Shown in pieces: positions 1-64,000 of a stretch of DNA of 64,000 bases. This stretch comes from Vermamoeba vermiformis (lineage: Eukaryota). The DNA is taken from positions 310,001 through 374,000 of the forward strand of contig JBEWZL010000243.1 in the NCBI GenBank assembly GCA_045837725.1, read 5' to 3'. The notes below the pieces were generated by a model. That model saw only the letters and a program-made list of their open reading frames with translations. It did no database searches and was not told where the DNA came from. Every line of letters starts with the position of its first letter. The first letter of the stretch is position 1. The position numbers and the translations under genes were made by a program.

Positions 1-4
1 TGGT

Positions 5-598
5 TTGCCTTCTTCAGTGGACCACTTTACGTACTCGAGTCCTAATGTGACAAACAAAGAATTGAATGTCAAAACCAACACGATTGAAGGGGAGAGCACG
101 ACTTGGGTCTTCACCTTCCCTCCTCGCAGCGCAGCTATTATCATCACCTACACGTACGAGGCAGATCTGCTGTTCAACGCCACCAAGGATAACACGTGGA
201 AGTTCAATTATCACTTGATCGACGACTCTTGGAGCAAGATGAACGGCAGTGTGTGGGGATTCAGCAAGATCGACGTGGATGTGTTGCTGCCGTTCGCTGA
301 ACTGTCCAATCTCACGATGAGCCAAGATCTCTACGGCCAATCAGCGAATGGAAATCAGACCACGCTGTACTTCAAGCAGGACTACTTGGGACTCGGTCGT
401 GATTACTCCATTGCGCTCGATTTCATCCCTGGCTCCGATGAAAATAAGGAACACGAGACTAAGAAGATCTTTGGCATTGATTGGTGGATCTTCGTTATTG
501 CTGGCGGTGTTGTGGTCATCATTGTGGCTGCGATCTTGATTAGCCACATTGTCAAAACGCGACGCCAAAAGAAAATTTTAATTCTCGAAAAGCAATAA
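5..598 (+). CDS. 3' part of a single-pass (type I) membrane protein; ectodomain loosely DUF2207-like; 5' end outside window
   Basis: Open frame from the window edge with a beta-rich region, a hydrophobic helix WWIFVIAGGVVVIIVAAILISHIV, a basic stop-transfer KTRRQKK and TAA at 596-598. The family resemblance is from memory only. Confidence 0.7.
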   Translation: MPSSVDHFTYSSPNVTNKELNVKTNTIEGESTTWVFTFPPRSAAIIITYTYEADLLFNATKDNTWKFNYHLIDDSWSKMNGSVWGFSKIDVDVLLPFAELSNLTMSQDLYGQSANGNQTTLYFKQDYLGLGRDYSIALDFIPGSDENKEHETKKIFGIDWWIFVIAGGVVVIIVAAILISHIVKTRRQKKILILEKQ

Positions 599-1359
599 AT
601 GATGTAATTATTAGGCAAGCGTTGTGATTGTTTTTTCAAGCGTAAATCCGACGGTACATTTATGACACAACTGAGAATCTTTTTCCGTTATAATTACGTA
701 GTATCCCAAAAAATCTTATAATAATTATAGGACTTTTTAATCAACTGAATTATGTTCAAGATTTTGTGGATCAATTTTGGAGCGCGAGATGTGACACAAT
801 CCTTTTTGTAACGACTCACGCCCTTGTACTCCATTCCTGTGGAGTTACGTTACTCTAATTGCCATTTGATTCAGTTTGTATTGGAAACGTGCAGTAATCA
901 CGAAGCAAATACAGCGGGGAGATTGTAATCTTGCTGTTTTTGTTTTGATTTCTGCCCAGGGCCAGCAAATCTTTTTTTGTTAGTCGCGAATCATTGGGCA
1001 GTTAGAACTTATTTTTTTCGTGTGACTACCATACGAGGTAAGTGTTTTGAAATTGTTTTAATAATATTCAGTCTGGAGTCAAATCCACTGCGGTCTTCTA
1101 TTTGGAATAGATCCTGTTGCGCTTATTGAAAAATACAGCGAGCCTATTAAATTTGCAATAGTTAATTATAGTACATGATTAATATTGCTGATTTTAAATA
1201 TTGAAATCGAAAGTTTTAATTGCTGAAATTGTTTTTGGTTGCAAGTTGACCAACGGATTTCTTCTTCTCTCGCGAATTATCGACTAAAATATTTTCTATA
1301 GCGGCCTAATACGTGCTAATATCTGAAGACCATCGAATTAGTCACAAAAGCACTGAACA

Positions 1360-4300
1360 ATGTCGATTCAGCTCAAGATTCTAGTCAGCGCAACCGGAGC
1401 AGCAAAAGTTCTCCGCTTTGCTCCTGATATGACCATTGCGGAAGTGCTCAAGGAAATCAAGGAGAAGACCGAAATTGGTGGCGCTGACCATGGTTTATAC
1501 CAAGCCGCATTCAAGGGAAAGAAGCCCAGATGGCTCCAGAAAAACAGAACTCTTAAATACTACGATATCACAAATAACGTAAGTTCCTTAACGGTCGTTT
1601 TTTTGTGCGATTAACTAGCATATTTAAAATTGATTGATTTTATATAATCTTTAAGCGCAAAGGTAATGCAGCCTGACTAATCGTTTGCTCTTCTTAGATG
1701 GAGCTCGAATATAAGAAGAAGTCTCGTAGACTTAAGATTAAACTTCCCGACGATACAGTTAAGACTGTTATGATTGATGATTCTGGTCTTGTTGCCCAGA
1801 TCGTCAAATCCGTTGTGGAGAAACTCGACATTAAAACAAACCCTGAAGAGTGGGGTCTCAGACGTGAAACTGCCTCTGACAGTAAGTCAATTATTCGTAC
1901 GGCTCTTGCATTTTTCTCACGATTTACGTTTAGATCAATTTTTGGTTGACGGTCAAACTTTGCAAGAACAAGACGTCGTCGACGAAGAAGAGCAACTTCT
2001 GTTCGAGAAGAAGCTCTTCGGTATGGAGAACACTGATATGAGTGATCCTGTCGTGCTCCATTATTCTTATGTTCAAGTAAGATTTTGATTTTGAATTCAA
2101 AAAATTCAATACATTTTTGACACATCGCACAGGCCAAAAACAGAATTATTACTGGTAAATATCCTTGCCAGAGAGGTGAGGCTCTTGCTTTGGCTGCCTT
2201 GCAAGTTCAAGTCACCTACGGTAACTTCGATCCGAACAAGCATAAACCTGGCTTTTTGAAGTAAGTCAGCTTAGATACTTACTAGCTTATGCACTTTACT
2301 CACGACGGTATTTAGATTGAACGAATACATGGCTCCTCAATGGCAGAAGAACAAGAACATCGAAAAAGATATCTTCCAAGAACACAAGAAATTCACTGGT
2401 ATGACCGACATTCAAGCCAAATACAGATACCTCCAGGTCGTCAAGTCGTTGAAGACCTACGGTATCACTTTCTTCGAAGTCCGCGAGAAGCTCAGAGGCA
2501 AGAACAAGTTGGTCAAAATTCTGTTGGGTATCACCAGAGACAAGATTATCAAGGCCGACTATGAAACCAAGGAACCCATCAAGGAGTGGGAATTGACTCA
2601 AATGAGACGTTGGGCCGCTGGTGCCAACAGCTTCACTTTGGACTTTGGTGACTATGAAGACGATTACATCGTCATTTTGACCAACGAAGGAGAGGCTATT
2701 TCTCGTTTGCTCGGTGACTACATCGACTTGATTCTCAAGGCTCGTAAAGGTATGTTAGATTAGCTGCATACGATGTGCGTGTCATAGTTAACACGTGGTT
2801 TTTAGACGCTCCTCGTGTCGAAATTGAAGACGACACTGAAGTTGCTCAAGAAGAAATCATTTCTCACCAAGGAGGCAATGCTAACTTCTCTATGACTACT
2901 GGTTACGTCGCTGGTTATGACGGCTCTGGTGCTCAAGGATACAACGTTGGTCCTGCTCAAAACGTCGCCAACTTCATGTCTGGTGCCAGACCTCAAAACA
3001 TCAACGTTGGCGGTCCTGGTGGTGCTGGCATGTCTGTCTCTCGCTTCGCCTTCCCTGAAGCTCAAAAGATCAGCGTCATTGACGTTGGTACTGCTTCAAA
3101 GGCCGCCAGAGCTTTGGCTGGTGAAATCGGTACTGGTCTCGAAGGCTTCGAATCAACTGGCGTTCTCACTGCTGACCAATGGCGCGATCAATTGTCCAGA
3201 AATCAAGACGGTCTGCTCGCTAACCTGGGTAGCTTGATGAACGCTGCTCGCTTGGACCCTGGCATGTTCAACCGTAACGGTTTGGATAATGCCTCCAAGC
3301 AAATCAACATGGAGCTGTTCGGTTTGGCCACTGCCGCCAAGAACATCGCTAAGCTTGATGACGATATCCCCACCCTCGAAGGAGCCAAGTCTGTCGCTGA
3401 TGCCATCTCCAGACTGCTCGGTTGTGCCGACCGTTTGGGTCAAAACCCCGGTGATGCTCAACTCACTGCAGAACTCGTCGAAGCTGAGAAGCTCCTTCAA
3501 TTCTCCATCAACCGTCTCAATGAAGCCAAACAAGGTCGCGTTGCTGACAAGGGTGCTCAATTGCTTATGGTTGAGTGCATGAACAACATCGCCATGGCTC
3601 TCGATGAAGTTGTTGAAGGTGCTATGGGTGCCGCTACTAGCGTTGATGCTAACCGCCGTGGTGCCATCGAGAGAGAAATTGAAAGCCTCAAGGCCAACAA
3701 GGACTGGTTGATGAGCACTGTCGGCACTTTGGTCCCTGTCTCTATCAGCCCTGAAATCAAGAAACAAATCGTTCAATCCGCACAAGCCCTCGGAGATTTG
3801 GGTTTCAAGCTTGTTGACTTCACCAAGAAATCCGGCGTGAACGCAACTTACCTTCCTCCTTTGGACAACGCTGTCAAGAGCGTCACCGAAGCCCTCAGAC
3901 AAATGCTTGATTCTACCGAAACCGCTGAAAAGCGTGGTGGAGCTGAAGGCGATCTTGACTTGCACGGTACTGTCAACGTCATGTTGGCCACTCTTTCTCA
4001 ATTGAAGGGTAACATGACTGACCCCGTCAAGTTGGTCAACCTCGTCAAGGCTGCTGTCTCTACCAACAACAACTTGATGACCATCACCGAGAAGATCGCC
4101 GGCGCTGCTGACGACACTACTCGCGAACGTTTGTTAAAGGCCGGCAAGAACATCTCCGATGGTATGTCGAAGCTCGTCGAATCTGCCAGAAAGGTTCGTG
4201 AGAATCCCGAAGACAAGCTTGCTCAACAAGTCATGTTGAACACTTCTTTGAGAATTGAAAATCTTGCTCAAGACTTGCTTGCTGACGCTGGTGAGACTGC

Positions 4301-7300
4301 CGCCTTGACTGGTTTGAGATACTTCTCTAAGGCAGCCACTGCTGGTATGGTCAAGCTTACTGCTGTGGCCAAACAAGTTGGTCCCGGCGTTACTGACGCC
4401 GCAACTCGTGCTGGCTTAGCTAGGGCCGTTGCTGATGCCCGTGCTGCCATGCAAAACATGATGAACGCCATCCGCCGTGCTGGTCAAGAGCCTGACAACC
4501 GTGTTGCTCAAGACGAACTCTTGCAAACTGCTATTCGCGCTTTGCCAGTCTACTCCGAATTGGTCTTGAACTCTCGCAAGGCCCAGCGCTTCATCAACGA
4601 CGCTAACCAAAAGCAAGATCTTACCTACGCTGCTAACGAATCTGCTGATGTCAACAAGAAGCTCGAAAATGCCTGCAAATCCGTCTCCGACTTGGGCGGT
4701 CAAAGCGAGTTCGATGAGGCCATGGAAGACTTCGATACTGCCATTGCCGACTTGGATGCTGCTGAATTCTCTGCCAAGCAAGGTCTCTTGGTTGCCATTC
4801 CGGGTCAAACTCGTGAAAACGCACTCGAGTTGATGAACGTTGCTATTAAGCGTTTGGAAGGTGCCATGGAATCTTTGGTCGAAACCTCCAAGAGAGGAGG
4901 CAAATTGCCCGAGATTGTCCGCGAATCTGCTGCAGCTATTAACCAAGTATCTGCTGCCGTCAGAACTATGGCTGGTACTGTCAACGACAGAACTACTCAA
5001 AAGAGAATTATTGCTGCTGCCAAGTTGTTGACCACCGACACTCAGAACTTGATTACTGCCGGTCGTGTCTTGGCTATTGACGCTCAAAACAAGGAGAAGA
5101 TCGTTGAACTCGACAAAAATCAACGCAAGACTAAATCTTCTTTGGCCACTCTCATTGCCAGCGCCAAGGGTCTCGACGCTCGTGAATGTGACGAAGCTAT
5201 GGCTTTGATCCAAAGCGAATTGCAGAAGTTGACCGGTGATGAAGCTACTGGTGTGCAATTCAAGCAAGCCGCTGAGGGTTTGACTTCAGTCTGCAAGGCC
5301 CTTTCAGCTGCCGTTTCTCAGCTCGTTGCTATGGCTCGCAGCAACCCTCGTGGTCTTGGTGCCTCTGCTAAGATTAGCGCCACCACCATGTCTCAAGTCA
5401 TTCAAGCCGCTAACATTGCCGCTTCTGCTTCTTTGGATAAGAACACTAGCCTTGAGATTATGTCTGCTAGCCGTCGTTTGGCTGATGCCCTCAACAACTT
5501 GTTGAACTCTGCCAAATACGCCGCTGCTGATCGTGATGAGAACTCTTTGGCCAACTTGGCTGGAAGCAACACCGACGTCACTGATGCGATTCAAAACGTA
5601 CTCTCATCTTTGGGTGGTGTCACAGCTCCTGAATGCGATGAAGCTATTCGCATGATTATGGACGCTGTTCAATTGCTCGATCGTGGCAACCTTGATGGTG
5701 TTACTGGCAAGGGTCGCGGTGAATTGTTGAACGACATCACCAACACTGCCAAGACCTTGGCTCAACTCAGCGGTCGCATCGTCTCTGCCGCTCGTGTTAG
5801 CACTGCTAAGCTCGGTCTCTTCTCTAAGCAGGCCGCCACTGTCATCGGCTCGCTTATCAATGCTGCTCGTTCAGCTGCTAAGCAACCTGAAGGTGGTGAA
5901 GCAGGTTTCTCTGAAGACGGTAGCATCGTCTTGAAGTGTGTCACTCTCATTTTGCAAGACACAAACGACACCAACAAGGTTATCGCTGCTGCTAAGAAGG
6001 CTGCCGTCTCTGCCTCCAAGTTGATTGCTAACAACAAGGAGTTCGCAAAGGCCATTCCCGCTGACCAAAAGCTTCGTCAACAGAACTTGGTTAAGGCCGT
6101 GAAGAATATGGCTGATGCTGCTCGTCGCTTGGCTCAAGCCGCTCAAATGTCAGCCAAGAAGACTCCTGATACTATTGAGGAGTTGACTGCTGCCGCCAAG
6201 GACTTGAAGGAGAAGACTTTGAAGTTGGAAGAAGCTTCCGGCTCTGGTCAATCCACCGGCAGTGCTGATGGTGTTGATCCTCAAATCGCCAAGCAACTCG
6301 CCTCTTCATCTAAGACCGTTGCCGTCTCCACCTCTGAACTTATCCGCGCTGGTGCCTCTGTTTCCACCAGCAACAACCCCGGATCCAGCGAAGAGTTGTC
6401 CAAGTCTACTAACTCTGTTAGTGATGCCATTCAAGGCTTGTTGGTTGCTGCCGCTGCTTTGAACCCTGGTGTTCGTGAGTGCGAGAAGGCTGCCGACGTT
6501 ATCGCCACCGCTATCTCTGATCTCGATGCCGCTAACATTGCTTTGACTGTCGGTCAATTGCAAGTCAAGCTTCCTCCTAACAAGACTCCTCAAGACATCC
6601 AAAACGACATGGTTAACATCGCAAAGGATACTTCTGAGGACATTCGTCTTATCTCCAACGCTGCCGTTACTGGTAATGCCACTGAAATGGTTACCTCGGC
6701 CAAGAACATTCAAAACCGAGTACCCATTATGGTCAAGATCACCAAGGCTGTTGTGTCCACCAACCCGAACGCTCAGCAACAGAAGGACTTGTTGAATATG
6801 AGCAAGGATATGTCTGAAGCTTTGCTCAACTTGATCAAGAGCTGCAAGGCTGCCAATCCTGGTGAGAAGGCCTCTGTTGACAACGTCAAGAACAACTCCG
6901 AAGGTGCTTCTCAAGCCGTTGCCAAGTTGCTCAACATGTTGCAGACTGGTACTACCTTGATCAAGGATATCGATGGCATCATTGCTGGTTTCAAGCAACT
7001 CGCTGCTGCTTTGCCTACTCCTCTCACTGAAAAGCCCGACTCCAACTACCAAGCTTACCGTGCTGACCTTACAAACCTTTCCAAGGAATTGGCTTCCGCT
7101 GTTTTGAACTTGAACAGCGTCAACAAGGCCAGCGTTGGTCAAGTCGGTCTTGCTGCCAACCGCTTGAACGAAACTGTTCCCAAGTTGGCTGAAATTGTTC
7201 GCAAGGCTGCTGCCACTACCACCGATCCTGCTGCTCGTCAAAATCTTCAAGGTGCTGCCAAGAAGGTGCTTGACTGCACTTGCTTGATGCTGGATGCTGC

Positions 7301-9086
7301 CAAGCGTCTCACTCAAAACCCCAACGACGCCCGCGAGCAGAACTCGCTCCGAAATGCATTCAATGCTGCTAACGGCGCCATTGGTGAGTTGATCACTGCA
7401 AGCAAGAAGGGTGCTATTGGTGAGGTTATGATGGACCAAGCCGTCGAGGATATTGGCAAGGCTACCGCTAACTTGAACACCACCTCCATTTTTGCTCAAG
7501 CTGGTCAGTTGGAAGTTCCCAAGGAAGCCTCTGCTGCCACCATGCAGTCTTTGGAGACTGGTTTGTTGACCTCTGCTAAGAAATTGCTCTCACTTTGCGG
7601 TGGTCTCGACAAGTCTACCCAAGTCTCTGAAGAAGAGTTGGGCAAGATCGCCAAGGATATTGCCGCATGCGTCACTGAAACCGCGAACAACGCTATTAAC
7701 ACTGCCAGCCGTGTTCCTGACTCCATCTCTCAACAAGATATTTTGAACTCTGCCAAGGCTGTTGCTATCGCCACTCAACAAATCTTGTTGTCTGCCAAGG
7801 ACGTCCAGCGATCACCCAGCGACAATACCGCTTTGCAAACTCTCAACGTTTCACAGACTGGTGTTGCTGAGGCCGTGAACCAACTGATCACTACCACCAA
7901 GGGTGCCTCTGAGGAGTTCGCTCGTGGTGAGTTGGAATTGGAAAATGCCAAGAAGGCCATCGAAAAGGTCATCCAACACACTCCTGGAACCACTGGTGCC
8001 AAGCCTGAAGATGTCATTGCTGCTCTCAGAACCGTCACTGACGCTACCGCCAACATTGTGTTCGCTAGCAACCAAGAAGAGCTTATCAAGGCCGCACAAG
8101 AAGCTTCAAGCGGTGTTGAGAAGATGATGAACACCGCTCGTGGTGCCGCTCAATTGACCCAAGACACCAACATCAGAAACAACCTCGCTAACTCTTGCCG
8201 CGAGGCTGCTCGTCAAATGGTTAACTTGCTCGAAACTGGCAAGTTGAACCGTCAAGATCCTGCTACTCAAGCTAAGCTTGAAGAATCTTCTGGTGCCGTC
8301 ACCAACTCTATCCAAAACGTCGTTACTGCCCTTCGTGCTTTGCCTAACGCCAAGGACTTGTCTTTGGAAGAGAGCTCAAACTTGGAGAACTTGGCCGAAA
8401 GCGAGTTGTTGAACGCCGCTCGTGTCATCGAAGAAGCTGCCAAGACTTTGATGAACGCCAAGCCTCGCCGCACTAAGCCCAAGGTTGAGGGTGTTGTTGA
8501 CGAGGAGGACATTGTCGACGCTATTATCGACGCCGCTCGTGCTATCACCACCGCCACTGGTACTTTGGTCGCTGCTGCCACCGTCGCTCAAAAGGAGCGT
8601 AAGACCAGCTTGAACACTGGTGCTCTCAACAAGTACCGCAATGATCCTACTTGGGCCAACGGTCTTATCTCCGCCGCCAAGAACGTCGCTGGTGGTGTGA
8701 AGATGTTGGTGCAAGCCAGTAACTCCGCAGTCCAAGGCAAGGCTGAAGAAGAGCACTTGGTCGCTGCTGCTCGTGCTGTCGCTGCCGCCACTGCTCACTT
8801 GGTGACAGCCTCTCGTGTCAAGGCCGACTCGAACAGCAAGGCTCAACAGAACCTCACCAACGCTGCCAAGGCCGTAGCTAATGCCACTAACGAGCTCGTC
8901 AAGGCTGCTCAACACGCCTCTAACTTCGAGAAGGAAGAAGAGGTCGTGGTTGCTGGCAGTGGCATTGGTATTGCTACTCAAGAATTCAACCAACAAGCTG
9001 AGATTTTGCGCTTGGAACGCGAGTTGAACCGTGCTCGCCAAGGCTTGAGTAAGATCCGTAAGGAGCGTTACTCCAACAACAAATAA
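1360..9086 (+). CDS. talin: Talin (FERM head, helical rod, C-terminal I/LWEQ actin-binding domain), ~2460 aa
   Basis: Exons ~1360-1578, 1698-1881, 1934-2076, 2133-2260, 2316-2749, 2806-9086 with GT-AG introns. FERM motifs LKTYGITFF and MRRWAAGANSFTLDFGDYEDDY; Ala/Leu-rich rod; I/LWEQ blocks (DPTWANGLISAAKNVA, QAEILRLERELNRARQGLSKIRKERY). Probable 5' UTR intron 1038-1301. Confidence 0.96.
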
Positions 9087-9214
9087 TTTTTCTTTTTCGC
9101 TTGTAAAATAAATAAATTTATACATTAATAATACAAATGTGCACTGCCTTCCGTTTGGACGAATATTTTAAAACAATCAACTTGCACGGGACCACAACCA
9201 CACTTGGCATTCAA

Positions 9215-9961
9215 ATGGAGCCAAAAGAGCCTGTAAATGAGAACAAGACCACTGAGGACGTTGGCGCTCCTCAACTTGGTGAAGTTGTTGACGCGCCGCT
9301 CGAGTACCTCGAAGATCAAAACATATTAACTTGGATGAAAGAACAAGCTATGCAAGAAAAGGTAATAATAAATAAACGAATTACCACCACTAGCACAGCG
9401 ATTGAGGATGGTGTTGAATGTCGTAGATCGCGATCTAATTATTTTTAAAAAAGGAATCATTGAAGAAAAATGGTGCCAATGCTGTTGTACTTCCAGTATG
9501 TAAATTGAATTATTTTAAAAATATTTAATTGTAATTCCGACGTAGGTGCGAAGCATTAAGATCCAAAAAGACGGAGACAAAACAATCAATATCGTGCAAG
9601 TAGACGCGATGTATAACTTCAGCCAAATCACACAAATTATGGTGTCTGATACTAAGCCTTGCGCAGTCAAAGAAAACTACCTCTATGTAAATGTAAGTGA
9701 CGCGTCGGTTATGCTGGATCTTCTGTAATTAATCATTCTGTTCTCAGGTTGTATTATTACCCAAAAATAGCAGCTCTTGCTTGCTGCTTCCGTATATTTT
9801 CGAGGACAATACGGGCAATGAATTGACTGACTGGCTATTTGAGAACAAGAAAGGGTAAGTGGTACTCAGGCACCAACCTCGTTCATTTTTAACGATATTC
9901 CTTTCCAATTAGACAACGAGCCAAACACAGAATTAGATCCTTCAAACAAATCACCAAGTAA
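9215..9961 (+). CDS. Small 5-exon protein of unknown function (~165 aa)
   Basis: ATG 9215 (MEPKEPVNENK). Frame-preserving GT-AG introns at ~9362-9453, 9496-9545, 9693-9747, 9855-9912. Ends ...RSFKQITK TAA 9959-9961. Confidence 0.7.
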
Positions 9962-10023
9962 AATAAACGAAGATTTTGGACGATACGAATACAAGGCGAC
10001 ATTTACAAGTTTATTTTGACACG

Positions 10024-12574
<2,551 letters not shown>

Positions 12575-12777
12575 TGTGGTATTTGACTTTATCTACACTA
12601 TACCATTGGACTCAACATTACGCTGCAACATAGACTTAAATTTTCTTTGCTTTCTCTAGCCCAAGGCAAAATCACGTGATCATTCGAATGATGAATTTGA
12701 GGTTTTTATTACATTTCGGTGCGAAGGGTTTCAACCACGAGCAGGTTGATCTATTAACAACTCTTAATATTATTATT

Positions 12778-15700
12778 CTATTTAGAGCCGCTCTTCTCAG
12801 CCGCAGCAGCTGCCTTAGCTTCTTCTTTCTTTTTCTTCTTGGCGTCCTTGGAGTCAGGATTGACCTTCATGATCACCACGCCTTCGAGGATTGAAGCGAC
12901 AGGAATATACATATCAGTGGCCAACTCTGCTCGCTCGCCATGTGACAAGAGAACAGGGGTATTGTGGGTCTGGAAGCCTGTGATAGTCTTGGGCTTACCA
13001 GCTTGACCGATGACATCAACCGCTTGACCAACACGCACGCTGACATTGATGGGCTCGCCTTCCTCGTTGACAGCAATCAAAGCACGAGGATACATGGCCA
13101 ATGACAGCAAGTACATCATGTAGTGCGACTTGCCCAAGATAATGTTCTTCATATCGAGACCAGAGTGCAAGACAGCCAACAAACCAGCGGTGGCAACGGG
13201 GTTCATCAACAATCGCTCGCTGTGGTAGGGCTTGATGCCAATAGTACCCTTGCCCATGTGCAAGAAACCTTGAGCGATGCGGACCAAGAAGAGCATGTTG
13301 GGGTCCTTGTAGTAATAAGAAGCCAATTGTCGCAGCAATTGAGCGATACGAGCGTTGTTCGTGCCAGCACCGACAATACCGAGGGCGAAGATAGCACCCA
13401 TAGCGACTTCAGGGTCGTGGTCGTGACTGAGCTTAGAAAGAGTGTCCATAATACCAAGATCGGCATTTGAAACGTTGATGAGGGCAATGGCCAAAGGAAC
13501 TGCACGACGAACAGAAGGTTCACCGTATTGCAAGAGGTGGTCGAACGAGCGCATTGACATTTGAGAGCCAACATCTTCGCACATGGCAATGCCAGCAATA
13601 CCCAACACGGCAACACCTTGGTGAGCCATCTTCTTGTTTTGTTCTTCCTTTTCTTTTTCTTCCTTCTCCTTGTCCTTTTCTTTGCCAGCGTCGCGCTCCT
13701 TCTCCTTTTGAGCCTCTTCTTCGGGAGTGACAGCAGGGTGTTCACCGCAGTCAGCCAACAACTTTTGAATCTTGAGCACGTTGCCTGAGCCCATGTAAGC
13801 GCAGGTCTCAACAGTCAACATGGCGTATCGGCCAATAGGAGCACTGATGGCCTTCAAAGCCTCAATAGTCAGCTCAGCAACTTCTTGTTTGCCCAAGTAG
13901 AGGAGACCCAAGCCCAAGCACAAGTATCGGGCATAAGTGCTCTTCAAAGCAGTTTCAGTTTGCTCCAAAAAGGCGCTCAAGAATGATTCACTGATTTCAG
14001 CGTCACCAGTGCCGACGAAAACAAGACCCAAAGCCAAAGCAATCAAACCGAGGGACTCCATATTGTTGGTTTGATTGTCGAAGGCGGTCATGAGCAAGCC
14101 CTTGATATCTTCACGAGATGAGCCAGCATAAGCAACACCCAAACTAATCGGTGATTAGTTACGTGCATCAAGATATCAACTCGCTGTACTTACCCCAAGC
14201 AGGCACAGGTCTTAACTAAGTTGCTCTTGTCTTCCAAGTAGTTAGGCAAGAAACCGACAGCAGGATCGATGTCGTCATTTCTGTAACCAGCGCACAAAAG
14301 ACCTGTAACGGAGTAAGTTATAATGTCGCAAAGTATTGACTAGGTAGTGGCAATTACCTCCGGCCAAGACGGCACCAGCCTTAATGTTATCGTCATTGCT
14401 GAGGGTGTATTTGTCGATTTGATTCAGACCAGTGCTGATGTCCCACAAGTAGAGCATACCAACGGAAGCAGCGGCACTGAGCATGCCGTGATCCTTGTTC
14501 TTGAAGACCCAGTTGTTGCCCTCTTCGTTGGTCAACATGAGCTTGTCAGTACCAAAACCAGCATTGACAAAGGCATTGACGAAAGTCACGGCCAAGTTGT
14601 TTCTGGCGCTGTCACCCTTGGTGTTCAAGGGGACCTTAATGTCGGACAAGTGTGACTTAAAGATATCTTCTTCGGGTTTCTTAGGCTCAAGCACGTCCAA
14701 TTCTTTGACCAAAGCAAGGAAGTGCTCGGTAAGTTTGTTGTTGCCAGCAATTTCCTTCAAATCGTAATCGTCATTATCAGCAACGACCTCGTACAAGTTG
14801 TGACGGGCAAGCATGTAGGCGATTTGCTTCTGGACGAGAGGGTCTGCGCTATTCAAGATTTCTTTAATGATGTCTTTGCGGCCCAATCTGATAGCGATTC
14901 TGACGGCTTCTGTGGGCTTGTTCAATTTTCTGTAAATTTCCATGGTGACACGCAAAACTTCGACGTCTTCCTCTTCGGGGACATATGAAGAGCAAGCAAT
15001 CAAGTACTGGCAAATCTTTTGGTAGTTTGATTCGTTGGCGAGGGCAATCAAATTTTGAACACGCTCGACCTGTTTAAAGATTGCATTATAATAAAACTGC
15101 AAATGTTTCGTATGTGCAACAGCAGTACAAACCTCCATGAGCAAATCACAGGCCTCGGCTTCGGCGTTGTGTTCTACGTTGTGAGGAACAATTTGGTCAA
15201 CGAGCACCAAGATGTCATCGACTGGCTTTTGGTTGTCCGTGCGGTCAGCGTATTCTTCGCTAATCTCGCTGGCCAAGTGACGCAAGTACTCGTGGCCCCA
15301 GACACTGACATTCTCTTTGGTACCTTGCAGTTTGAAATTCAATGTGTCTCTGGCCCCAACATTTTCGCTGGTCATGCCGACTACTGAAATAATATCGGCC
15401 AAAAAGCGCTACAAATATTAAATGAGAAATTTGGTCGTGAATCTGAAAGGAAAATTTTCGATCTTGCTTGCAAAATTTCTGATAATTACCTTGTTGTCGC
15501 TATCAGCCATAGTTGCGAAGTGTGTTTTCAGTGTCTCGTAGTGCGGTCTCAAAAATTTAAGAGGTTTTGGTACGGAAGTCATCGAGCTGGTCGCAGTGCG
15601 GATCTCGTTTTTAAGTGTATCCAAAGCGAGTTTCTGAACGCCACTATCTACATCTTGTATGCGTGTAACTAGTAACTCGATTTGCTCCTTTAATCGAATG

Positions 15701-16003
15701 TCTTCTTCGCTCTAGAATGAAATTAAAATTTTTAGCAATCCACAATGAAAAATTTTTCAAATGAAAAAGAAATTGAAAAGAGCCAATTTGATATTCTAAA
15801 TTTGTATTATGCATCATATTTCATCCTTGCGAGGATTTTATCAAATTTTCTATTGTTTTTGACCCAGGCTAAAAGACTTAGATTAGCAATAATTAGCTGT
15901 AAGTTCTTACCAAGTCCTCTTCCTTTTTATCTTTCTTCTTTTGATCAGCTGGTTGCTGTTCTTTTTTATCTGTAAGCGGAGCTTTCTTATCGTCTGTCGA
16001 CAT
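12778..16003 (-). CDS. PSMD2: 26S proteasome regulatory subunit RPN1/PSMD2
   Basis: TATSSMTSVPKPLKFLRPHY, WGHEYLRHL, VRVGQAVDVIGQAGKPKTITGFQTHNTPVLL; ATG at 16003; spliced. Confidence 0.96.
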
Positions 16004-16257
16004 CTTGAAGAACTACAAGGCGCAGATTAGCAAAATATTGTGGGCCACAAGAAAATTGGGTATATTACCAATGAATAATAAGCTTCGTGTCACTCTATGA
16101 AAAAGTAAATTTATAAACACGCAAACAAACTCGTCCATAATCATTTGTCAGCAAGCAATTTTTCTACGGTAAAAATTCAGGCCAAATTATTTTAGCCCGC
16201 GTCGCGTGTTTGCAAGCATAGACCCAGTCCGAGCCTAGATAGCACAATATTACTATC

Positions 16258-17585
16258 ATGGAAGCGGTATGTTTTTAATAGTGTAGTTGGTACTGGTGTA
16301 TTTTTTGGTGAACTCATCTGCGGTCAATTATTCAGATCTGATTTTACAACTCTCCAATAATACTAACAATATTTTTAATATCACTAATAACATTACATTA
16401 TTTCGTTATTCGGTTATTGCGTAATAATTTTAGAGCAGAATAAATATTTTATTAATTGTCAAACTGGATTAGGCTGTGAAGGCAATTGTTGGCGTTAGCC
16501 TCGCAGTACCCGGCCTCAGAGCATTATACAAAACCATAGGAAAATACGGAAGTATCCAAAGAGCAGCTAGATACGCCCAAATTAAAACTGCAGCGACAGA
16601 TCCAACTTTCCTCAAGGTCGTTACAAAAGAAAAGCGAGCACTTTATTATTGGCGATGGGGCAGAGCTATTAACACTATCAAATACAATTATGCATATTTC
16701 TGGGAGTACAACGAACAACTGCGAAGAGAAACTAACTACGGCAGTGGCTTTATGTACTTCTCTGGTCCTCGTGGTACAATTCACGTAAGATCATCTTCGT
16801 ATGCGATGATTTATGTATTAATGCGCCGTCCATGTTATAGACTGAAATCGATTACGGTATATTTAATGCTGACTACGCGCATCCGATTTATGGTAGCGGT
16901 AAATGGACACCGTTATATACGCCACGCAGACCTTATGTAGGAAAATGGAGACTTAAGGCAATTGGTACGTGATGACTTGCATAACAATACACCACATTAT
17001 TATTTTTCCAATTACAATCGATTTTGTGGATGTGCTGATCTGACTCGTATTGTAACAGAGGGTGCCGAACAAGAGGAGATGGAAAGACTTCAAGAAGAAG
17101 AAGAGGCCAAGAAACAAGAGAACGCCGATCCATTGCTCGCTCCTGGCTTGGCTTTCATGGCAAAGATGAACCAAGAAGAAGCTGTGCTCGTGCTCGGTCT
17201 AGCACAAAAGTAAGTTGACTGACGCCCCTCACTACCTTGCACATATATACAAGGTCCCTTCTAGTCGCGATATTGCAGTTACTCACACTCATTTGATGAT
17301 AACAGTGACATGCACAATGAACGCAAAATTAAGAATGCGTATAAAAAGGCCATGTTTGCCAATCACCCTGACAAAGGTGGCAGCAAGTATATTGCTCTCA
17401 AGTTGAGCGAGGCCAAGGACTATCTGCTGGCTACTATTGACTCGAGGAAGGAAAATGAAAACGCTGAGGAAGCTGCTGCGGCTGCTGCTGCCGAGGCCGA
17501 GAGAGAAGGTGACAAGAGCAAGGGCGACGCTAAAGGCGACGGCAAGGGTGATACCAAGAAGAAGGGAGGTCCTAAACGACGATAA
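16258..17585 (+). CDS. J-domain protein with Pam18/Tim14 (DNAJC15/19)-type C-terminal J domain and long N-terminal region
   Basis: Spliced product contains KMNQEEAVLVLGL...KIKNAYKKAMFANHPDKGGSKYIALKLSEAKDYL (intact HPD). Introns ~16267-16472, 16785-16840, 16965-17058, 17210-17305. Confidence 0.8.
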
Positions 17586-17914
17586 GCGTTGCATACATAA
17601 TGTTCATTTTGTACAGTTCGGTAAACAAAACAATTTTGGCGGATTTAGCCGTTGCGAAGCATTGCACCAATTCCTTATAGGGCTGCAAGTGTTCATTCGT
17701 ACGTAGATGGCTTAGCTTTGTTAAAACGACGTTTTTATTTAGTCTTTTTGATGTACAAAAGGATCTTTATTGATCCGTACTAATTTCGTAATTAAATAAT
17801 AATAACATTATATTTTACAATTGTCCGATTAAAAATGGCACGTGTTCTAATAATCTAGAACGCGATAAATAAATTAACGTGAGAAAAGGCGAAAGAACCG
17901 GTCATTTTTCGCGC

Positions 17915-19458
17915 TTAGAAGCCCGAACCTTCCAAAGCCTTGTGCAGAATGATGTTCTTGACTGCATTGAACACAAACTTAATGTTCTGAGTGTCAGTGG
18001 CACAAGTGATGTGAGGATAGATTTGCTTAGCGTCGGGCCTCTTGTTGAGCGAGATAAACTTCTGCGTGATGAAAGCGGATGCCTTGTCGAAGTCCAATCC
18101 ACCCTTGTACTCATCGAAGCAGACCTTCAAATCGACTCTCTTGATCTTTTCGCGGAAGATATCCGATTTGTTCAAGAAGAGAATGATAGAGACGGCTTCG
18201 AACCACTTGCTGTTGCAAATCTCGTCAAAGAGCTTGATGGATTCGTGCATGCGGTTAACAGACTCGTCTTCGTAGAGCTTCAAGTCGTATTCGCTCATAG
18301 CGACGCAGAAAATGACAGCGGTAACGCTCTATAGTAAGAGTGAGGTATTAGCTCCGTACACCGCAAATTGAACCTGAAATTTTACCTCGAAGCAATGAAT
18401 CCACTTCTTGCGCTCACTACGTTGACCACCGACGTCAACCATGCGGAACTTGGTGCTATCCACCTCGAACTCAGTCTCGGTAATACCGGTAGTCTTGGAA
18501 CGAGCACGAAGGACGTCTTGAACGTCGGGATTGTAGTCTTTAGCAGAGATTCGATCAATGTCGTTAAAGAAGCTTTGCGATATTATCAGTAAAGATTATA
18601 AAACAACAAATGTAATCACTTACTAAGCAGCGGAATCGAGCAACTGGAATTTAGCGGATTGGTCGAAAGCAGCTTTAATACCGGAATCCGCCCACAAAGC
18701 TTTAATATCTCGTCCGATTTCGGGAGTTACTTCGAAAGGATATGTATTGAGTGCCATAATTCGTTGAGCAGGTTCCTATTCAGTTCGAAAGGTTAGCGGA
18801 GTCAAACCCACATCAGATTATCAAAAAAAGAAACCGTTGCACAACCCAAAAAGTGTCAGTTTGAATTAAATAATTTTGGGATATATGTGCCGATAAAATT
18901 TCATATTGGTCATGTTGGTAAATAATTTCGTAAAGGGTTGACCGTTTGATGCGCGAAGATTCCGTAAAACCCCAATTAAATGGGGTTGATAATTACCTCT
19001 GCTGGTTTTTCAATATTACAGCCGTATTTAGGACAAGCCTCGATAAGAGTTTTCATAGATGACACAATATTGGAGTAGATAATCTCTTTGTATTGCAATC
19101 TCTCGTCCGCAGTAAAGCCATCCAAGTAAATATTCTTCATTTGCTTGGCAATAGTGCTTTTGCCAGACTCACCAGCGCCTATATAATATTATTTAATTAG
19201 TTGCCCAATAAGCATATCTATTGACAATTAAAGAATGCTCGTAACGTAAATCCTGCATTCATTCATTAATTATAAAAATTCTCCCTGTCCCAATATTTTC
19301 CTTGAATAATTCGAGCATATAAACTTACCTAACAATAACAATTTAACTTCGGAGTCATAATCCTTTCTGTCTTGTTTCAATTGAGATTCGATCTGGCGAG
19401 CCTTTTGTCTCTCCTCCTTTTCCACAGCAGTTTGGTTCGTGCTATTACAGACACCCAT
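17915..19458 (-). CDS. Heterotrimeric G protein alpha subunit
   Basis: MGVC N-terminus (myristoyl/palmitoyl), [50 protein letters not shown]. Confidence 0.96.
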
Positions 19459-19998
19459 TGTTGTACAGGCAAGCCGCAACTCGATAAAGGTACCGTGTGT
19501 GTTTGTTTCGAACGAAAAGTTAGAATGAAGAGAAAACCGTCTGCTGAAAAAAGTCCCGAGTCTCAGTTTGGTACAAATCCCGCTCGATAGACCGACGAGT
19601 TAGCGGCGGAAGTTCCAGTAGCCAATAACAAGGTGAAGACGTTGAGGTTTGGAATAATACGAGTATTAAATAAAATTATTTATAATTCCTAGTTGGAGGT
19701 TAAAAATAGAACATCGGAACGAAGAAGTAATAGCCTGATTAGGTTTTGCACTTAGGGACGTCCACTAGCGGAGTCTTAATCAATTTAGAGTAATGGAAGA
19801 GCGCCGAAACCTCCATTACCGCCCTTATTACTGTACCGGATCGAGGCTCAACTCCGCGCCATTAGTTTGTTGCTACTTAAATGCAAATAGTAAGCAATAC
19901 GAATAGTGAAATATAATTCTGGTGATTGAGTGCAGTTATTTTTGACACTTAAAGTGTTTCGCGTTTTTTTGCTTGCCAGATCGTGCGCATCACCACAA

Positions 19999-21641
19999 AT
20001 GAACAAGAGTTTCTTATCAAAGAAGAGCTGGCATACTGGTACTCTTCGTAATCAAGAGGTAAGTCATTTCGTTATTGCTCATCTGCCGAAAGAACTTGTA
20101 TCTAATATCCGTTGCTTTTCTAGAAAGTATGGCTTGCCGAACAACGCGAACAAGATGAGAGAAAGCGCATAGCTCAATTGCAAAAGGAGTTGCAGGAACA
20201 ACGACAGATTGAAGAGTTAAAGAAACTTCACGGAGATGCAGTAAGCGGGGCAACGACAACGAGAAGGTAAATAATATTGTTGATATTATTTTGGCTAACG
20301 ATATTGCCTAAAGCTACGATAATACATGATTTATTATCGGTGGTAATAATTTTCCATTTTTATATTGACAATTTGTGGCATATTTAATTATTTAATGATC
20401 AATTACCATTCAAAATAAATTATAAGCATACTAATATATTTTTATCACAAAGACAAGAGAAGTTGGATTGGATGTACTCCGAACCCATCTCAGCGGGTCC
20501 CTCGACAGAAGACTACATGACAGGCACTAAATTCAAAGAGAGCGCGGAAGAAGATCCGACCAAGCAGCTTGACAAGAAACCAGGCTCGTTGTGGATTAAC
20601 GACCCTAAGAACGCAGCAAATGACATGATCCAAAAACTACGTGACGATCCAATGTTGGCGATCGAACGAGAACGAAGAAAAAACCGCGAGGCGATTAAAG
20701 ACAATCCACTTAAGATGAAAGAAATGCGCGATATGATTTCGAAATTAAAAGAAAACAAAAAATCAGACAAGAAGAAGCACAAAAAGCACAAAAAACACAA
20801 AAAAGACGGCGCCAGTGATCGCGAAGACAGTCCTAAAGCTGACCGAGGCCGCACTGATAGCACCGATAAGAAGAGATCTGCATCACCTGAACGCACTTCT
20901 CGTCGTTCAAAGTCCCGTTCTCGCTCACGTGATCGCACCAGTCCTCGACGCGACTCAACACGACGAGACCGCAGCAGAAGTCGTGAAAGAAATGGTGACA
21001 GCCGAGCTGCACGTCGAAGCAGAAGTCCCGCGAGACGTGATCGCAGTCGAAGCCCTGTGCGACGAGACAGAAGTCCAGCCAGACGCGATAGAAGTCACAG
21101 TCCTGCACGCAAAGACAGAAGTCGCAGTCCCGTGCGTCGTGATAGAAGTCCGCGACGTGATCGTAGTAGAAGCCCTGCTCGTCGTGACAGAAGCCGCAGT
21201 CCTGTGCGCCGTAACAGAAGTCGCAGCCCTCGTCGTGATCGCAGTCGTAGCCCTGCGCGACGTGACAGAAGTCCAGCCAGGCGTGATAGAAGTCGCAGTC
21301 GTAGTCCTCGACGTGACACTAATGGCAACAACAGCCGCAAACGAAAGCACTCGCAGATGAGTGACAGCGAGCGACAACAATTGCTCGAACAGATGAAGCG
21401 TGACGCAGAAGCACATGCCGAGCAGAGAGTTAAGCGCATTAAATTAGACGAAGAAGAGACTAAGCGCGATGAATCAAGCCGTGCTACTGCAGAGGATCAG
21501 ATCGCACCTGAATTTATCAGCAAGATGGGTCAATCTGTTTACAACGATAAGACCACTGCCTCACTTGAAGATCGTGTGAAGCGCAATCAATTCTACTTGC
21601 AGAAGAGAGGTCTCGAAGATCGCGGTATGTTAAATAAATAA
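19999..21641 (+). CDS. CWC25: Pre-mRNA splicing factor CWC25 with RS-rich domain
   Basis: N-terminal Cir_N motif FLSKKSWHTGTLRNQEKVWLAEQ, LDWMY, KLRDDPMLAI, C-terminal SLEDRVKRN; introns ~20059-20123 and 20267-20451. Confidence 0.9.
21010..21320 (+). repeat. Degenerate coding tandem repeat encoding RRDRSRSP(A/V) units
   Basis: About a dozen consecutive RRDRS(RS)P variants within CWC25. Confidence 0.85.
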
Positions 21642-21692
21642 AGATCATGTAAATTTTCAGCGGAACAGTTTGTACAATTTATTTTCTATATA

Positions 21693-23353
21693 TTACATTG
21701 CGTTCAATTTGTTTGACTCAGAATCGGATTTTTTGAATGCAGGATAAGGCTCGGTGAGGACATTTTTCAACATCCAGGCCCAACAGAACCTGACGCCTTC
21801 AATTGATATGTGAATTCTACTCGGCCTAGTGGAGACACTGATGTTAGTGACGGGACCGTAGGGCTCAATGTTGATATTGCTGTTTTTGGGATCTTTTTTG
21901 ACGGCGTAACTGAACAGGTCGAATAAGAATTGGCGCGTCATTTCAAAGTCGAGATCCGCTCTCTTTACGGGCTGGTTCGCTCGTTCAATAGAACATTCGC
22001 CGAGATGGGTTATCTTCACTTCTAAATAGCGCCATTTCCAGGAACCACGTCGCGCGTAGCGCTCGTGATTTGAAGACAAAGTAACGCTTGCTATTGGCAC
22101 TATCCTGTTCATCTTCAAAGAATTAACACTCAGTCTTGGCTCGAAAGCAGTAGTTTGCCTAATTAGGAAATGATTAGAACTGATGTGGGTGTCAAGTTAA
22201 CAGGGCGTACCACGGAGCTGGTCCTGATTGCAACCGACCAGTTCTATGATTGGCGAAGAAGAACTTGCTATATAAACACGTTTCATCGTTAAATAAGGCA
22301 CTCAACTCTTTGATGAACAGTTTGAGCATTTTTTCACGGTGAACTGTCAGCTCTTCAACGACCTTCTTGCTTTTGTCTCGTCGAATAAACTTTTCTAGAG
22401 TATAAACTAGTGTAATAAAACAACTGTTAATATAAAAAATACGGGTTCAATCAACGAACCTTGCTTTTCATCAATAGCGTAACAGGCCGTAAAAAATAAC
22501 ACTTGTTCTAACCAAGGTCGGCTGTTATCCACTGCCGGTTTTTCGGTCAATTCAAATGTGTGCTTCTTATCACTGAGCAGTATTTTCTTCAGATTGTGAT
22601 ACACTTTCAACGGATACTTGGTCTGAATCTTGCGCTTGTTTAGGCCAGATGTAGTCCAACGGAGATTTCCTTCATCGTCCAGTTCGAGTTTAGACTGGTT
22701 GGACCCTCCAAGACATTGCATTACTGTTATACAATGACTTGCACTCGTATTTAATGACGGCAGTGCCTCTTGTATTGTTTTTTCTAAGAATTCGTGTAGG
22801 AGGCCGAAGCGGGCGTTGGATCTTGCGTAACTGGCGTCGTGCTCTTTGTAGACCAGGTGCTCGAAGGTACCATCAGTGCGTGTTATTATCATCATTCCAT
22901 CGTCATAAGGAGAGTCTCTTTGCCTTGGACGACGGGTTGGTTTTGGATCCTCCGTTGGTGTAACACGACCACACAGAATGTCCTCGAGGTGAGTAATAAA
23001 TGGCGGTATATCGCTTATTCTTGCGAATTCAGCTTCGTACCAGTACAGCTTGTGTTCAGAAGTACGTTTGAAGCCAAAGTGAAGAAATCTTCCTTTGTGA
23101 ATCACGAGGGCACGGTTGCCTTGGAAGTGAGCTGAGCTCTGAGCTGTAATTGTTGGGTGAAATAGGTACCCGTGAAGTTGTTTATACCAGTACGTGCATG
23201 TCAGGGTTAAAGCACAAGCTGTCGTCCAATTTAATTGTTGCAAGATCAGTCTAAGCACATCCGCAGGTAGCACTCCGATAGCTGCATTAAAATTGTCACA
23301 ATTTGGAAAAAAATAACACAAGGCGAATTTATATTAACCGTTTCGTCCAACAT
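21693..23353 (-). CDS. F-box protein with uncharacterised C-terminal region
   Basis: F-box motif IGVLPADVLRLILQQLNWTTACALTLTCTYWYKQL near the N-terminus; ORFs 22407-23321 and 21693-22118 appear joinable via introns; start ATG 23353 is tentative. Confidence 0.65.
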
Positions 23354-23856
23354 ACGACCTTCCAATATTTTATTAAACTAAATCAAACCGTAATTGTACA
23401 TACCAAAGTCCATTTCTCAGTGGGGTAATAATTGTGCATTACCTGAAGGACTTGTTGTTGATAGTCACTGACCTTGAAATAATTATTGCATTAAATGTTG
23501 TTACGTTGTGACGCGTGCGAATTAGCGCAGAAAAGAATGACACAAAATTGGAGACGCAAGGTGAATTGGCACGTGTCAATAAGATTTACCAATTATAGAT
23601 TCTTGGTGAATCGACAAACGAGACTACAAAACCACAAGTCTTTCGTCGCTATTAAAAACAATAATCATGATCGTTCACCGATGTGGGTGGATCCTGGCGC
23701 TTATTGCACGCGCATTTATCAGCACGACCAACAGTCTAGTGAGAAAAAAGATACAAGATATTTATGCGTTCAATTTACATTTTACACTTTATCTAACTAG
23801 GACCTTTTTTGCCGTTAGAATTGAGAGTAACTTCTCTTAATAATACAATTCTACGA

Positions 23857-24758
23857 TTAATCACTGTCACTTTCCGAATCACTCTCGGCGCTGCTGCTAT
23901 CACTGGCTTTTTTCTGTTTGGCAGGTGCAGACTTTCCCTTGTAAATGTCTTCAAATCCCTTATCCTTGCCAGCGTAGTTGTTTGCCTTGATTTCAATGGA
24001 TTTCAACGTATTCTTTGTCTTCGTCGTGGATCCCACTTACAAAAATGAATTAATTTGTCGGCAAATAGTTCAGAATGATCGCCACTTACTCTCACCAAAG
24101 AAATCCAACTTGAGTTGGTAATATAAACCACTGGAAAGCTTGCCAACCGAAGTAAGGGTTCCTTCAATGTTTGTCTTAACAAGATCCTTCACGTTGTAGT
24201 TACCATTTGTCTTCTCGAAAAATGCAACCCATTCTTCCCAACACATGTCCCAATGCATTCCATGTGCGATCCATTCCCTGTCATGTGATATTAGTATCGT
24301 GAGATCGTGATCTGTGACTTTAGTACTTTGGTAATGCGGTTGCATTGTCAATGATCACTTTTGTAACTACGTGAGCAGTTGGTGATTTCCCACACAACAC
24401 AAAGCATATTCCTTCCAATTTGACGGCAAATAGGCCCAAAGGAACTGAACTATCGCGAGAGTCGGCCATGATCTTTTCCTTCCCGTATTTTTGAAATACT
24501 TCGTGGAGCGATGTTTTTCCAAGCTCGATGCCATGAAGAGGGAATAAATTGAGTTCTAGAAATATAAATCGGTAATTAGAATCCGAGTTTTTTGAATTAG
24601 GAAAAAAGGGTCTAACTGATTCCTTCAGTTAGTTGATCGAATCATATCATCAAGTAAGTTATTTAGGGTCAGACTTTACATCTCCTAGGAGAAGAGGTTT
24701 CGTCTCGTTAACGAATCGCGATGTACAAAGCATTGCTCGCGTGCCTACCTTTGCTCAT
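23857..24758 (-). CDS. Uncharacterised ~200 aa protein (LFPLHGIELGKTSL ... LPKEWIAHGMHWDMCWEEWVAFF ... NTLKSIEIKA)
   Basis: ATG 24758 (MSKE); frame-consistent GT-AG introns at ~24556-24748, ~24278-24326 and ~24035-24087; acidic Ser-rich tail; TAA 23857-23859. Only partly seen in the ORF track. Confidence 0.7.
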
Positions 24759-24987
24759 ACTGTTCTGAGTATCAATGAGGAAGGTGTTGTTGCCGATGAT
24801 CGCACAAGAGAAGGTATAATAAAGCAATTTGATTCCCGCACTTTTAAACAGGTGACAGGCCTGTAAATTACCCGGTCATGAGACAAATCACAAACTGGAT
24901 TCCCCTTTTTTTTTTGCTGTTAGGAAATTTAAAGCTTGGGTACGGCCAAACAACCATATTATTGACGTTACTAGAGTAGACAGACAA

Positions 24988-27626
24988 CTATTTGCTAGTA
25001 TTGATACCCAAGTCTTGCAAAAATGCGTCGGAATTCGGTTCTCGGCCCAAAAATTTGAGCAACATTTGCGTGCCCGGCAACATGGCACAAGGCTCCAAAA
25101 TATCTTTGCGGAACTTCATACCGAGCTCCGGGTCGAGAGGACCATTCGGGCCACGTGCCTTGAACTGCGCGTACAAATCTTTAGCAAAGACTTCGCTCCA
25201 CAAGTAGCCGTAGTAGCCTGCATTGTAGCCTGTTGTCATGTGCAGCCACGAGGCCCATGGTGCGCTGCCCATTGTGTGTGGCACACCGGGCACGTGCTTG
25301 GCACGCAGTTCGAGCCACGTGGTCTCCAAGTCCAAAGCACTGCCACCGGGGCTGTGAAGAGTCAAGTCAAACGAACTCATGAAAATCAGTCCTACGGCAA
25401 CAAGTCAGAAAATATTGACATTAGAAGCAAGGTGAATGGTGCGTACTTCTGTGACCATAAGCAGCATTGGCTGACTTGGTTCTAACGAGGTTTTGGATCA
25501 ACTCGTCAGGCAAGGGCTTGCCGGTCTCATAGTGCCCTGAAATACGATTCAACACGGCTGATTCATAGACCCAGTTCTCGAGCATCATCGAGGGCACTTC
25601 GAGGAAATCTACGCGCAAGTTAGATCATTGTGACACGTGTCATCAAGTGTCACTTTGCGTACCTTGTTCAACAGCACTCCACGTCCAGTTGAGTCGCAGA
25701 TATTTGCTGTCAGAAAGAATGCTGTGCATCACGTGACCGAACTCGTGGAAGAATGTGCGCACTTCAGAGAACTTGAGCAGCGAGGGCTTGTCGGAGGTAG
25801 GTTTGGTAAAGTTTGTTATCATCGCGCTTGCTGCACGAACACTTTTCGAAGTTACATTAGTACATCTTATCCATAAAAGGAAATACTTACCGTTTGCCTT
25901 CGTCGTTAGTGTGGGCTACAATGACAGGGAAACAAGCTGCGTGCGAGTATTTGCCTTGACGCGGGAACAAGTCCAAGTAAAAGTGACCCAAGAAGTGATC
26001 GGGCTGTTGCTTGTCAAACACGGAATATCTTTGCACATCTGCGTGCCAGGTACGTGCACCTTCATCGTGTTCGAATTTGAGGCTACAAAAAAAAATCGTT
26101 AAGGCCATAAAAATACCTAGTATCAAAATAAGATCTGAGGTACCCTAAGATCTCCTGATAGACGTCAAGCACGCCCTTGACAACTGTTTGCAGCGGGAAA
26201 TATTGACGCACGAGCTCATCGTCGACATTGTATTCGGTCTTCAAGAGCTTCTTTTGATAATACAACACATCCCACGGGTTCAAATGATCAACAGGCTCGT
26301 TCTTAGCTTTGGCTTTGAGTGACTTGAGCTTGTTCAGTTCTTGTTGGTACAGCGGATCTAGCTTGACTGACAAGTCCTCCAAGAATCTGGACAATAGGAA
26401 CTGATTAAATAGAACTCAACAAGGTAATATCGTTACTTTTTCGTGGTCGGAATATCTTTGGCCATTTTGATTGTGAGCATAAAAGACGCATCGCTGTCGT
26501 ACCCCAGCAACTCTGCGGCTTCTAAAAAAGGAAATTTATCAGTGACACGTGTCAAAGTACTCGAGTCACCACGCACCTTGTCTCAACTGCAGTACTTGTT
26601 TGAGAATAGGCACATTAGCCTCCTTGCACTTGTTGCTGTTCACTGCGTCCATCTTGCGTCTCGTTTCCTCGTTGTCAGCAGTCTCGAGTATAGGATAGAG
26701 ATCGGGGTATCGCAAGCTGACGAGGTAATGGCCGTTGTCATCTTTCGGCAAGTTGTTGATAAAGTCATCAGGCAGACCGGCCAATTCTTCTTTCTACATT
26801 CAATGTTAATCTAAGGGACTCGTGTTGTGTTTTTTGACGTACAGTGAATGGCACTTTGGTGTCGACTTCGTAGAGATTTGAATTGTATTGCAATGACAAG
26901 TCGCTGATCTTCTTGCGCAATGCGGTGAACATTTCTGCGAATGAAATTCAAGTCAGTTACTTTGCTTTACTAATTCTTCACGGACCTCTTTTTTCAGCGG
27001 ACAAGCTGAGGCCGTTGCGCTCAAAGTCTTCGAGGTACTTGAACAATACACGCTGCTCCTCGCTGCCCAAACCATTGGCCTCATCTTTGCACTGGACCAC
27101 GGCCTTGTACAAATGTTCGTCGCTGTAAAGTTCAATCAAAAAATCTTCGTATTTCTTCTTGGCTTGAGTAGCTGCATTGCGTAGTTCTTTGTCGGTGCTG
27201 ACAAGTGCTGCGTGATTTAGACGCGTGGCACGCATTTGAGCACTGCCTAATATGGCGTCGAGGCACGTGACTGTCGCCTTGAAGTTGTGCGACGGAGATT
27301 TCACCAGCTTGGACAATTTCTAATAGGGCAAAATTAATTTCGTTGTACTTATTAATAATTATCACCAGAATTACAGGCCTGTACGGTGGGTAAATGGATT
27401 CGGAAATTAGGAAATTTGGAAAAATAAAACTTTTTAAAATAGTCAGATGATTTGAATAGCTACTAAAAAGACATCAAATTATTTGGTGCATGTGCCATAT
27501 TTTAAAATATTATTTGACGATTTTTACCTCTTTAGTGTCATTCAGGACCGCATCTATTCCAGTAGTAATATCTGCTTCGGTCCAATTATAGTCTAAGGTA
27601 TTGGTAAAGTCGTTCTTATGAGACAT
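24988..27626 (-). CDS. M3A metallopeptidase (thimet oligopeptidase/neurolysin family)
   Basis: FYLDLFPRQGKYSHAACF, zinc motif TFFHEFGHVMH (~25733-25747), VEQDFLEVPSMMLENWVY, GYNAGYYGYLWSEVFA, FLGREPNSDAFL. Confidence 0.94.
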
Positions 27627-27775
27627 TCTCCTAGTTAATGTTGAAAACAATCTGCGCGTGACTGTTCTAATCATTACAAATTAAACAACTGAATTTTCCA
27701 CCCTCACAAGCACCAAATTATGCGTATTATTAAATGAATTTTTATTGTACACTATATTATCGCTAACAAATAGGT

Positions 27776-30700
27776 TTACATTTGATCCTTCAACTTTCGG
27801 ATCTTGTTCAGACCTGCGTTGGCGGATCTGAGTTGTTTCTCCAAAGCCAAAATCTTGACCTGTTGGTTCAACTCTTCAAGAGCATCATCATCGGCGTTAG
27901 CGTCAATGCCAATGACGTCACCTCCGTCCTCGAACTCCTTGACACGTTGAGCAGCGCGCACGAGCTCGTCAGTGGCCTTAGCGACGGCGCGAGCAGCAGT
28001 GTTGAGCGTGTCAAGTTCTGACGCGTCAGTGCGGGTACGAAGAGCAGCGACCAACTGAGCAGTGCTCGAAGCTACACTTTGAGCGGAGTTGACAAGAGAA
28101 TCACCACTGAACTTGGTGTCTGTTGAAGCTGAGTACAGAGAGCGCAGACCTTGAGCGACACCCTTGGCAGCTGTCAATCGGTTCTGAGCCCAGGCAGGCG
28201 GAGTGAACTTGCGTGTCTGTTGACCTTGTTGAACCTTCAGTGCGGCATCAACGAGGACACCAGTGGCGTTGACAATGGCCTGTGAAGCACTGATCACTGC
28301 GGACGTGACGACAGGATCGACGTTGGGAACTTCCTTGCCCTTGGCCTTTTGAAGAGAGGAGCCGACTTCCTTGACGACCTTGGCAGTGGATTGCAATTCA
28401 GTATCGACTTGCTGTTCGAGCTGAGTACTGTCGGCAATGCCGAGTGACAAGTTGTCAGTGCCGGGCAAGGCCTTCAATTGCTCAATGGAGTTGTTCACGC
28501 TGGTCATTACACCTTCGATGGCATCAGCAAGCTTGATCTGTCGCTCAGCGTCCTTAATGTCCAACTTGGCAAGTTCGAGAATTGTCAAGAACTTGTTGGC
28601 CACATCGTGTGACGAAGCAGTGATCTTGTCCTTGATACTTTCGTCTTCAGTCAAGGCGCACACACCACGAGTGAAGTTGATGTACTTCTCGACGTCAAAG
28701 GAAGAGGCTTGAGCAGCGTCGATCAACTCATCTTGGTTGCTAGCAACGACTACATTGGAGCCAGAATCGATAACTCGTCTCAATGCAGAGGCAACATCTT
28801 CAGGCTTAGCTTTAACGGCCAAACCGGCAGAGATTGATTGCAGGATGGCCTTCTTGGCGGCTTCGAGTTCCTTTTCAGCACGAGCGAATTCGCCACTAGC
28901 TAAGGTCAGGACGCTGTTCAATTGAGCAACAGCCTCCGAGATGGAGTTCTTGGCCTTGGTGAAGACAGTCAAAACGTTGTTATCACTGGACTTTTGAGCG
29001 TCCTTTGCAGACAACAAGAGTTGCTGCAAGCCCAAAGACAAGGCTTTAGCAGCATTGAGAATGTCCTGTTGAGTCAAGGCGTCGGGGAAACGACTAGCAG
29101 CCAAAGAAGCGAACTTTGTGGCCGTCGATGTGGCTTCGGCAAGCTTCTTGGAAGTGCTGGCAACACGCTCTTCGTTGACCTTCAAGCGGCTCTCAAGTTC
29201 AGTAATGAGAGCAGGCAACTTGGCAGTGTTCTCGGTGACATTGGTCTGCAAGCTTTGAATGCTTTGCTGAGCGGCTTCCTTGGAAACTTCCAATTGACCA
29301 GCTTGAGCAAAGATGGCCGAGGTAGTCAGTCCGGCGGTCAACTTGTTCATGTCTTCGAGCACCTTATTCATGACATACTCACCGACAGCACCTCGCTTGG
29401 CACCAGCAATCAAGTTGCTAATGTAAGTGTTGGTGTTGTTGATGTAGTCACGCAAAGTATTGGCGAGCGTGCCGTCAGGATTGTTCAAGAATCCTTCAGT
29501 AGCAAGGCACATTTGCACGAGCTCGTCAACGATGCTCTTCATGGCTGTGCTTATTCTGTTCTTGGCAGTCTCGTCCGTAGTTGTGGCAACCATACCACGG
29601 GCCATGTCAACCATCTTAGGAACGATTTCCTTCAATCTGTTCAAGTTCAGTGACATTTGACCACCGTTGGAAGCAGAAGCAGAAGAGAAAGACATCAGAA
29701 CGGAGGCCAAGTCCTTGGTGCCTGTAGTGAGTTCGGCTCTGTAGGCACTGTAAGAGGCTTCAGGGTTCTCAGCGGGAGTTGCAGCAATGTCAGAGTACGC
29801 GTGCAAAACAGAAGCAGCTTCTTGGCAGTCAGCAGCAAGGGAGGACTCGCCTTGCAAAGCGTTGAGCAATGAAGCAATGGAAAAACTAGCCTTGTCGACT
29901 TGTGATGAGGAGTCGATGTCAGTGCTCGAGCACGACTTGATCAAGCTTGACATGGCCTCGAGCAAGTCTTTGGCAGCGTGCAATAAGCTCTGCTGCTTAT
30001 TCATGTCTGGGGTGGTGGCCACAACTGCCTTGAGAATCTTCGTGGCAATAGGAACTCGTGATTGCACTTCTTCAGCAAGTTTTCTAAGTTCATCAGGCTT
30101 GCCGCTAGCCTCACCCATTTGTCTGATCAAGTCGTCTAATTCGTGAGTAACATCCACGAGATCGCGTTGGATTTCTTGAGGACTCTTGTTGGGAATCTTA
30201 ACGTTGAGTTGATTCAAAGTCAAGTCCTTGAAGGTGTTATCCAAGTCAGTGATGGCAGCACCAACGGCTTGATCGGCCTTCTCGCATTCACGGACCGCAG
30301 GGTTAAGAACGGCGGCGACGGCCAAGAGCTTTCTGATAGACTCAGAGACGTCTCCAGGTTGACCAGTGGATGCGTCACGATCTTTTTGGTTCTTAGCACC
30401 ACCCATTGAGGCAGCAATTCTGTTAATCGCTGCAATAAGTCCTTCAGCAGCTGCCTTAGAAGTCTCTGCGATTCTGTTGGCGGTAGAGGCATCGACAGAG
30501 GCAGTTAAGGTCTTGGACACGGTGCTGTCACCTTCGTTAACAAGCTTCTCAGCATCCAAAGTGCGTTCACGAAGCTCCTTGGCGGCTTCAGCAACGGTAT
30601 CGCTCGCTCCAGCTTCTTTCTTAACGACTCCAGGGGCGGATTGAGCGAGCTTCTTCATCGCATCAGCCATACCCTTAATGTTCTTGACTAAGGCAGCTTG

Positions 30701-33700
30701 ACGTTGCTTGTCATCACCAATAGATTTGGCTGATTCCTTGAACTTGTTGATAAGGTTGGCAACGGAGACGGCGGCCTTCTTGGTAGCAGCGACGACTTTT
30801 TGTCCGTCTTGGGTGTCGTTCAGAATGAGGGTCATGCACTTCGCGACAACGACAACATCATTGTTGGCATCGCCTTCACTCGATGAGCCGCCATCGGAGC
30901 TTGATGCAGCCTTCAAGGCAGAGCGAGCAGTTGAGAGAATGGAGCCCATAGTTGTAGCAGCCATCTTGCCCAAGAGCTCGAACTTGCCGGATGACTTTCC
31001 GGTAGTCATCAACTTGGTAAAGACTTGAGTGAACTTCTTGACGTTCGAATTGATCTCGTGCAACAAGATGGAGCTGGTCTTGGCCTGAACGTCCTTAAAC
31101 TCTTTCTTCTCCAAGCGATCCAATTCGTCGGTGATGATCTTGACAATCTCTTCGGCATCGTTGGAGGATGAGTCGAGAATGCCCAACAAGGCAGTCAATT
31201 CGTTGCTCGAAGCTGTGCTCAAAGAGTTCAAGCTTTCCAAGGCAAGTTCATCACTAGCAGCACCTGCTTCCTTGGCGCAGTTGAGCAAGCGAAGAATGTT
31301 GTCGGTGAGCAGGGTAGCAGCTTGCAAGATATCGAAGCTCAGGCCCTTATCATTGGTGGCCGAGGCGGCAGATGAGATGGAGGCGGTCAATTGAGAGACG
31401 GTTGAGGCAATAATCTTGCTGACACCACCGAGACCAGTTGGGTTGGTCTTGGTAGTAGCGACGAGTTGTGAAATCAAAGAAGAAAGGACCTTGGCGTTAG
31501 TCATCACGCTCTCAGTGGCTTGAGTGTATGTAGTCGCAGTGATGTCGTTGCCAGTAAGTTTCTTTGCGGCCTCACGAATGCTTTGAAGCGCATCATCGCA
31601 ATCACGAGCGTCGATACCGCGAGCACTAGCAACCAACGTAGCCAATGCAGTCTTGAAGTCAGTCTCGATCTTGTCGAATTCTTTCTTCTTGTTCTTATTG
31701 TTCAAGTCCATAGAGTACATACGACCGGAGGTGAGTAACTCGTAGGCAGTGGCACTGACAGCTTTAGCAGAGGTGATCATACGCTCCTGGACACCCTTGT
31801 CGCTGACAGTGGTAATCATTGAGCGTACACCAAGCGAGACTTGACCAATGCTGGAACTGGCTTCTTTGATGGGATTAATGACATTACCACCGACTCTGAC
31901 TTGGTCGGAGAATTTGTCAGTAGCGCCAGACAAACTCTTAATGGCCAAGTTGAGTAACTTGAAGGCGTTGTCACGAATTTCACTAGCTGCAACAATATCA
32001 ACTGTACGGTAGTTAGTAACTGAATCTTTCTACGAACAAACGTCTGCTTACCGTCGGTAACTTGTAACGCTTCAAGGTCGGAGTTAACGTTAAGGAACAC
32101 TTCCAAAGCCTCTTCAATTTCACGTTGACCACCAAGATCTGCTACTGAGCTGCATGCGGTTTCAAGCTTTTTGTTTAGCTCAACGATTTCGTTAGAGCAG
32201 AAAGCCAAATCTTGCTTCAAGTTGGGGTCCGTAATATAACGGCCACCACGCTTGGTAGCAAGCACCAACTCGGCGAACTTAGCCAAAGCTTTAACCGAGG
32301 CTTTAAGCAAGTCGATTTGGTAACGCTTGTTGTGCGGGTTTTTGCCGGCAGCTGCAATAACAGGGACGAGCTCTGAGACTTCAGCGAGTGTGGTGTTGAT
32401 CGTGTTGGCGAGAATGTTCTTGGCGTCATTGTCAGGCATGACACGCAAAGCGGATCTGCTCATGGCAGCCAGCTTGACGATACCGGCAGCCGCAGACTTG
32501 GCGTAGTATCTCAAAGAGTTGATAGAGAAGGCCTCACCAGCATCGGCGAGCAATTGATTTGCTTGGGTCTCAAGCACGGAGACTTCGTGCAACAACTTAG
32601 CTTGAAGAGTATTGTCTTCAAACTTGGTGTTGAGTGCTCGGCCGCCTTGAAGGACTTTTTCAGCTTGAACTTTCATAGTTTGGAGCATTTCGGCCAAGCG
32701 AGCCTTGGTGGCTGGTTCGGCATTAGCGATCAAACCCTCAGTCAAAGCAATGACGTTGTTGTTGGATGTGACAATGGCCTTGACGTTTGTAACAAGGCGA
32801 TCAGGCTCGGCAATGTTGACTTTCAGTGTCTTGATGGTGTTGGAAAGGGTGTTGACCAAGCCGTAGAAATCAGATTCACCGGCAGCAGCTTGGTTAGGTT
32901 CAGCCGTCTCAGTGCTGGCAATCATCTGCTTCAGTGACACGCGAATAGCTTGCACCGCCTAAGTCGAGTTAGTACATTGTTGATATTGAGTGGCAAAGGG
33001 AACATACGCTGTCAAATCGGGCTCTGTCTGTGCTGGCAAGTTGAGCGTTGCTAACAGACAAAGCGACGCGCTCAGTCAACTCGGTGACCTTGCCTTGGTT
33101 TTCCGCGAAGTACTTCTTAATTTCAGGACTGAGTGCCACAACAGACATCATGCTGACTTCTTCTGCCATGGTAGCCTTGGCCCGTTCCAATTGACCGATC
33201 TCGTGAGTGAGAGCTTCTCTTTTCTCAACAGAAAGGACTTCAGCAGCACCGGCCATCACAGCAATCATTTCTTCCATGTTGACGGTGACAGCGTTCACGG
33301 TCTCAGCGACCAACATACGAGCACCCTAAGCATTAATGTTAGATACTTACATTGATGCAAGCACTCTCTACTTACAGAGTCAGTTACGAAGTTGTTAACA
33401 ACACCTTCGACGAACTTCATCGAGTCATTAAACTTGCGTTCAGCAGCGAAGTACTCGTTCAAGAACTCAGCGCTGGGAGGAGCATTGGGGTCGAGACCCT
33501 CATAGCAGGCTAGAAGTGAGCTCAATGCTTTCGCAACGTTCTATTCTTATAATTAGTAAAGCTCTCGAGCGCGGTAAATACTATAACTTACGCTGACACC
33601 CTGAAGTGCGGGCAAGTCCTCGAAAGACTTGGCAGCGGCGGCCATGTTCATAATAGTGGTGTGCATTTCCTTCAAGTTGTTGTTAAGAGCACCTTGCACG

Positions 33701-35624
33701 ACCATGCCAGGGTTCATCTTGGCGGTCTTCATGAAAGAATCGACGGTTTGATACAACACGTCCTTTCCACTGATCAAAGCGGACTTCAAATCAACAGGTG
33801 TAGCAATGGCCTTGATCTCGAACTTCTCGAGAGCAGGTTTGATTTCAGCGCTCAAAGTAGTCATCAATTGGTGAGCAGAAGGAAGATTAACGACTTGGAT
33901 TTGACCTGCCTCAGGGAAGAACTGCGAGTATACAGCCGCACGGTTGGCCGGGGGCATGGCTGCAATTGCGTTAGTAAATTACGAGGGAAAAGCACGTGTA
34001 CACTTACATGGCAAAGCACTGATAGAAACGGTTTGAGCGGCTGCCATTGGTGTTTTCATTGAAACGCTCGAGTAATTGACCATGCTGGGTGTAGCTCTCA
34101 TGACTTCTCCAACAGGAGCTGTCTTGTTCATACTGTATCCGATTTGCACGGTACCCTCGATAGCGGTGAGCGAGCTTTCTTCAGCAATTTGAACGTCGTC
34201 TTCAACAATAGTAGAACCCTCATCTTAACAAAGCATTAGCTATGCTGTTAATACTTAACGTGCAGTACGTACCCTTCAATAACTTCATGTACAACTCGAC
34301 GTACGCTTCAATCAACTTGACGATGGGAATAGACTCTTCAGTGTAATACACCCAAGGCTCGGGTTCCCAGTCACCGAAGTCCAAGATGACGGATTTGGCT
34401 TGCGGGGCCCATTTCTTCATGTGGAACAAGGTTTGCTTGCGAATAGGCTCCAAAGTCTTCACGTTGTTCACAGTGACAGTTTCCTTTGTGAAACCGAGCA
34501 ACACGTCCTTGAAGTCACCCTTTTCCTTGTTTCTCTCCTTGACACGGAAGTATGTGGTGCCGTAGGCTTTGAGTGACTTGACCAACTGTAAGTAACGTCT
34601 CTTAGCAGCCAATAGTGACGTGCCGGCCAAGTTTTTGTGTTCGTGAGTAATGGCCTTCTCGATCTCGGGCCATTTGGCTTTCTTTTTGAGCATTTGCACG
34701 GGCATATAATCGTTCAAGCTACGTGACATTAGTCGTTGTTCAATTTGGAGACAATTCTACTTACTCAAGAGTGCCGGGCTTGTACTTGGAGGGGTCGTAG
34801 TCTCCGTAATTAATTTGGCACAACATGGCCGCGCAACTGATGGCTTCGTTTCTCTGGCACGGGTATCGGCCACTGAGAATGTTGTTCTTGGCTTGAATAA
34901 AAGTCATGTGAAGTGCTGCAGGGTCGTCCATTTCAGAGGCATCACCGGCATCGAACAACTTCTTTTCAAAGATGAGTCGTTCTGTGTCAGTGACGTCTTG
35001 CTCGTGGAGCGGCAATTGCGCGAAAAGGAATTGATCTGAAAAATAAATTAATTTGCTGCTTTTGCGGATTTAAATAAATAATTAATCTTACTTTCGCTAC
35101 TGTCTAATTTTCTCAGGCCCCAAGCTTCAAAGTCCGTTTTCAACGCCAAATTTTCTAAAATCGTTTTCACAATGTCTCTGACTTTAGAGCTATCGTCAAT
35201 GAGCACAGTTTTAACTGAATCGTCCGCCAAGACAATTTGCAATCGACGATGCTTCTTCTTATAATACATTTCATCCTAAATAACTTAACGTTAACATTTT
35301 AAAATTCGATGGATTTGCCAAGCAATTTCATAAACTCAACAAAAAAGAGGTACTAGCAATATTATACCATTAATGAGCTAGAGCAATACTTACATTTGTT
35401 TTGATGAAATAGTTTTTTAGGGACTTGGTTCGATCCAACCATTTTGGTTTTAGTTTCTTTTCAGGGTTGCCTGGCATAAACAACCCGAAGTCATCTCCTC
35501 CCACGTTAGATTTTTCTTTAATTTCCTTGAGCACTTGGTGGATGCTAATCTCGGGAGGAAACTTCAAGATCTTCGTTGAGGAATTTTGTCCTGCAACGAT
35601 ATGAATCTTAATAGCAAGCGCCAT
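27776..35624 (-). CDS. talin: Second, divergent talin paralog (FERM, rod, diverged I/LWEQ)
   Basis: FERM motifs LKAYGTTYF and MKKWAPQAKSVILDFGDW; rod segments align with the first talin (e.g. GIDARDCDDAL, SAIFAQAGQLEVSKEAA, QQDILNAAKA); C-terminal QQVKILALEKQLRSANAGLNKIRK; at least 10 exons. Confidence 0.93.
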
Positions 35625-36094
35625 TCTATTTACAAATAGTTAGTTCAATTACTTAGCACAAAAATTAATAAATAAATTGCAGTGCAAAGGTAAATTATCA
35701 AAAACGCATATTTCTTGTCGAAAGGTTAAATACCTGAATAAGGGACTGGCGATATGTGGTACTACGTTGTAAAATGATGTTAAAATTTCTCCTTCCCAAG
35801 CGGTTGTGCCAAGCGGTAAACAAAAACAAACGCACGTGACTTTGGCGAGATTAATCAGGAGATAATCGCCACAAAAGGGAAACCACGCGTGTGTTACAAA
35901 ATTACGCACGGAATGCGTAGCTATTGCAGAAAAATTGTAGTATCACTAGCAGACTGAACTTTGGTCTGATACAATTTCCTGGTCTAAATTTAGAGGATTT
36001 TAAATTCGATAGTGGATTTATCCACCACCGATTGCTAAACGGCTACGGTTCGCACCTGTCATCAAAACCAAATAACAAATAGATTAATAACACG

Positions 36095-39000
36095 ATGAGC
36101 AAGCAATCAAAAAAGAAGTAAGTTGCTGGAGCTCTTTGGTCTTAAGATTTTTCTAATTATCATTACCAAACCAACAGAAAATTAAACGAGCCAAAGCATA
36201 TCGAGGATAGCGATGCATTGGAAGAAAATAAAGAGTTTACCACGATAGAGGAATTTTGGCGCTTTGAAGATGCGCTTTCAACAGATGAGAGGCGAGCCAG
36301 GTAGCCTAAAAAATTAACTATAATTAGAATAATATTAACAATATTTATAATTGTAAAATAGATATTATCACGGAGATTATTACACGTTGCAAGATATTAC
36401 GACTTGGGCAAATTATGTCGAGACCATACCAGCAGTTAATTTTAAGGAGCACCGAGACCACATTGAGAAATTAGTTAAGTCATGGGAGTTGTTGCCAGAG
36501 CCTGAAGAATGGGACGAAGATAATTCGAGTAACAGCGACAGCTCTTCAACAACTCCTCGCAAAAGAGTGACAGGCCCACGAGAGTTAGTGCTTGATTTTG
36601 AACCAAACGAAGAGCTGAATAACAAAATATCTTTGTGGCGTGGAGATAGTACGTAGACGAACCTGACTATTGCAATTTACTAACTTGATAATAGTCACAA
36701 AACTGGAAATTGATGCGGTTGTCAATGCAGCTAATGAAAGCCTGCTAGGCGGAGGAGGAAGTAAGTCTCATCTATTGTTTGTACAATATTCTAATGTGTT
36801 GTAGTCGATGGAGCTATTCATGCAGCAGCTGGTCCAACATTAGTCGAAGAATGCGCTATGTTGCACGGGTGTTCGACCGGCAACACAAAGATATCGCGAG
36901 GACACAAACTACCAGCCAAGTTTATTTTGCACACAGTTGGTCCTCGTTGTTATAACACAATTACAAAATTGCCTGTGGAGAAATTACAACGGTGTTACAC
37001 GTCGTGTTTATCACACGTGTCAAACCACAAGTTGAAGTCAGTGGCCTTCTGTTGTATCTCAACGGGGATCTTTAGCTATCCTAATGAAGCAGCGGCATTC
37101 ACGGCCATATCAACGGTCAGAGATTGGTTAACGAAGGATGATAACTATAAGCGTATTGATCGCGTCATCTTCTGCGTGTTTGAAGAAAAGGACTTGAAAA
37201 TCTACGAACAGATGATGCAAGTATTTTTCCCGCCCGTGAGGCACTCTAAGAATGTCCAACTACCGTGCTATGCCGAGGAGAGGTGGAGCAAAATCAAAAA
37301 GTTTGTGAAGAAGAACACAATTGGCAATATCGAGGAGCTTTGTGTAAGTCAACACTAAACCTTCATAACTCGCATACTAATAGATGCCGTAGAAATTTAT
37401 CCGTGACTTTAGTCCCGAGCAGTCCCTCGATCTGTCAAACTTGAAACTTTTGTTCGACAAACTAGGTGACACCGAGACTTCCGATTTTTTCACCAAAACT
37501 CTTCCCGGTAAGTTGCTATTTGAAGAAGCTATCGAGCTAACACATTTTGCAGCAATACTTCGCTTAGCTGTTCGACTTGAAGGAATTTGTCGCGAGGAAC
37601 AACGTCAACACGATTTGTTAGAAGACGTTAGAACTAACACACTCGAGTACGGTGCCATTCCATTGCTAGTGCACGCAGTTAAAAACAGCGCTGTGACTCT
37701 CAGTCAAGAAAAGGTACGTAACATCTATATTTTATCAAACAAATAACCCTAACATCGTTACTAGATTGCCTCGCTGGTGGCCTGTGCATTTTTGTGTTTA
37801 CTGCCGCAGCAAAAGTTCCACAATCAAGTGTTTGCGTCATCCAATTTCAAACAACTCTACGCTAAAGTCGCTGCTTCTGAAGTCGAACATGTGTTGCCCA
37901 ATCAAGCCAACAAACTGCGGTGCTTGATTCATTACTTCAATAGGATAAATGATAGTAGTAAGTACAATTATAGAGCATATGAGGGTGATTAGTATTGACG
38001 GATGTATGGTTGCTAGTGCCTGAAGGATTCGTAAAGATCGAACGACGGAATTTCACGTCGCCGATGGAGAAATTAGACCGACAAGAACAGTTGTCTCCTG
38101 CATGGCATTTGCCTGTCATATTTAGTGACGCACCGCCTCATGCACCAAAACAACAAGAAGATGGTGTTGTGCTGCTCGACGGCACGGAGTTCCCTGCAGC
38201 CACTTTCTTGAGCGTAAGAGTCGGGCATTTTAGTCATGCTTCAACTGCCTGTTATAGCCCAATATAATAGACCATATGACTAACACTTTTTTATTGTTAG
38301 TCCCGCGACATCATCACTCCAGCTGAAGTATTTTGTTTGACTAATCCCGAATTAACTGTCTTGCCGTTAATAACATCGCAACTAGTGTAAGTTCTTTATA
38401 AGCTAATAATATATTGCTATAATCTTTGGCACTAATCTTTACTGGATCTGTTTGAACAGTAACTGGGAGTCCATAGAAGTACGAGGCAGTGAAACGTTTT
38501 GCGAGTGCAGCGTGGATAAGGCGGGAAGAAATTTCAGATATTTGGGAGATTACAAGGACAATATTAAGAAGTAAGTTTGTAGCGCTCTCCATTGCGGTCA
38601 GATCTAGTCATAACTGGGTTCACTTTTTTGCAGGGATAACCGGCTTAAAAAGCGAACGCTGATTTTCATCGATTCACCTAAATGTCGCGACAAAATGGAC
38701 CAACTCAAGCGGCATAATATACTCATCGAGTATCACAATGTTTATGCAGCGTTGATGCCTCACATCCGCGACAGAACTATTTCAGTTTTCTACGGTAAGC
38801 TAAAATTACACCCAGTTTAACGTTAAATTATTTAATGAAATATATCCTTGCTCTATTTGGCTTTAATTGCTTGATCGTTCATGAAAAATTAAATTAAATT
38901 TGGTCTAGGCGATGGAGGTTACAACGACTCTATTGGTACCGACCTGCAGATCAAAACAATGCTCTTATTAATAGCCATTCATGCCATTGGTTGTAAGAAC

Positions 39001-39889
39001 AGCGCGGTCAATGAAGTCTTGCAAGGATCAAAGGACAAGATCAAAGCGGCTAAAAACCAATCGGCGCCCGTCCTGTTGCACTTATCCAACTACGCACATA
39101 TCGAACAATTTATTGCTGCTATTAATGTCCTGAAAAAAGAAGAGGTTTCATCATGTAAGCTCCCAGTTGAAATTACTTTCTTTGGGAATTGACAATCTTT
39201 TACTTGCATCGATGCAGTTCTAATTATTTGATTATAGGGCACTTCGTAGAAAGGTTATGGACCGATTTTATTGAGCCAACCAACGATGACTTGTTTACGC
39301 GGATCAAGAGCAGATTCAAAGGCTGGAAGAAGGAAGCAAAACAGTTGCATAAGAAAAAGGTACAAAGTCTTTCAATTATTATTGGCTATCGCGGAATATT
39401 CCACCTTTCAGATTCTAGTGACGGTTATTGACGTTCGATAATTCCGATCTGACCAATTTGTACATAGGATAAAGAGAGAAAGCAGAAGGTGCGACCAAGC
39501 GCTAGTATACCTCGACGTAAGACCGATATGGGCACTAGCTCTGGTCAACACAAGGGTAAGCAACTTTCTGGCTGACATCCCGTTCAATTTTGTGAAGCGC
39601 CGCTCTCTAATATACTGCTCTTAAATTAGCGTCAAACAACAATGCAACGGGAACCATTGCCGCGCGAAGCTCTACAGGCCTCTCCATATTCTCGCCACGA
39701 ACGCAAAAGTCCGAGCGCGATCTGAAAAAACTTTCAGTGGACTCCAATAATAAGTCAGATATCAATCTTAGTGCTTCTGATTCGAGAAGAAAACGAGGCA
39801 GCACTATCGACACGACAGCAGATCTGAAAAGAAAAGATACGGATCTTGAACCGGAAGAAAAAGAACGAAAAGAAAAGAGCAAGAAATAA
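36095..39889 (+). CDS. MacroD-type macrodomain fused to a PARG-like domain with degenerate catalytic motifs
   Basis: Macrodomain [57 protein letters not shown]. Then PARG-like FFTKTLP, VTLSQEKIASLVACAF, NKLRCLIHYFNRI, AEVFCLTNPEL, LIFIDS, DLQIKTMLLL. Basic low-complexity tail; TAA 39887-39889. Confidence 0.85.
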
Positions 39890-40245
39890 TAGGAGAAATG
39901 ATCGAATAGGCATACGCTAGAGGAGTAAGTCTTTAAGACGTTTTTCAGCTTTCTTTTCTTACTTGAAGATCTGCGGCGTAGGAAAATTCGATTTTCGTTA
40001 AAATTATTTATCCTTCTATGTAAATAAACAAATCGAATGTGTTAACCTCAGCGAAATGACGACCTATTCTAAAAAACCTCAATCGTATCTCAAATCAACC
40101 TTCTTAAATTATTTCTTCCTTATTTAGAAAAAAAGAAATTTTTCAGCCAAACTTTTAAATTGGCATATCAGCAGTAAATTCGATCAATGCGCAGTATTGT
40201 TACTTTTGCAAAACTGATCACCACACTTCAAGCGTCACATTAACG

Positions 40246-43200
40246 ATGCAGCGCTTGATCTTAATAATTTTAGCTGTTACTGTTGGATGTGCTCTAGCAA
40301 ACGTGTCTGCAGGCACGATAACGCTTGGCATGTCGTTGACTACAACACCTGTGGGCAGCACTCGCGCTCAACAAGGCTCTAACATATTGAATGGACTCAA
40401 CCTTTGGCTTGACGCCATCAACTCGACAAGCGCCCCCATCCGAGGCCAGAATTACAGATTTGAGCTGAAGATCCTAGACGACGACGGAACAATTGAAAAA
40501 ATAACCTCCAACTACCAGCAGCTCATGAACGACTCTACGGTAGACTTCTTGCTCGGTCCCGTTGGATCTGAAACTAGCAATCCGATTAGCCAACTTACCA
40601 ACTCGAGCCAAAGACTGCTCATCGGCACTTCAGTTGGTTCAGTTGACTTCTACACCAATATGGCCTACTCTTTCAGCGTTGTTCCGGCCGCAACACGCTG
40701 TCCAACCATCAGCTATCCGTACTTCAGACTGAAAGGCAGCACCAAGATTGCTCTAATGATCTCTCAAGCAAGAAATCCTAAAGAAGCATGCTCTGGCATC
40801 AACGATCAAACGGTAAGTTATTGATACACCTCTTGCTGTTTCTGTTCGGAATTATTTTGCAAGATCCCGGCATTACCTTTGATATATATTGCTTATAATG
40901 TCATATTTAGAGTGGAGTAAGTACTCAGAGTACTTTTATCATAATTTCCAATCCGTTTCAATCTCGCGAGGTAACCATTGTGTCAGTGCGTTTATTAACT
41001 CGGATTTGTAGGCGGCAGCAAACGGATTGGAAATTGTTGCCAGCTATCAAATTAATTCCAGTCTCGGTAATATTAGTGAATACGCGCAAACACAAATCGA
41101 AGATATGGTCACAGTAAGTTAAATAATCCGTCATTCAATCACTTCAATTATGTTAATTTAATTTCTCCGACTGTATGCCGACACTTCGTATTCATTAACG
41201 CAATCGTTAATAGGACCTCAAAACCAAAGAAGTTGATGCTGTTATTGGCTGCGCTTTTGGTGATACAGGAGAGCTAATTATGGAACAGTTTAGAGCTCAA
41301 AACTTTGCTCCAAAATTCGTCACGTTTTTGCCGTTCGATACTCAATACTCTAATATCGACACTGGTCTTAGCGACTTTATTACTGGATGTTCAAGAGTAA
41401 GTAACTTTGCGCAAGTTTACGGATGTCCCCAAAAAGGAAATTTCAGTTCGAGTCCAAGTTTCAGGATGTCTACTGTTCGTAATGATCAATCAAATCTTAA
41501 TTTGTGGCATTAAGGTCACATAATCCTTAAATTCTAAATTGATTCGTTAATAGTTTGAAGCCGGAGCCAACTTCGTCAAAGATCCTGTCTTCGGAGGTAC
41601 TCAAAAGTTCGTGCAAGCTTATCAGGCCAAGTACGGAGCTACTCCAGACGATTATGCGGCCTTTGGCGCCATGTCGGGCATTCTCTACCAGATTTCCATT
41701 CAGGTAAGTTTGCAACTTTTTAACATTAAATTTCTTGATACATTCAGAAAGCGAAAGTATATCATATATTTATAGCGCGTACTAACAATAGCCCATTAAT
41801 TAATAGAACGCAGTCTCGTTTTCTCAAGACGCAGTCCGCGACTCAGTCGAACGATTCAATGAAGACACCTTCATGGGCCAAGTCTTCTTTGGCGTCGATC
41901 ATAGCAATCAAATGTCGTGCTTGTATGTACAAATGGTCAATGGCTCACGCATGGTCGTTGGTCCTCCTTTGGCGCAGTTGACTTCATTCGACGTAATCGA
42001 TCCTTTTCCAACGTGGGAAGAACGAACTTTTGTGCGCACTTTCAACGGTAAATATCTTACGATAAGGTCCATAGGTGAGATACTAATGATGCTCTTAGTG
42101 TACGAGGCTGAATGGGTCTTCTTCAGCTTGGCTCTCATTGGAAATGCATTCTCGCTCGGTTTGTTGATCTACGTTATTGCGGCCCGAGACTCGCCTATTA
42201 TTAAGTAAGTCGTATCATAGCGCTGTTTATTTATTCTCGTACTAACTATACAACAGGGCAAGCTCACCGAACCTCCTGATCATTTTCTTGATCGGATCCA
42301 TGTTCCTCTACTCAAGCATCTTTACTTGGACCTTGTCTAACGTTAGCGCTGCGTCATGTTACATCCAGTCTTGGATTCTTTCCTTTGGATGGACCATTAT
42401 GTTCGGGTACGTAATGCCATACGTCGCAATTAGTCGCGCGCTGGATGGATCTAACTAATTTCATCGTAGAGCTTTGATTGCTAAATCTTGGCGTGTATAT
42501 AAGCTCAGCAGCAACAAATCACTTCAAATCTTCAAGATTACCGATGCTCAATTGGTCTTCATTATTTTGGGTCTTTTGGCGGGCAATATTGTAAGCACTG
42601 GATCCGCTCTTCAACCCTGAACTATACTCTAATACTAGTACAGATTGTCTGTGCGGTGCAAGCAGGTGTTGTGGACATGAACCCTATCCGCGTTCACGTC
42701 GACGAGTACCGCCCTATTTACGACTACGAACAATGCCCTGAAGACGGTGCAGTGATTGGCATTGCTGCTAGTTTGATCGCGTATAACGTAAGAAAATTGT
42801 TAACAATACCTCGGTATGCCTATCGTTCTAACACCATGTGATTAGGGTGTGTTGTGCATCGCTGGCTTGATAATCGCTTGGAAGATTAGAAAATTGCGAT
42901 ACTCCGTGTACAACGAGTCAAAGATCATCGCGTTCTCCGTAAGTACAAGCTACACTATGACTATCAGTCAGTAGTACTCACCAAACCTGCACTTTAGATG
43001 TACAACGCAGCCTTCTTCGCGATCCTTGTAATTGTGCTGCAATTCACGCACGCCACGGAACGAGAGTTGCTGTACATATTGAGAAGTGCTGGCATCATGC
43101 TTGGAACTGGTACGTCGATGCGATTGAAGTTTGACACTTTGACACCTGTCATTGACCCTTAATTTTACAGCTGTCAGCGTGGCCACTCTGTTCGTCACGA

Positions 43201-43586
43201 AATTGACCATGGATCGTGAAAAACATTCTTCAAGCTTCAAGTCTGCTGCTCCAATCACATCATCGACCTATGGCTCGAGCTATAATCAGAACTCTTCTTA
43301 TGCCTCCACTGACGCTTTGAGAGCTGCGGATCTGCAGAAGAAACTCGAAGCCAGAGAAGAGGAACTAGCTCAAATGAAGAAGAAGAAAGGCCCAACTGAC
43401 AGCGATGCCGTCTACTATCAAACCAAATACGAGCAGTTGTACTCGGAGAATCAGGCATTGAAGAACGAAATGTTCAAGTTGAAGGATCTGCTCGAAAAAA
43501 CTAACAAACGACAGAGCGTACCTCAAACACCGAACAGCTACCAACCTAACTCTACTTCGTCTACTGAAGATAGTGTTGAGAATTAA
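40246..43586 (+). CDS. Class C (GABA-B/Grl-like) G protein-coupled receptor
   Basis: Signal peptide, periplasmic-binding-protein-like ectodomain, 7TM_3 motifs (IIK.ASSP, ALIAKSWRVYKL, YNESKIIAFSMYN), C-terminal coiled coil; many short introns. Confidence 0.9.
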
Positions 43587-43708
43587 TGTGAATATTAAAT
43601 GTAAACTAAGTTGTAATATAATTAAATTAGAAATATTAAGAATTAGTTCTGCCGCAATTTCTACAAGGTTTTATTAACAAAAAAAAGGTGTGGACAATAT
43701 TATTAAGA

Positions 43709-46312
43709 TCATATACTGCCCTTAATATCCATCTGATCATCAATTGCGTTCACAAACAACGGATTGTCGATCAGCAGATCTTTAAAACAGCGCAAAAATA
43801 CTTTGTCCGCCGTTTGTGGCGCATGCTTGCACATGACTTTGACTGACTCGTACATGTTAGCATAGGACTCGATGCCTGGCCAGCGTCCTTCGTCCAAATA
43901 GATCTCGAACAATCTCGCGAGATGCAGCGGAGATTTAACAGCGCATCTGAAGCCCGAGAACTCTTCGCCTTCCCTTTTTAGGAAGCCCCAGAACTGTCGC
44001 AATACTTCAAAGTTGTTGTTTTGAGCGCGGTATAACTCTACGAGCCTAAAAAATGACACGTGTCAGAGTGACATTTGCGAAATAGTTGCAAAGCTTAGAC
44101 GAACCTGTATGCAAACACAGTGACAAAGTAGAGCTGGTCGTGGACACTAGGGAGATTGAAATCTGGTTCTTCGTCGTAGACTTGCAATAAGAAGTCCCGT
44201 AATTGTTCGCGAGTAGTGCACTCGTACATCATTCTGCGCGTCAATTTGACAGTTGAAGGTGACACTTGCGAGGTATCTAATGCTCCAATGTCAATGCTAG
44301 GTCTATATAGATATCAAGACCGACGTACCTAACAAGCCATTCAATGCGCGGACGAATGGGTGGGTCATCTTCAGTTTGTTCAGTTTGACCACATCCGTCG
44401 TGAACGCATCCAGCGAACCAGTCATGAACGAGAGCTCGGCATGCAAAGAGTATAATATTTGCAAGAATTCTTTGCAGCGTTGCAATTTCTTGTCGACACC
44501 TTGCACACTGATCCGCATCTCGCTGTACGCCTTGAAGTCTTTTTCATTGACCATTTTAGGAAAGTCTTCGATAGTCTCGCTCAAAGTCGCAGAGATATCG
44601 CCGCTAGAACGCAGCGAGGGTCCTGCATCCTCGACATTTAAACTCGTATGACCGTTCATTGCATCTTTTTCCTGCTGTTCAATCACCCTTTTGACGATTT
44701 TGATTTCTTCAGCGCGCTTAATCTCGACGACACATTCGTCCATGAGTGCCGTCAATTCTTTTTCGGCCTCGTCAATGCGATTTTGACTGATCAACAGGCC
44801 GTACATGAACGACAAGGGATAGCTGTAGCTCTTGTTATTGTGCACCGCGTACTTGCAGTCATCGATCGATTTTTCGATCTGATTCAATTGGTAGTAACAT
44901 CTATAAAAGGAAATGATTACTGTCACGTTCAAAACAAATGACACTTCAAGTGTCAACGTGTCAAAAAAAATGGATCTAGATCCAGATCTCCTTACCTGCT
45001 ACGGAAATAATAGACCTCGCATAGCTTTGAGTTGATAGCTATGATGGCATTATAGTCCTCGAGTGCCTTCTCCCAATTTCTCATATCTTCCCAGATCGTG
45101 GTTCTGTTGTAATAGGCTCTAACATGATGGGGATGTTGAGCGATAGACATATTGTAGTATTCGAATGCCTTGTTAATATCTGCCTTCTCGTAGTGAATGT
45201 AACCGATGTTCTATATTAAGCAAGTCGTTAGTTCTCGTACAAAAGAATAAATTCGATCCGTAAAGATCAAAACTTACGTTGTAAACTACGGGTTTTCGGT
45301 TATAGTCCATAGTGATTATTTTCTCATAATCAGCGAGTTCTTTAGCCTGATAGTGCATCTTGGTATCTTTTGTGGCTAATTTGAACATAATAAATGCTGC
45401 AGCAAAAAATAAGTAATTAATATCGGTTAAAAAATCGGAAAATTCGATAAATTACCTCTTTGGTGGTAGAATCTAGGCTCATTAGGATTGATCTCAATAG
45501 CTGTATTGATCTCTTCATAGGCTTTTTGCCATTTCTTGTTGCTAATGTGGATGTAGGCGCGTAGTAGACATTTCTCGCCTTCATCTTCGGACAACTCAAT
45601 TGCGCGTTCAAAATCTCGAATAGCATAATCGGTCTGAACACAAATTAATTAAAATTCGAGCATTATAAACGAATGCAGCAATTTTGAAATTGTATGGAAA
45701 TGTGCAACTGCCGGGAGTTAATTTAATCTAACCGGCGTAATCTCGCTATGCTATCGCTAATAATTACCTCGAATTTATATTCCCAGCACAATCCTCGCTT
45801 AGAATAGCCTAGAGCACAAGCAGGATCGAATTCCAGAAGCGTGTCGAAAATTTTCTAAAAATACAAGAAATAATTAGAATTCCAGCGCCATATAATTAAT
45901 ACGTGATATTAAAATATTTTTATGCCATTAATCTACGTTTAGAAGCGGATCTGGCCGTTTTAAAGGTTGACACTGGCCAGATCGCAACGACCTTTTTAAA
46001 TAATGCTTGAAAACTTACTATCGCCCTATCATAATCTTGTCGATCGATTTCATATTGACCCAATTCCAAAAACAGTTCTTGCTAGAGTTTTAGACCGGAT
46101 TAGTGAGTCGATCGAAATTAAGTTACATTGTATCATGTAAATTAGCTTTCATAACGTACCTGATGCAAGCTAGGATCCTTAGTGAAGCGATAAAATTGTT
46201 TGCAAACTTGGGAAACCTTGTAAAGCTGGGGAAGATCGAGGTAAATTAATACATCTAAAGCGATCTCTTCGGGTAGCGCACGAAAATAGTTTTGAGCGGG
46301 ACCCTCTTCCAT
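43709..46312 (-). CDS. F-box plus TPR-repeat protein
   Basis: F-box FRALPEEIALDVLIYLDLPQLYKVSQVCKQF followed by TPR-like repeats (e.g. HVRAYYNRTTIWEDMRNWEKALEDYNAII, CYYQLNQIEKSIDDCKYA). Confidence 0.82.
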
Positions 46313-46633
46313 CCAGTTACAACGTTCGGTGACCTTTTGTGCTCGTTTATTGATCACAGCAATCGATGAATGACAACCGACTTCACTGCTCATAAAATTG
46401 TTCTCCGCACGGTATTGGCTGACCATAAAAGGAAAATCTCAGATCAGCTTGATCGCAATAAATTGTTGCGTTGTGCTCTGTGCAATGTGACTTTGTAATG
46501 AAGTACAATCGCAAGCTGAATTTATAATTAAAAACAAATTTTATTATTAATCTAATTGTAAACCGGCCTAGATCTCGGTGGATCTGGTCGATTGCAAGTA
46601 CATTTCCGGAATATTCATGATATTACTATCGAA

Positions 46634-48046
46634 TTAAGCCTCCATAAACACCTTGATGACACCTTCGGATTTCTCTGAAAACTTCTTGTAGAATTCAGGA
46701 CCGTCAGTCAGCTTGCCGCGAGTAGTGACAACGAAGCGCGGGTCAAATTCGCCGGACAAGAGTTTAGGCACAATCAACGGCCAGTACTTTTGAGAAGGAC
46801 ATTGACCACCGCGGATCGTAAGATCTTTTTCCATCATTGCACCAACTGGGAAGTGATTAGCGTAACCAGTGTACACGCCGATGACTATAAATATGATGTG
46901 TTAGATCATATTGAAGAGAATCAAAAGTAAAGCAGATCTAACGTACCAGATACACGGCCGAACTTGCGAACACAAGTAAACATCTCAGAGAAGATGTCAG
47001 CAGTATCGGTCTCGAGACCAATGGCCATTTCGATCTTATGAGTCCAAGTCTTGGCGTATTCAAAACCAGCACATTCGATAGCCACATCCACGCCACCAGG
47101 GCACATTTCTTGAATGGCCTTCACTGTGTCCTTCTCCTTGAAGTTAATGACCTCAATACCGAGGGTGTTCTTGGCAAGGTCCAAACGGTCAGGTACGCAA
47201 TCAATGCCAATGACGCGTTTGGCCTTGCGAATCTGGCACCAACGAGCCGCTAGCAAACCAATAGGACCCAAGCCCCAAATAGCAACAGTGTCGCCTTCTT
47301 TGACCTCACCGAGCTCGGTGCCGTGGTAGGCAGTAGGAATAATGTCGGACAAGAAGAGAGCGACGTCGTTGGGAAGTTGATCGGGCACCACCAAACAGTT
47401 CACATCCGCGAAAGGAACACGTACGTACTCGGCTTGACCTCCGGGAACACCACCAGTCAAGTGAGAGTAGCCATAAATCGCCGAGGTGCGGTGACCGTAC
47501 ATAGTTTCCATCAATTTGGAGGGATTGGTCGTGTCGCAAGCTAGCGATAAGATCAGATCATCGAAAAGTTTTTCAAAGTGCAAATGTACTAAATACTTAC
47601 CAGTATATTCTTGTCTCTTACAATAATCGCAAGTACCGCAAGCAATACCAAAGGCTACGACAACGCGTTGACCAGTTTTAATGTTCTTCACTTCAGGGCC
47701 AACTTCTTGGACAATACCCATAAATTCGTGGCCGAGAATATCTCCCTTGTGCATATCAGGAGTAGCGTTAGAGTACATGTGCAAGTCCGAACCGCAAATA
47801 GTCGTCGCGGTAATCTTCAAGATGATATCGCGAGGATCCGTGATCAATGGACGCGGAGCATCGATTAGACGAATGTCTCGCTTGCCGTACCACGCCAAAG
47901 CGTGCATTTTGCGAGACTCGTCGACCTTAGGTTGAGTGGGGGTGCTAGTAGGCTATAAGAAATGTTAGTATTGTTGTGTAAAGGCGAGATCTGGCACGTA
48001 CCACTTGGCCCAAAGCCACATCAGCAGTTTTAAATAGAGTGTTCAT
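46634..48046 (-). CDS. Zn-dependent medium-chain dehydrogenase (glutathione-independent formaldehyde dehydrogenase/YbdR-like)
   Basis: TTICGSDLHMY, GHEFMG, structural Zn CGTCDYC...C, GYSHLTGGVPGGQAEYVRVP, LSDIIPTAY, WGLGPIG. Confidence 0.93.
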
Positions 48047-48740
48047 GTTGTAATGCAGTAATGAGTGATTAAAAACATTGCCCCCTCGAGTGGTATTTAT
48101 ATCAGCTGGTCGCAAGACGGCCCTGGGAGTACATTGGGTGGCAATGATACATAGATGTCAAGTAGAATAAATAGAAAATTCTGCCTCATAAACAATTTAT
48201 GTGCTAAAGCATGCGCTAGTGCGTGATGGAAGAAAGGAAGACATTCCTCGTGCGAGAAAAATGCAGGCTGTAATAATTGCAATCAGGTTTGATCTGCAAC
48301 AACTATTTCCCGAGCGAATAATTATCAATTTTCTCCTAAGAAATTTATAAAAAATATTCTCTTGCCTTTTCTACAGGGAGTAGACGCACAGTGAGCAAAT
48401 TGTCAAATCTCCCTACAGCCGTCTACCTATTGTCAAATTAGTTATAACCTTTATCCATAACGCTTCTTAGGTTGTTTAGTGATATTTGTGTGGTATTTAA
48501 ACAAGAATAACGCAAAATGATCAATTGAAGTTCGGTGGCTTTTTTCGCGCGCAATTTTCTTAGCTGCTACCCGAACCACCACACTTCTTTCGATTATCAC
48601 ATTTCAGCTTAGAGGCTCATTCAAATATGATCCTCGAGCGTTTAGTGGTTTGATTTCGCCCAAGATCAGATTTGTGCATCCAACCATCCCAATAGCAACG
48701 GATGAATTCTCTGTAATTCAACTAACGAATACAATATACA

Positions 48741-51700
48741 ATGGACGAAGCTCCACGTAAGTATTATTATTAATAGCGGCGTATTTGCACGAGGCCATTT
48801 ATTGCTTGACAGAATTATTTATTATATTCGATACTCACTTTGCTGCACGGTCTGAAATATCAGCAAGGCCATAATAGTAACAATATAATTATTATGCGAT
48901 CTTAATTAGTGGAATTACGAATTTTGGTGCAGAATTAAAAAGTGATCGTCGATCGCATCGTGCACTTCTCCTCGCTTTTTCTCATTTTTGCTAACCGATT
49001 ATTTAATATTATACAGGCAAAATATTATCGCTATCAGAATGGGAATCGATGTACGAGCGAATGGTAGCAATGGCCGGCGTTACAGCCAAAACCCTGAATA
49101 GCTTCGACCAAATATCGCACAAAGCTCAGGTAAAATACTAAACTAATATAATAATACATATAAGCATGGTTTAGCACGAAACTATTATGAGCTCACAGAT
49201 CAGATCAGCTGACCTCGCAGATCATTTCGTTTTGCAATATTGATTCTAATCGATTTAATATTTCCTATTATAGGTCTATGGCGAGGCCATGCCTCTACTA
49301 GTCGATGCTCTAATCGATATCGCTCAAATCAAACCTACCGACGTGTTCTTCGATATTGGATCCGGTACGGGCTCTCAATATTCTCATTTTCGAGTAAATC
49401 TAACGAACCCTTATTATCCAGGTATTGGAAACATCGTTTTACAAATTGCTGCTCAAACTGGTTGCAAGGCTTACGGGATCGAGATCCGTGAAGATCTGCA
49501 CCAATTGGCAGAAGGACTGCTCGAGCAATTCAACAAAGAATATACCTCGCGCAATATGACGGCACCTGAAGTAAAACTTATAGGCGTAAGATCTTAAAGC
49601 TGTTCATATACCACAGATTCTGATTGATCTATCTAGGGTGACGCGCTGGCGGACTCGTTCGAAATCGACCAGTACTACGTCAATTCAACGATCGTGTTCA
49701 TGAACAATTGGTGCTTCCCGCCAAGCCTTGAACGAGGGCTGTGTCTCAAGTTCGAAGCAATGCTGCAGAAGGACGTCAAGCTCATTGCTCTCAAGGTACG
49801 CGCACGAGTCATTTTTGTGCCCTGAAGAACAGTTTGATTAACTTTGTTATAGAACTTGTTCCCGCGAGAAGAGCCATGGAAACAACGTTATCGAGACTCG
49901 CCCGTGCAGATTTTCAAGTACGTGACCACGAGATTTTATCATTTTTTTCTAACTTTTGTAGAATGCCGTGGGAGCGTTACAAGTTTCCTGAAGGCTGTAT
50001 TTCATGGGCACACAGACCAATCACAGCGTACATTTACACCGTTGACAGAGAGTTCGATTTTGACAAGAAAGTTGCGTTTTTTGACGCGCAATGGAAGAAG
50101 AACAAAAATTACAAAGGACGAGTCACGCACATGGTTCACTTCGATGAAAGCAGCAAGATGCAGGTCAAAGAAGTCGACGAGACCGAAGAAAAACAGAAAA
50201 AACCGAAAGAAAACAAACTGCCGAAAGTCAATGACTTCGTTGATCTCGTTTCATCGCGCGACAGTGCCAGTAGCTCGGGCAGTGTTAAAGCACCCAAGCC
50301 TAAGCCACAGCCATCGGCCAACGGAGGTCCGCCCAAGCCTCGAAAGTTCAGAAGGCGAGGCAAAACACCGTTCTTGACCGACCGTGAAGGAGACGATTAC
50401 ATCTGTTTGACGTGCAGGGCTAAAGATAGAATGCCTTGGAGGTTCAAAATGTCGCAACAAATCGCAGCACACGTGCGATTACATCAGTTCAATCCGTACA
50501 AGTTTGACGATGACGACGAGGGATCAGAAGATGACGAAGTGAGCGTGAGCAACACCAACACGAACGTGCCGTTGATCGATATCTCCAACGAGAAATCAGT
50601 TACCAAGAACGGTGCTGACGAGTTTGCAGCTCTGATCTCGCTCATGTATATCGCAGGGTCTGAAACTGCCATGCAAATAGACCCGACACCGACAGAGCCC
50701 GCCGCCGAACTAACACCCGTTGTCAACAACGAAAATATTCAGCCTGAGAAGGAGAAAGAAATGAAGGAGCAAGAGCAGCCTCCAATTAATACGAGCTCAA
50801 AGAAGGCTACTGAATTGAACATGAGCAGTCGACTGACGGACTCACTGACTATTGACCCTGCGGAGATTCAACGGACACGAGAACGGCTGGCAGAGAAAGA
50901 AAAGGCAAAAGAGGCTGCCAAGGCCAATGGCGAGGTGCCTAAGCAACCCAAGAAGCCTAAAATCAAGGATGGAAACAGTGCTCACAAAGAAGGCACTGAG
51001 GACAAGAAAAAGAGCGGAGAAAAGGCGACTCCTCCAAATGGCTTGAAAACGAGCAAAGATAAGTCGAAGAAAGCGGTAGCTGTTGTGCCTCTGAGCAACA
51101 CGTCCAACCCGCCTAAAGTTGTTACCAGCCCCGAGCCGGATGAAAAATGTAAGTGATGTTTGTGCACGAATGCACGTCCGTGTTATTAATCCTTTCGTAG
51201 ACATTGTTGTTGACGGCCAGGCGTTTGAGATGTCTGGCGGTGAGTTAAGGCCCGTTTCACTACGACGAGCAACGGCACACGAGCCCAAGTCCAAAAGAAT
51301 CATTGACAATTTTCCCGAACTGCCGTCTGAACGTCGCTCTCGCAAGGGTCTGACCAAGTCGAAAAACGACAACACGGCGACAAGTGAGACCAACAAACCA
51401 AGTGACAACAATGTGAATGAGGAGAAGCAAACTAACGTGACTGAGCAACCTGCCGAGTTGGCCAGCGAAAAGCCTGAACAGCTGACAATACAGTCGGCAT
51501 TGACACCATTCAATCCCGAGCACTTTGCATTGCAAGATCGATTCCGCTCGCCAATGAATAGTGAGCCTGGTCCTGACTTCCCAGGTGTGCTCCCAGCTGT
51601 GATGCAGCACTTCAATGCACACTCCTCGGCACCTCCACCAACCATCAATGGATACATGCACCTCAGCAACAAGAGTCACACGTGAAACCGAACGAGACTG

Positions 51701-54170
51701 CTAAGCCTGCGGAGGGAGTAAAGTCACCGACGAATCAACGTCCGAGCCCAATCAATGGCATCAAACCGAAGAGGCCACAGCCTCCGTCATCGAACTTGGT
51801 CGACGCACTTCCTGTGGTTAGGTCTTCGACCCCAGATGTGGTTGCAAAACGTGTCAATGAGTTGACTAAGTCTGATGAGGCTTGGCGAACCAAACGACCT
51901 CAGGAGACTGAACAACAAGCAGCTCCCTCTAACACAGAGGCGCCAGTTGATCACATGGATATTGTGCGAGACGAGCCCGCCTCAGAGAGCACACCGACCA
52001 TAGCTTCAGTGGAACAAGCGGCACAAGCCATGGATGTCACTCCGACCACGGTGGTGACTGACAAGGGAACGTCGGAGGCCGCAAGTACGGCTAACAGCGC
52101 TGGCGAGCACCTTACTGAACCCGTGCACGATCGTGCAGTTGATGAACTGCCCACTGCTGAAGTCACCGCGAGTCCCGCCGATACCTACATGAGCACGCAA
52201 CATGAAGTGGCACAAGCAGCTTCAAGTCAAACACAAAGGTTGAGCTTGTGGACTCACCTATTGCTGAAGCAAGACCCACCTTTGAAGAGCCCAGGTCCAT
52301 TGTTGTGCTTGACGCGCCAAATGAAGCTACCGTGACAGTTGAATCTAAGTTCGAGGAAGGTTCAGTCCCCGAGCTGATTGTCACTCCTGCAGTTATTGAG
52401 CAACAACCAACACCTGTACTCGCCTCAAGCGAGGAAATGAGCGCCTCAGAACGAGAATCAGCCAAGGACGAGCAGTCAAAATCAACCTCGAACAAGAAGC
52501 GAAAGAGAACTGCTTCAACGACTGAGCAATCTGATGCAACTAAGCAGGACGGCAGCAATACCGATGCGAGCAACACACCACAATCAGCTCAGCCCAAGCC
52601 CAAGAAGCGACGCTTTGAAAGCGAGTTGTCAGGCCTGTTCCACGGTCAAATCAACTACGACTACAAGATTGACAAGGAGTTCTTGTACTCGTCAAAGCGA
52701 AGTTGTGTCGTGAAGAAAGAGACCACCGCCGCGGCACCTAAAACACCCGCGCGACCCATGACGTCATCGCCACAACCACGTGCACGAAGTCGTAAAGCTG
52801 GTGCCAACGATCCCGCGCTCAAAACACCACCAGTTTCACCAATTAAATTCGATCTGAATGACGATGAAGAGCACAGCAACAAGCCCAAGCCCAAGAAAAA
52901 GAATAATACTAATAATAACAATAATACAAATAAGAACCCGGACCCTGAACCGATTAACACCAATGAAAACAAACCAAAATCTAGCCCTACAAAAGAACCC
53001 AAGAAAATTACCGAGAAAACCATCGAAAAGACCACAACCAGCACACCAGAAGAGCCCACAGAAGTCAACACCAACAAGGCACCAGCGAGGCCCAGATCGA
53101 AGTCAAAGAGCAAACCCAAAGATTTGGCTGAGAGCATTCTCGCGAAAGTGTCGAACTTGACACCAATCAAAAACGCCAACAAAAATCTGCCCAAGCCCAA
53201 ATTTCCATCCAAGTCCAAGAAGTCGTCGGCCTCGCGCTCCGAATCACCGTCAACTTCAACCCCGTCCTCGCCTTCAAAACATGCGCCGTTAGTTCGCAAC
53301 GCTTCAACAGCTGCAGCACTATTGCTCCTCGCTTCTGAAAAAGAATTGCTTGAGACACCTGTCACCAGCACTCCATTCAACGAATGCTCTGGTCCCTGAA
53401 GCCTTGTCAAACAATGAACAGATTGCCTTGTCAGCTGTCATGACCACTGATATGGAGATTGTTGCCGATCATGCCCTTCAAGACCAACACGAGGCCGTCG
53501 CTAACAAGCCCGCAGAACGGCAGATTGTTGACATTTCTGGTCAAAACTACGCTGAACCCGAGCGTATGATTGACATTGCTACTGACGCTGATGCCCAAGA
53601 AGCACCTGTCAGCACGGAAAAGGTTCCTACAACTGTGCAAACAGACTCAGCACACGAGCCCGAACACCGTAAGTAACACGTGCTGACACTTCCGAGCTGC
53701 AAGTCTAACTCATATTAGATGTCCCCGAGAACGGTGAAAATGTGCCGAGCGAACAACGAGTAGACATAGTTCAAGAGTCACAGCAGTCCAAGAGTGCGGA
53801 GCATTCAGTGGCAGCAGCTGAAGTCGAGCCAATGTCAGACCAATCAGTGGACCAGACAATGAACGATTCAGAGAACAACAAGCTGCTGAATGAAGCTATT
53901 GAGGCCCATGTTATAAGCAGGCAAGCTGCACCTGAAGCTGCTTCAGCACGACCGAGCAATGGTGGTGCAGATCCAGCCCCTGTCGCCAACATGTCACTGC
54001 TGCAGTCCATCGAGTACTTGAAGAACTCATCACTCGTGGAGCCTGCTGGCACTGTTGATGTCTTGCCTGACAATGAACAGAGCTCGTACTTTGCCACAAT
54101 AGCTAATTATCAAGACGTGGATGATGAGGCTGAGGACGATGATATATTATTATTGCCTACAGACAGTTGA
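48741..54170 (+). CDS. DOT1: DOT1-like histone H3K79 methyltransferase with C2H2-type finger and very long disordered tail (tail has three apparent frameshifts)
   Basis: Spliced N-terminus VYGEAMP...VFFDIGSGIGNIVLQIAAQTGCKAYGIE...FMNNWCF matches DOT1 motifs; downstream Ser/Pro/Lys/Glu-rich ORFs change frame at ~51655, ~52236 and ~53375. Confidence 0.82.
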
Positions 54171-54272
54171 CCGAGCTAGATCTGGTTGAATGTGTTGTAG
54201 TTTTTGTATATAGCGATGTGTCGGATAATAATAAAATGTAAATAATTCGAATTGATATTAGGCAACATTATT

Positions 54273-55510
54273 TTATTCTTTGTAGTTTGGCTGAGTGCGA
54301 TCCAAAAACCTTTTCAGTGAGTTGAAGTGATTGTCAGCGTAAAACTTCTCTTCTTTGCCAGGGAAATATTGTCGAGCAGCTTGCAACACATCAGGCGCGA
54401 TTATTTTCAACGGCAGACCAGTAGACATTGCCAAAACTTCGAGAGCAAGATCAGTTTGTTTTTCTAAACCGCAAAAAGATCGACTTACCTTGGTGCATAC
54501 AAGCTCGCTCAAAGTAATAAAGAGAATTAAATGCCATTGAGATTGTAGGAGCTGCCAGTACAAAAGAATTAGCAATTAAATTTATCAAATTTAGTTTCAA
54601 GCCACTTACCGACAGCCAAAACGCCATGGTTTCCCATCATCATAATATTTTTATCGCCTAATACATCTGCTAAGCGATCTCCTTCTTCTGTACTAATAAT
54701 CAAGCCGCTGTAATTCTCGTCGTACGCGATCTGATCTTGGAATCGCATCGAGTTCTGATGAACCATTTCTAATTTACCGCCTTTAACCATTGTCAATGCA
54801 GTAGCATATGGTGAGTGCGTATGTAAGATACAACTCGCTGATTCTGGTCTTCTTAAGTGGATTCGGCTATGAAGATCTGTTCGACAGAAACAGACCGTTA
54901 GTACACTAACAGTCGTATTATAATATGTAGCTTACAAAATGCGGTAGCAGATGGCTCTACAGTACCACGTCCTCGTCCGTTATCAACGACTTTGCCAGTC
55001 TTCGAGTCCACAATAATCAGATCCGAGGCACAAACTTCAGTCCAATGCAATCCGAACGGAATAACCATGAAGCGGTCTCTATAAACAGGATTAGATATTA
55101 TATACAATTATGTACAGAATATTAAAGAGAGAAGTATCATTCACTGAATTTGAGATATTATTTTCGAACGACAGTAGATCTAGCGCCACAAAATAATCGT
55201 AAATAATAACCAAGCATGCGTATAATATTTAATGTATAAATATAATGTACCCTGGCAAGCTGACCGTAAAATGATTGCAAACACCCTCCTCCCAATTGAA
55301 AACGGTGGCTAATCTATAAGCTGCTGCTAAATCTACGCGAACTTGTCGTTCATCTATTGCATTATTTTCGTCTTTTATTGTTTGCCAATATGGCACGGTT
55401 GACGAAGTGGATTGACGTCGATGAGCGAACAACTGCATCCGTTCTCGTTTGACAACGCGATTGGACCGAGTAATTCCTTGTTTAATTATACTAGTAAATG
55501 TCCTTAGCAT
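54273..55510 (-). CDS. Class II aldolase/adducin family protein with probable mitochondrial presequence
   Basis: RVDLAAAYRL...EGVCNHFTV, PFGLHWTEVCASDL, ILHTHSPYATAL, MGNHGVLAVG; Arg-rich, nearly acid-free N-terminus MLRTFTSIIKQGITRSNRVVKR. Confidence 0.9.
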
Positions 55511-55850
55511 ATTGATATCTGATTTATGGTGTTGGTGTTGATTATGCTGGATGGGAAAGGCGACAAAAAAAAAGCCGACATTTAAAGACCTACAACCCGA
55601 CAAGTTGTAGGTTTGAAATTTTTGGTCGCCTTTTTGACCGAACCCGTAGAAGTCAATCGCCTCCCTGCTGGATCAAAATTTAAATTTGCGCGCCAAACGG
55701 ATTGTTTTGTTCTTGAACTGTTTTGAAGAAGACCACAATAGTGTTGATAGTAAGTATCTATACTTGATATGCCACTAATGTCTCTGCTTTATCTTATCAT
55801 TGCTAACCTTGATCAGCTGATCCGTTTGTCCTCAATAAGCTAACATAATT

Positions 55851-57860
55851 ATGGAATTTAATCAAGCTTCAATTAAGCAAACTCCCATTCATAGTAAGTA
55901 AGACTATAAGCTACGACAATTTTCTAAATATTTCGAAATAATTCTAATTTATGGATCCATTAATGTCCTCACCTTACACGAGTATTAGCCTCTTCATAAT
56001 ATATAATTGATGATTATATATTATAGTTGAGATTTGTCTTAAGCCACGCTCCACTGCAAAGCCAGAAGAGATCAAAGAACGCGCCTCTCATTTTCTCGTC
56101 GCCAACTTTAGTAACTTTCAATACCCTCGTGGCCTATCATTCGACGTCACTTCAAATGAATTTCTTCGCGCGAATGTCGAATATATGAAAATAGCTGATG
56201 AAGGTAAGCAAATTTCTTCGTTTCAATTTCGACATCCGGATCTTCAGTCGTTACACGGACCTACCTAACACTTCATATTATAGTCTCGTCCTCAAGTATC
56301 ATCTCGAAGACCAATCCTCCCATTATACATGTCTTCCAACTGCACCAAGATGAAGCTGGTCAAGAAGAGCTGGATGGCGAAGAAAATCAAAACATTGCCG
56401 CTTGTAATATATGGGAGCTGCCTAATGTCGAATTCGATGGTCTATGGGACACGTAAGTGCATCTTATATGAATAAATAAGCTCAGCGCATTTCTTATTCT
56501 TAACTACGTTTACGCTAACCGGATGTGCCTCAGGTTGGTCTATGAAGAATCAATTAAAAAGAACCTTATTGAATACATATCAACTGCTATGCTATTCTCG
56601 GATAGAAACATCAATAGCAACATCATTAGTTGGAACAGGTAAGCTCAATTTCAGCCAGTACAAAATGTTAGATCTACGTACTTCCGATTCTAATTGTTTA
56701 ACAATACTAATATGTCTATATATAGAGTGGTATTATTGCATGGACCACCAGGAACGGGCAAGACTAGTCTTTGTAAAGCTCTTAGTCAAAAACTTGCGAT
56801 CCGACTAGACGATCGGTACGAAACAAACCTCGACTTCTTAATCTGGCTTAACATCGAACTAATTATTTCCTAATTAGGTATCGCGGTGGTCAATTGGTCG
56901 AAATCAATGCTCACAGTCTGTTCAGCAAGTGGTTCTCTGAGAGTGGCAAGCTCGTCATGAAATTGTTCGAAAAGATCCGTGAAATGGTCGAAGACGATGA
57001 CACGTTTGTTTGTGTGCTAATAGGTAATGTACTAATTAGGAACATATATTGCCTTATTTAGCAAAGGATGTCGAATAATGACACGTGTAAATAGATGAAG
57101 TCGAGAGTTTGACAGCGGCACGTCAAGCAGCTATTGCAGGCACAGAACCATCTGATGCAATTAGAGTACGTCCTAGTATTATAATATTACCATAAAAGGA
57201 AATAACGATGATGACACGTTGTAATTTGACAGGTCGTAAATGCTGTGCTCACACAGATCGATCAATTGAAGAAATACCGCAATGTCATCATTCTAACCAC
57301 ATCGAACGTTACTGGTGCAATAGGTATATCCGTTGTGTTTATAATATAGGCATTATTACTCATTTTCTATTGCACAGATCTGGCATTCGTGGATCGAGCA
57401 GACATCAAACAATACATTGGTCCACCAAACATTAGAGCACGTTACGATATAATTTCGTCGTGCATATACGAACTGATGCGTGTTGGAATTATTAGTCCAA
57501 AAGTAAGTGTCGTCCACGCTTTGACACTTTGATTTGACACGTGTCATTTTGTAGGTGCCGCTACTCGACTACAAGTCGCTCGAACTAATGCACGCACCAA
57601 GTGAAACATCACGGGCGAGTATGATGTTGTTAGAGGCGATGAAACAGTGCGAAGGATTCAGTGGTCGTGCCATGAGGAAACTGCCCTTCATCGCTCACTC
57701 GCACTTCGTTCAGGTACGTAGAACAATCTCTAATCACGACAGCGCTGTTAAACAATGAACTTCACAATAGAGACCACAATGTACAGTAGAAGAGTTTATT
57801 ATCGCTTTTGATGCAGCGGTGAAAAAAGAAGTGAATGATCGCACGGCTGTCAACAAGTAA
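55851..57860 (+). CDS. TRIP13: AAA+ ATPase PCH2/TRIP13
   Basis: [100 protein letters not shown]; about 10 introns. Confidence 0.95.
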
Positions 57861-57921
57861 ATTTGGTACGTAGCTGAGTCAAAGGTCAATCTATTTACAA
57901 GAAAACTCTATCGTATTTACA

Positions 57922-59955
57922 CTATTCTTTTTTGCTAGCGATTTTTATCTTTTCAGCTTTCATTTCTTCGAGGATCAAATGCTGGTTGTGTTCCGTGATT
58001 TCAAAGAACTCTTCTTCGAGAGATTTTTTGTGAATAATCGTCAAGAACGAAACACCACTAACACTAGTAGCCGCACCGTGGAACGCTATTTGAAAAATGT
58101 TAATTCTGACCGGATTAATTGAGTTCTAACGCACCTGCCGCTCCGAGCATTGCAAACACGTTTACTAAAGGCACAAGCTTAAGTGCTTCGAGGCCAAATA
58201 AGGCAACTCGAGCGGCTGTCACGGGGATGTTCGTTGCAGCACCGGTCCAAAGTCCGTCTGGCCAACTGGTAAGTCAAAAAAACTTGCTGAAAGCTTAAAC
58301 TTACGAGCAATAGTTTTCAAAGTCCCTGCAGGAGATTTCATGCCGTAGAGTCTCATGATTGCACCGAACATGCCAACGTGAAGTGGAATGATCATGGCCA
58401 AGTCCGTGAATGGACTTCAAATGGTTAGCCGCACGTAATATTTAGATATTTCTACTTACATTGGCGATAATCCAGCAGCGGCACACGCGGTACTGAAAGC
58501 TGCAACAATAGCCAAGCCCTTCTTCTTTCTGGCACATAATTAGACCCGTGTTTATAACAAAGAACATCCACGTTTCTTCTTAGGTACGTACAAATCAGCA
58601 TAATAGGCGGCTTGGTTCGAGTAGAACATCTCGGAGAGCTTGTCATTCTTCTCTTTCCACTTCAATAGCTCACGTGCCATCGCTCTTGCCAAGTCGTGCA
58701 TGCCATGTGCAGGAGTGGTCTTGCCTTTGATAGTTTTATCTTTGGCCAGCACTGCATGGTAGCTCGAAATGTTGTCGTTCTTCAAGTCGGTCTTCATGAG
58801 CTCCAAGAAGTTCAAACTTTCTTCAGATGAGCACTGCAGTAGAACGACCATGACCTGCGCGAACTCGGCGATGGCGTTAATGACGCTAATTTGCCACTCT
58901 TCTATGCGAGGCTTTTGAAGACAGAACAAGACCAAGTGAATCTTTTCGCCTTTGATGTGAGGTGCGTTGCATGCAACTAGGTTGAGGACGAAGTTGACGT
59001 AGCTCGGCAAGTCATGGAATTGAAGGTTCTGCTCTTTCTCGTTCTTAGCCACGTTGAAGAACCCGGGAGTGTCGATGAAACGAACTGAGCGTCCATTGTG
59101 TGAGTACTGCACATGCTCGACCTTGTTCGTCATCGCAACACCCGAGCAGTTTCCTTCTTTCAGTTGTAGCTTTGGAGGCGGTCTGCAAAAGTTGTTTCCC
59201 AAACAACTCTTGCCAATTCCGTTGTCACCAATCATCAAGACATTGACGTGATCAATGCCTGATGTATTGGCATCAAGTAAGATTTTTGCTCCAGCTATTG
59301 CCCGTTCGTAGATGTACAAGGGCGCGAATTCGAATTGGCGCACTAGAATCGAGCGTCAGCGATGAGGAACTAGTAATGATTACTTGAAATGAGAAACAGC
59401 TTACTTTTCTCCTCGTCAGTGGGATAGTCTGCAACAATGTTCTTGGCGATGTTGATAAACTCTTCTCTGTACACAAAATCGGCTGGAATGAGGTCGTTCG
59501 TTTCAACAGGTTCTTCCTCGAAATATTTCATGCGCAAGAATAAAGTAACAATCAATCGCTTAATGTTGGCGTTAAGTCCGATCCATGGGTGAAGCAACTC
59601 GTGAAACTTCTGGCGACAATACGCTCTAGTAAATTCGCCTAAAGAATTGCGTAAGAATACAACTGAAAAATTCACTTGAATGAAGCTACTTACAGCCAGC
59701 TACATGGACATAAAGAGACTCGATTTTTGCGTATGTCTCCCTGAGTTGGTCGTCACCGAGTCTGCCAATGGCAAACAAAACTTCCAAAACCTGCTTCTGA
59801 GCCTCGTATTGATCTTGGTGAACGTAAAATGCGCCGTCAGAAAGGGAAATACACAATCGACATTGCTCGCCTTGCCTTGCTGTCAAAGGCAATACAAAGG
59901 ATTGTATGTGGGGTAGGGCGTTTGTAATTAGTGGAAGAATTCCGTCGGTGGACAT
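57922..59955 (-). CDS. P-loop GTPase with DUF697/YcjF-like hydrophobic C-terminal domain
   Basis: G1 VLMIGDNGIGKSCLGN, G3 FIDTPGF, KIHLVLFCL. Spliced C-terminus AAAGLSPIPFTDLAMIIPLHVGMFGAIMRLYG...LKLVPLV. Introns 58529-58591, ~58416-58459, ~58259-58304, ~58087-58134; TAG 57922-57924. Confidence 0.85.
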
Positions 59956-60019
59956 GTTTGCGATAAAATTGAACGAATAATAATGGAAAACATCGCTTTT
60001 ATGCGTTTCTATTTCTGAC

Positions 60020-60165
60020 TTTGACCAATCAGAAGTTTTTTTCGCAAGTTTCCATCAAAGAATAACCAATTATTGAGCTAAGAATTGACCAACTAAATTT
60101 CGTTGAACTGACCAATAGGGCGAGGTTTTATTGTGCACGTGATGCTATTCTTTCGACGCGAAAAA
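60020..60165. promoter_or_regulatory. Bidirectional promoter with clustered CCAAT boxes
   Basis: CCAAT at 60025, 60066 and 60112, a near match at ~60089, CACGTG at 60136 and ACGCGAAAA at ~60157, all within the 263-bp gap between divergent ATGs (59955 and 60219). Confidence 0.5.
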
Positions 60166-60218
60166 GCGTAAGAAGATTTGCGTTGCAATTATAATTCTAT
60201 TTAGTATTATTTGTCGCA

Positions 60219-62808
60219 ATGATGGCCACAAAATCACTCCATGAAATTACCAATGCTTTACAAGTTCTAAAAGCGAGGTAAGAATTAAAATCTGATCATC
60301 CGTTATTCATTCACTGAATCCGATCCAATTCTTTGGCTTCTAACTTTCATCAGATTGCCCAAAGCCGCCAGAAAAACTCTTAAAGTCATAGAGTATGTTG
60401 TTATTGGTGGAGAATCGGCCGGAAAATCGAGCTTGGTTGAAGCGCTTGCCGGATTCCAATTCAATTTTATTCGTCTTGGTCAGTATGAATACGCAATAAC
60501 CATTTAAATTAATTTTATGGTCAGGTATGGGAACTCGCTGCCCTTTAATCCTTCAGATGGTCAATGACCCAACTTGTCATCAACCCAGATGCAGGATCAC
60601 CATTGACGGAACCACTCAGGACATCCCCATTGCTAACATCGCCGATATAATATCCGCAAAGACTGAGCAACTCAAAGCGGCAAATGCAGTATCAACAGAT
60701 CCGATAATTGTGGAGCTGGTCAGCCGCGACTGCTTCAACTTCACGTTAATCGACACTCCAGGTCTGAAAGGCGTAGGACATGATGACAGTACGTGAATAT
60801 GATGTATATGTTTGGAAAATACTAACGCCATCAATAGAAAAATTGGTGGCGGACATCGAACACATGGTGGAACAACTTATCACGGGGGAAAACTCGCATC
60901 GGACCATCATTTGTGTCGAACAGTCCGAGGTAAATTGATCAAATATCTCTTCCGCCCGGTACCTTTATGAATTAATTTACCTCGCAGAACACGTGGGATC
61001 ATCCAGGGCTTGGCAGACTCATGATCGATCGCGTTGACAAGAACTACGAACGAACAATTTTCGTCAAAACAAAAATCGATCAAATTTTATCGCGTCACAG
61101 CACCGATGCCGCAGAATGGTTTGCAGACGGTAGAAAAAAGATCCCCAACTGTCCAATGTTTTGTGTTGCCACTCCAACGAAGCCACAAGAACCTCAAAAG
61201 TGGACGGACGAAGTTTTCCGTGCCAAACTTCGAGATGAGACTAAGAAAACGCTGAATATGGTCGAAAAACTGAAATTAGAGTAAGTTAATCGCATTAATT
61301 CCTATTGTTTTGTTTTTTACAGCAAAGTTTAGTGCCGACTTGAACATTGAGTTTGGTGTGGAGGCGCTGAAAAAGTACCTCGAAGACGACTACGCAAAAA
61401 AGCTGAAACTTCATATGAATGACGTACTGTCGTCAATTGACAAGATCGTGCATGATCTCGAAATACAATTGAACGAAACTACCACCGCGCTGCAGAAAAA
61501 CGATGACAAAAATCTGCAAAAAGATGTTGTTAGACAAGCAGCGGTCATTACAAACATGTTGCAAGAGTTTTTTCAGGGCAAATTGAACCGAAATATTACT
61601 GATGGTGTGACTTTGAAAGACGAGAACGATCGCTGCTTTAGAGGTGTTGACCTGAAATCGATGGTGCCGTGGATGCACCAAGTGGACTTTTCTCTTTTGC
61701 ACACACAAACCTCGCTGTTATATGGAGGTACTTCCATCCTTATTTACATAACCCTATCATATACTAAACTTACATACAGGGTCGCAGTACAATCGAATTC
61801 TTCACGAAGTTGAACTGATCGTCAAGTCCCTTGAATTGCCTTATTTGGGCATTGATCAAGTTGATATTGCACGTGGTGCACAATTGAAATCCAATAACGC
61901 TTCGTTCGGCGACACAGTGAGTACTCAAACCATTGCCTAATTTGGTAATTAACTCCGATTTAGGTGTCAGAACTTTGCTGCAATCAGTTATCGCGCTGTG
62001 TGCGTGACATTCACGTCTATTTGGCCAAAAAGCTCAAATTTTTCACTGAAACACTCTTAACGGTGACGCTCAACTATCTGAAGCAAGCGAACGACTCATT
62101 GGCATTCTCCATGGCCGCCGAACAAATACGTCAATTATACCCTGCGTACGTACGAGTTGGTTCGATATTAGGTGTTCTTATTATTTAATATTTGTAGTGC
62201 TGTTGAGTCCGTTCTAAGCAGGTGGCAAGATCTGGCCAAAGACATTGTACCGACAGAAGAATATTCACGGTCAATGTTGAATCCGTTGACTTATCGCAAA
62301 CGAGTAGAATATAGGTACACATTTATTGATGCCACTAATCATTAACCCCATGCTTAACCAAAATATTTTTTTTCAGTGAAAATTTGGATCCCAAGACTCG
62401 GATTCGAGAAGAATTACAAAACGTGCCGATCAATGAGACTCCACAGTTCGCTAATCTCCCGACCAGCGAGATTATGGAGCCATTGACCGCTGCCTGTCGG
62501 TACGCCTTCAGAAGACTTTGCGATCAATATCTCACTACGCTACTTGGCTTGACTAACAGCTTCTTCTCGATCCCACTGTAAGTTCACTTTTTGCTTAACG
62601 TTACTAATATTAAGAGTTACTGATGCGACTTTTCTTAAGGCAAAAAGCGATCCCTGCCATTCTGGGTGACATTGAGCTGCCTCCCAATGCCCTTGCGACA
62701 ATAGCAGCTGAACGCCAAAGATTGGAAAACAACAAACGCGAGATCTCGGCTGAGATTTCTGACTTCAAGACTTTGGCAGAGCAATTCGAAGTCTATCGCA
62801 TGCAATAG
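60219..62808 (+). CDS. Dynamin-like protein, DRP5A/ARC5/Dictyostelium Dlp type
   Basis: VVIGGESAGKSSLVEALAGFQFN..GMGTRCPLILQMVND (closely resembles the DRP5A G1/G2 region), TLIDTPGL, VKTKID; about 10 exons. Confidence 0.88.
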
Positions 62809-64000
62809 TTTCAGATACAACGATATGTATGTAACCACTTTTGGGCATAAAATTGATCGATTTATTTATCGACACAACACTGCTCGATTGTTTTTCCGAC
62901 TTCTTTTCCAGCATCTTGTAATCCGCGCTTGGATTCTCTTCGGACAATTTCATTAGCTCTGCACGCTTCTGTTCCCGTTTGACTAACTCCGCTGCCATTG
63001 CCGTAGCGAGATCATGCATTCCACAGGAATGATAATCGATGTTATCGCCTTCAGCCAGTACAGTGTGAACACTTGAGACTTTGCTGCCTTTGAGACTATA
63101 CTTCATTCGTTCCAAGTTCTTCAAGTCTTTTTCTTTCGAGTTCGTAGTAAGTTGAACAACCATTACTTGCATTACATTGGACGCGCTATCAATTAGACTT
63201 GCAAAAGGCCCCATCTCTGATCCTCTCATGCAACACAACATTATTTGAATTGGACCATTCAACCGCAATGAGATGGCTCGTGTATTATCAACAAATGTTT
63301 TTCTAGGAACTTGGCCATCGAATGACATATTTGTTAGAATGACTCTACTGCCATTAGCCCCACAACAAGAGAACTCCTCGAAGTGTTTTTCCGTGCTTTG
63401 ACAAAAAAGCTGAGCAAAAACTTTTCTGCCAACATTGTCATCCCCCACCATGATCACATTGATCGATCGGACGGTCGACAGGTTCTTTTCCATCAAGATG
63501 TGTGCGGGGATGACCAATCGTTCTTGAATATACAGTGGGGCGAACTCTGCTTGTCGTCCTATAATAGCTGTTAATGACTCTATATTAGCTTAATTTAGCA
63601 TACTTTTCTCTTCATCTGTTGGATACTTAGCAACAATTTCTTTTGCAATATCGATGAACTCTTCTCTGAACGCAAATTCAGCTGGCAACAGTTTGTTAGT
63701 ATCAAGGGGCACTCGACCCTCGTACTTCAAGTTCAAAAACATTGATACGATGTGACGCTTGAGGTCGGCATTGAGGTCCTGCCATGGCCCAAGAAACAGT
63801 TTGAACGCTATGTGACACTGTTGTCTGGCCTCTGCTTGTCTGAGGGCTTTCTGGTGTGCTTCTAACATGTTTGTTATTCTCGCCAAGCACTCTTGACTGG
63901 TGGGACGTTTTTGTGGATCTGTCTTGCAACAATCTGTAATGAGTTGCTTCCACTCCTGGTTTTCAATGCCGTTGGAAATCTCGGTCACTCTAGCCTCTTC
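62765..64000 (-). CDS. Partial gene: protein kinase C-terminal lobe end, shared linker, and degenerate GTPase domain (paralog of 57922-59955)
   Basis: Kinase subdomain XI-like WKQLITDCCKTDPQKRPTSQECL; linker FREEFIDIAKEIVAKYPTDEEK|RRQAEFAPLYIQER with the same intron position as the neighbouring GTPase; P-loop remnant VIMVGDDNVGRK; GMHDLATAMAAELVK. Confidence 0.78.

Follow-up and report, generated by a model that had tools for sequence, protein, structure and literature searches.

A gene that joins two kinds of ADP-ribose eraser in one chain, with one of them apparently disabled, was found in Vermamoeba vermiformis. It lies at positions 36095–39889 of the forward (+) strand of a 64,000-nucleotide stretch of contig JBEWZL010000243.1 (hereafter the window) and encodes a predicted protein of 925 amino acids (aa), in which a MacroD-type macrodomain is followed by a PARG-derived half whose catalytic signature is gone. 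The removal of ADP-ribose is usually divided, with PARG trimming the chains and MacroD taking the last unit. Both parts of the protein come from known families, and what appears to be new is their conserved fusion with one half disabled. The protein is probably a nuclear mono-ADP-ribose eraser with a pseudo-PARG attached.

The gene consists of 16 exons (36095–36117, 36178–36300, 36362–36648, 36695–36760, 36805–37343, 37393–37507, 37553–37713, 37765–37957, 38017–38213, 38301–38386, 38460–38570, 38634–38794, 38909–39154, 39238–39359, 39468–39555, and 39630–39889) in a region that is eukaryotic and rich in introns. Its 15 introns are all GT..AG, with 44–114 bases each, and their removal leaves a single open frame that opens at 36095, runs through 925 codons, and reaches its stop at 39889. 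Transcript evidence was sought in four public sequencing runs of relatives, out of seven listed as containing the stretch. The contigs of X1, X2, and X3 are mostly 95–99% alike to the gene; their RNA status is a guess, none of the listed runs being recorded as RNA, and they were treated as transcripts because spliced joints are visible in them. X5, an RNA-seq run, comes from a more remote relative. In these transcript-type contigs and reads, joints were matched for nine of the 15 introns (1, 7, 8, 9, 10, 11, 12, 14, and 15), while for intron 13 the support is a loose end in eight reads, and introns 2–6 lie outside the coverage. The gene is thus expressed in relatives. Some variation was seen at its 3′ end in X1, where a further joint, with two different letters, is visible for intron 15 (window segment 39555–39632) and the last exon carries a 6-base insertion at 39740; these are tail variants.

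It must be noted that the initial annotation had named, among others, two findings against a fused gene with a degenerate PARG, namely two separate genes or an alternative splicing that restores GGG..QEE. Neither was found. The end of the MacroD domain and the first PARG elements share one stop-free exon, and the relatives P0128 and P0124 are uninterrupted there. In addition, the joint 38213 to 38301, which falls within the degenerate catalytic loop, was found in two runs (X2 and X3), and the + frames of 37958–38470 contain neither GGG nor QEE; therefore, an alternative splice cannot restore the catalytic motif.

Several other genes were identified in the window. Two of them encode talins with FERM head, rod, and I/LWEQ domains (27776–35639, −; 2748–9086, +), and the first, which begins near 35624, lies in head-to-head orientation to the MacroD-PARG gene, about 470 bases away. 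On the other side, a family-3 GPCR-like gene (40159–42841, +) combines a periplasmic-binding ectodomain with 7tm_3. Together with the talins, this receptor gene suggests an amoebozoan. Two GTPase-like frames are located at 58552–59355 (−), with a weak MMR_HSR1/AIG1/Septin match, and at 62765–63589 (−), with no Pfam match. The loci 10024–15408 (−), 20388–21641 (+), 22407–23333 (−), and 46921–47952 (−) account for a DEAH helicase, proteasome RPN1, CWC25, an F-box-like protein, and a zinc dehydrogenase. No separate active PARG was found within the 64-kb window.

The N-terminal region (aa 1–136; 36095–36624, +) is composed of a Lys-rich start, an extension of the MacroD type, and an acidic/Ser-rich spacer. 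Residues 35–99 match P0128 (E 5e-10), the extension resembles by eye those of free MacroD proteins, and a nuclear signal may be present. The macrodomain follows at aa about 137–309 (36625–37232, +), with 61% identity to P0128. Exon 5 matches Pfam Macro at 1.1e-31 and the top three PDB matches of the domain are MacroD2 and MacroD1 (human MacroD2, 1.2e-42; MacroD1, 6.1e-41). The motifs on which the initial annotation had based its MacroD assignment are present in the spliced protein, with NAAN at 155, the glycine-loop motif starting at 163, and STGIFSYP at 252. The active-site set comprises Asn158, Gly163–166, Asp168, His172, and Gly254-Ile255-Phe256, the last three aligned with GIY of MacroD2 and GVF of MacroD1 in the diphosphate loop G-[IV]-[FY]. 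The positions given for MacroD2 (Asn92, the glycine loop, and the Asp102/His106 pair; Rack et al., 2020, PMC7050489) are kept, and P0128 has His at the Asn92 position. A Zn-dependent macrodomain, the SirTM partner, in which an extended zinc loop replaces the glycine stretch (PMC7050489), was ruled out, given that a plain GGGG loop leads directly into the helix. As judged by these residues, the domain is a MacroD-type hydrolase with its active site intact.

A short linker of pattern FP-x9-LPC (37233–37256, +), of equal length in the window protein, P0128, and P0124, connects the macrodomain to the second half; in P0004, another relative, it has 26 residues and fits a looser pattern. From about residue 317 to about 790 the elements follow the canonical PARG order. 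The helical accessory domain (aa about 317–520; 37257–38070, +) has the motif FHxQ at 456–459, and exon 8 matches Pfam PARG_cat_N at 2.7e-13. The core half (521–790) gave no Pfam match when its exons were scored singly. Once spliced, it reached 40.5 bits against a profile built from 15 canonical PARG domains, versus 2.6 at most for 500 shuffles. The PARG order and fold claimed for the downstream exons thus held, and a PARG origin of the second half is supported by these scores. Taking as conserved those columns with at least 85% agreement in the same 15 domains, the window protein keeps 36 of 74, and they are very unevenly distributed: 18/20 in the accessory domain versus 18/54 in the core (Fisher p 1e-5). 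The corresponding values for P0128 are 19/20 and 21/54, and the PARG cores of the two proteins are 40% identical. The last strand and helices of the fold are followed by a basic helix (aa about 790–812) common to P0128, with 31% identity over 735–812; both parts lie within 38947–39359 (+). The low-complexity basic tail (39468–39889, +), with 28% Lys+Arg past residue 795, is probably disordered; the last exon has no Pfam match, and the tail has no conserved counterpart in P0128.

The sites of the PARG half are lost or rebuilt in three places, and the degenerate motifs quoted in the initial annotation are all present in the spliced protein (TPAEV at 574, FCECSVDK at 610, and YGDGG at 687). Human positions are numbered by the alignment to 4A0D and after Tucker et al. 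(2012; PMC3519477), and the residues contacting ADP-ribose are those named in that paper and in Rack et al. (2020; PMC7050489). The first place is the catalytic loop (38147–38349, +), in which GGG is replaced by AAT and QEE by PAE. The whole GGG-x6-8-QEE signature is gone in the family, as it reads AAT...PAE in the window protein, SEW...PHE in P0128, and SDG...RSD in P0124, and its sole remnant is an acid at the Glu756 position (E, E, and D, respectively; Glu577 in the window protein). Asn740, which is N in 14 of the 15 canonical rows, is T, S, and S. In the second place, exon 11 (38460–38570, +), the Tyr-clasp hairpin has become a family motif, FCECxVD, and has gained an insertion of two residues; this motif is present in P0128 and P0124 and absent from 15/15 canonical rows, and the GY of the Tyr795 clasp, found in all 15, becomes KA, KN, and AD in the window protein, P0128, and P0124, respectively. 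The third place, covering exon 12 and the start of exon 13 (38634–38946, +), is the diphosphate loop, changed from GNWGCGAF to GDGGYNDS. There the G-[AV]-[FY] element (human 873–875) reads NDS in the window protein and DLL in P0128, P0124 stops short of it, and Asn869, the Asn of GNWG, is Asp689. The splice joining exons 12 and 13 is covered by six X5 reads.

Altogether, the changed human positions are Glu727, Asn740, Gly744–746, Val753, Gln754, Glu755, Tyr792, Gly794, Tyr795, Asn869, and Gly873-Ala-Phe. The residues near Glu727, Asp737, and Phe902 are aligned in a loose register. In this regard, D557 stands in the column beside a gap near Asp737 and may match it (E in P0128, V in P0124), and the Phe902 column, as we assign it, is a gap in the window protein, with Tyr749 one residue on, and Leu in P0128. 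Mutation at the Glu755 position is by itself sufficient to abolish the activity of human and bacterial PARG and weakens ADP-ribose binding by the bacterial enzyme (PMC3519477). Since this loss alone suffices in those enzymes, the PARG half is expected to leave PAR uncut and is probably dead.

P0128 (1245 residues) is the most informative relative. Its Macro, PARG_cat_N, and PARG_cat_C matches are all over the cut-off (PARG_cat_C, 4.9e-22), it scores 1e-16 to 1e-21 by sequence against canonical PARG structures, and it aligns with the spliced model at 42% identity over 736 columns without any break at the MacroD-PARG junction. Its site is broken at the same places as that of the window protein. 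P0124 is a fragment that runs from the MacroD end through the accessory domain to the degenerate loop. Residues F456, H457, C611, C613, V615, and D616 are present in 3/3 family rows and in 0/15 canonical rows, and the PARG modules of the three sequences fall on one side of a branch (100/99) versus the 15 canonical rows, a grouping that carries a long-branch warning. The FHxQ motif is shared by the window protein, P0128, P0124, and P0123, and occurs with Tyr in P0126; both P0123 and P0126 have this accessory-domain motif in fragments too short to reach the fusion. The catalytic site is covered by three sequences, one of them only partly. Even so, this pattern indicates that the window protein, P0128, and P0124 form a conserved family of pseudo-PARG fusions and are not a single decayed gene.

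The family is narrow in its known range. A sequence search of 1.84 billion representatives returned seven matches (two close fragments at 82–84%, P0124, P0123, P0126, and two canonical PARGs), and a profile search with 7999 scored candidates returned three, namely two canonical PARGs and P0128. Exon 8 alone gave eight candidates in a word search, none of them a match. Scans for the family motifs yielded 0 confirmed loci in 224 metagenome-contig and 40 viral-contig pattern matches, and among 52 loci fitting the accessory-domain pattern, many of them on short contigs, none had a MacroD match or the family motifs. The Atlas search with the PARG module of P0128 found PARG clusters only. Given that the metagenome and viral scans added no member, the family seems to be either rare or little sampled. 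When exon 5 was searched, P0004 was the only one among the best 120 of 156 matches that extends into the PARG part. It joins MacroD to the start of the accessory domain and ends before the catalytic loop. A tree of MacroD domains alone joined the window protein and P0128 (SH-aLRT 91) and did not place P0004 as their exclusive sister, so P0004 was not accepted as a proven member. P0004 and P0031 are sister MacroD fragments with Lys/Glu-rich repeats, and the former may be a separate fusion.

Other domain arrangements were observed during these searches. P0125 (1500 residues) carries a tandem of two canonical PARG domains, both intact; P0028 and P0056 fuse a Macro domain to an ADP-ribosylglycohydrolase (PF03747), which is another two-eraser pairing; and P0127 has a TIL domain before PARG, possibly from two genes merged in prediction. 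Small signature changes also occur in canonical-type PARGs, such as GGL plus Asp for Asn in L002 and MEE in L004.

The PARG module is under constraint. Between aa 312 and 790, 22 of the 26 changed codons (X1 and X5 pooled) are synonymous, counted from the best-supported 40 of 135 differences, a partial sample that is no dN/dS estimate. Five of the synonymous changes fall in codons 690–700, within the degenerate second loop. A model of P0128 residues 240–974, built with 20 alignment rows, reached pLDDT 70.5 and pTM 0.62. Its residues 10–188 superimpose on MacroD2 with Z 25 and rmsd 1.7–1.8, and its residues 193–627 on mammalian PARG with Z 28 and rmsd 3.4–3.7 over about 360 aligned residues, a value that is not independent, given that the alignment included three canonical PARG rows; it also contained one misaligned window row. 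Both degenerate loops have pLDDT <50. When P0124 was folded as a control with the canonical rows left out, the result was uninformative (pLDDT 44, pTM 0.24), so the PARG match leans on those rows. The structural match thus illustrates the PARG assignment and does not prove it, and the sequence evidence stands without it.

The initial annotation had proposed a mono-ADP-ribose eraser carrying a dead PARG that may act in PAR binding or scaffolding. The intact MacroD site, the missing PARG signature, and the fusion agree with this proposal, and of its two suggested roles scaffolding fits better; PAR binding is weakened, since the losses extend past catalysis to the ligand contacts. We consider it reasonably probable that the pseudo-PARG is a docking or targeting module that brings the MacroD eraser to partners or substrates. 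The macrodomain would be the working enzyme, and its motifs suggest that it takes single ADP-ribose units off Asp/Glu esters, O-acetyl-ADP-ribose, or nucleic-acid ends. The PARG half would keep its fold without cutting PAR and probably without holding ADP-ribose in the old pocket, since nearly all the ADP-ribose-contacting residues are lost. Docking would take place via the conserved accessory domain and the remodelled cleft rim. What is kept in this half is the fold, the accessory domain, the fixed linker, new invariant residues at cleft-lining elements, and the basic helix. Such a role is plausible given that PARG-1 acts independently of catalysis in Caenorhabditis elegans meiosis (Janisiw et al., 2020; PMC7519143). 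Historically, a two-step eraser in one chain may have lost its first step later. Human PARG itself removes mono-ADP-ribose from Asp/Glu (Longarini and Matic, 2024; PMC11102441), and for this reason one may speculate that the MacroD and PARG halves once overlapped in substrate. As a counterpoint to docking, the Glu756 position is acidic in 3/3 family sequences, which a pure scaffold need not retain.

A reader of PAR or ADP-ribose, in which the pseudo-PARG holds the chain while MacroD takes off the last unit, is the first of the other explanations, and we regard it as unlikely. The fold and the cleft position are retained, and some catalytic mutants of bovine PARG keep ligand binding (PMC3519477). 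In addition, R570, K617, R620, K633, R637, K640, and R641, common to P0128, as well as the basic C-terminal helix, could contact a polyanion outside the old pocket. However, the two glycine loops with which PARG clamps the diphosphate have been replaced, one of them with acidic residues, and the residues that contact adenine and ribose have changed as well.

The retained acid also raises the question of a rewired enzyme, which would apply the Glu756-position residue to some substrate that is not PAR, perhaps with the help of a Cys-x-Cys/His metal or substrate site. Besides the acid itself, present in 3/3, TPxE and a preceding RD are common to the window protein and P0128, and the new invariant residues align to cleft-lining elements. 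Nevertheless, the P0124 loop is strongly different, with the acid shortened to Asp, and the nucleotide-binding loops are missing, which makes this explanation decidedly doubtful. A drifting relic without function, retained only because it must fold, would agree with the low conservation of the core relative to canonical PARG (18/54), and the folding constraint by itself also favours synonymous change. Against it, the whole module has been retained over about 58% divergence, with family-specific invariant residues of surface type and a fixed linker, and a stop after MacroD would suffice to lose it; we therefore consider it very improbable. Finally, no read or contig among the runs compared spans intron 5, as would be expected of two neighbouring genes merged by the gene model, but such an artefact is scarcely credible with the junction in one stop-free exon, P0128 colinear over it as one frame of 1245 residues, and P0124 and P0004 also crossing it.

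The docking reading must be placed in the context of known proteins. Human MacroD2 and MacroD1 (PDB 4IQY and 2X47) resemble the window protein in the Asn, the glycine loop, the Asp/His pair, and the G-I-F loop, and they differ from it in having no fused PARG module. Canonical PARGs (human 4A0D/4B1H, rat 3UEK, Drosophila 8ADJ, and Tetrahymena 4EPP) share the order of accessory domain and macro core; they possess GGG-x6-8-QEE, Tyr795, and the G-A-F loop, all three of which the window protein has lost. Vertebrate PARG has its own N-terminal regions, whereas here MacroD stands directly upstream. The Arabidopsis AtPARG2, with a single G to L change in the signature and no detectable activity (Feng et al., 2015; PMC4287526), is likewise a natural PARG paralogue without detectable activity, a property that for the window protein is predicted from its residues. 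AtPARG2, however, keeps QEE, is stand-alone, and is recent, while the window protein has its entire site rebuilt, is fused to another eraser, and shows conservation at 42% identity. C. elegans PARG-1 is described as an enzyme that is active and has a further role via partners, and not as a pseudoenzyme (PMC7519143). In protists, PARGs are reported to gain extra domains (PBZ, Nab2-type finger, and G8), and some bacterial-type PARGs of Naegleria have partly conserved signatures (Perina et al., 2014; PMC4245714). A MacroD-PARG fusion is not among the PARG fusions in sections 3.2 and 3.3 of that work, nor is one mentioned in the portion of a Dictyostelium review considered here (PMC8529158). No description of such a fusion or such a pseudo-PARG was found in a search of open literature, although an architecture listing in subscription papers or supplementary tables could include it.

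The natural dead PARGs known so far, such as AtPARG2, are recent paralogues with few changes, whereas this family is deeply conserved and has motifs of its own. What the PARG accessory domain does besides giving stability has been called elusive (Rack et al., 2020; PMC7050489). In this family no part is better preserved than that domain, although the active site has been lost, and the protein thus offers a ready test of non-catalytic PARG function. It is even conceivable, if quite unlikely, that an ancient protist family remade the cleft of PARG as a new centre for catalysis or recognition around the surviving Glu and new Cys/His residues, held to MacroD by a fixed linker. If true, the rebuilt cleft would be a natural separation-of-function PARG and would reveal a role of the accessory domain besides supporting catalysis.

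Follow-up and report, generated by a model that had tools for sequence, protein, structure and literature searches.

In this report, we focus on a GTPase gene in which a short intron, the third of six, appears to hold a second C-terminus for the protein. The gene lies in the window, by which we mean the whole 64,000-nucleotide stretch of Vermamoeba vermiformis DNA that was analysed. Spliced out, the intron leaves the G domain joined to a hydrophobic domain of the DUF697 type; kept, it would end the protein in Cys-Ser-Leu-Leu, a CaaX box with Leu in the last position (CaaL). We consider it somewhat better than an even chance, roughly 55%, that a real and selected CaaL isoform is made through intron retention or through termination within the intron. 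Direct support exists for the intron, for the spliced product, for the homology of both domains and for a conserved C-x-L-L end in relatives. This end looks selected as a peptide, which in turn favours a real geranylgeranyl-type isoform. The positions of the relevant features are collected in Table 1.

Table 1. Features of the GTPase gene and of the candidate second coding end in its intron 3 (positions in the window)
Feature	Position	Strand	Remarks
GTPase gene coding region	57922..59955	minus	7 exons, 6 short introns; 570 aa fully spliced
Exons 1-2	59955-59694, 59638-59405	minus	N-terminal ~165 aa, without Pfam family
Exon 3	58592..59342	minus	P-loop G domain (GDNGIGKS, DTPG), then long C-terminal helix
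Intron 3	58529..58591	minus	63 nt, phase 2; donor GTACGT, branch-like GTCTAAT, acceptor CAG
Read-through coding segment YVPKKKRGCSLL	58555..58590	minus	KKKR 58581-58570, CSLL 58566-58555
In-frame TAA closing the read-through form	58552..58554	minus	within TATAAA
Exons 4-7	58528-58460, 58414-58305, 58257-58135, 58085-57925	minus	DUF697-like hydrophobic domain and charged C-terminal helix; with introns 4-6

Introns are very short in this eukaryotic host, and the gene follows this pattern. On the minus strand, its spliced coding sequence begins with the ATG at 59955, stays open over 1713 nt and closes with the TAG at 57924-57922; the five other introns measure 55, 62, 45, 47 and 49 nt. Intron 3 ends in GCCAG, with the branch-like GTCTAAT placed 17 nt before the intron end. 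For evidence of splicing, Logan contigs of four runs from three studies were aligned to positions 57900-60000: X1 is a root metatranscriptome, X2 and X5 are RNA of "organism A", and the kind of X19 is unrecorded. The joint 58528|58592, at which 63 nt are skipped and which reads CT..AC on the plus strand, is present in the contigs of all four runs. All six modelled joints are seen in X1 and in X2, five in X19 and three in X5. An earlier reading of the DNA, made from the sequence only, had described a well-formed intron of 63 nt at 58529-58591 and an in-frame join to a DUF697-like domain that runs to a stop at 57922. Coordinates and signals of the intron were both correct, its joint is found in 4/4 RNA-containing runs, and the uninterrupted frame of 570 aa bears out the join.

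The same contigs bear on the form in which the intron is kept. The interior of intron 3 is uncovered in all four runs, and the depth in the intron 3 bin is exactly the exon share in the contigs of each. These data suggest that the retained-intron form is not abundant in the four runs. The sequence-only reading had proposed to weigh reads across the junction against reads that keep the intron; the first half of this check gave the spliced joint every time, but the retained form is absent from the contigs, and these drop minor variants, so that a minor form is invisible there. The contigs of X2 and X5 also carry a transcribed variant that is ~97% identical to the gene of the window. Read in the spliced frame, 32/40 of the differences listed for this variant are synonymous; the two within exons 5 and 7 are among these, and the nonsynonymous ones lie mostly in exons 1-2. 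The downstream exons are therefore no relics: they are expressed and under purifying selection. With spliced contigs and this share of synonymous changes in hand, the idea that they might be untranscribed remnants, which had been raised as a weakness of the original proposal, falls away. One of the X2 contigs extends 145 nt beyond 57900. Downstream lies a TRIP13-like AAA+ gene (57555-57758, plus strand; lid domain at E 1.1e-13), which is convergent with the GTPase gene and ends ~160 nt from its stop, and the 3' ends of the two genes may overlap.

The spliced C-terminus resembles a domain of bacterial proteins. A HMMER search of 1.84 billion representatives returned 107 hits at E <= 1e-3, and Pfam was run on 18 of these. 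Three distant hits, P0056, P0073 and P0084, pair MMR_HSR1 with DUF697, with only P0073 above the DUF697 cut-off (40 bits vs 27.7) and the other two below it. When the spliced C-terminus was compared with 109 proteins by phmmer, it matched P0056 at 291-408 (E 4e-15) and P0073 at 290-384 (E 3.5e-8), in both cases overlapping the DUF697 region that Pfam assigns to these proteins. Scanned one at a time, single exons of the C-terminus gave no Pfam hit at E up to 1. A MAFFT alignment with all three proteins is collinear and runs gapless across the exon 3/4 junction. The cluster of P0084 is named "GTPase family protein" from Vagococcus salmoninarum, and the Atlas neighbours of P0056 are bacterial clusters with MMR_HSR1 and DUF697. 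By homology, then, the C-terminal domain is related to the DUF697 of bacterial GTPase-DUF697 proteins, and the spliced product is a eukaryotic member of this bacterial type with an added N-terminal region. The two-domain order (MMR_HSR1 followed by PF05128), the collinear alignment and the homologous C-terminal domain are shared with the bacterial proteins. Unlike these, the gene of the window is eukaryotic, has six spliceosomal introns and an extra N-terminal region of ~165 aa, and carries a CaaX-type alternative end in the very intron that separates its two domains. Our literature search found no paper on a eukaryotic GTPase-DUF697, the family papers being bacterial or metagenomic by title. 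Kyte-Doolittle plots with 19-residue windows peak at 1.6-1.84 at about aa 427-433, 445-455 and 497-516. From this hydropathy, and by comparison with the YcjF family, DUF697 would lie in the membrane, and the domain presumably holds the protein there.

For the G domain, the open reading frame of exon 3 matches three Pfam models above their cut-offs: MMR_HSR1 with 30.8 bits (cut-off 21.9; E 3.5e-7), AIG1 with 28.8 bits (cut-off 27), where only model positions 2-69 of 212 are covered, and Septin with 26.7 bits (cut-off 26.2). An NCBIfam scan returned generic GTPase models alone, all of them sub-threshold, and the ESM Atlas placed the same frame with generic MMR_HSR1/AIG1 clusters at 0.92-0.94 (152-167 shared features), with nothing specific among them. 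An AF2 model built on a 7-sequence alignment has a mean pLDDT of 81.3; residues 214-250 form a long helix in it, and the tail beyond (251-262) is disordered. Foldseek ranks GIMAP2, Toc34 and septins as the best matches to this model, at E about 1e-8, a TM of 0.4-0.55 and an identity of 14-19%. GIMAP/AIG1, Toc34 and the septins are thus the nearest solved folds and hold the nearest Pfam models; this indicates a common superfamily group for the G domain, AIG1/GIMAP and septin, and does not imply membership in any of these families. Several members of the GIMAP/AIG1, Toc34 and septin families are held at membranes by C-terminal hydrophobic segments. To our knowledge, none in these families has a DUF697 domain or a CaaX box encoded in an intron.

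Two neighbouring genes belong to the same general class. A paralogue lies at 62765-64000 on the minus strand and runs off the end of the window. It is ~36% identical over residues 92-420, and the N-terminal ~165 aa encoded by exons 1-2 are partly common to both. The paralogue has a degenerate P-loop (GDDNVGRK) and lacks both a CaaX end and a DUF697 part; the absence of the latter shows that the G domain can stand alone. Upstream in the paralogue is a weak Pkinase match, restricted to the last 27 positions of that domain and below the cut-off (E 0.005), and the protein may combine a kinase with a pseudo-GTPase. A dynamin-like gene occupies 60289-62700 on the plus strand (Dynamin_N at E 8.7e-12 on one exon). 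It and the GTPase gene are transcribed divergently from starts only ~330 nt apart, and three GTPase-type genes thus stand in a row.

When intron 3 is retained, the frame that leaves exon 3 as ...YYADL continues as YVPKKKRGCSLL to the stop TAA at 58554-58552, which gives a product of 428 aa. The CaaX-like end that had been read from the sequence is indeed there, as CSLL followed directly by a stop: Cys stands fourth from the C-terminus and Leu last. Residues YVPKKKRG ahead of the box are disordered in the AF2 model (part of 251-262, pLDDT < 50) and would form a flexible linker. As described in the source consulted, GGT1 favours Leu at the last position (+3), CaaX substrates have a flexible hydrophilic linker ahead of the box, and CSLL is a natural box of Rab8 (PMC1175975). 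The donor contributes to the open frame as well. Among donor-like hexamers of the window, GTAAGT is enriched (70 seen vs 37.9 expected), and in phase 2 either GTAAGT or GTGAGT would bring an immediate stop, whereas the GTACGT of intron 3 keeps the frame open. Three Lys codons open both continuations beyond the junction Leu on the minus strand, as KKKG in exon 4 (58520-58528) and, after YVP, as KKKR in the intron (58573-58581). These paired Lys runs could be the trace of a duplication or two independent basic patches beside a membrane anchor. That the tail arose as a copy of the first part of exon 4 was considered and set aside, since an alignment made by hand is poor past the shared AAGAAGAA.

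How often would such a tail arise by chance? Among the 2957 stop-to-stop segments of at least 12 aa in the six frames of the window, five end in a GGTase-I-like CaaX box, one in C-x-L-L, and one in a GGTase-I-like box preceded by at least three K/R. The single C-x-L-L segment and the single segment with box and basic residues are both the tail of intron 3. In addition, 1,000,000 random introns of 63 nt were simulated with the composition of the gene's own introns and with the same donor and phase. Of these, 293 end in C-x-L-L (a chance of ~3 in 10,000), 953 in a GGTase-I-like box, and 9 combine the box with at least three K/R. Taken alone, the tail is rare and not impossible, and a very large scan will yield such a case by chance. 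The original argument that a tail of this kind is unlikely in a short intron therefore holds for any given intron, at 9/1,000,000 for box and basic patch together, but not for a very large scan, in which one is expected somewhere.

More weight must be given to what relatives have kept. Six close homologues were compared, and the tails of these relatives are open reading frame calls on short contigs. P0005 carries no information, as it stops short of the junction. In P0001, which represents the gene in a 99% identical strain, the ORF caller has continued into the intron, and the end is YVPKTKRGCSLL. In P0002, which is 57% identical, the end is ...YYKQL-YVPKKSCNLL. Here, 8/10 tail residues are identical to those of the window, which is above the identity of the adjoining exon; the differences include a gap of two codons that keeps the frame and an S/N change, and the box is intact. 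P0004, at 36% identity, ends in ...AYFGT-VSVLRCCLL and has in common with the tail of the window only a basic residue and C-x-L-L before the stop. P0108 (53%) and P0003 (40%) stop exactly at the junction Leu, as ...AYFDKL and ...AYYKIL. C-x-L-L thus follows shortly after the junction in 2/4 divergent homologues, and the other 2/4 have no tail. A GTAAGT or GTGAGT donor read in this phase (xxG, then TAA or TGA) would produce just such ends as those of P0108 and P0003, and because of this match the position of intron 3 appears to be conserved among the relatives. It is likewise from the pattern at the junction, and from this only, that we would place the tails of the relatives in introns ahead of putative DUF697 exons.

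An unselected intron would be expected to keep nothing at such protein distances. That the tail is kept in P0002, and that P0004 shares the motif alone, argues for selection on a translated peptide over selection on an RNA element; the Cys-x-Leu-Leu end thus looks selected as a peptide. The basic patch behaves differently, being KKKR in the window, KTKR in P0001, KK in P0002 and a single R in P0004. The sequence-only reading had invoked a polybasic patch that directs the protein to the plasma membrane; with the patch not conserved, this part of the proposal finds no support. Similarly, its suggestion that orthologs might conserve KKKRGCSLL within the intron is borne out for C-x-L-L in P0002 and P0004, but the basic patch varies and P0108 and P0003 are without a tail. 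Further searches for related loci were negative: an alignment-based search gave 39 pattern matches in metagenome contigs and 19 in genome contigs, none of them confirmed in either set, and a degenerate pattern of the last 13 residues of exon 3 had no match in metagenome contigs. There was no longer homologous protein among 1179 candidates, and a near search with the final 112 residues gave no homologue among two candidates; an annotated full-length eukaryotic relative was not obtained.

The most serious alternative is that intron 3 is an ordinary, constitutive intron, whose tail is not translated to any meaningful extent in this gene and is a relic or by-product, perhaps functional only in relatives where it may be the true C-terminus. 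Much of what speaks against a switch agrees with this. No contig retains the intron, all being spliced in 4/4 runs, two of the four divergent homologues manage without a tail, and the 99% identical strain has a K to T change within the tail as opposed to two changes in the 249 residues of exon 3. Moreover, an mRNA that kept intron 3 but lost introns 4-6 would contain a premature stop upstream of three exon junctions, and could thereby be open to nonsense-mediated decay if the pathway recognises stops in this way. However, the tail is intact, and P0002 keeps 8/10 of its residues despite an overall identity of 57%. A stretch of 36 nt under no selection should have decayed, and a C-x-L-L end has a chance of ~3 in 10,000 per lineage. 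On balance, a purely constitutive intron seems to us unlikely, if well ahead of the alternatives that follow.

A second explanation would place the constraint on the RNA, for example on a splicing enhancer or other regulatory sequence within the 5' part of intron 3. Short introns are cramped, splicing may depend on the bases that follow the donor, and the tail has no support at the protein level, all of which would suit such an element. The pattern of changes is nevertheless that of a peptide motif, as the changes in P0002 spare the box and P0004 shares nothing more than the basic residue and C-x-L-L with its stop. Rfam gave no match at E up to 1 over 57800-60100, and the fold of 58610-58510 is no more stable than that of shuffled sequences (z -0.55), so a structured RNA in intron 3 was rejected. 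The opposite strand of the tail holds no long open reading frame to account for the conservation. We thus regard an RNA constraint as improbable.

It is far less probable still that a second in-frame donor at +33 (GTTATA, phase 2) is used and adds 11 residues at the boundary of the G domain and DUF697. Among the GT dinucleotides that the tail-coding part of the intron contains, at offsets 0, 4, 20, 26 and 33 from the donor, examined by hand, it is the sole one besides the donor itself that keeps the frame with exon 4. However, GTTATA is poor as a donor-like hexamer (24 seen vs 47.8 expected in the window), the RNA contigs of the four runs contain no such joint, and C-x-L-L directly before a stop in three lineages would be left unexplained. 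Coincidence in all lineages is no more credible: a very large scan does find rare motifs, a polybasic CaaX read-through occurring about once per 100,000 introns (9/1,000,000), yet two further independent C-x-L-L ends, each at ~3 in 10,000, would be needed at the same junction of homologues.

A selected CaaL isoform therefore remains our preferred reading, and the following mechanism would account for it. In the main mRNA, intron 3 is removed, and the G domain is joined to the DUF697 hydrophobic domain. The first 39 nt of intron 3 would serve as a second, selected coding end. Where the intron is kept, by retention or by termination within or after it, translation would add 12 more codons and then stop. 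This minor or conditional mRNA would encode the G domain with a flexible tail ending in Cys-Ser-Leu-Leu, a box of the geranylgeranyltransferase-I type. Once geranylgeranylated, the read-through product would attach to the membrane by a lipid instead of by a protein domain. One gene could thereby give rise to an integral or hairpin-anchored form and to a lipid-anchored, potentially reversible one, and the latter is probably produced. The read-through mRNA, its translation, the prenylation of its product and a regulated choice between the forms are what we infer from selection on the tail. As for the splicing switch that was proposed at the outset, the spliced isoform is seen and C-x-L-L is conserved, but of the two mRNA isoforms that a switch would comprise, the contigs of the four runs document the spliced, non-CaaX form alone; the second is deduced from selection on its tail, not observed. 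In its widest form, the proposal is of a protist family of bacterial-type GTPases with a conserved geranylgeranylation box in the intron that separates the domains, in which splicing chooses between a protein-domain anchor and a reversible lipid anchor and which has been kept down to 36% identity. For this broader claim, we would give even odds.

That splicing can decide on the presence or absence of a CaaX box is already known from OAS1 and the lamins, vertebrate lamin A/C being similar in kind to the splicing of the annelid lamin CaaX box. In human OAS1, the splice choice between p46 and p42 sets the CaaX end and hence the membrane location of the protein (PMC6950736). As described there, a SNP at an acceptor site sets the choice, and the form without CaaX is cytosolic (PMC6950736), whereas the gene of the window has a hydrophobic domain as its alternative end and carries the CaaX box in the intron itself. 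Several annelid lamin genes produce, through alternative splicing, a form with a CaaX box and a form with another C-terminus, and the authors discuss the latter as a possible membrane-binding end (PMC10125929). In their account, the annelid lamins, which are intermediate filament proteins, use a cassette exon and have the CaaX box in a downstream exon (PMC10125929), as opposed to the candidate retained intron of a GTPase found here. Our search of the literature, in which papers were judged mostly by their titles and abstracts, found no CaaX box encoded in a retained intron. If true, two things would be unusual: the position of a CaaX box in the 5' end of a retained intron, and its alternation with a bacterial-type hydrophobic domain on one GTPase. 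Confirmation would show clearly that intron retention can be conserved and functional in a protist whose introns are very short, a setting in which retained introns tend to be written off as noise. A further gain would be a handle on the function of DUF697 GTPases, through the direct comparison of two anchoring modes on a single G domain.

The remainder of the window has features of its own. A tRNA scan over its whole length returned no genes. Talin-like genes with I/LWEQ, Talin_IBS2B and rod segments lie at 2748-9086 (plus strand) and at 27776-32029 (minus strand), one of them with an uninterrupted frame of 2112 aa, and the window also carries RPN1 and CWC25.
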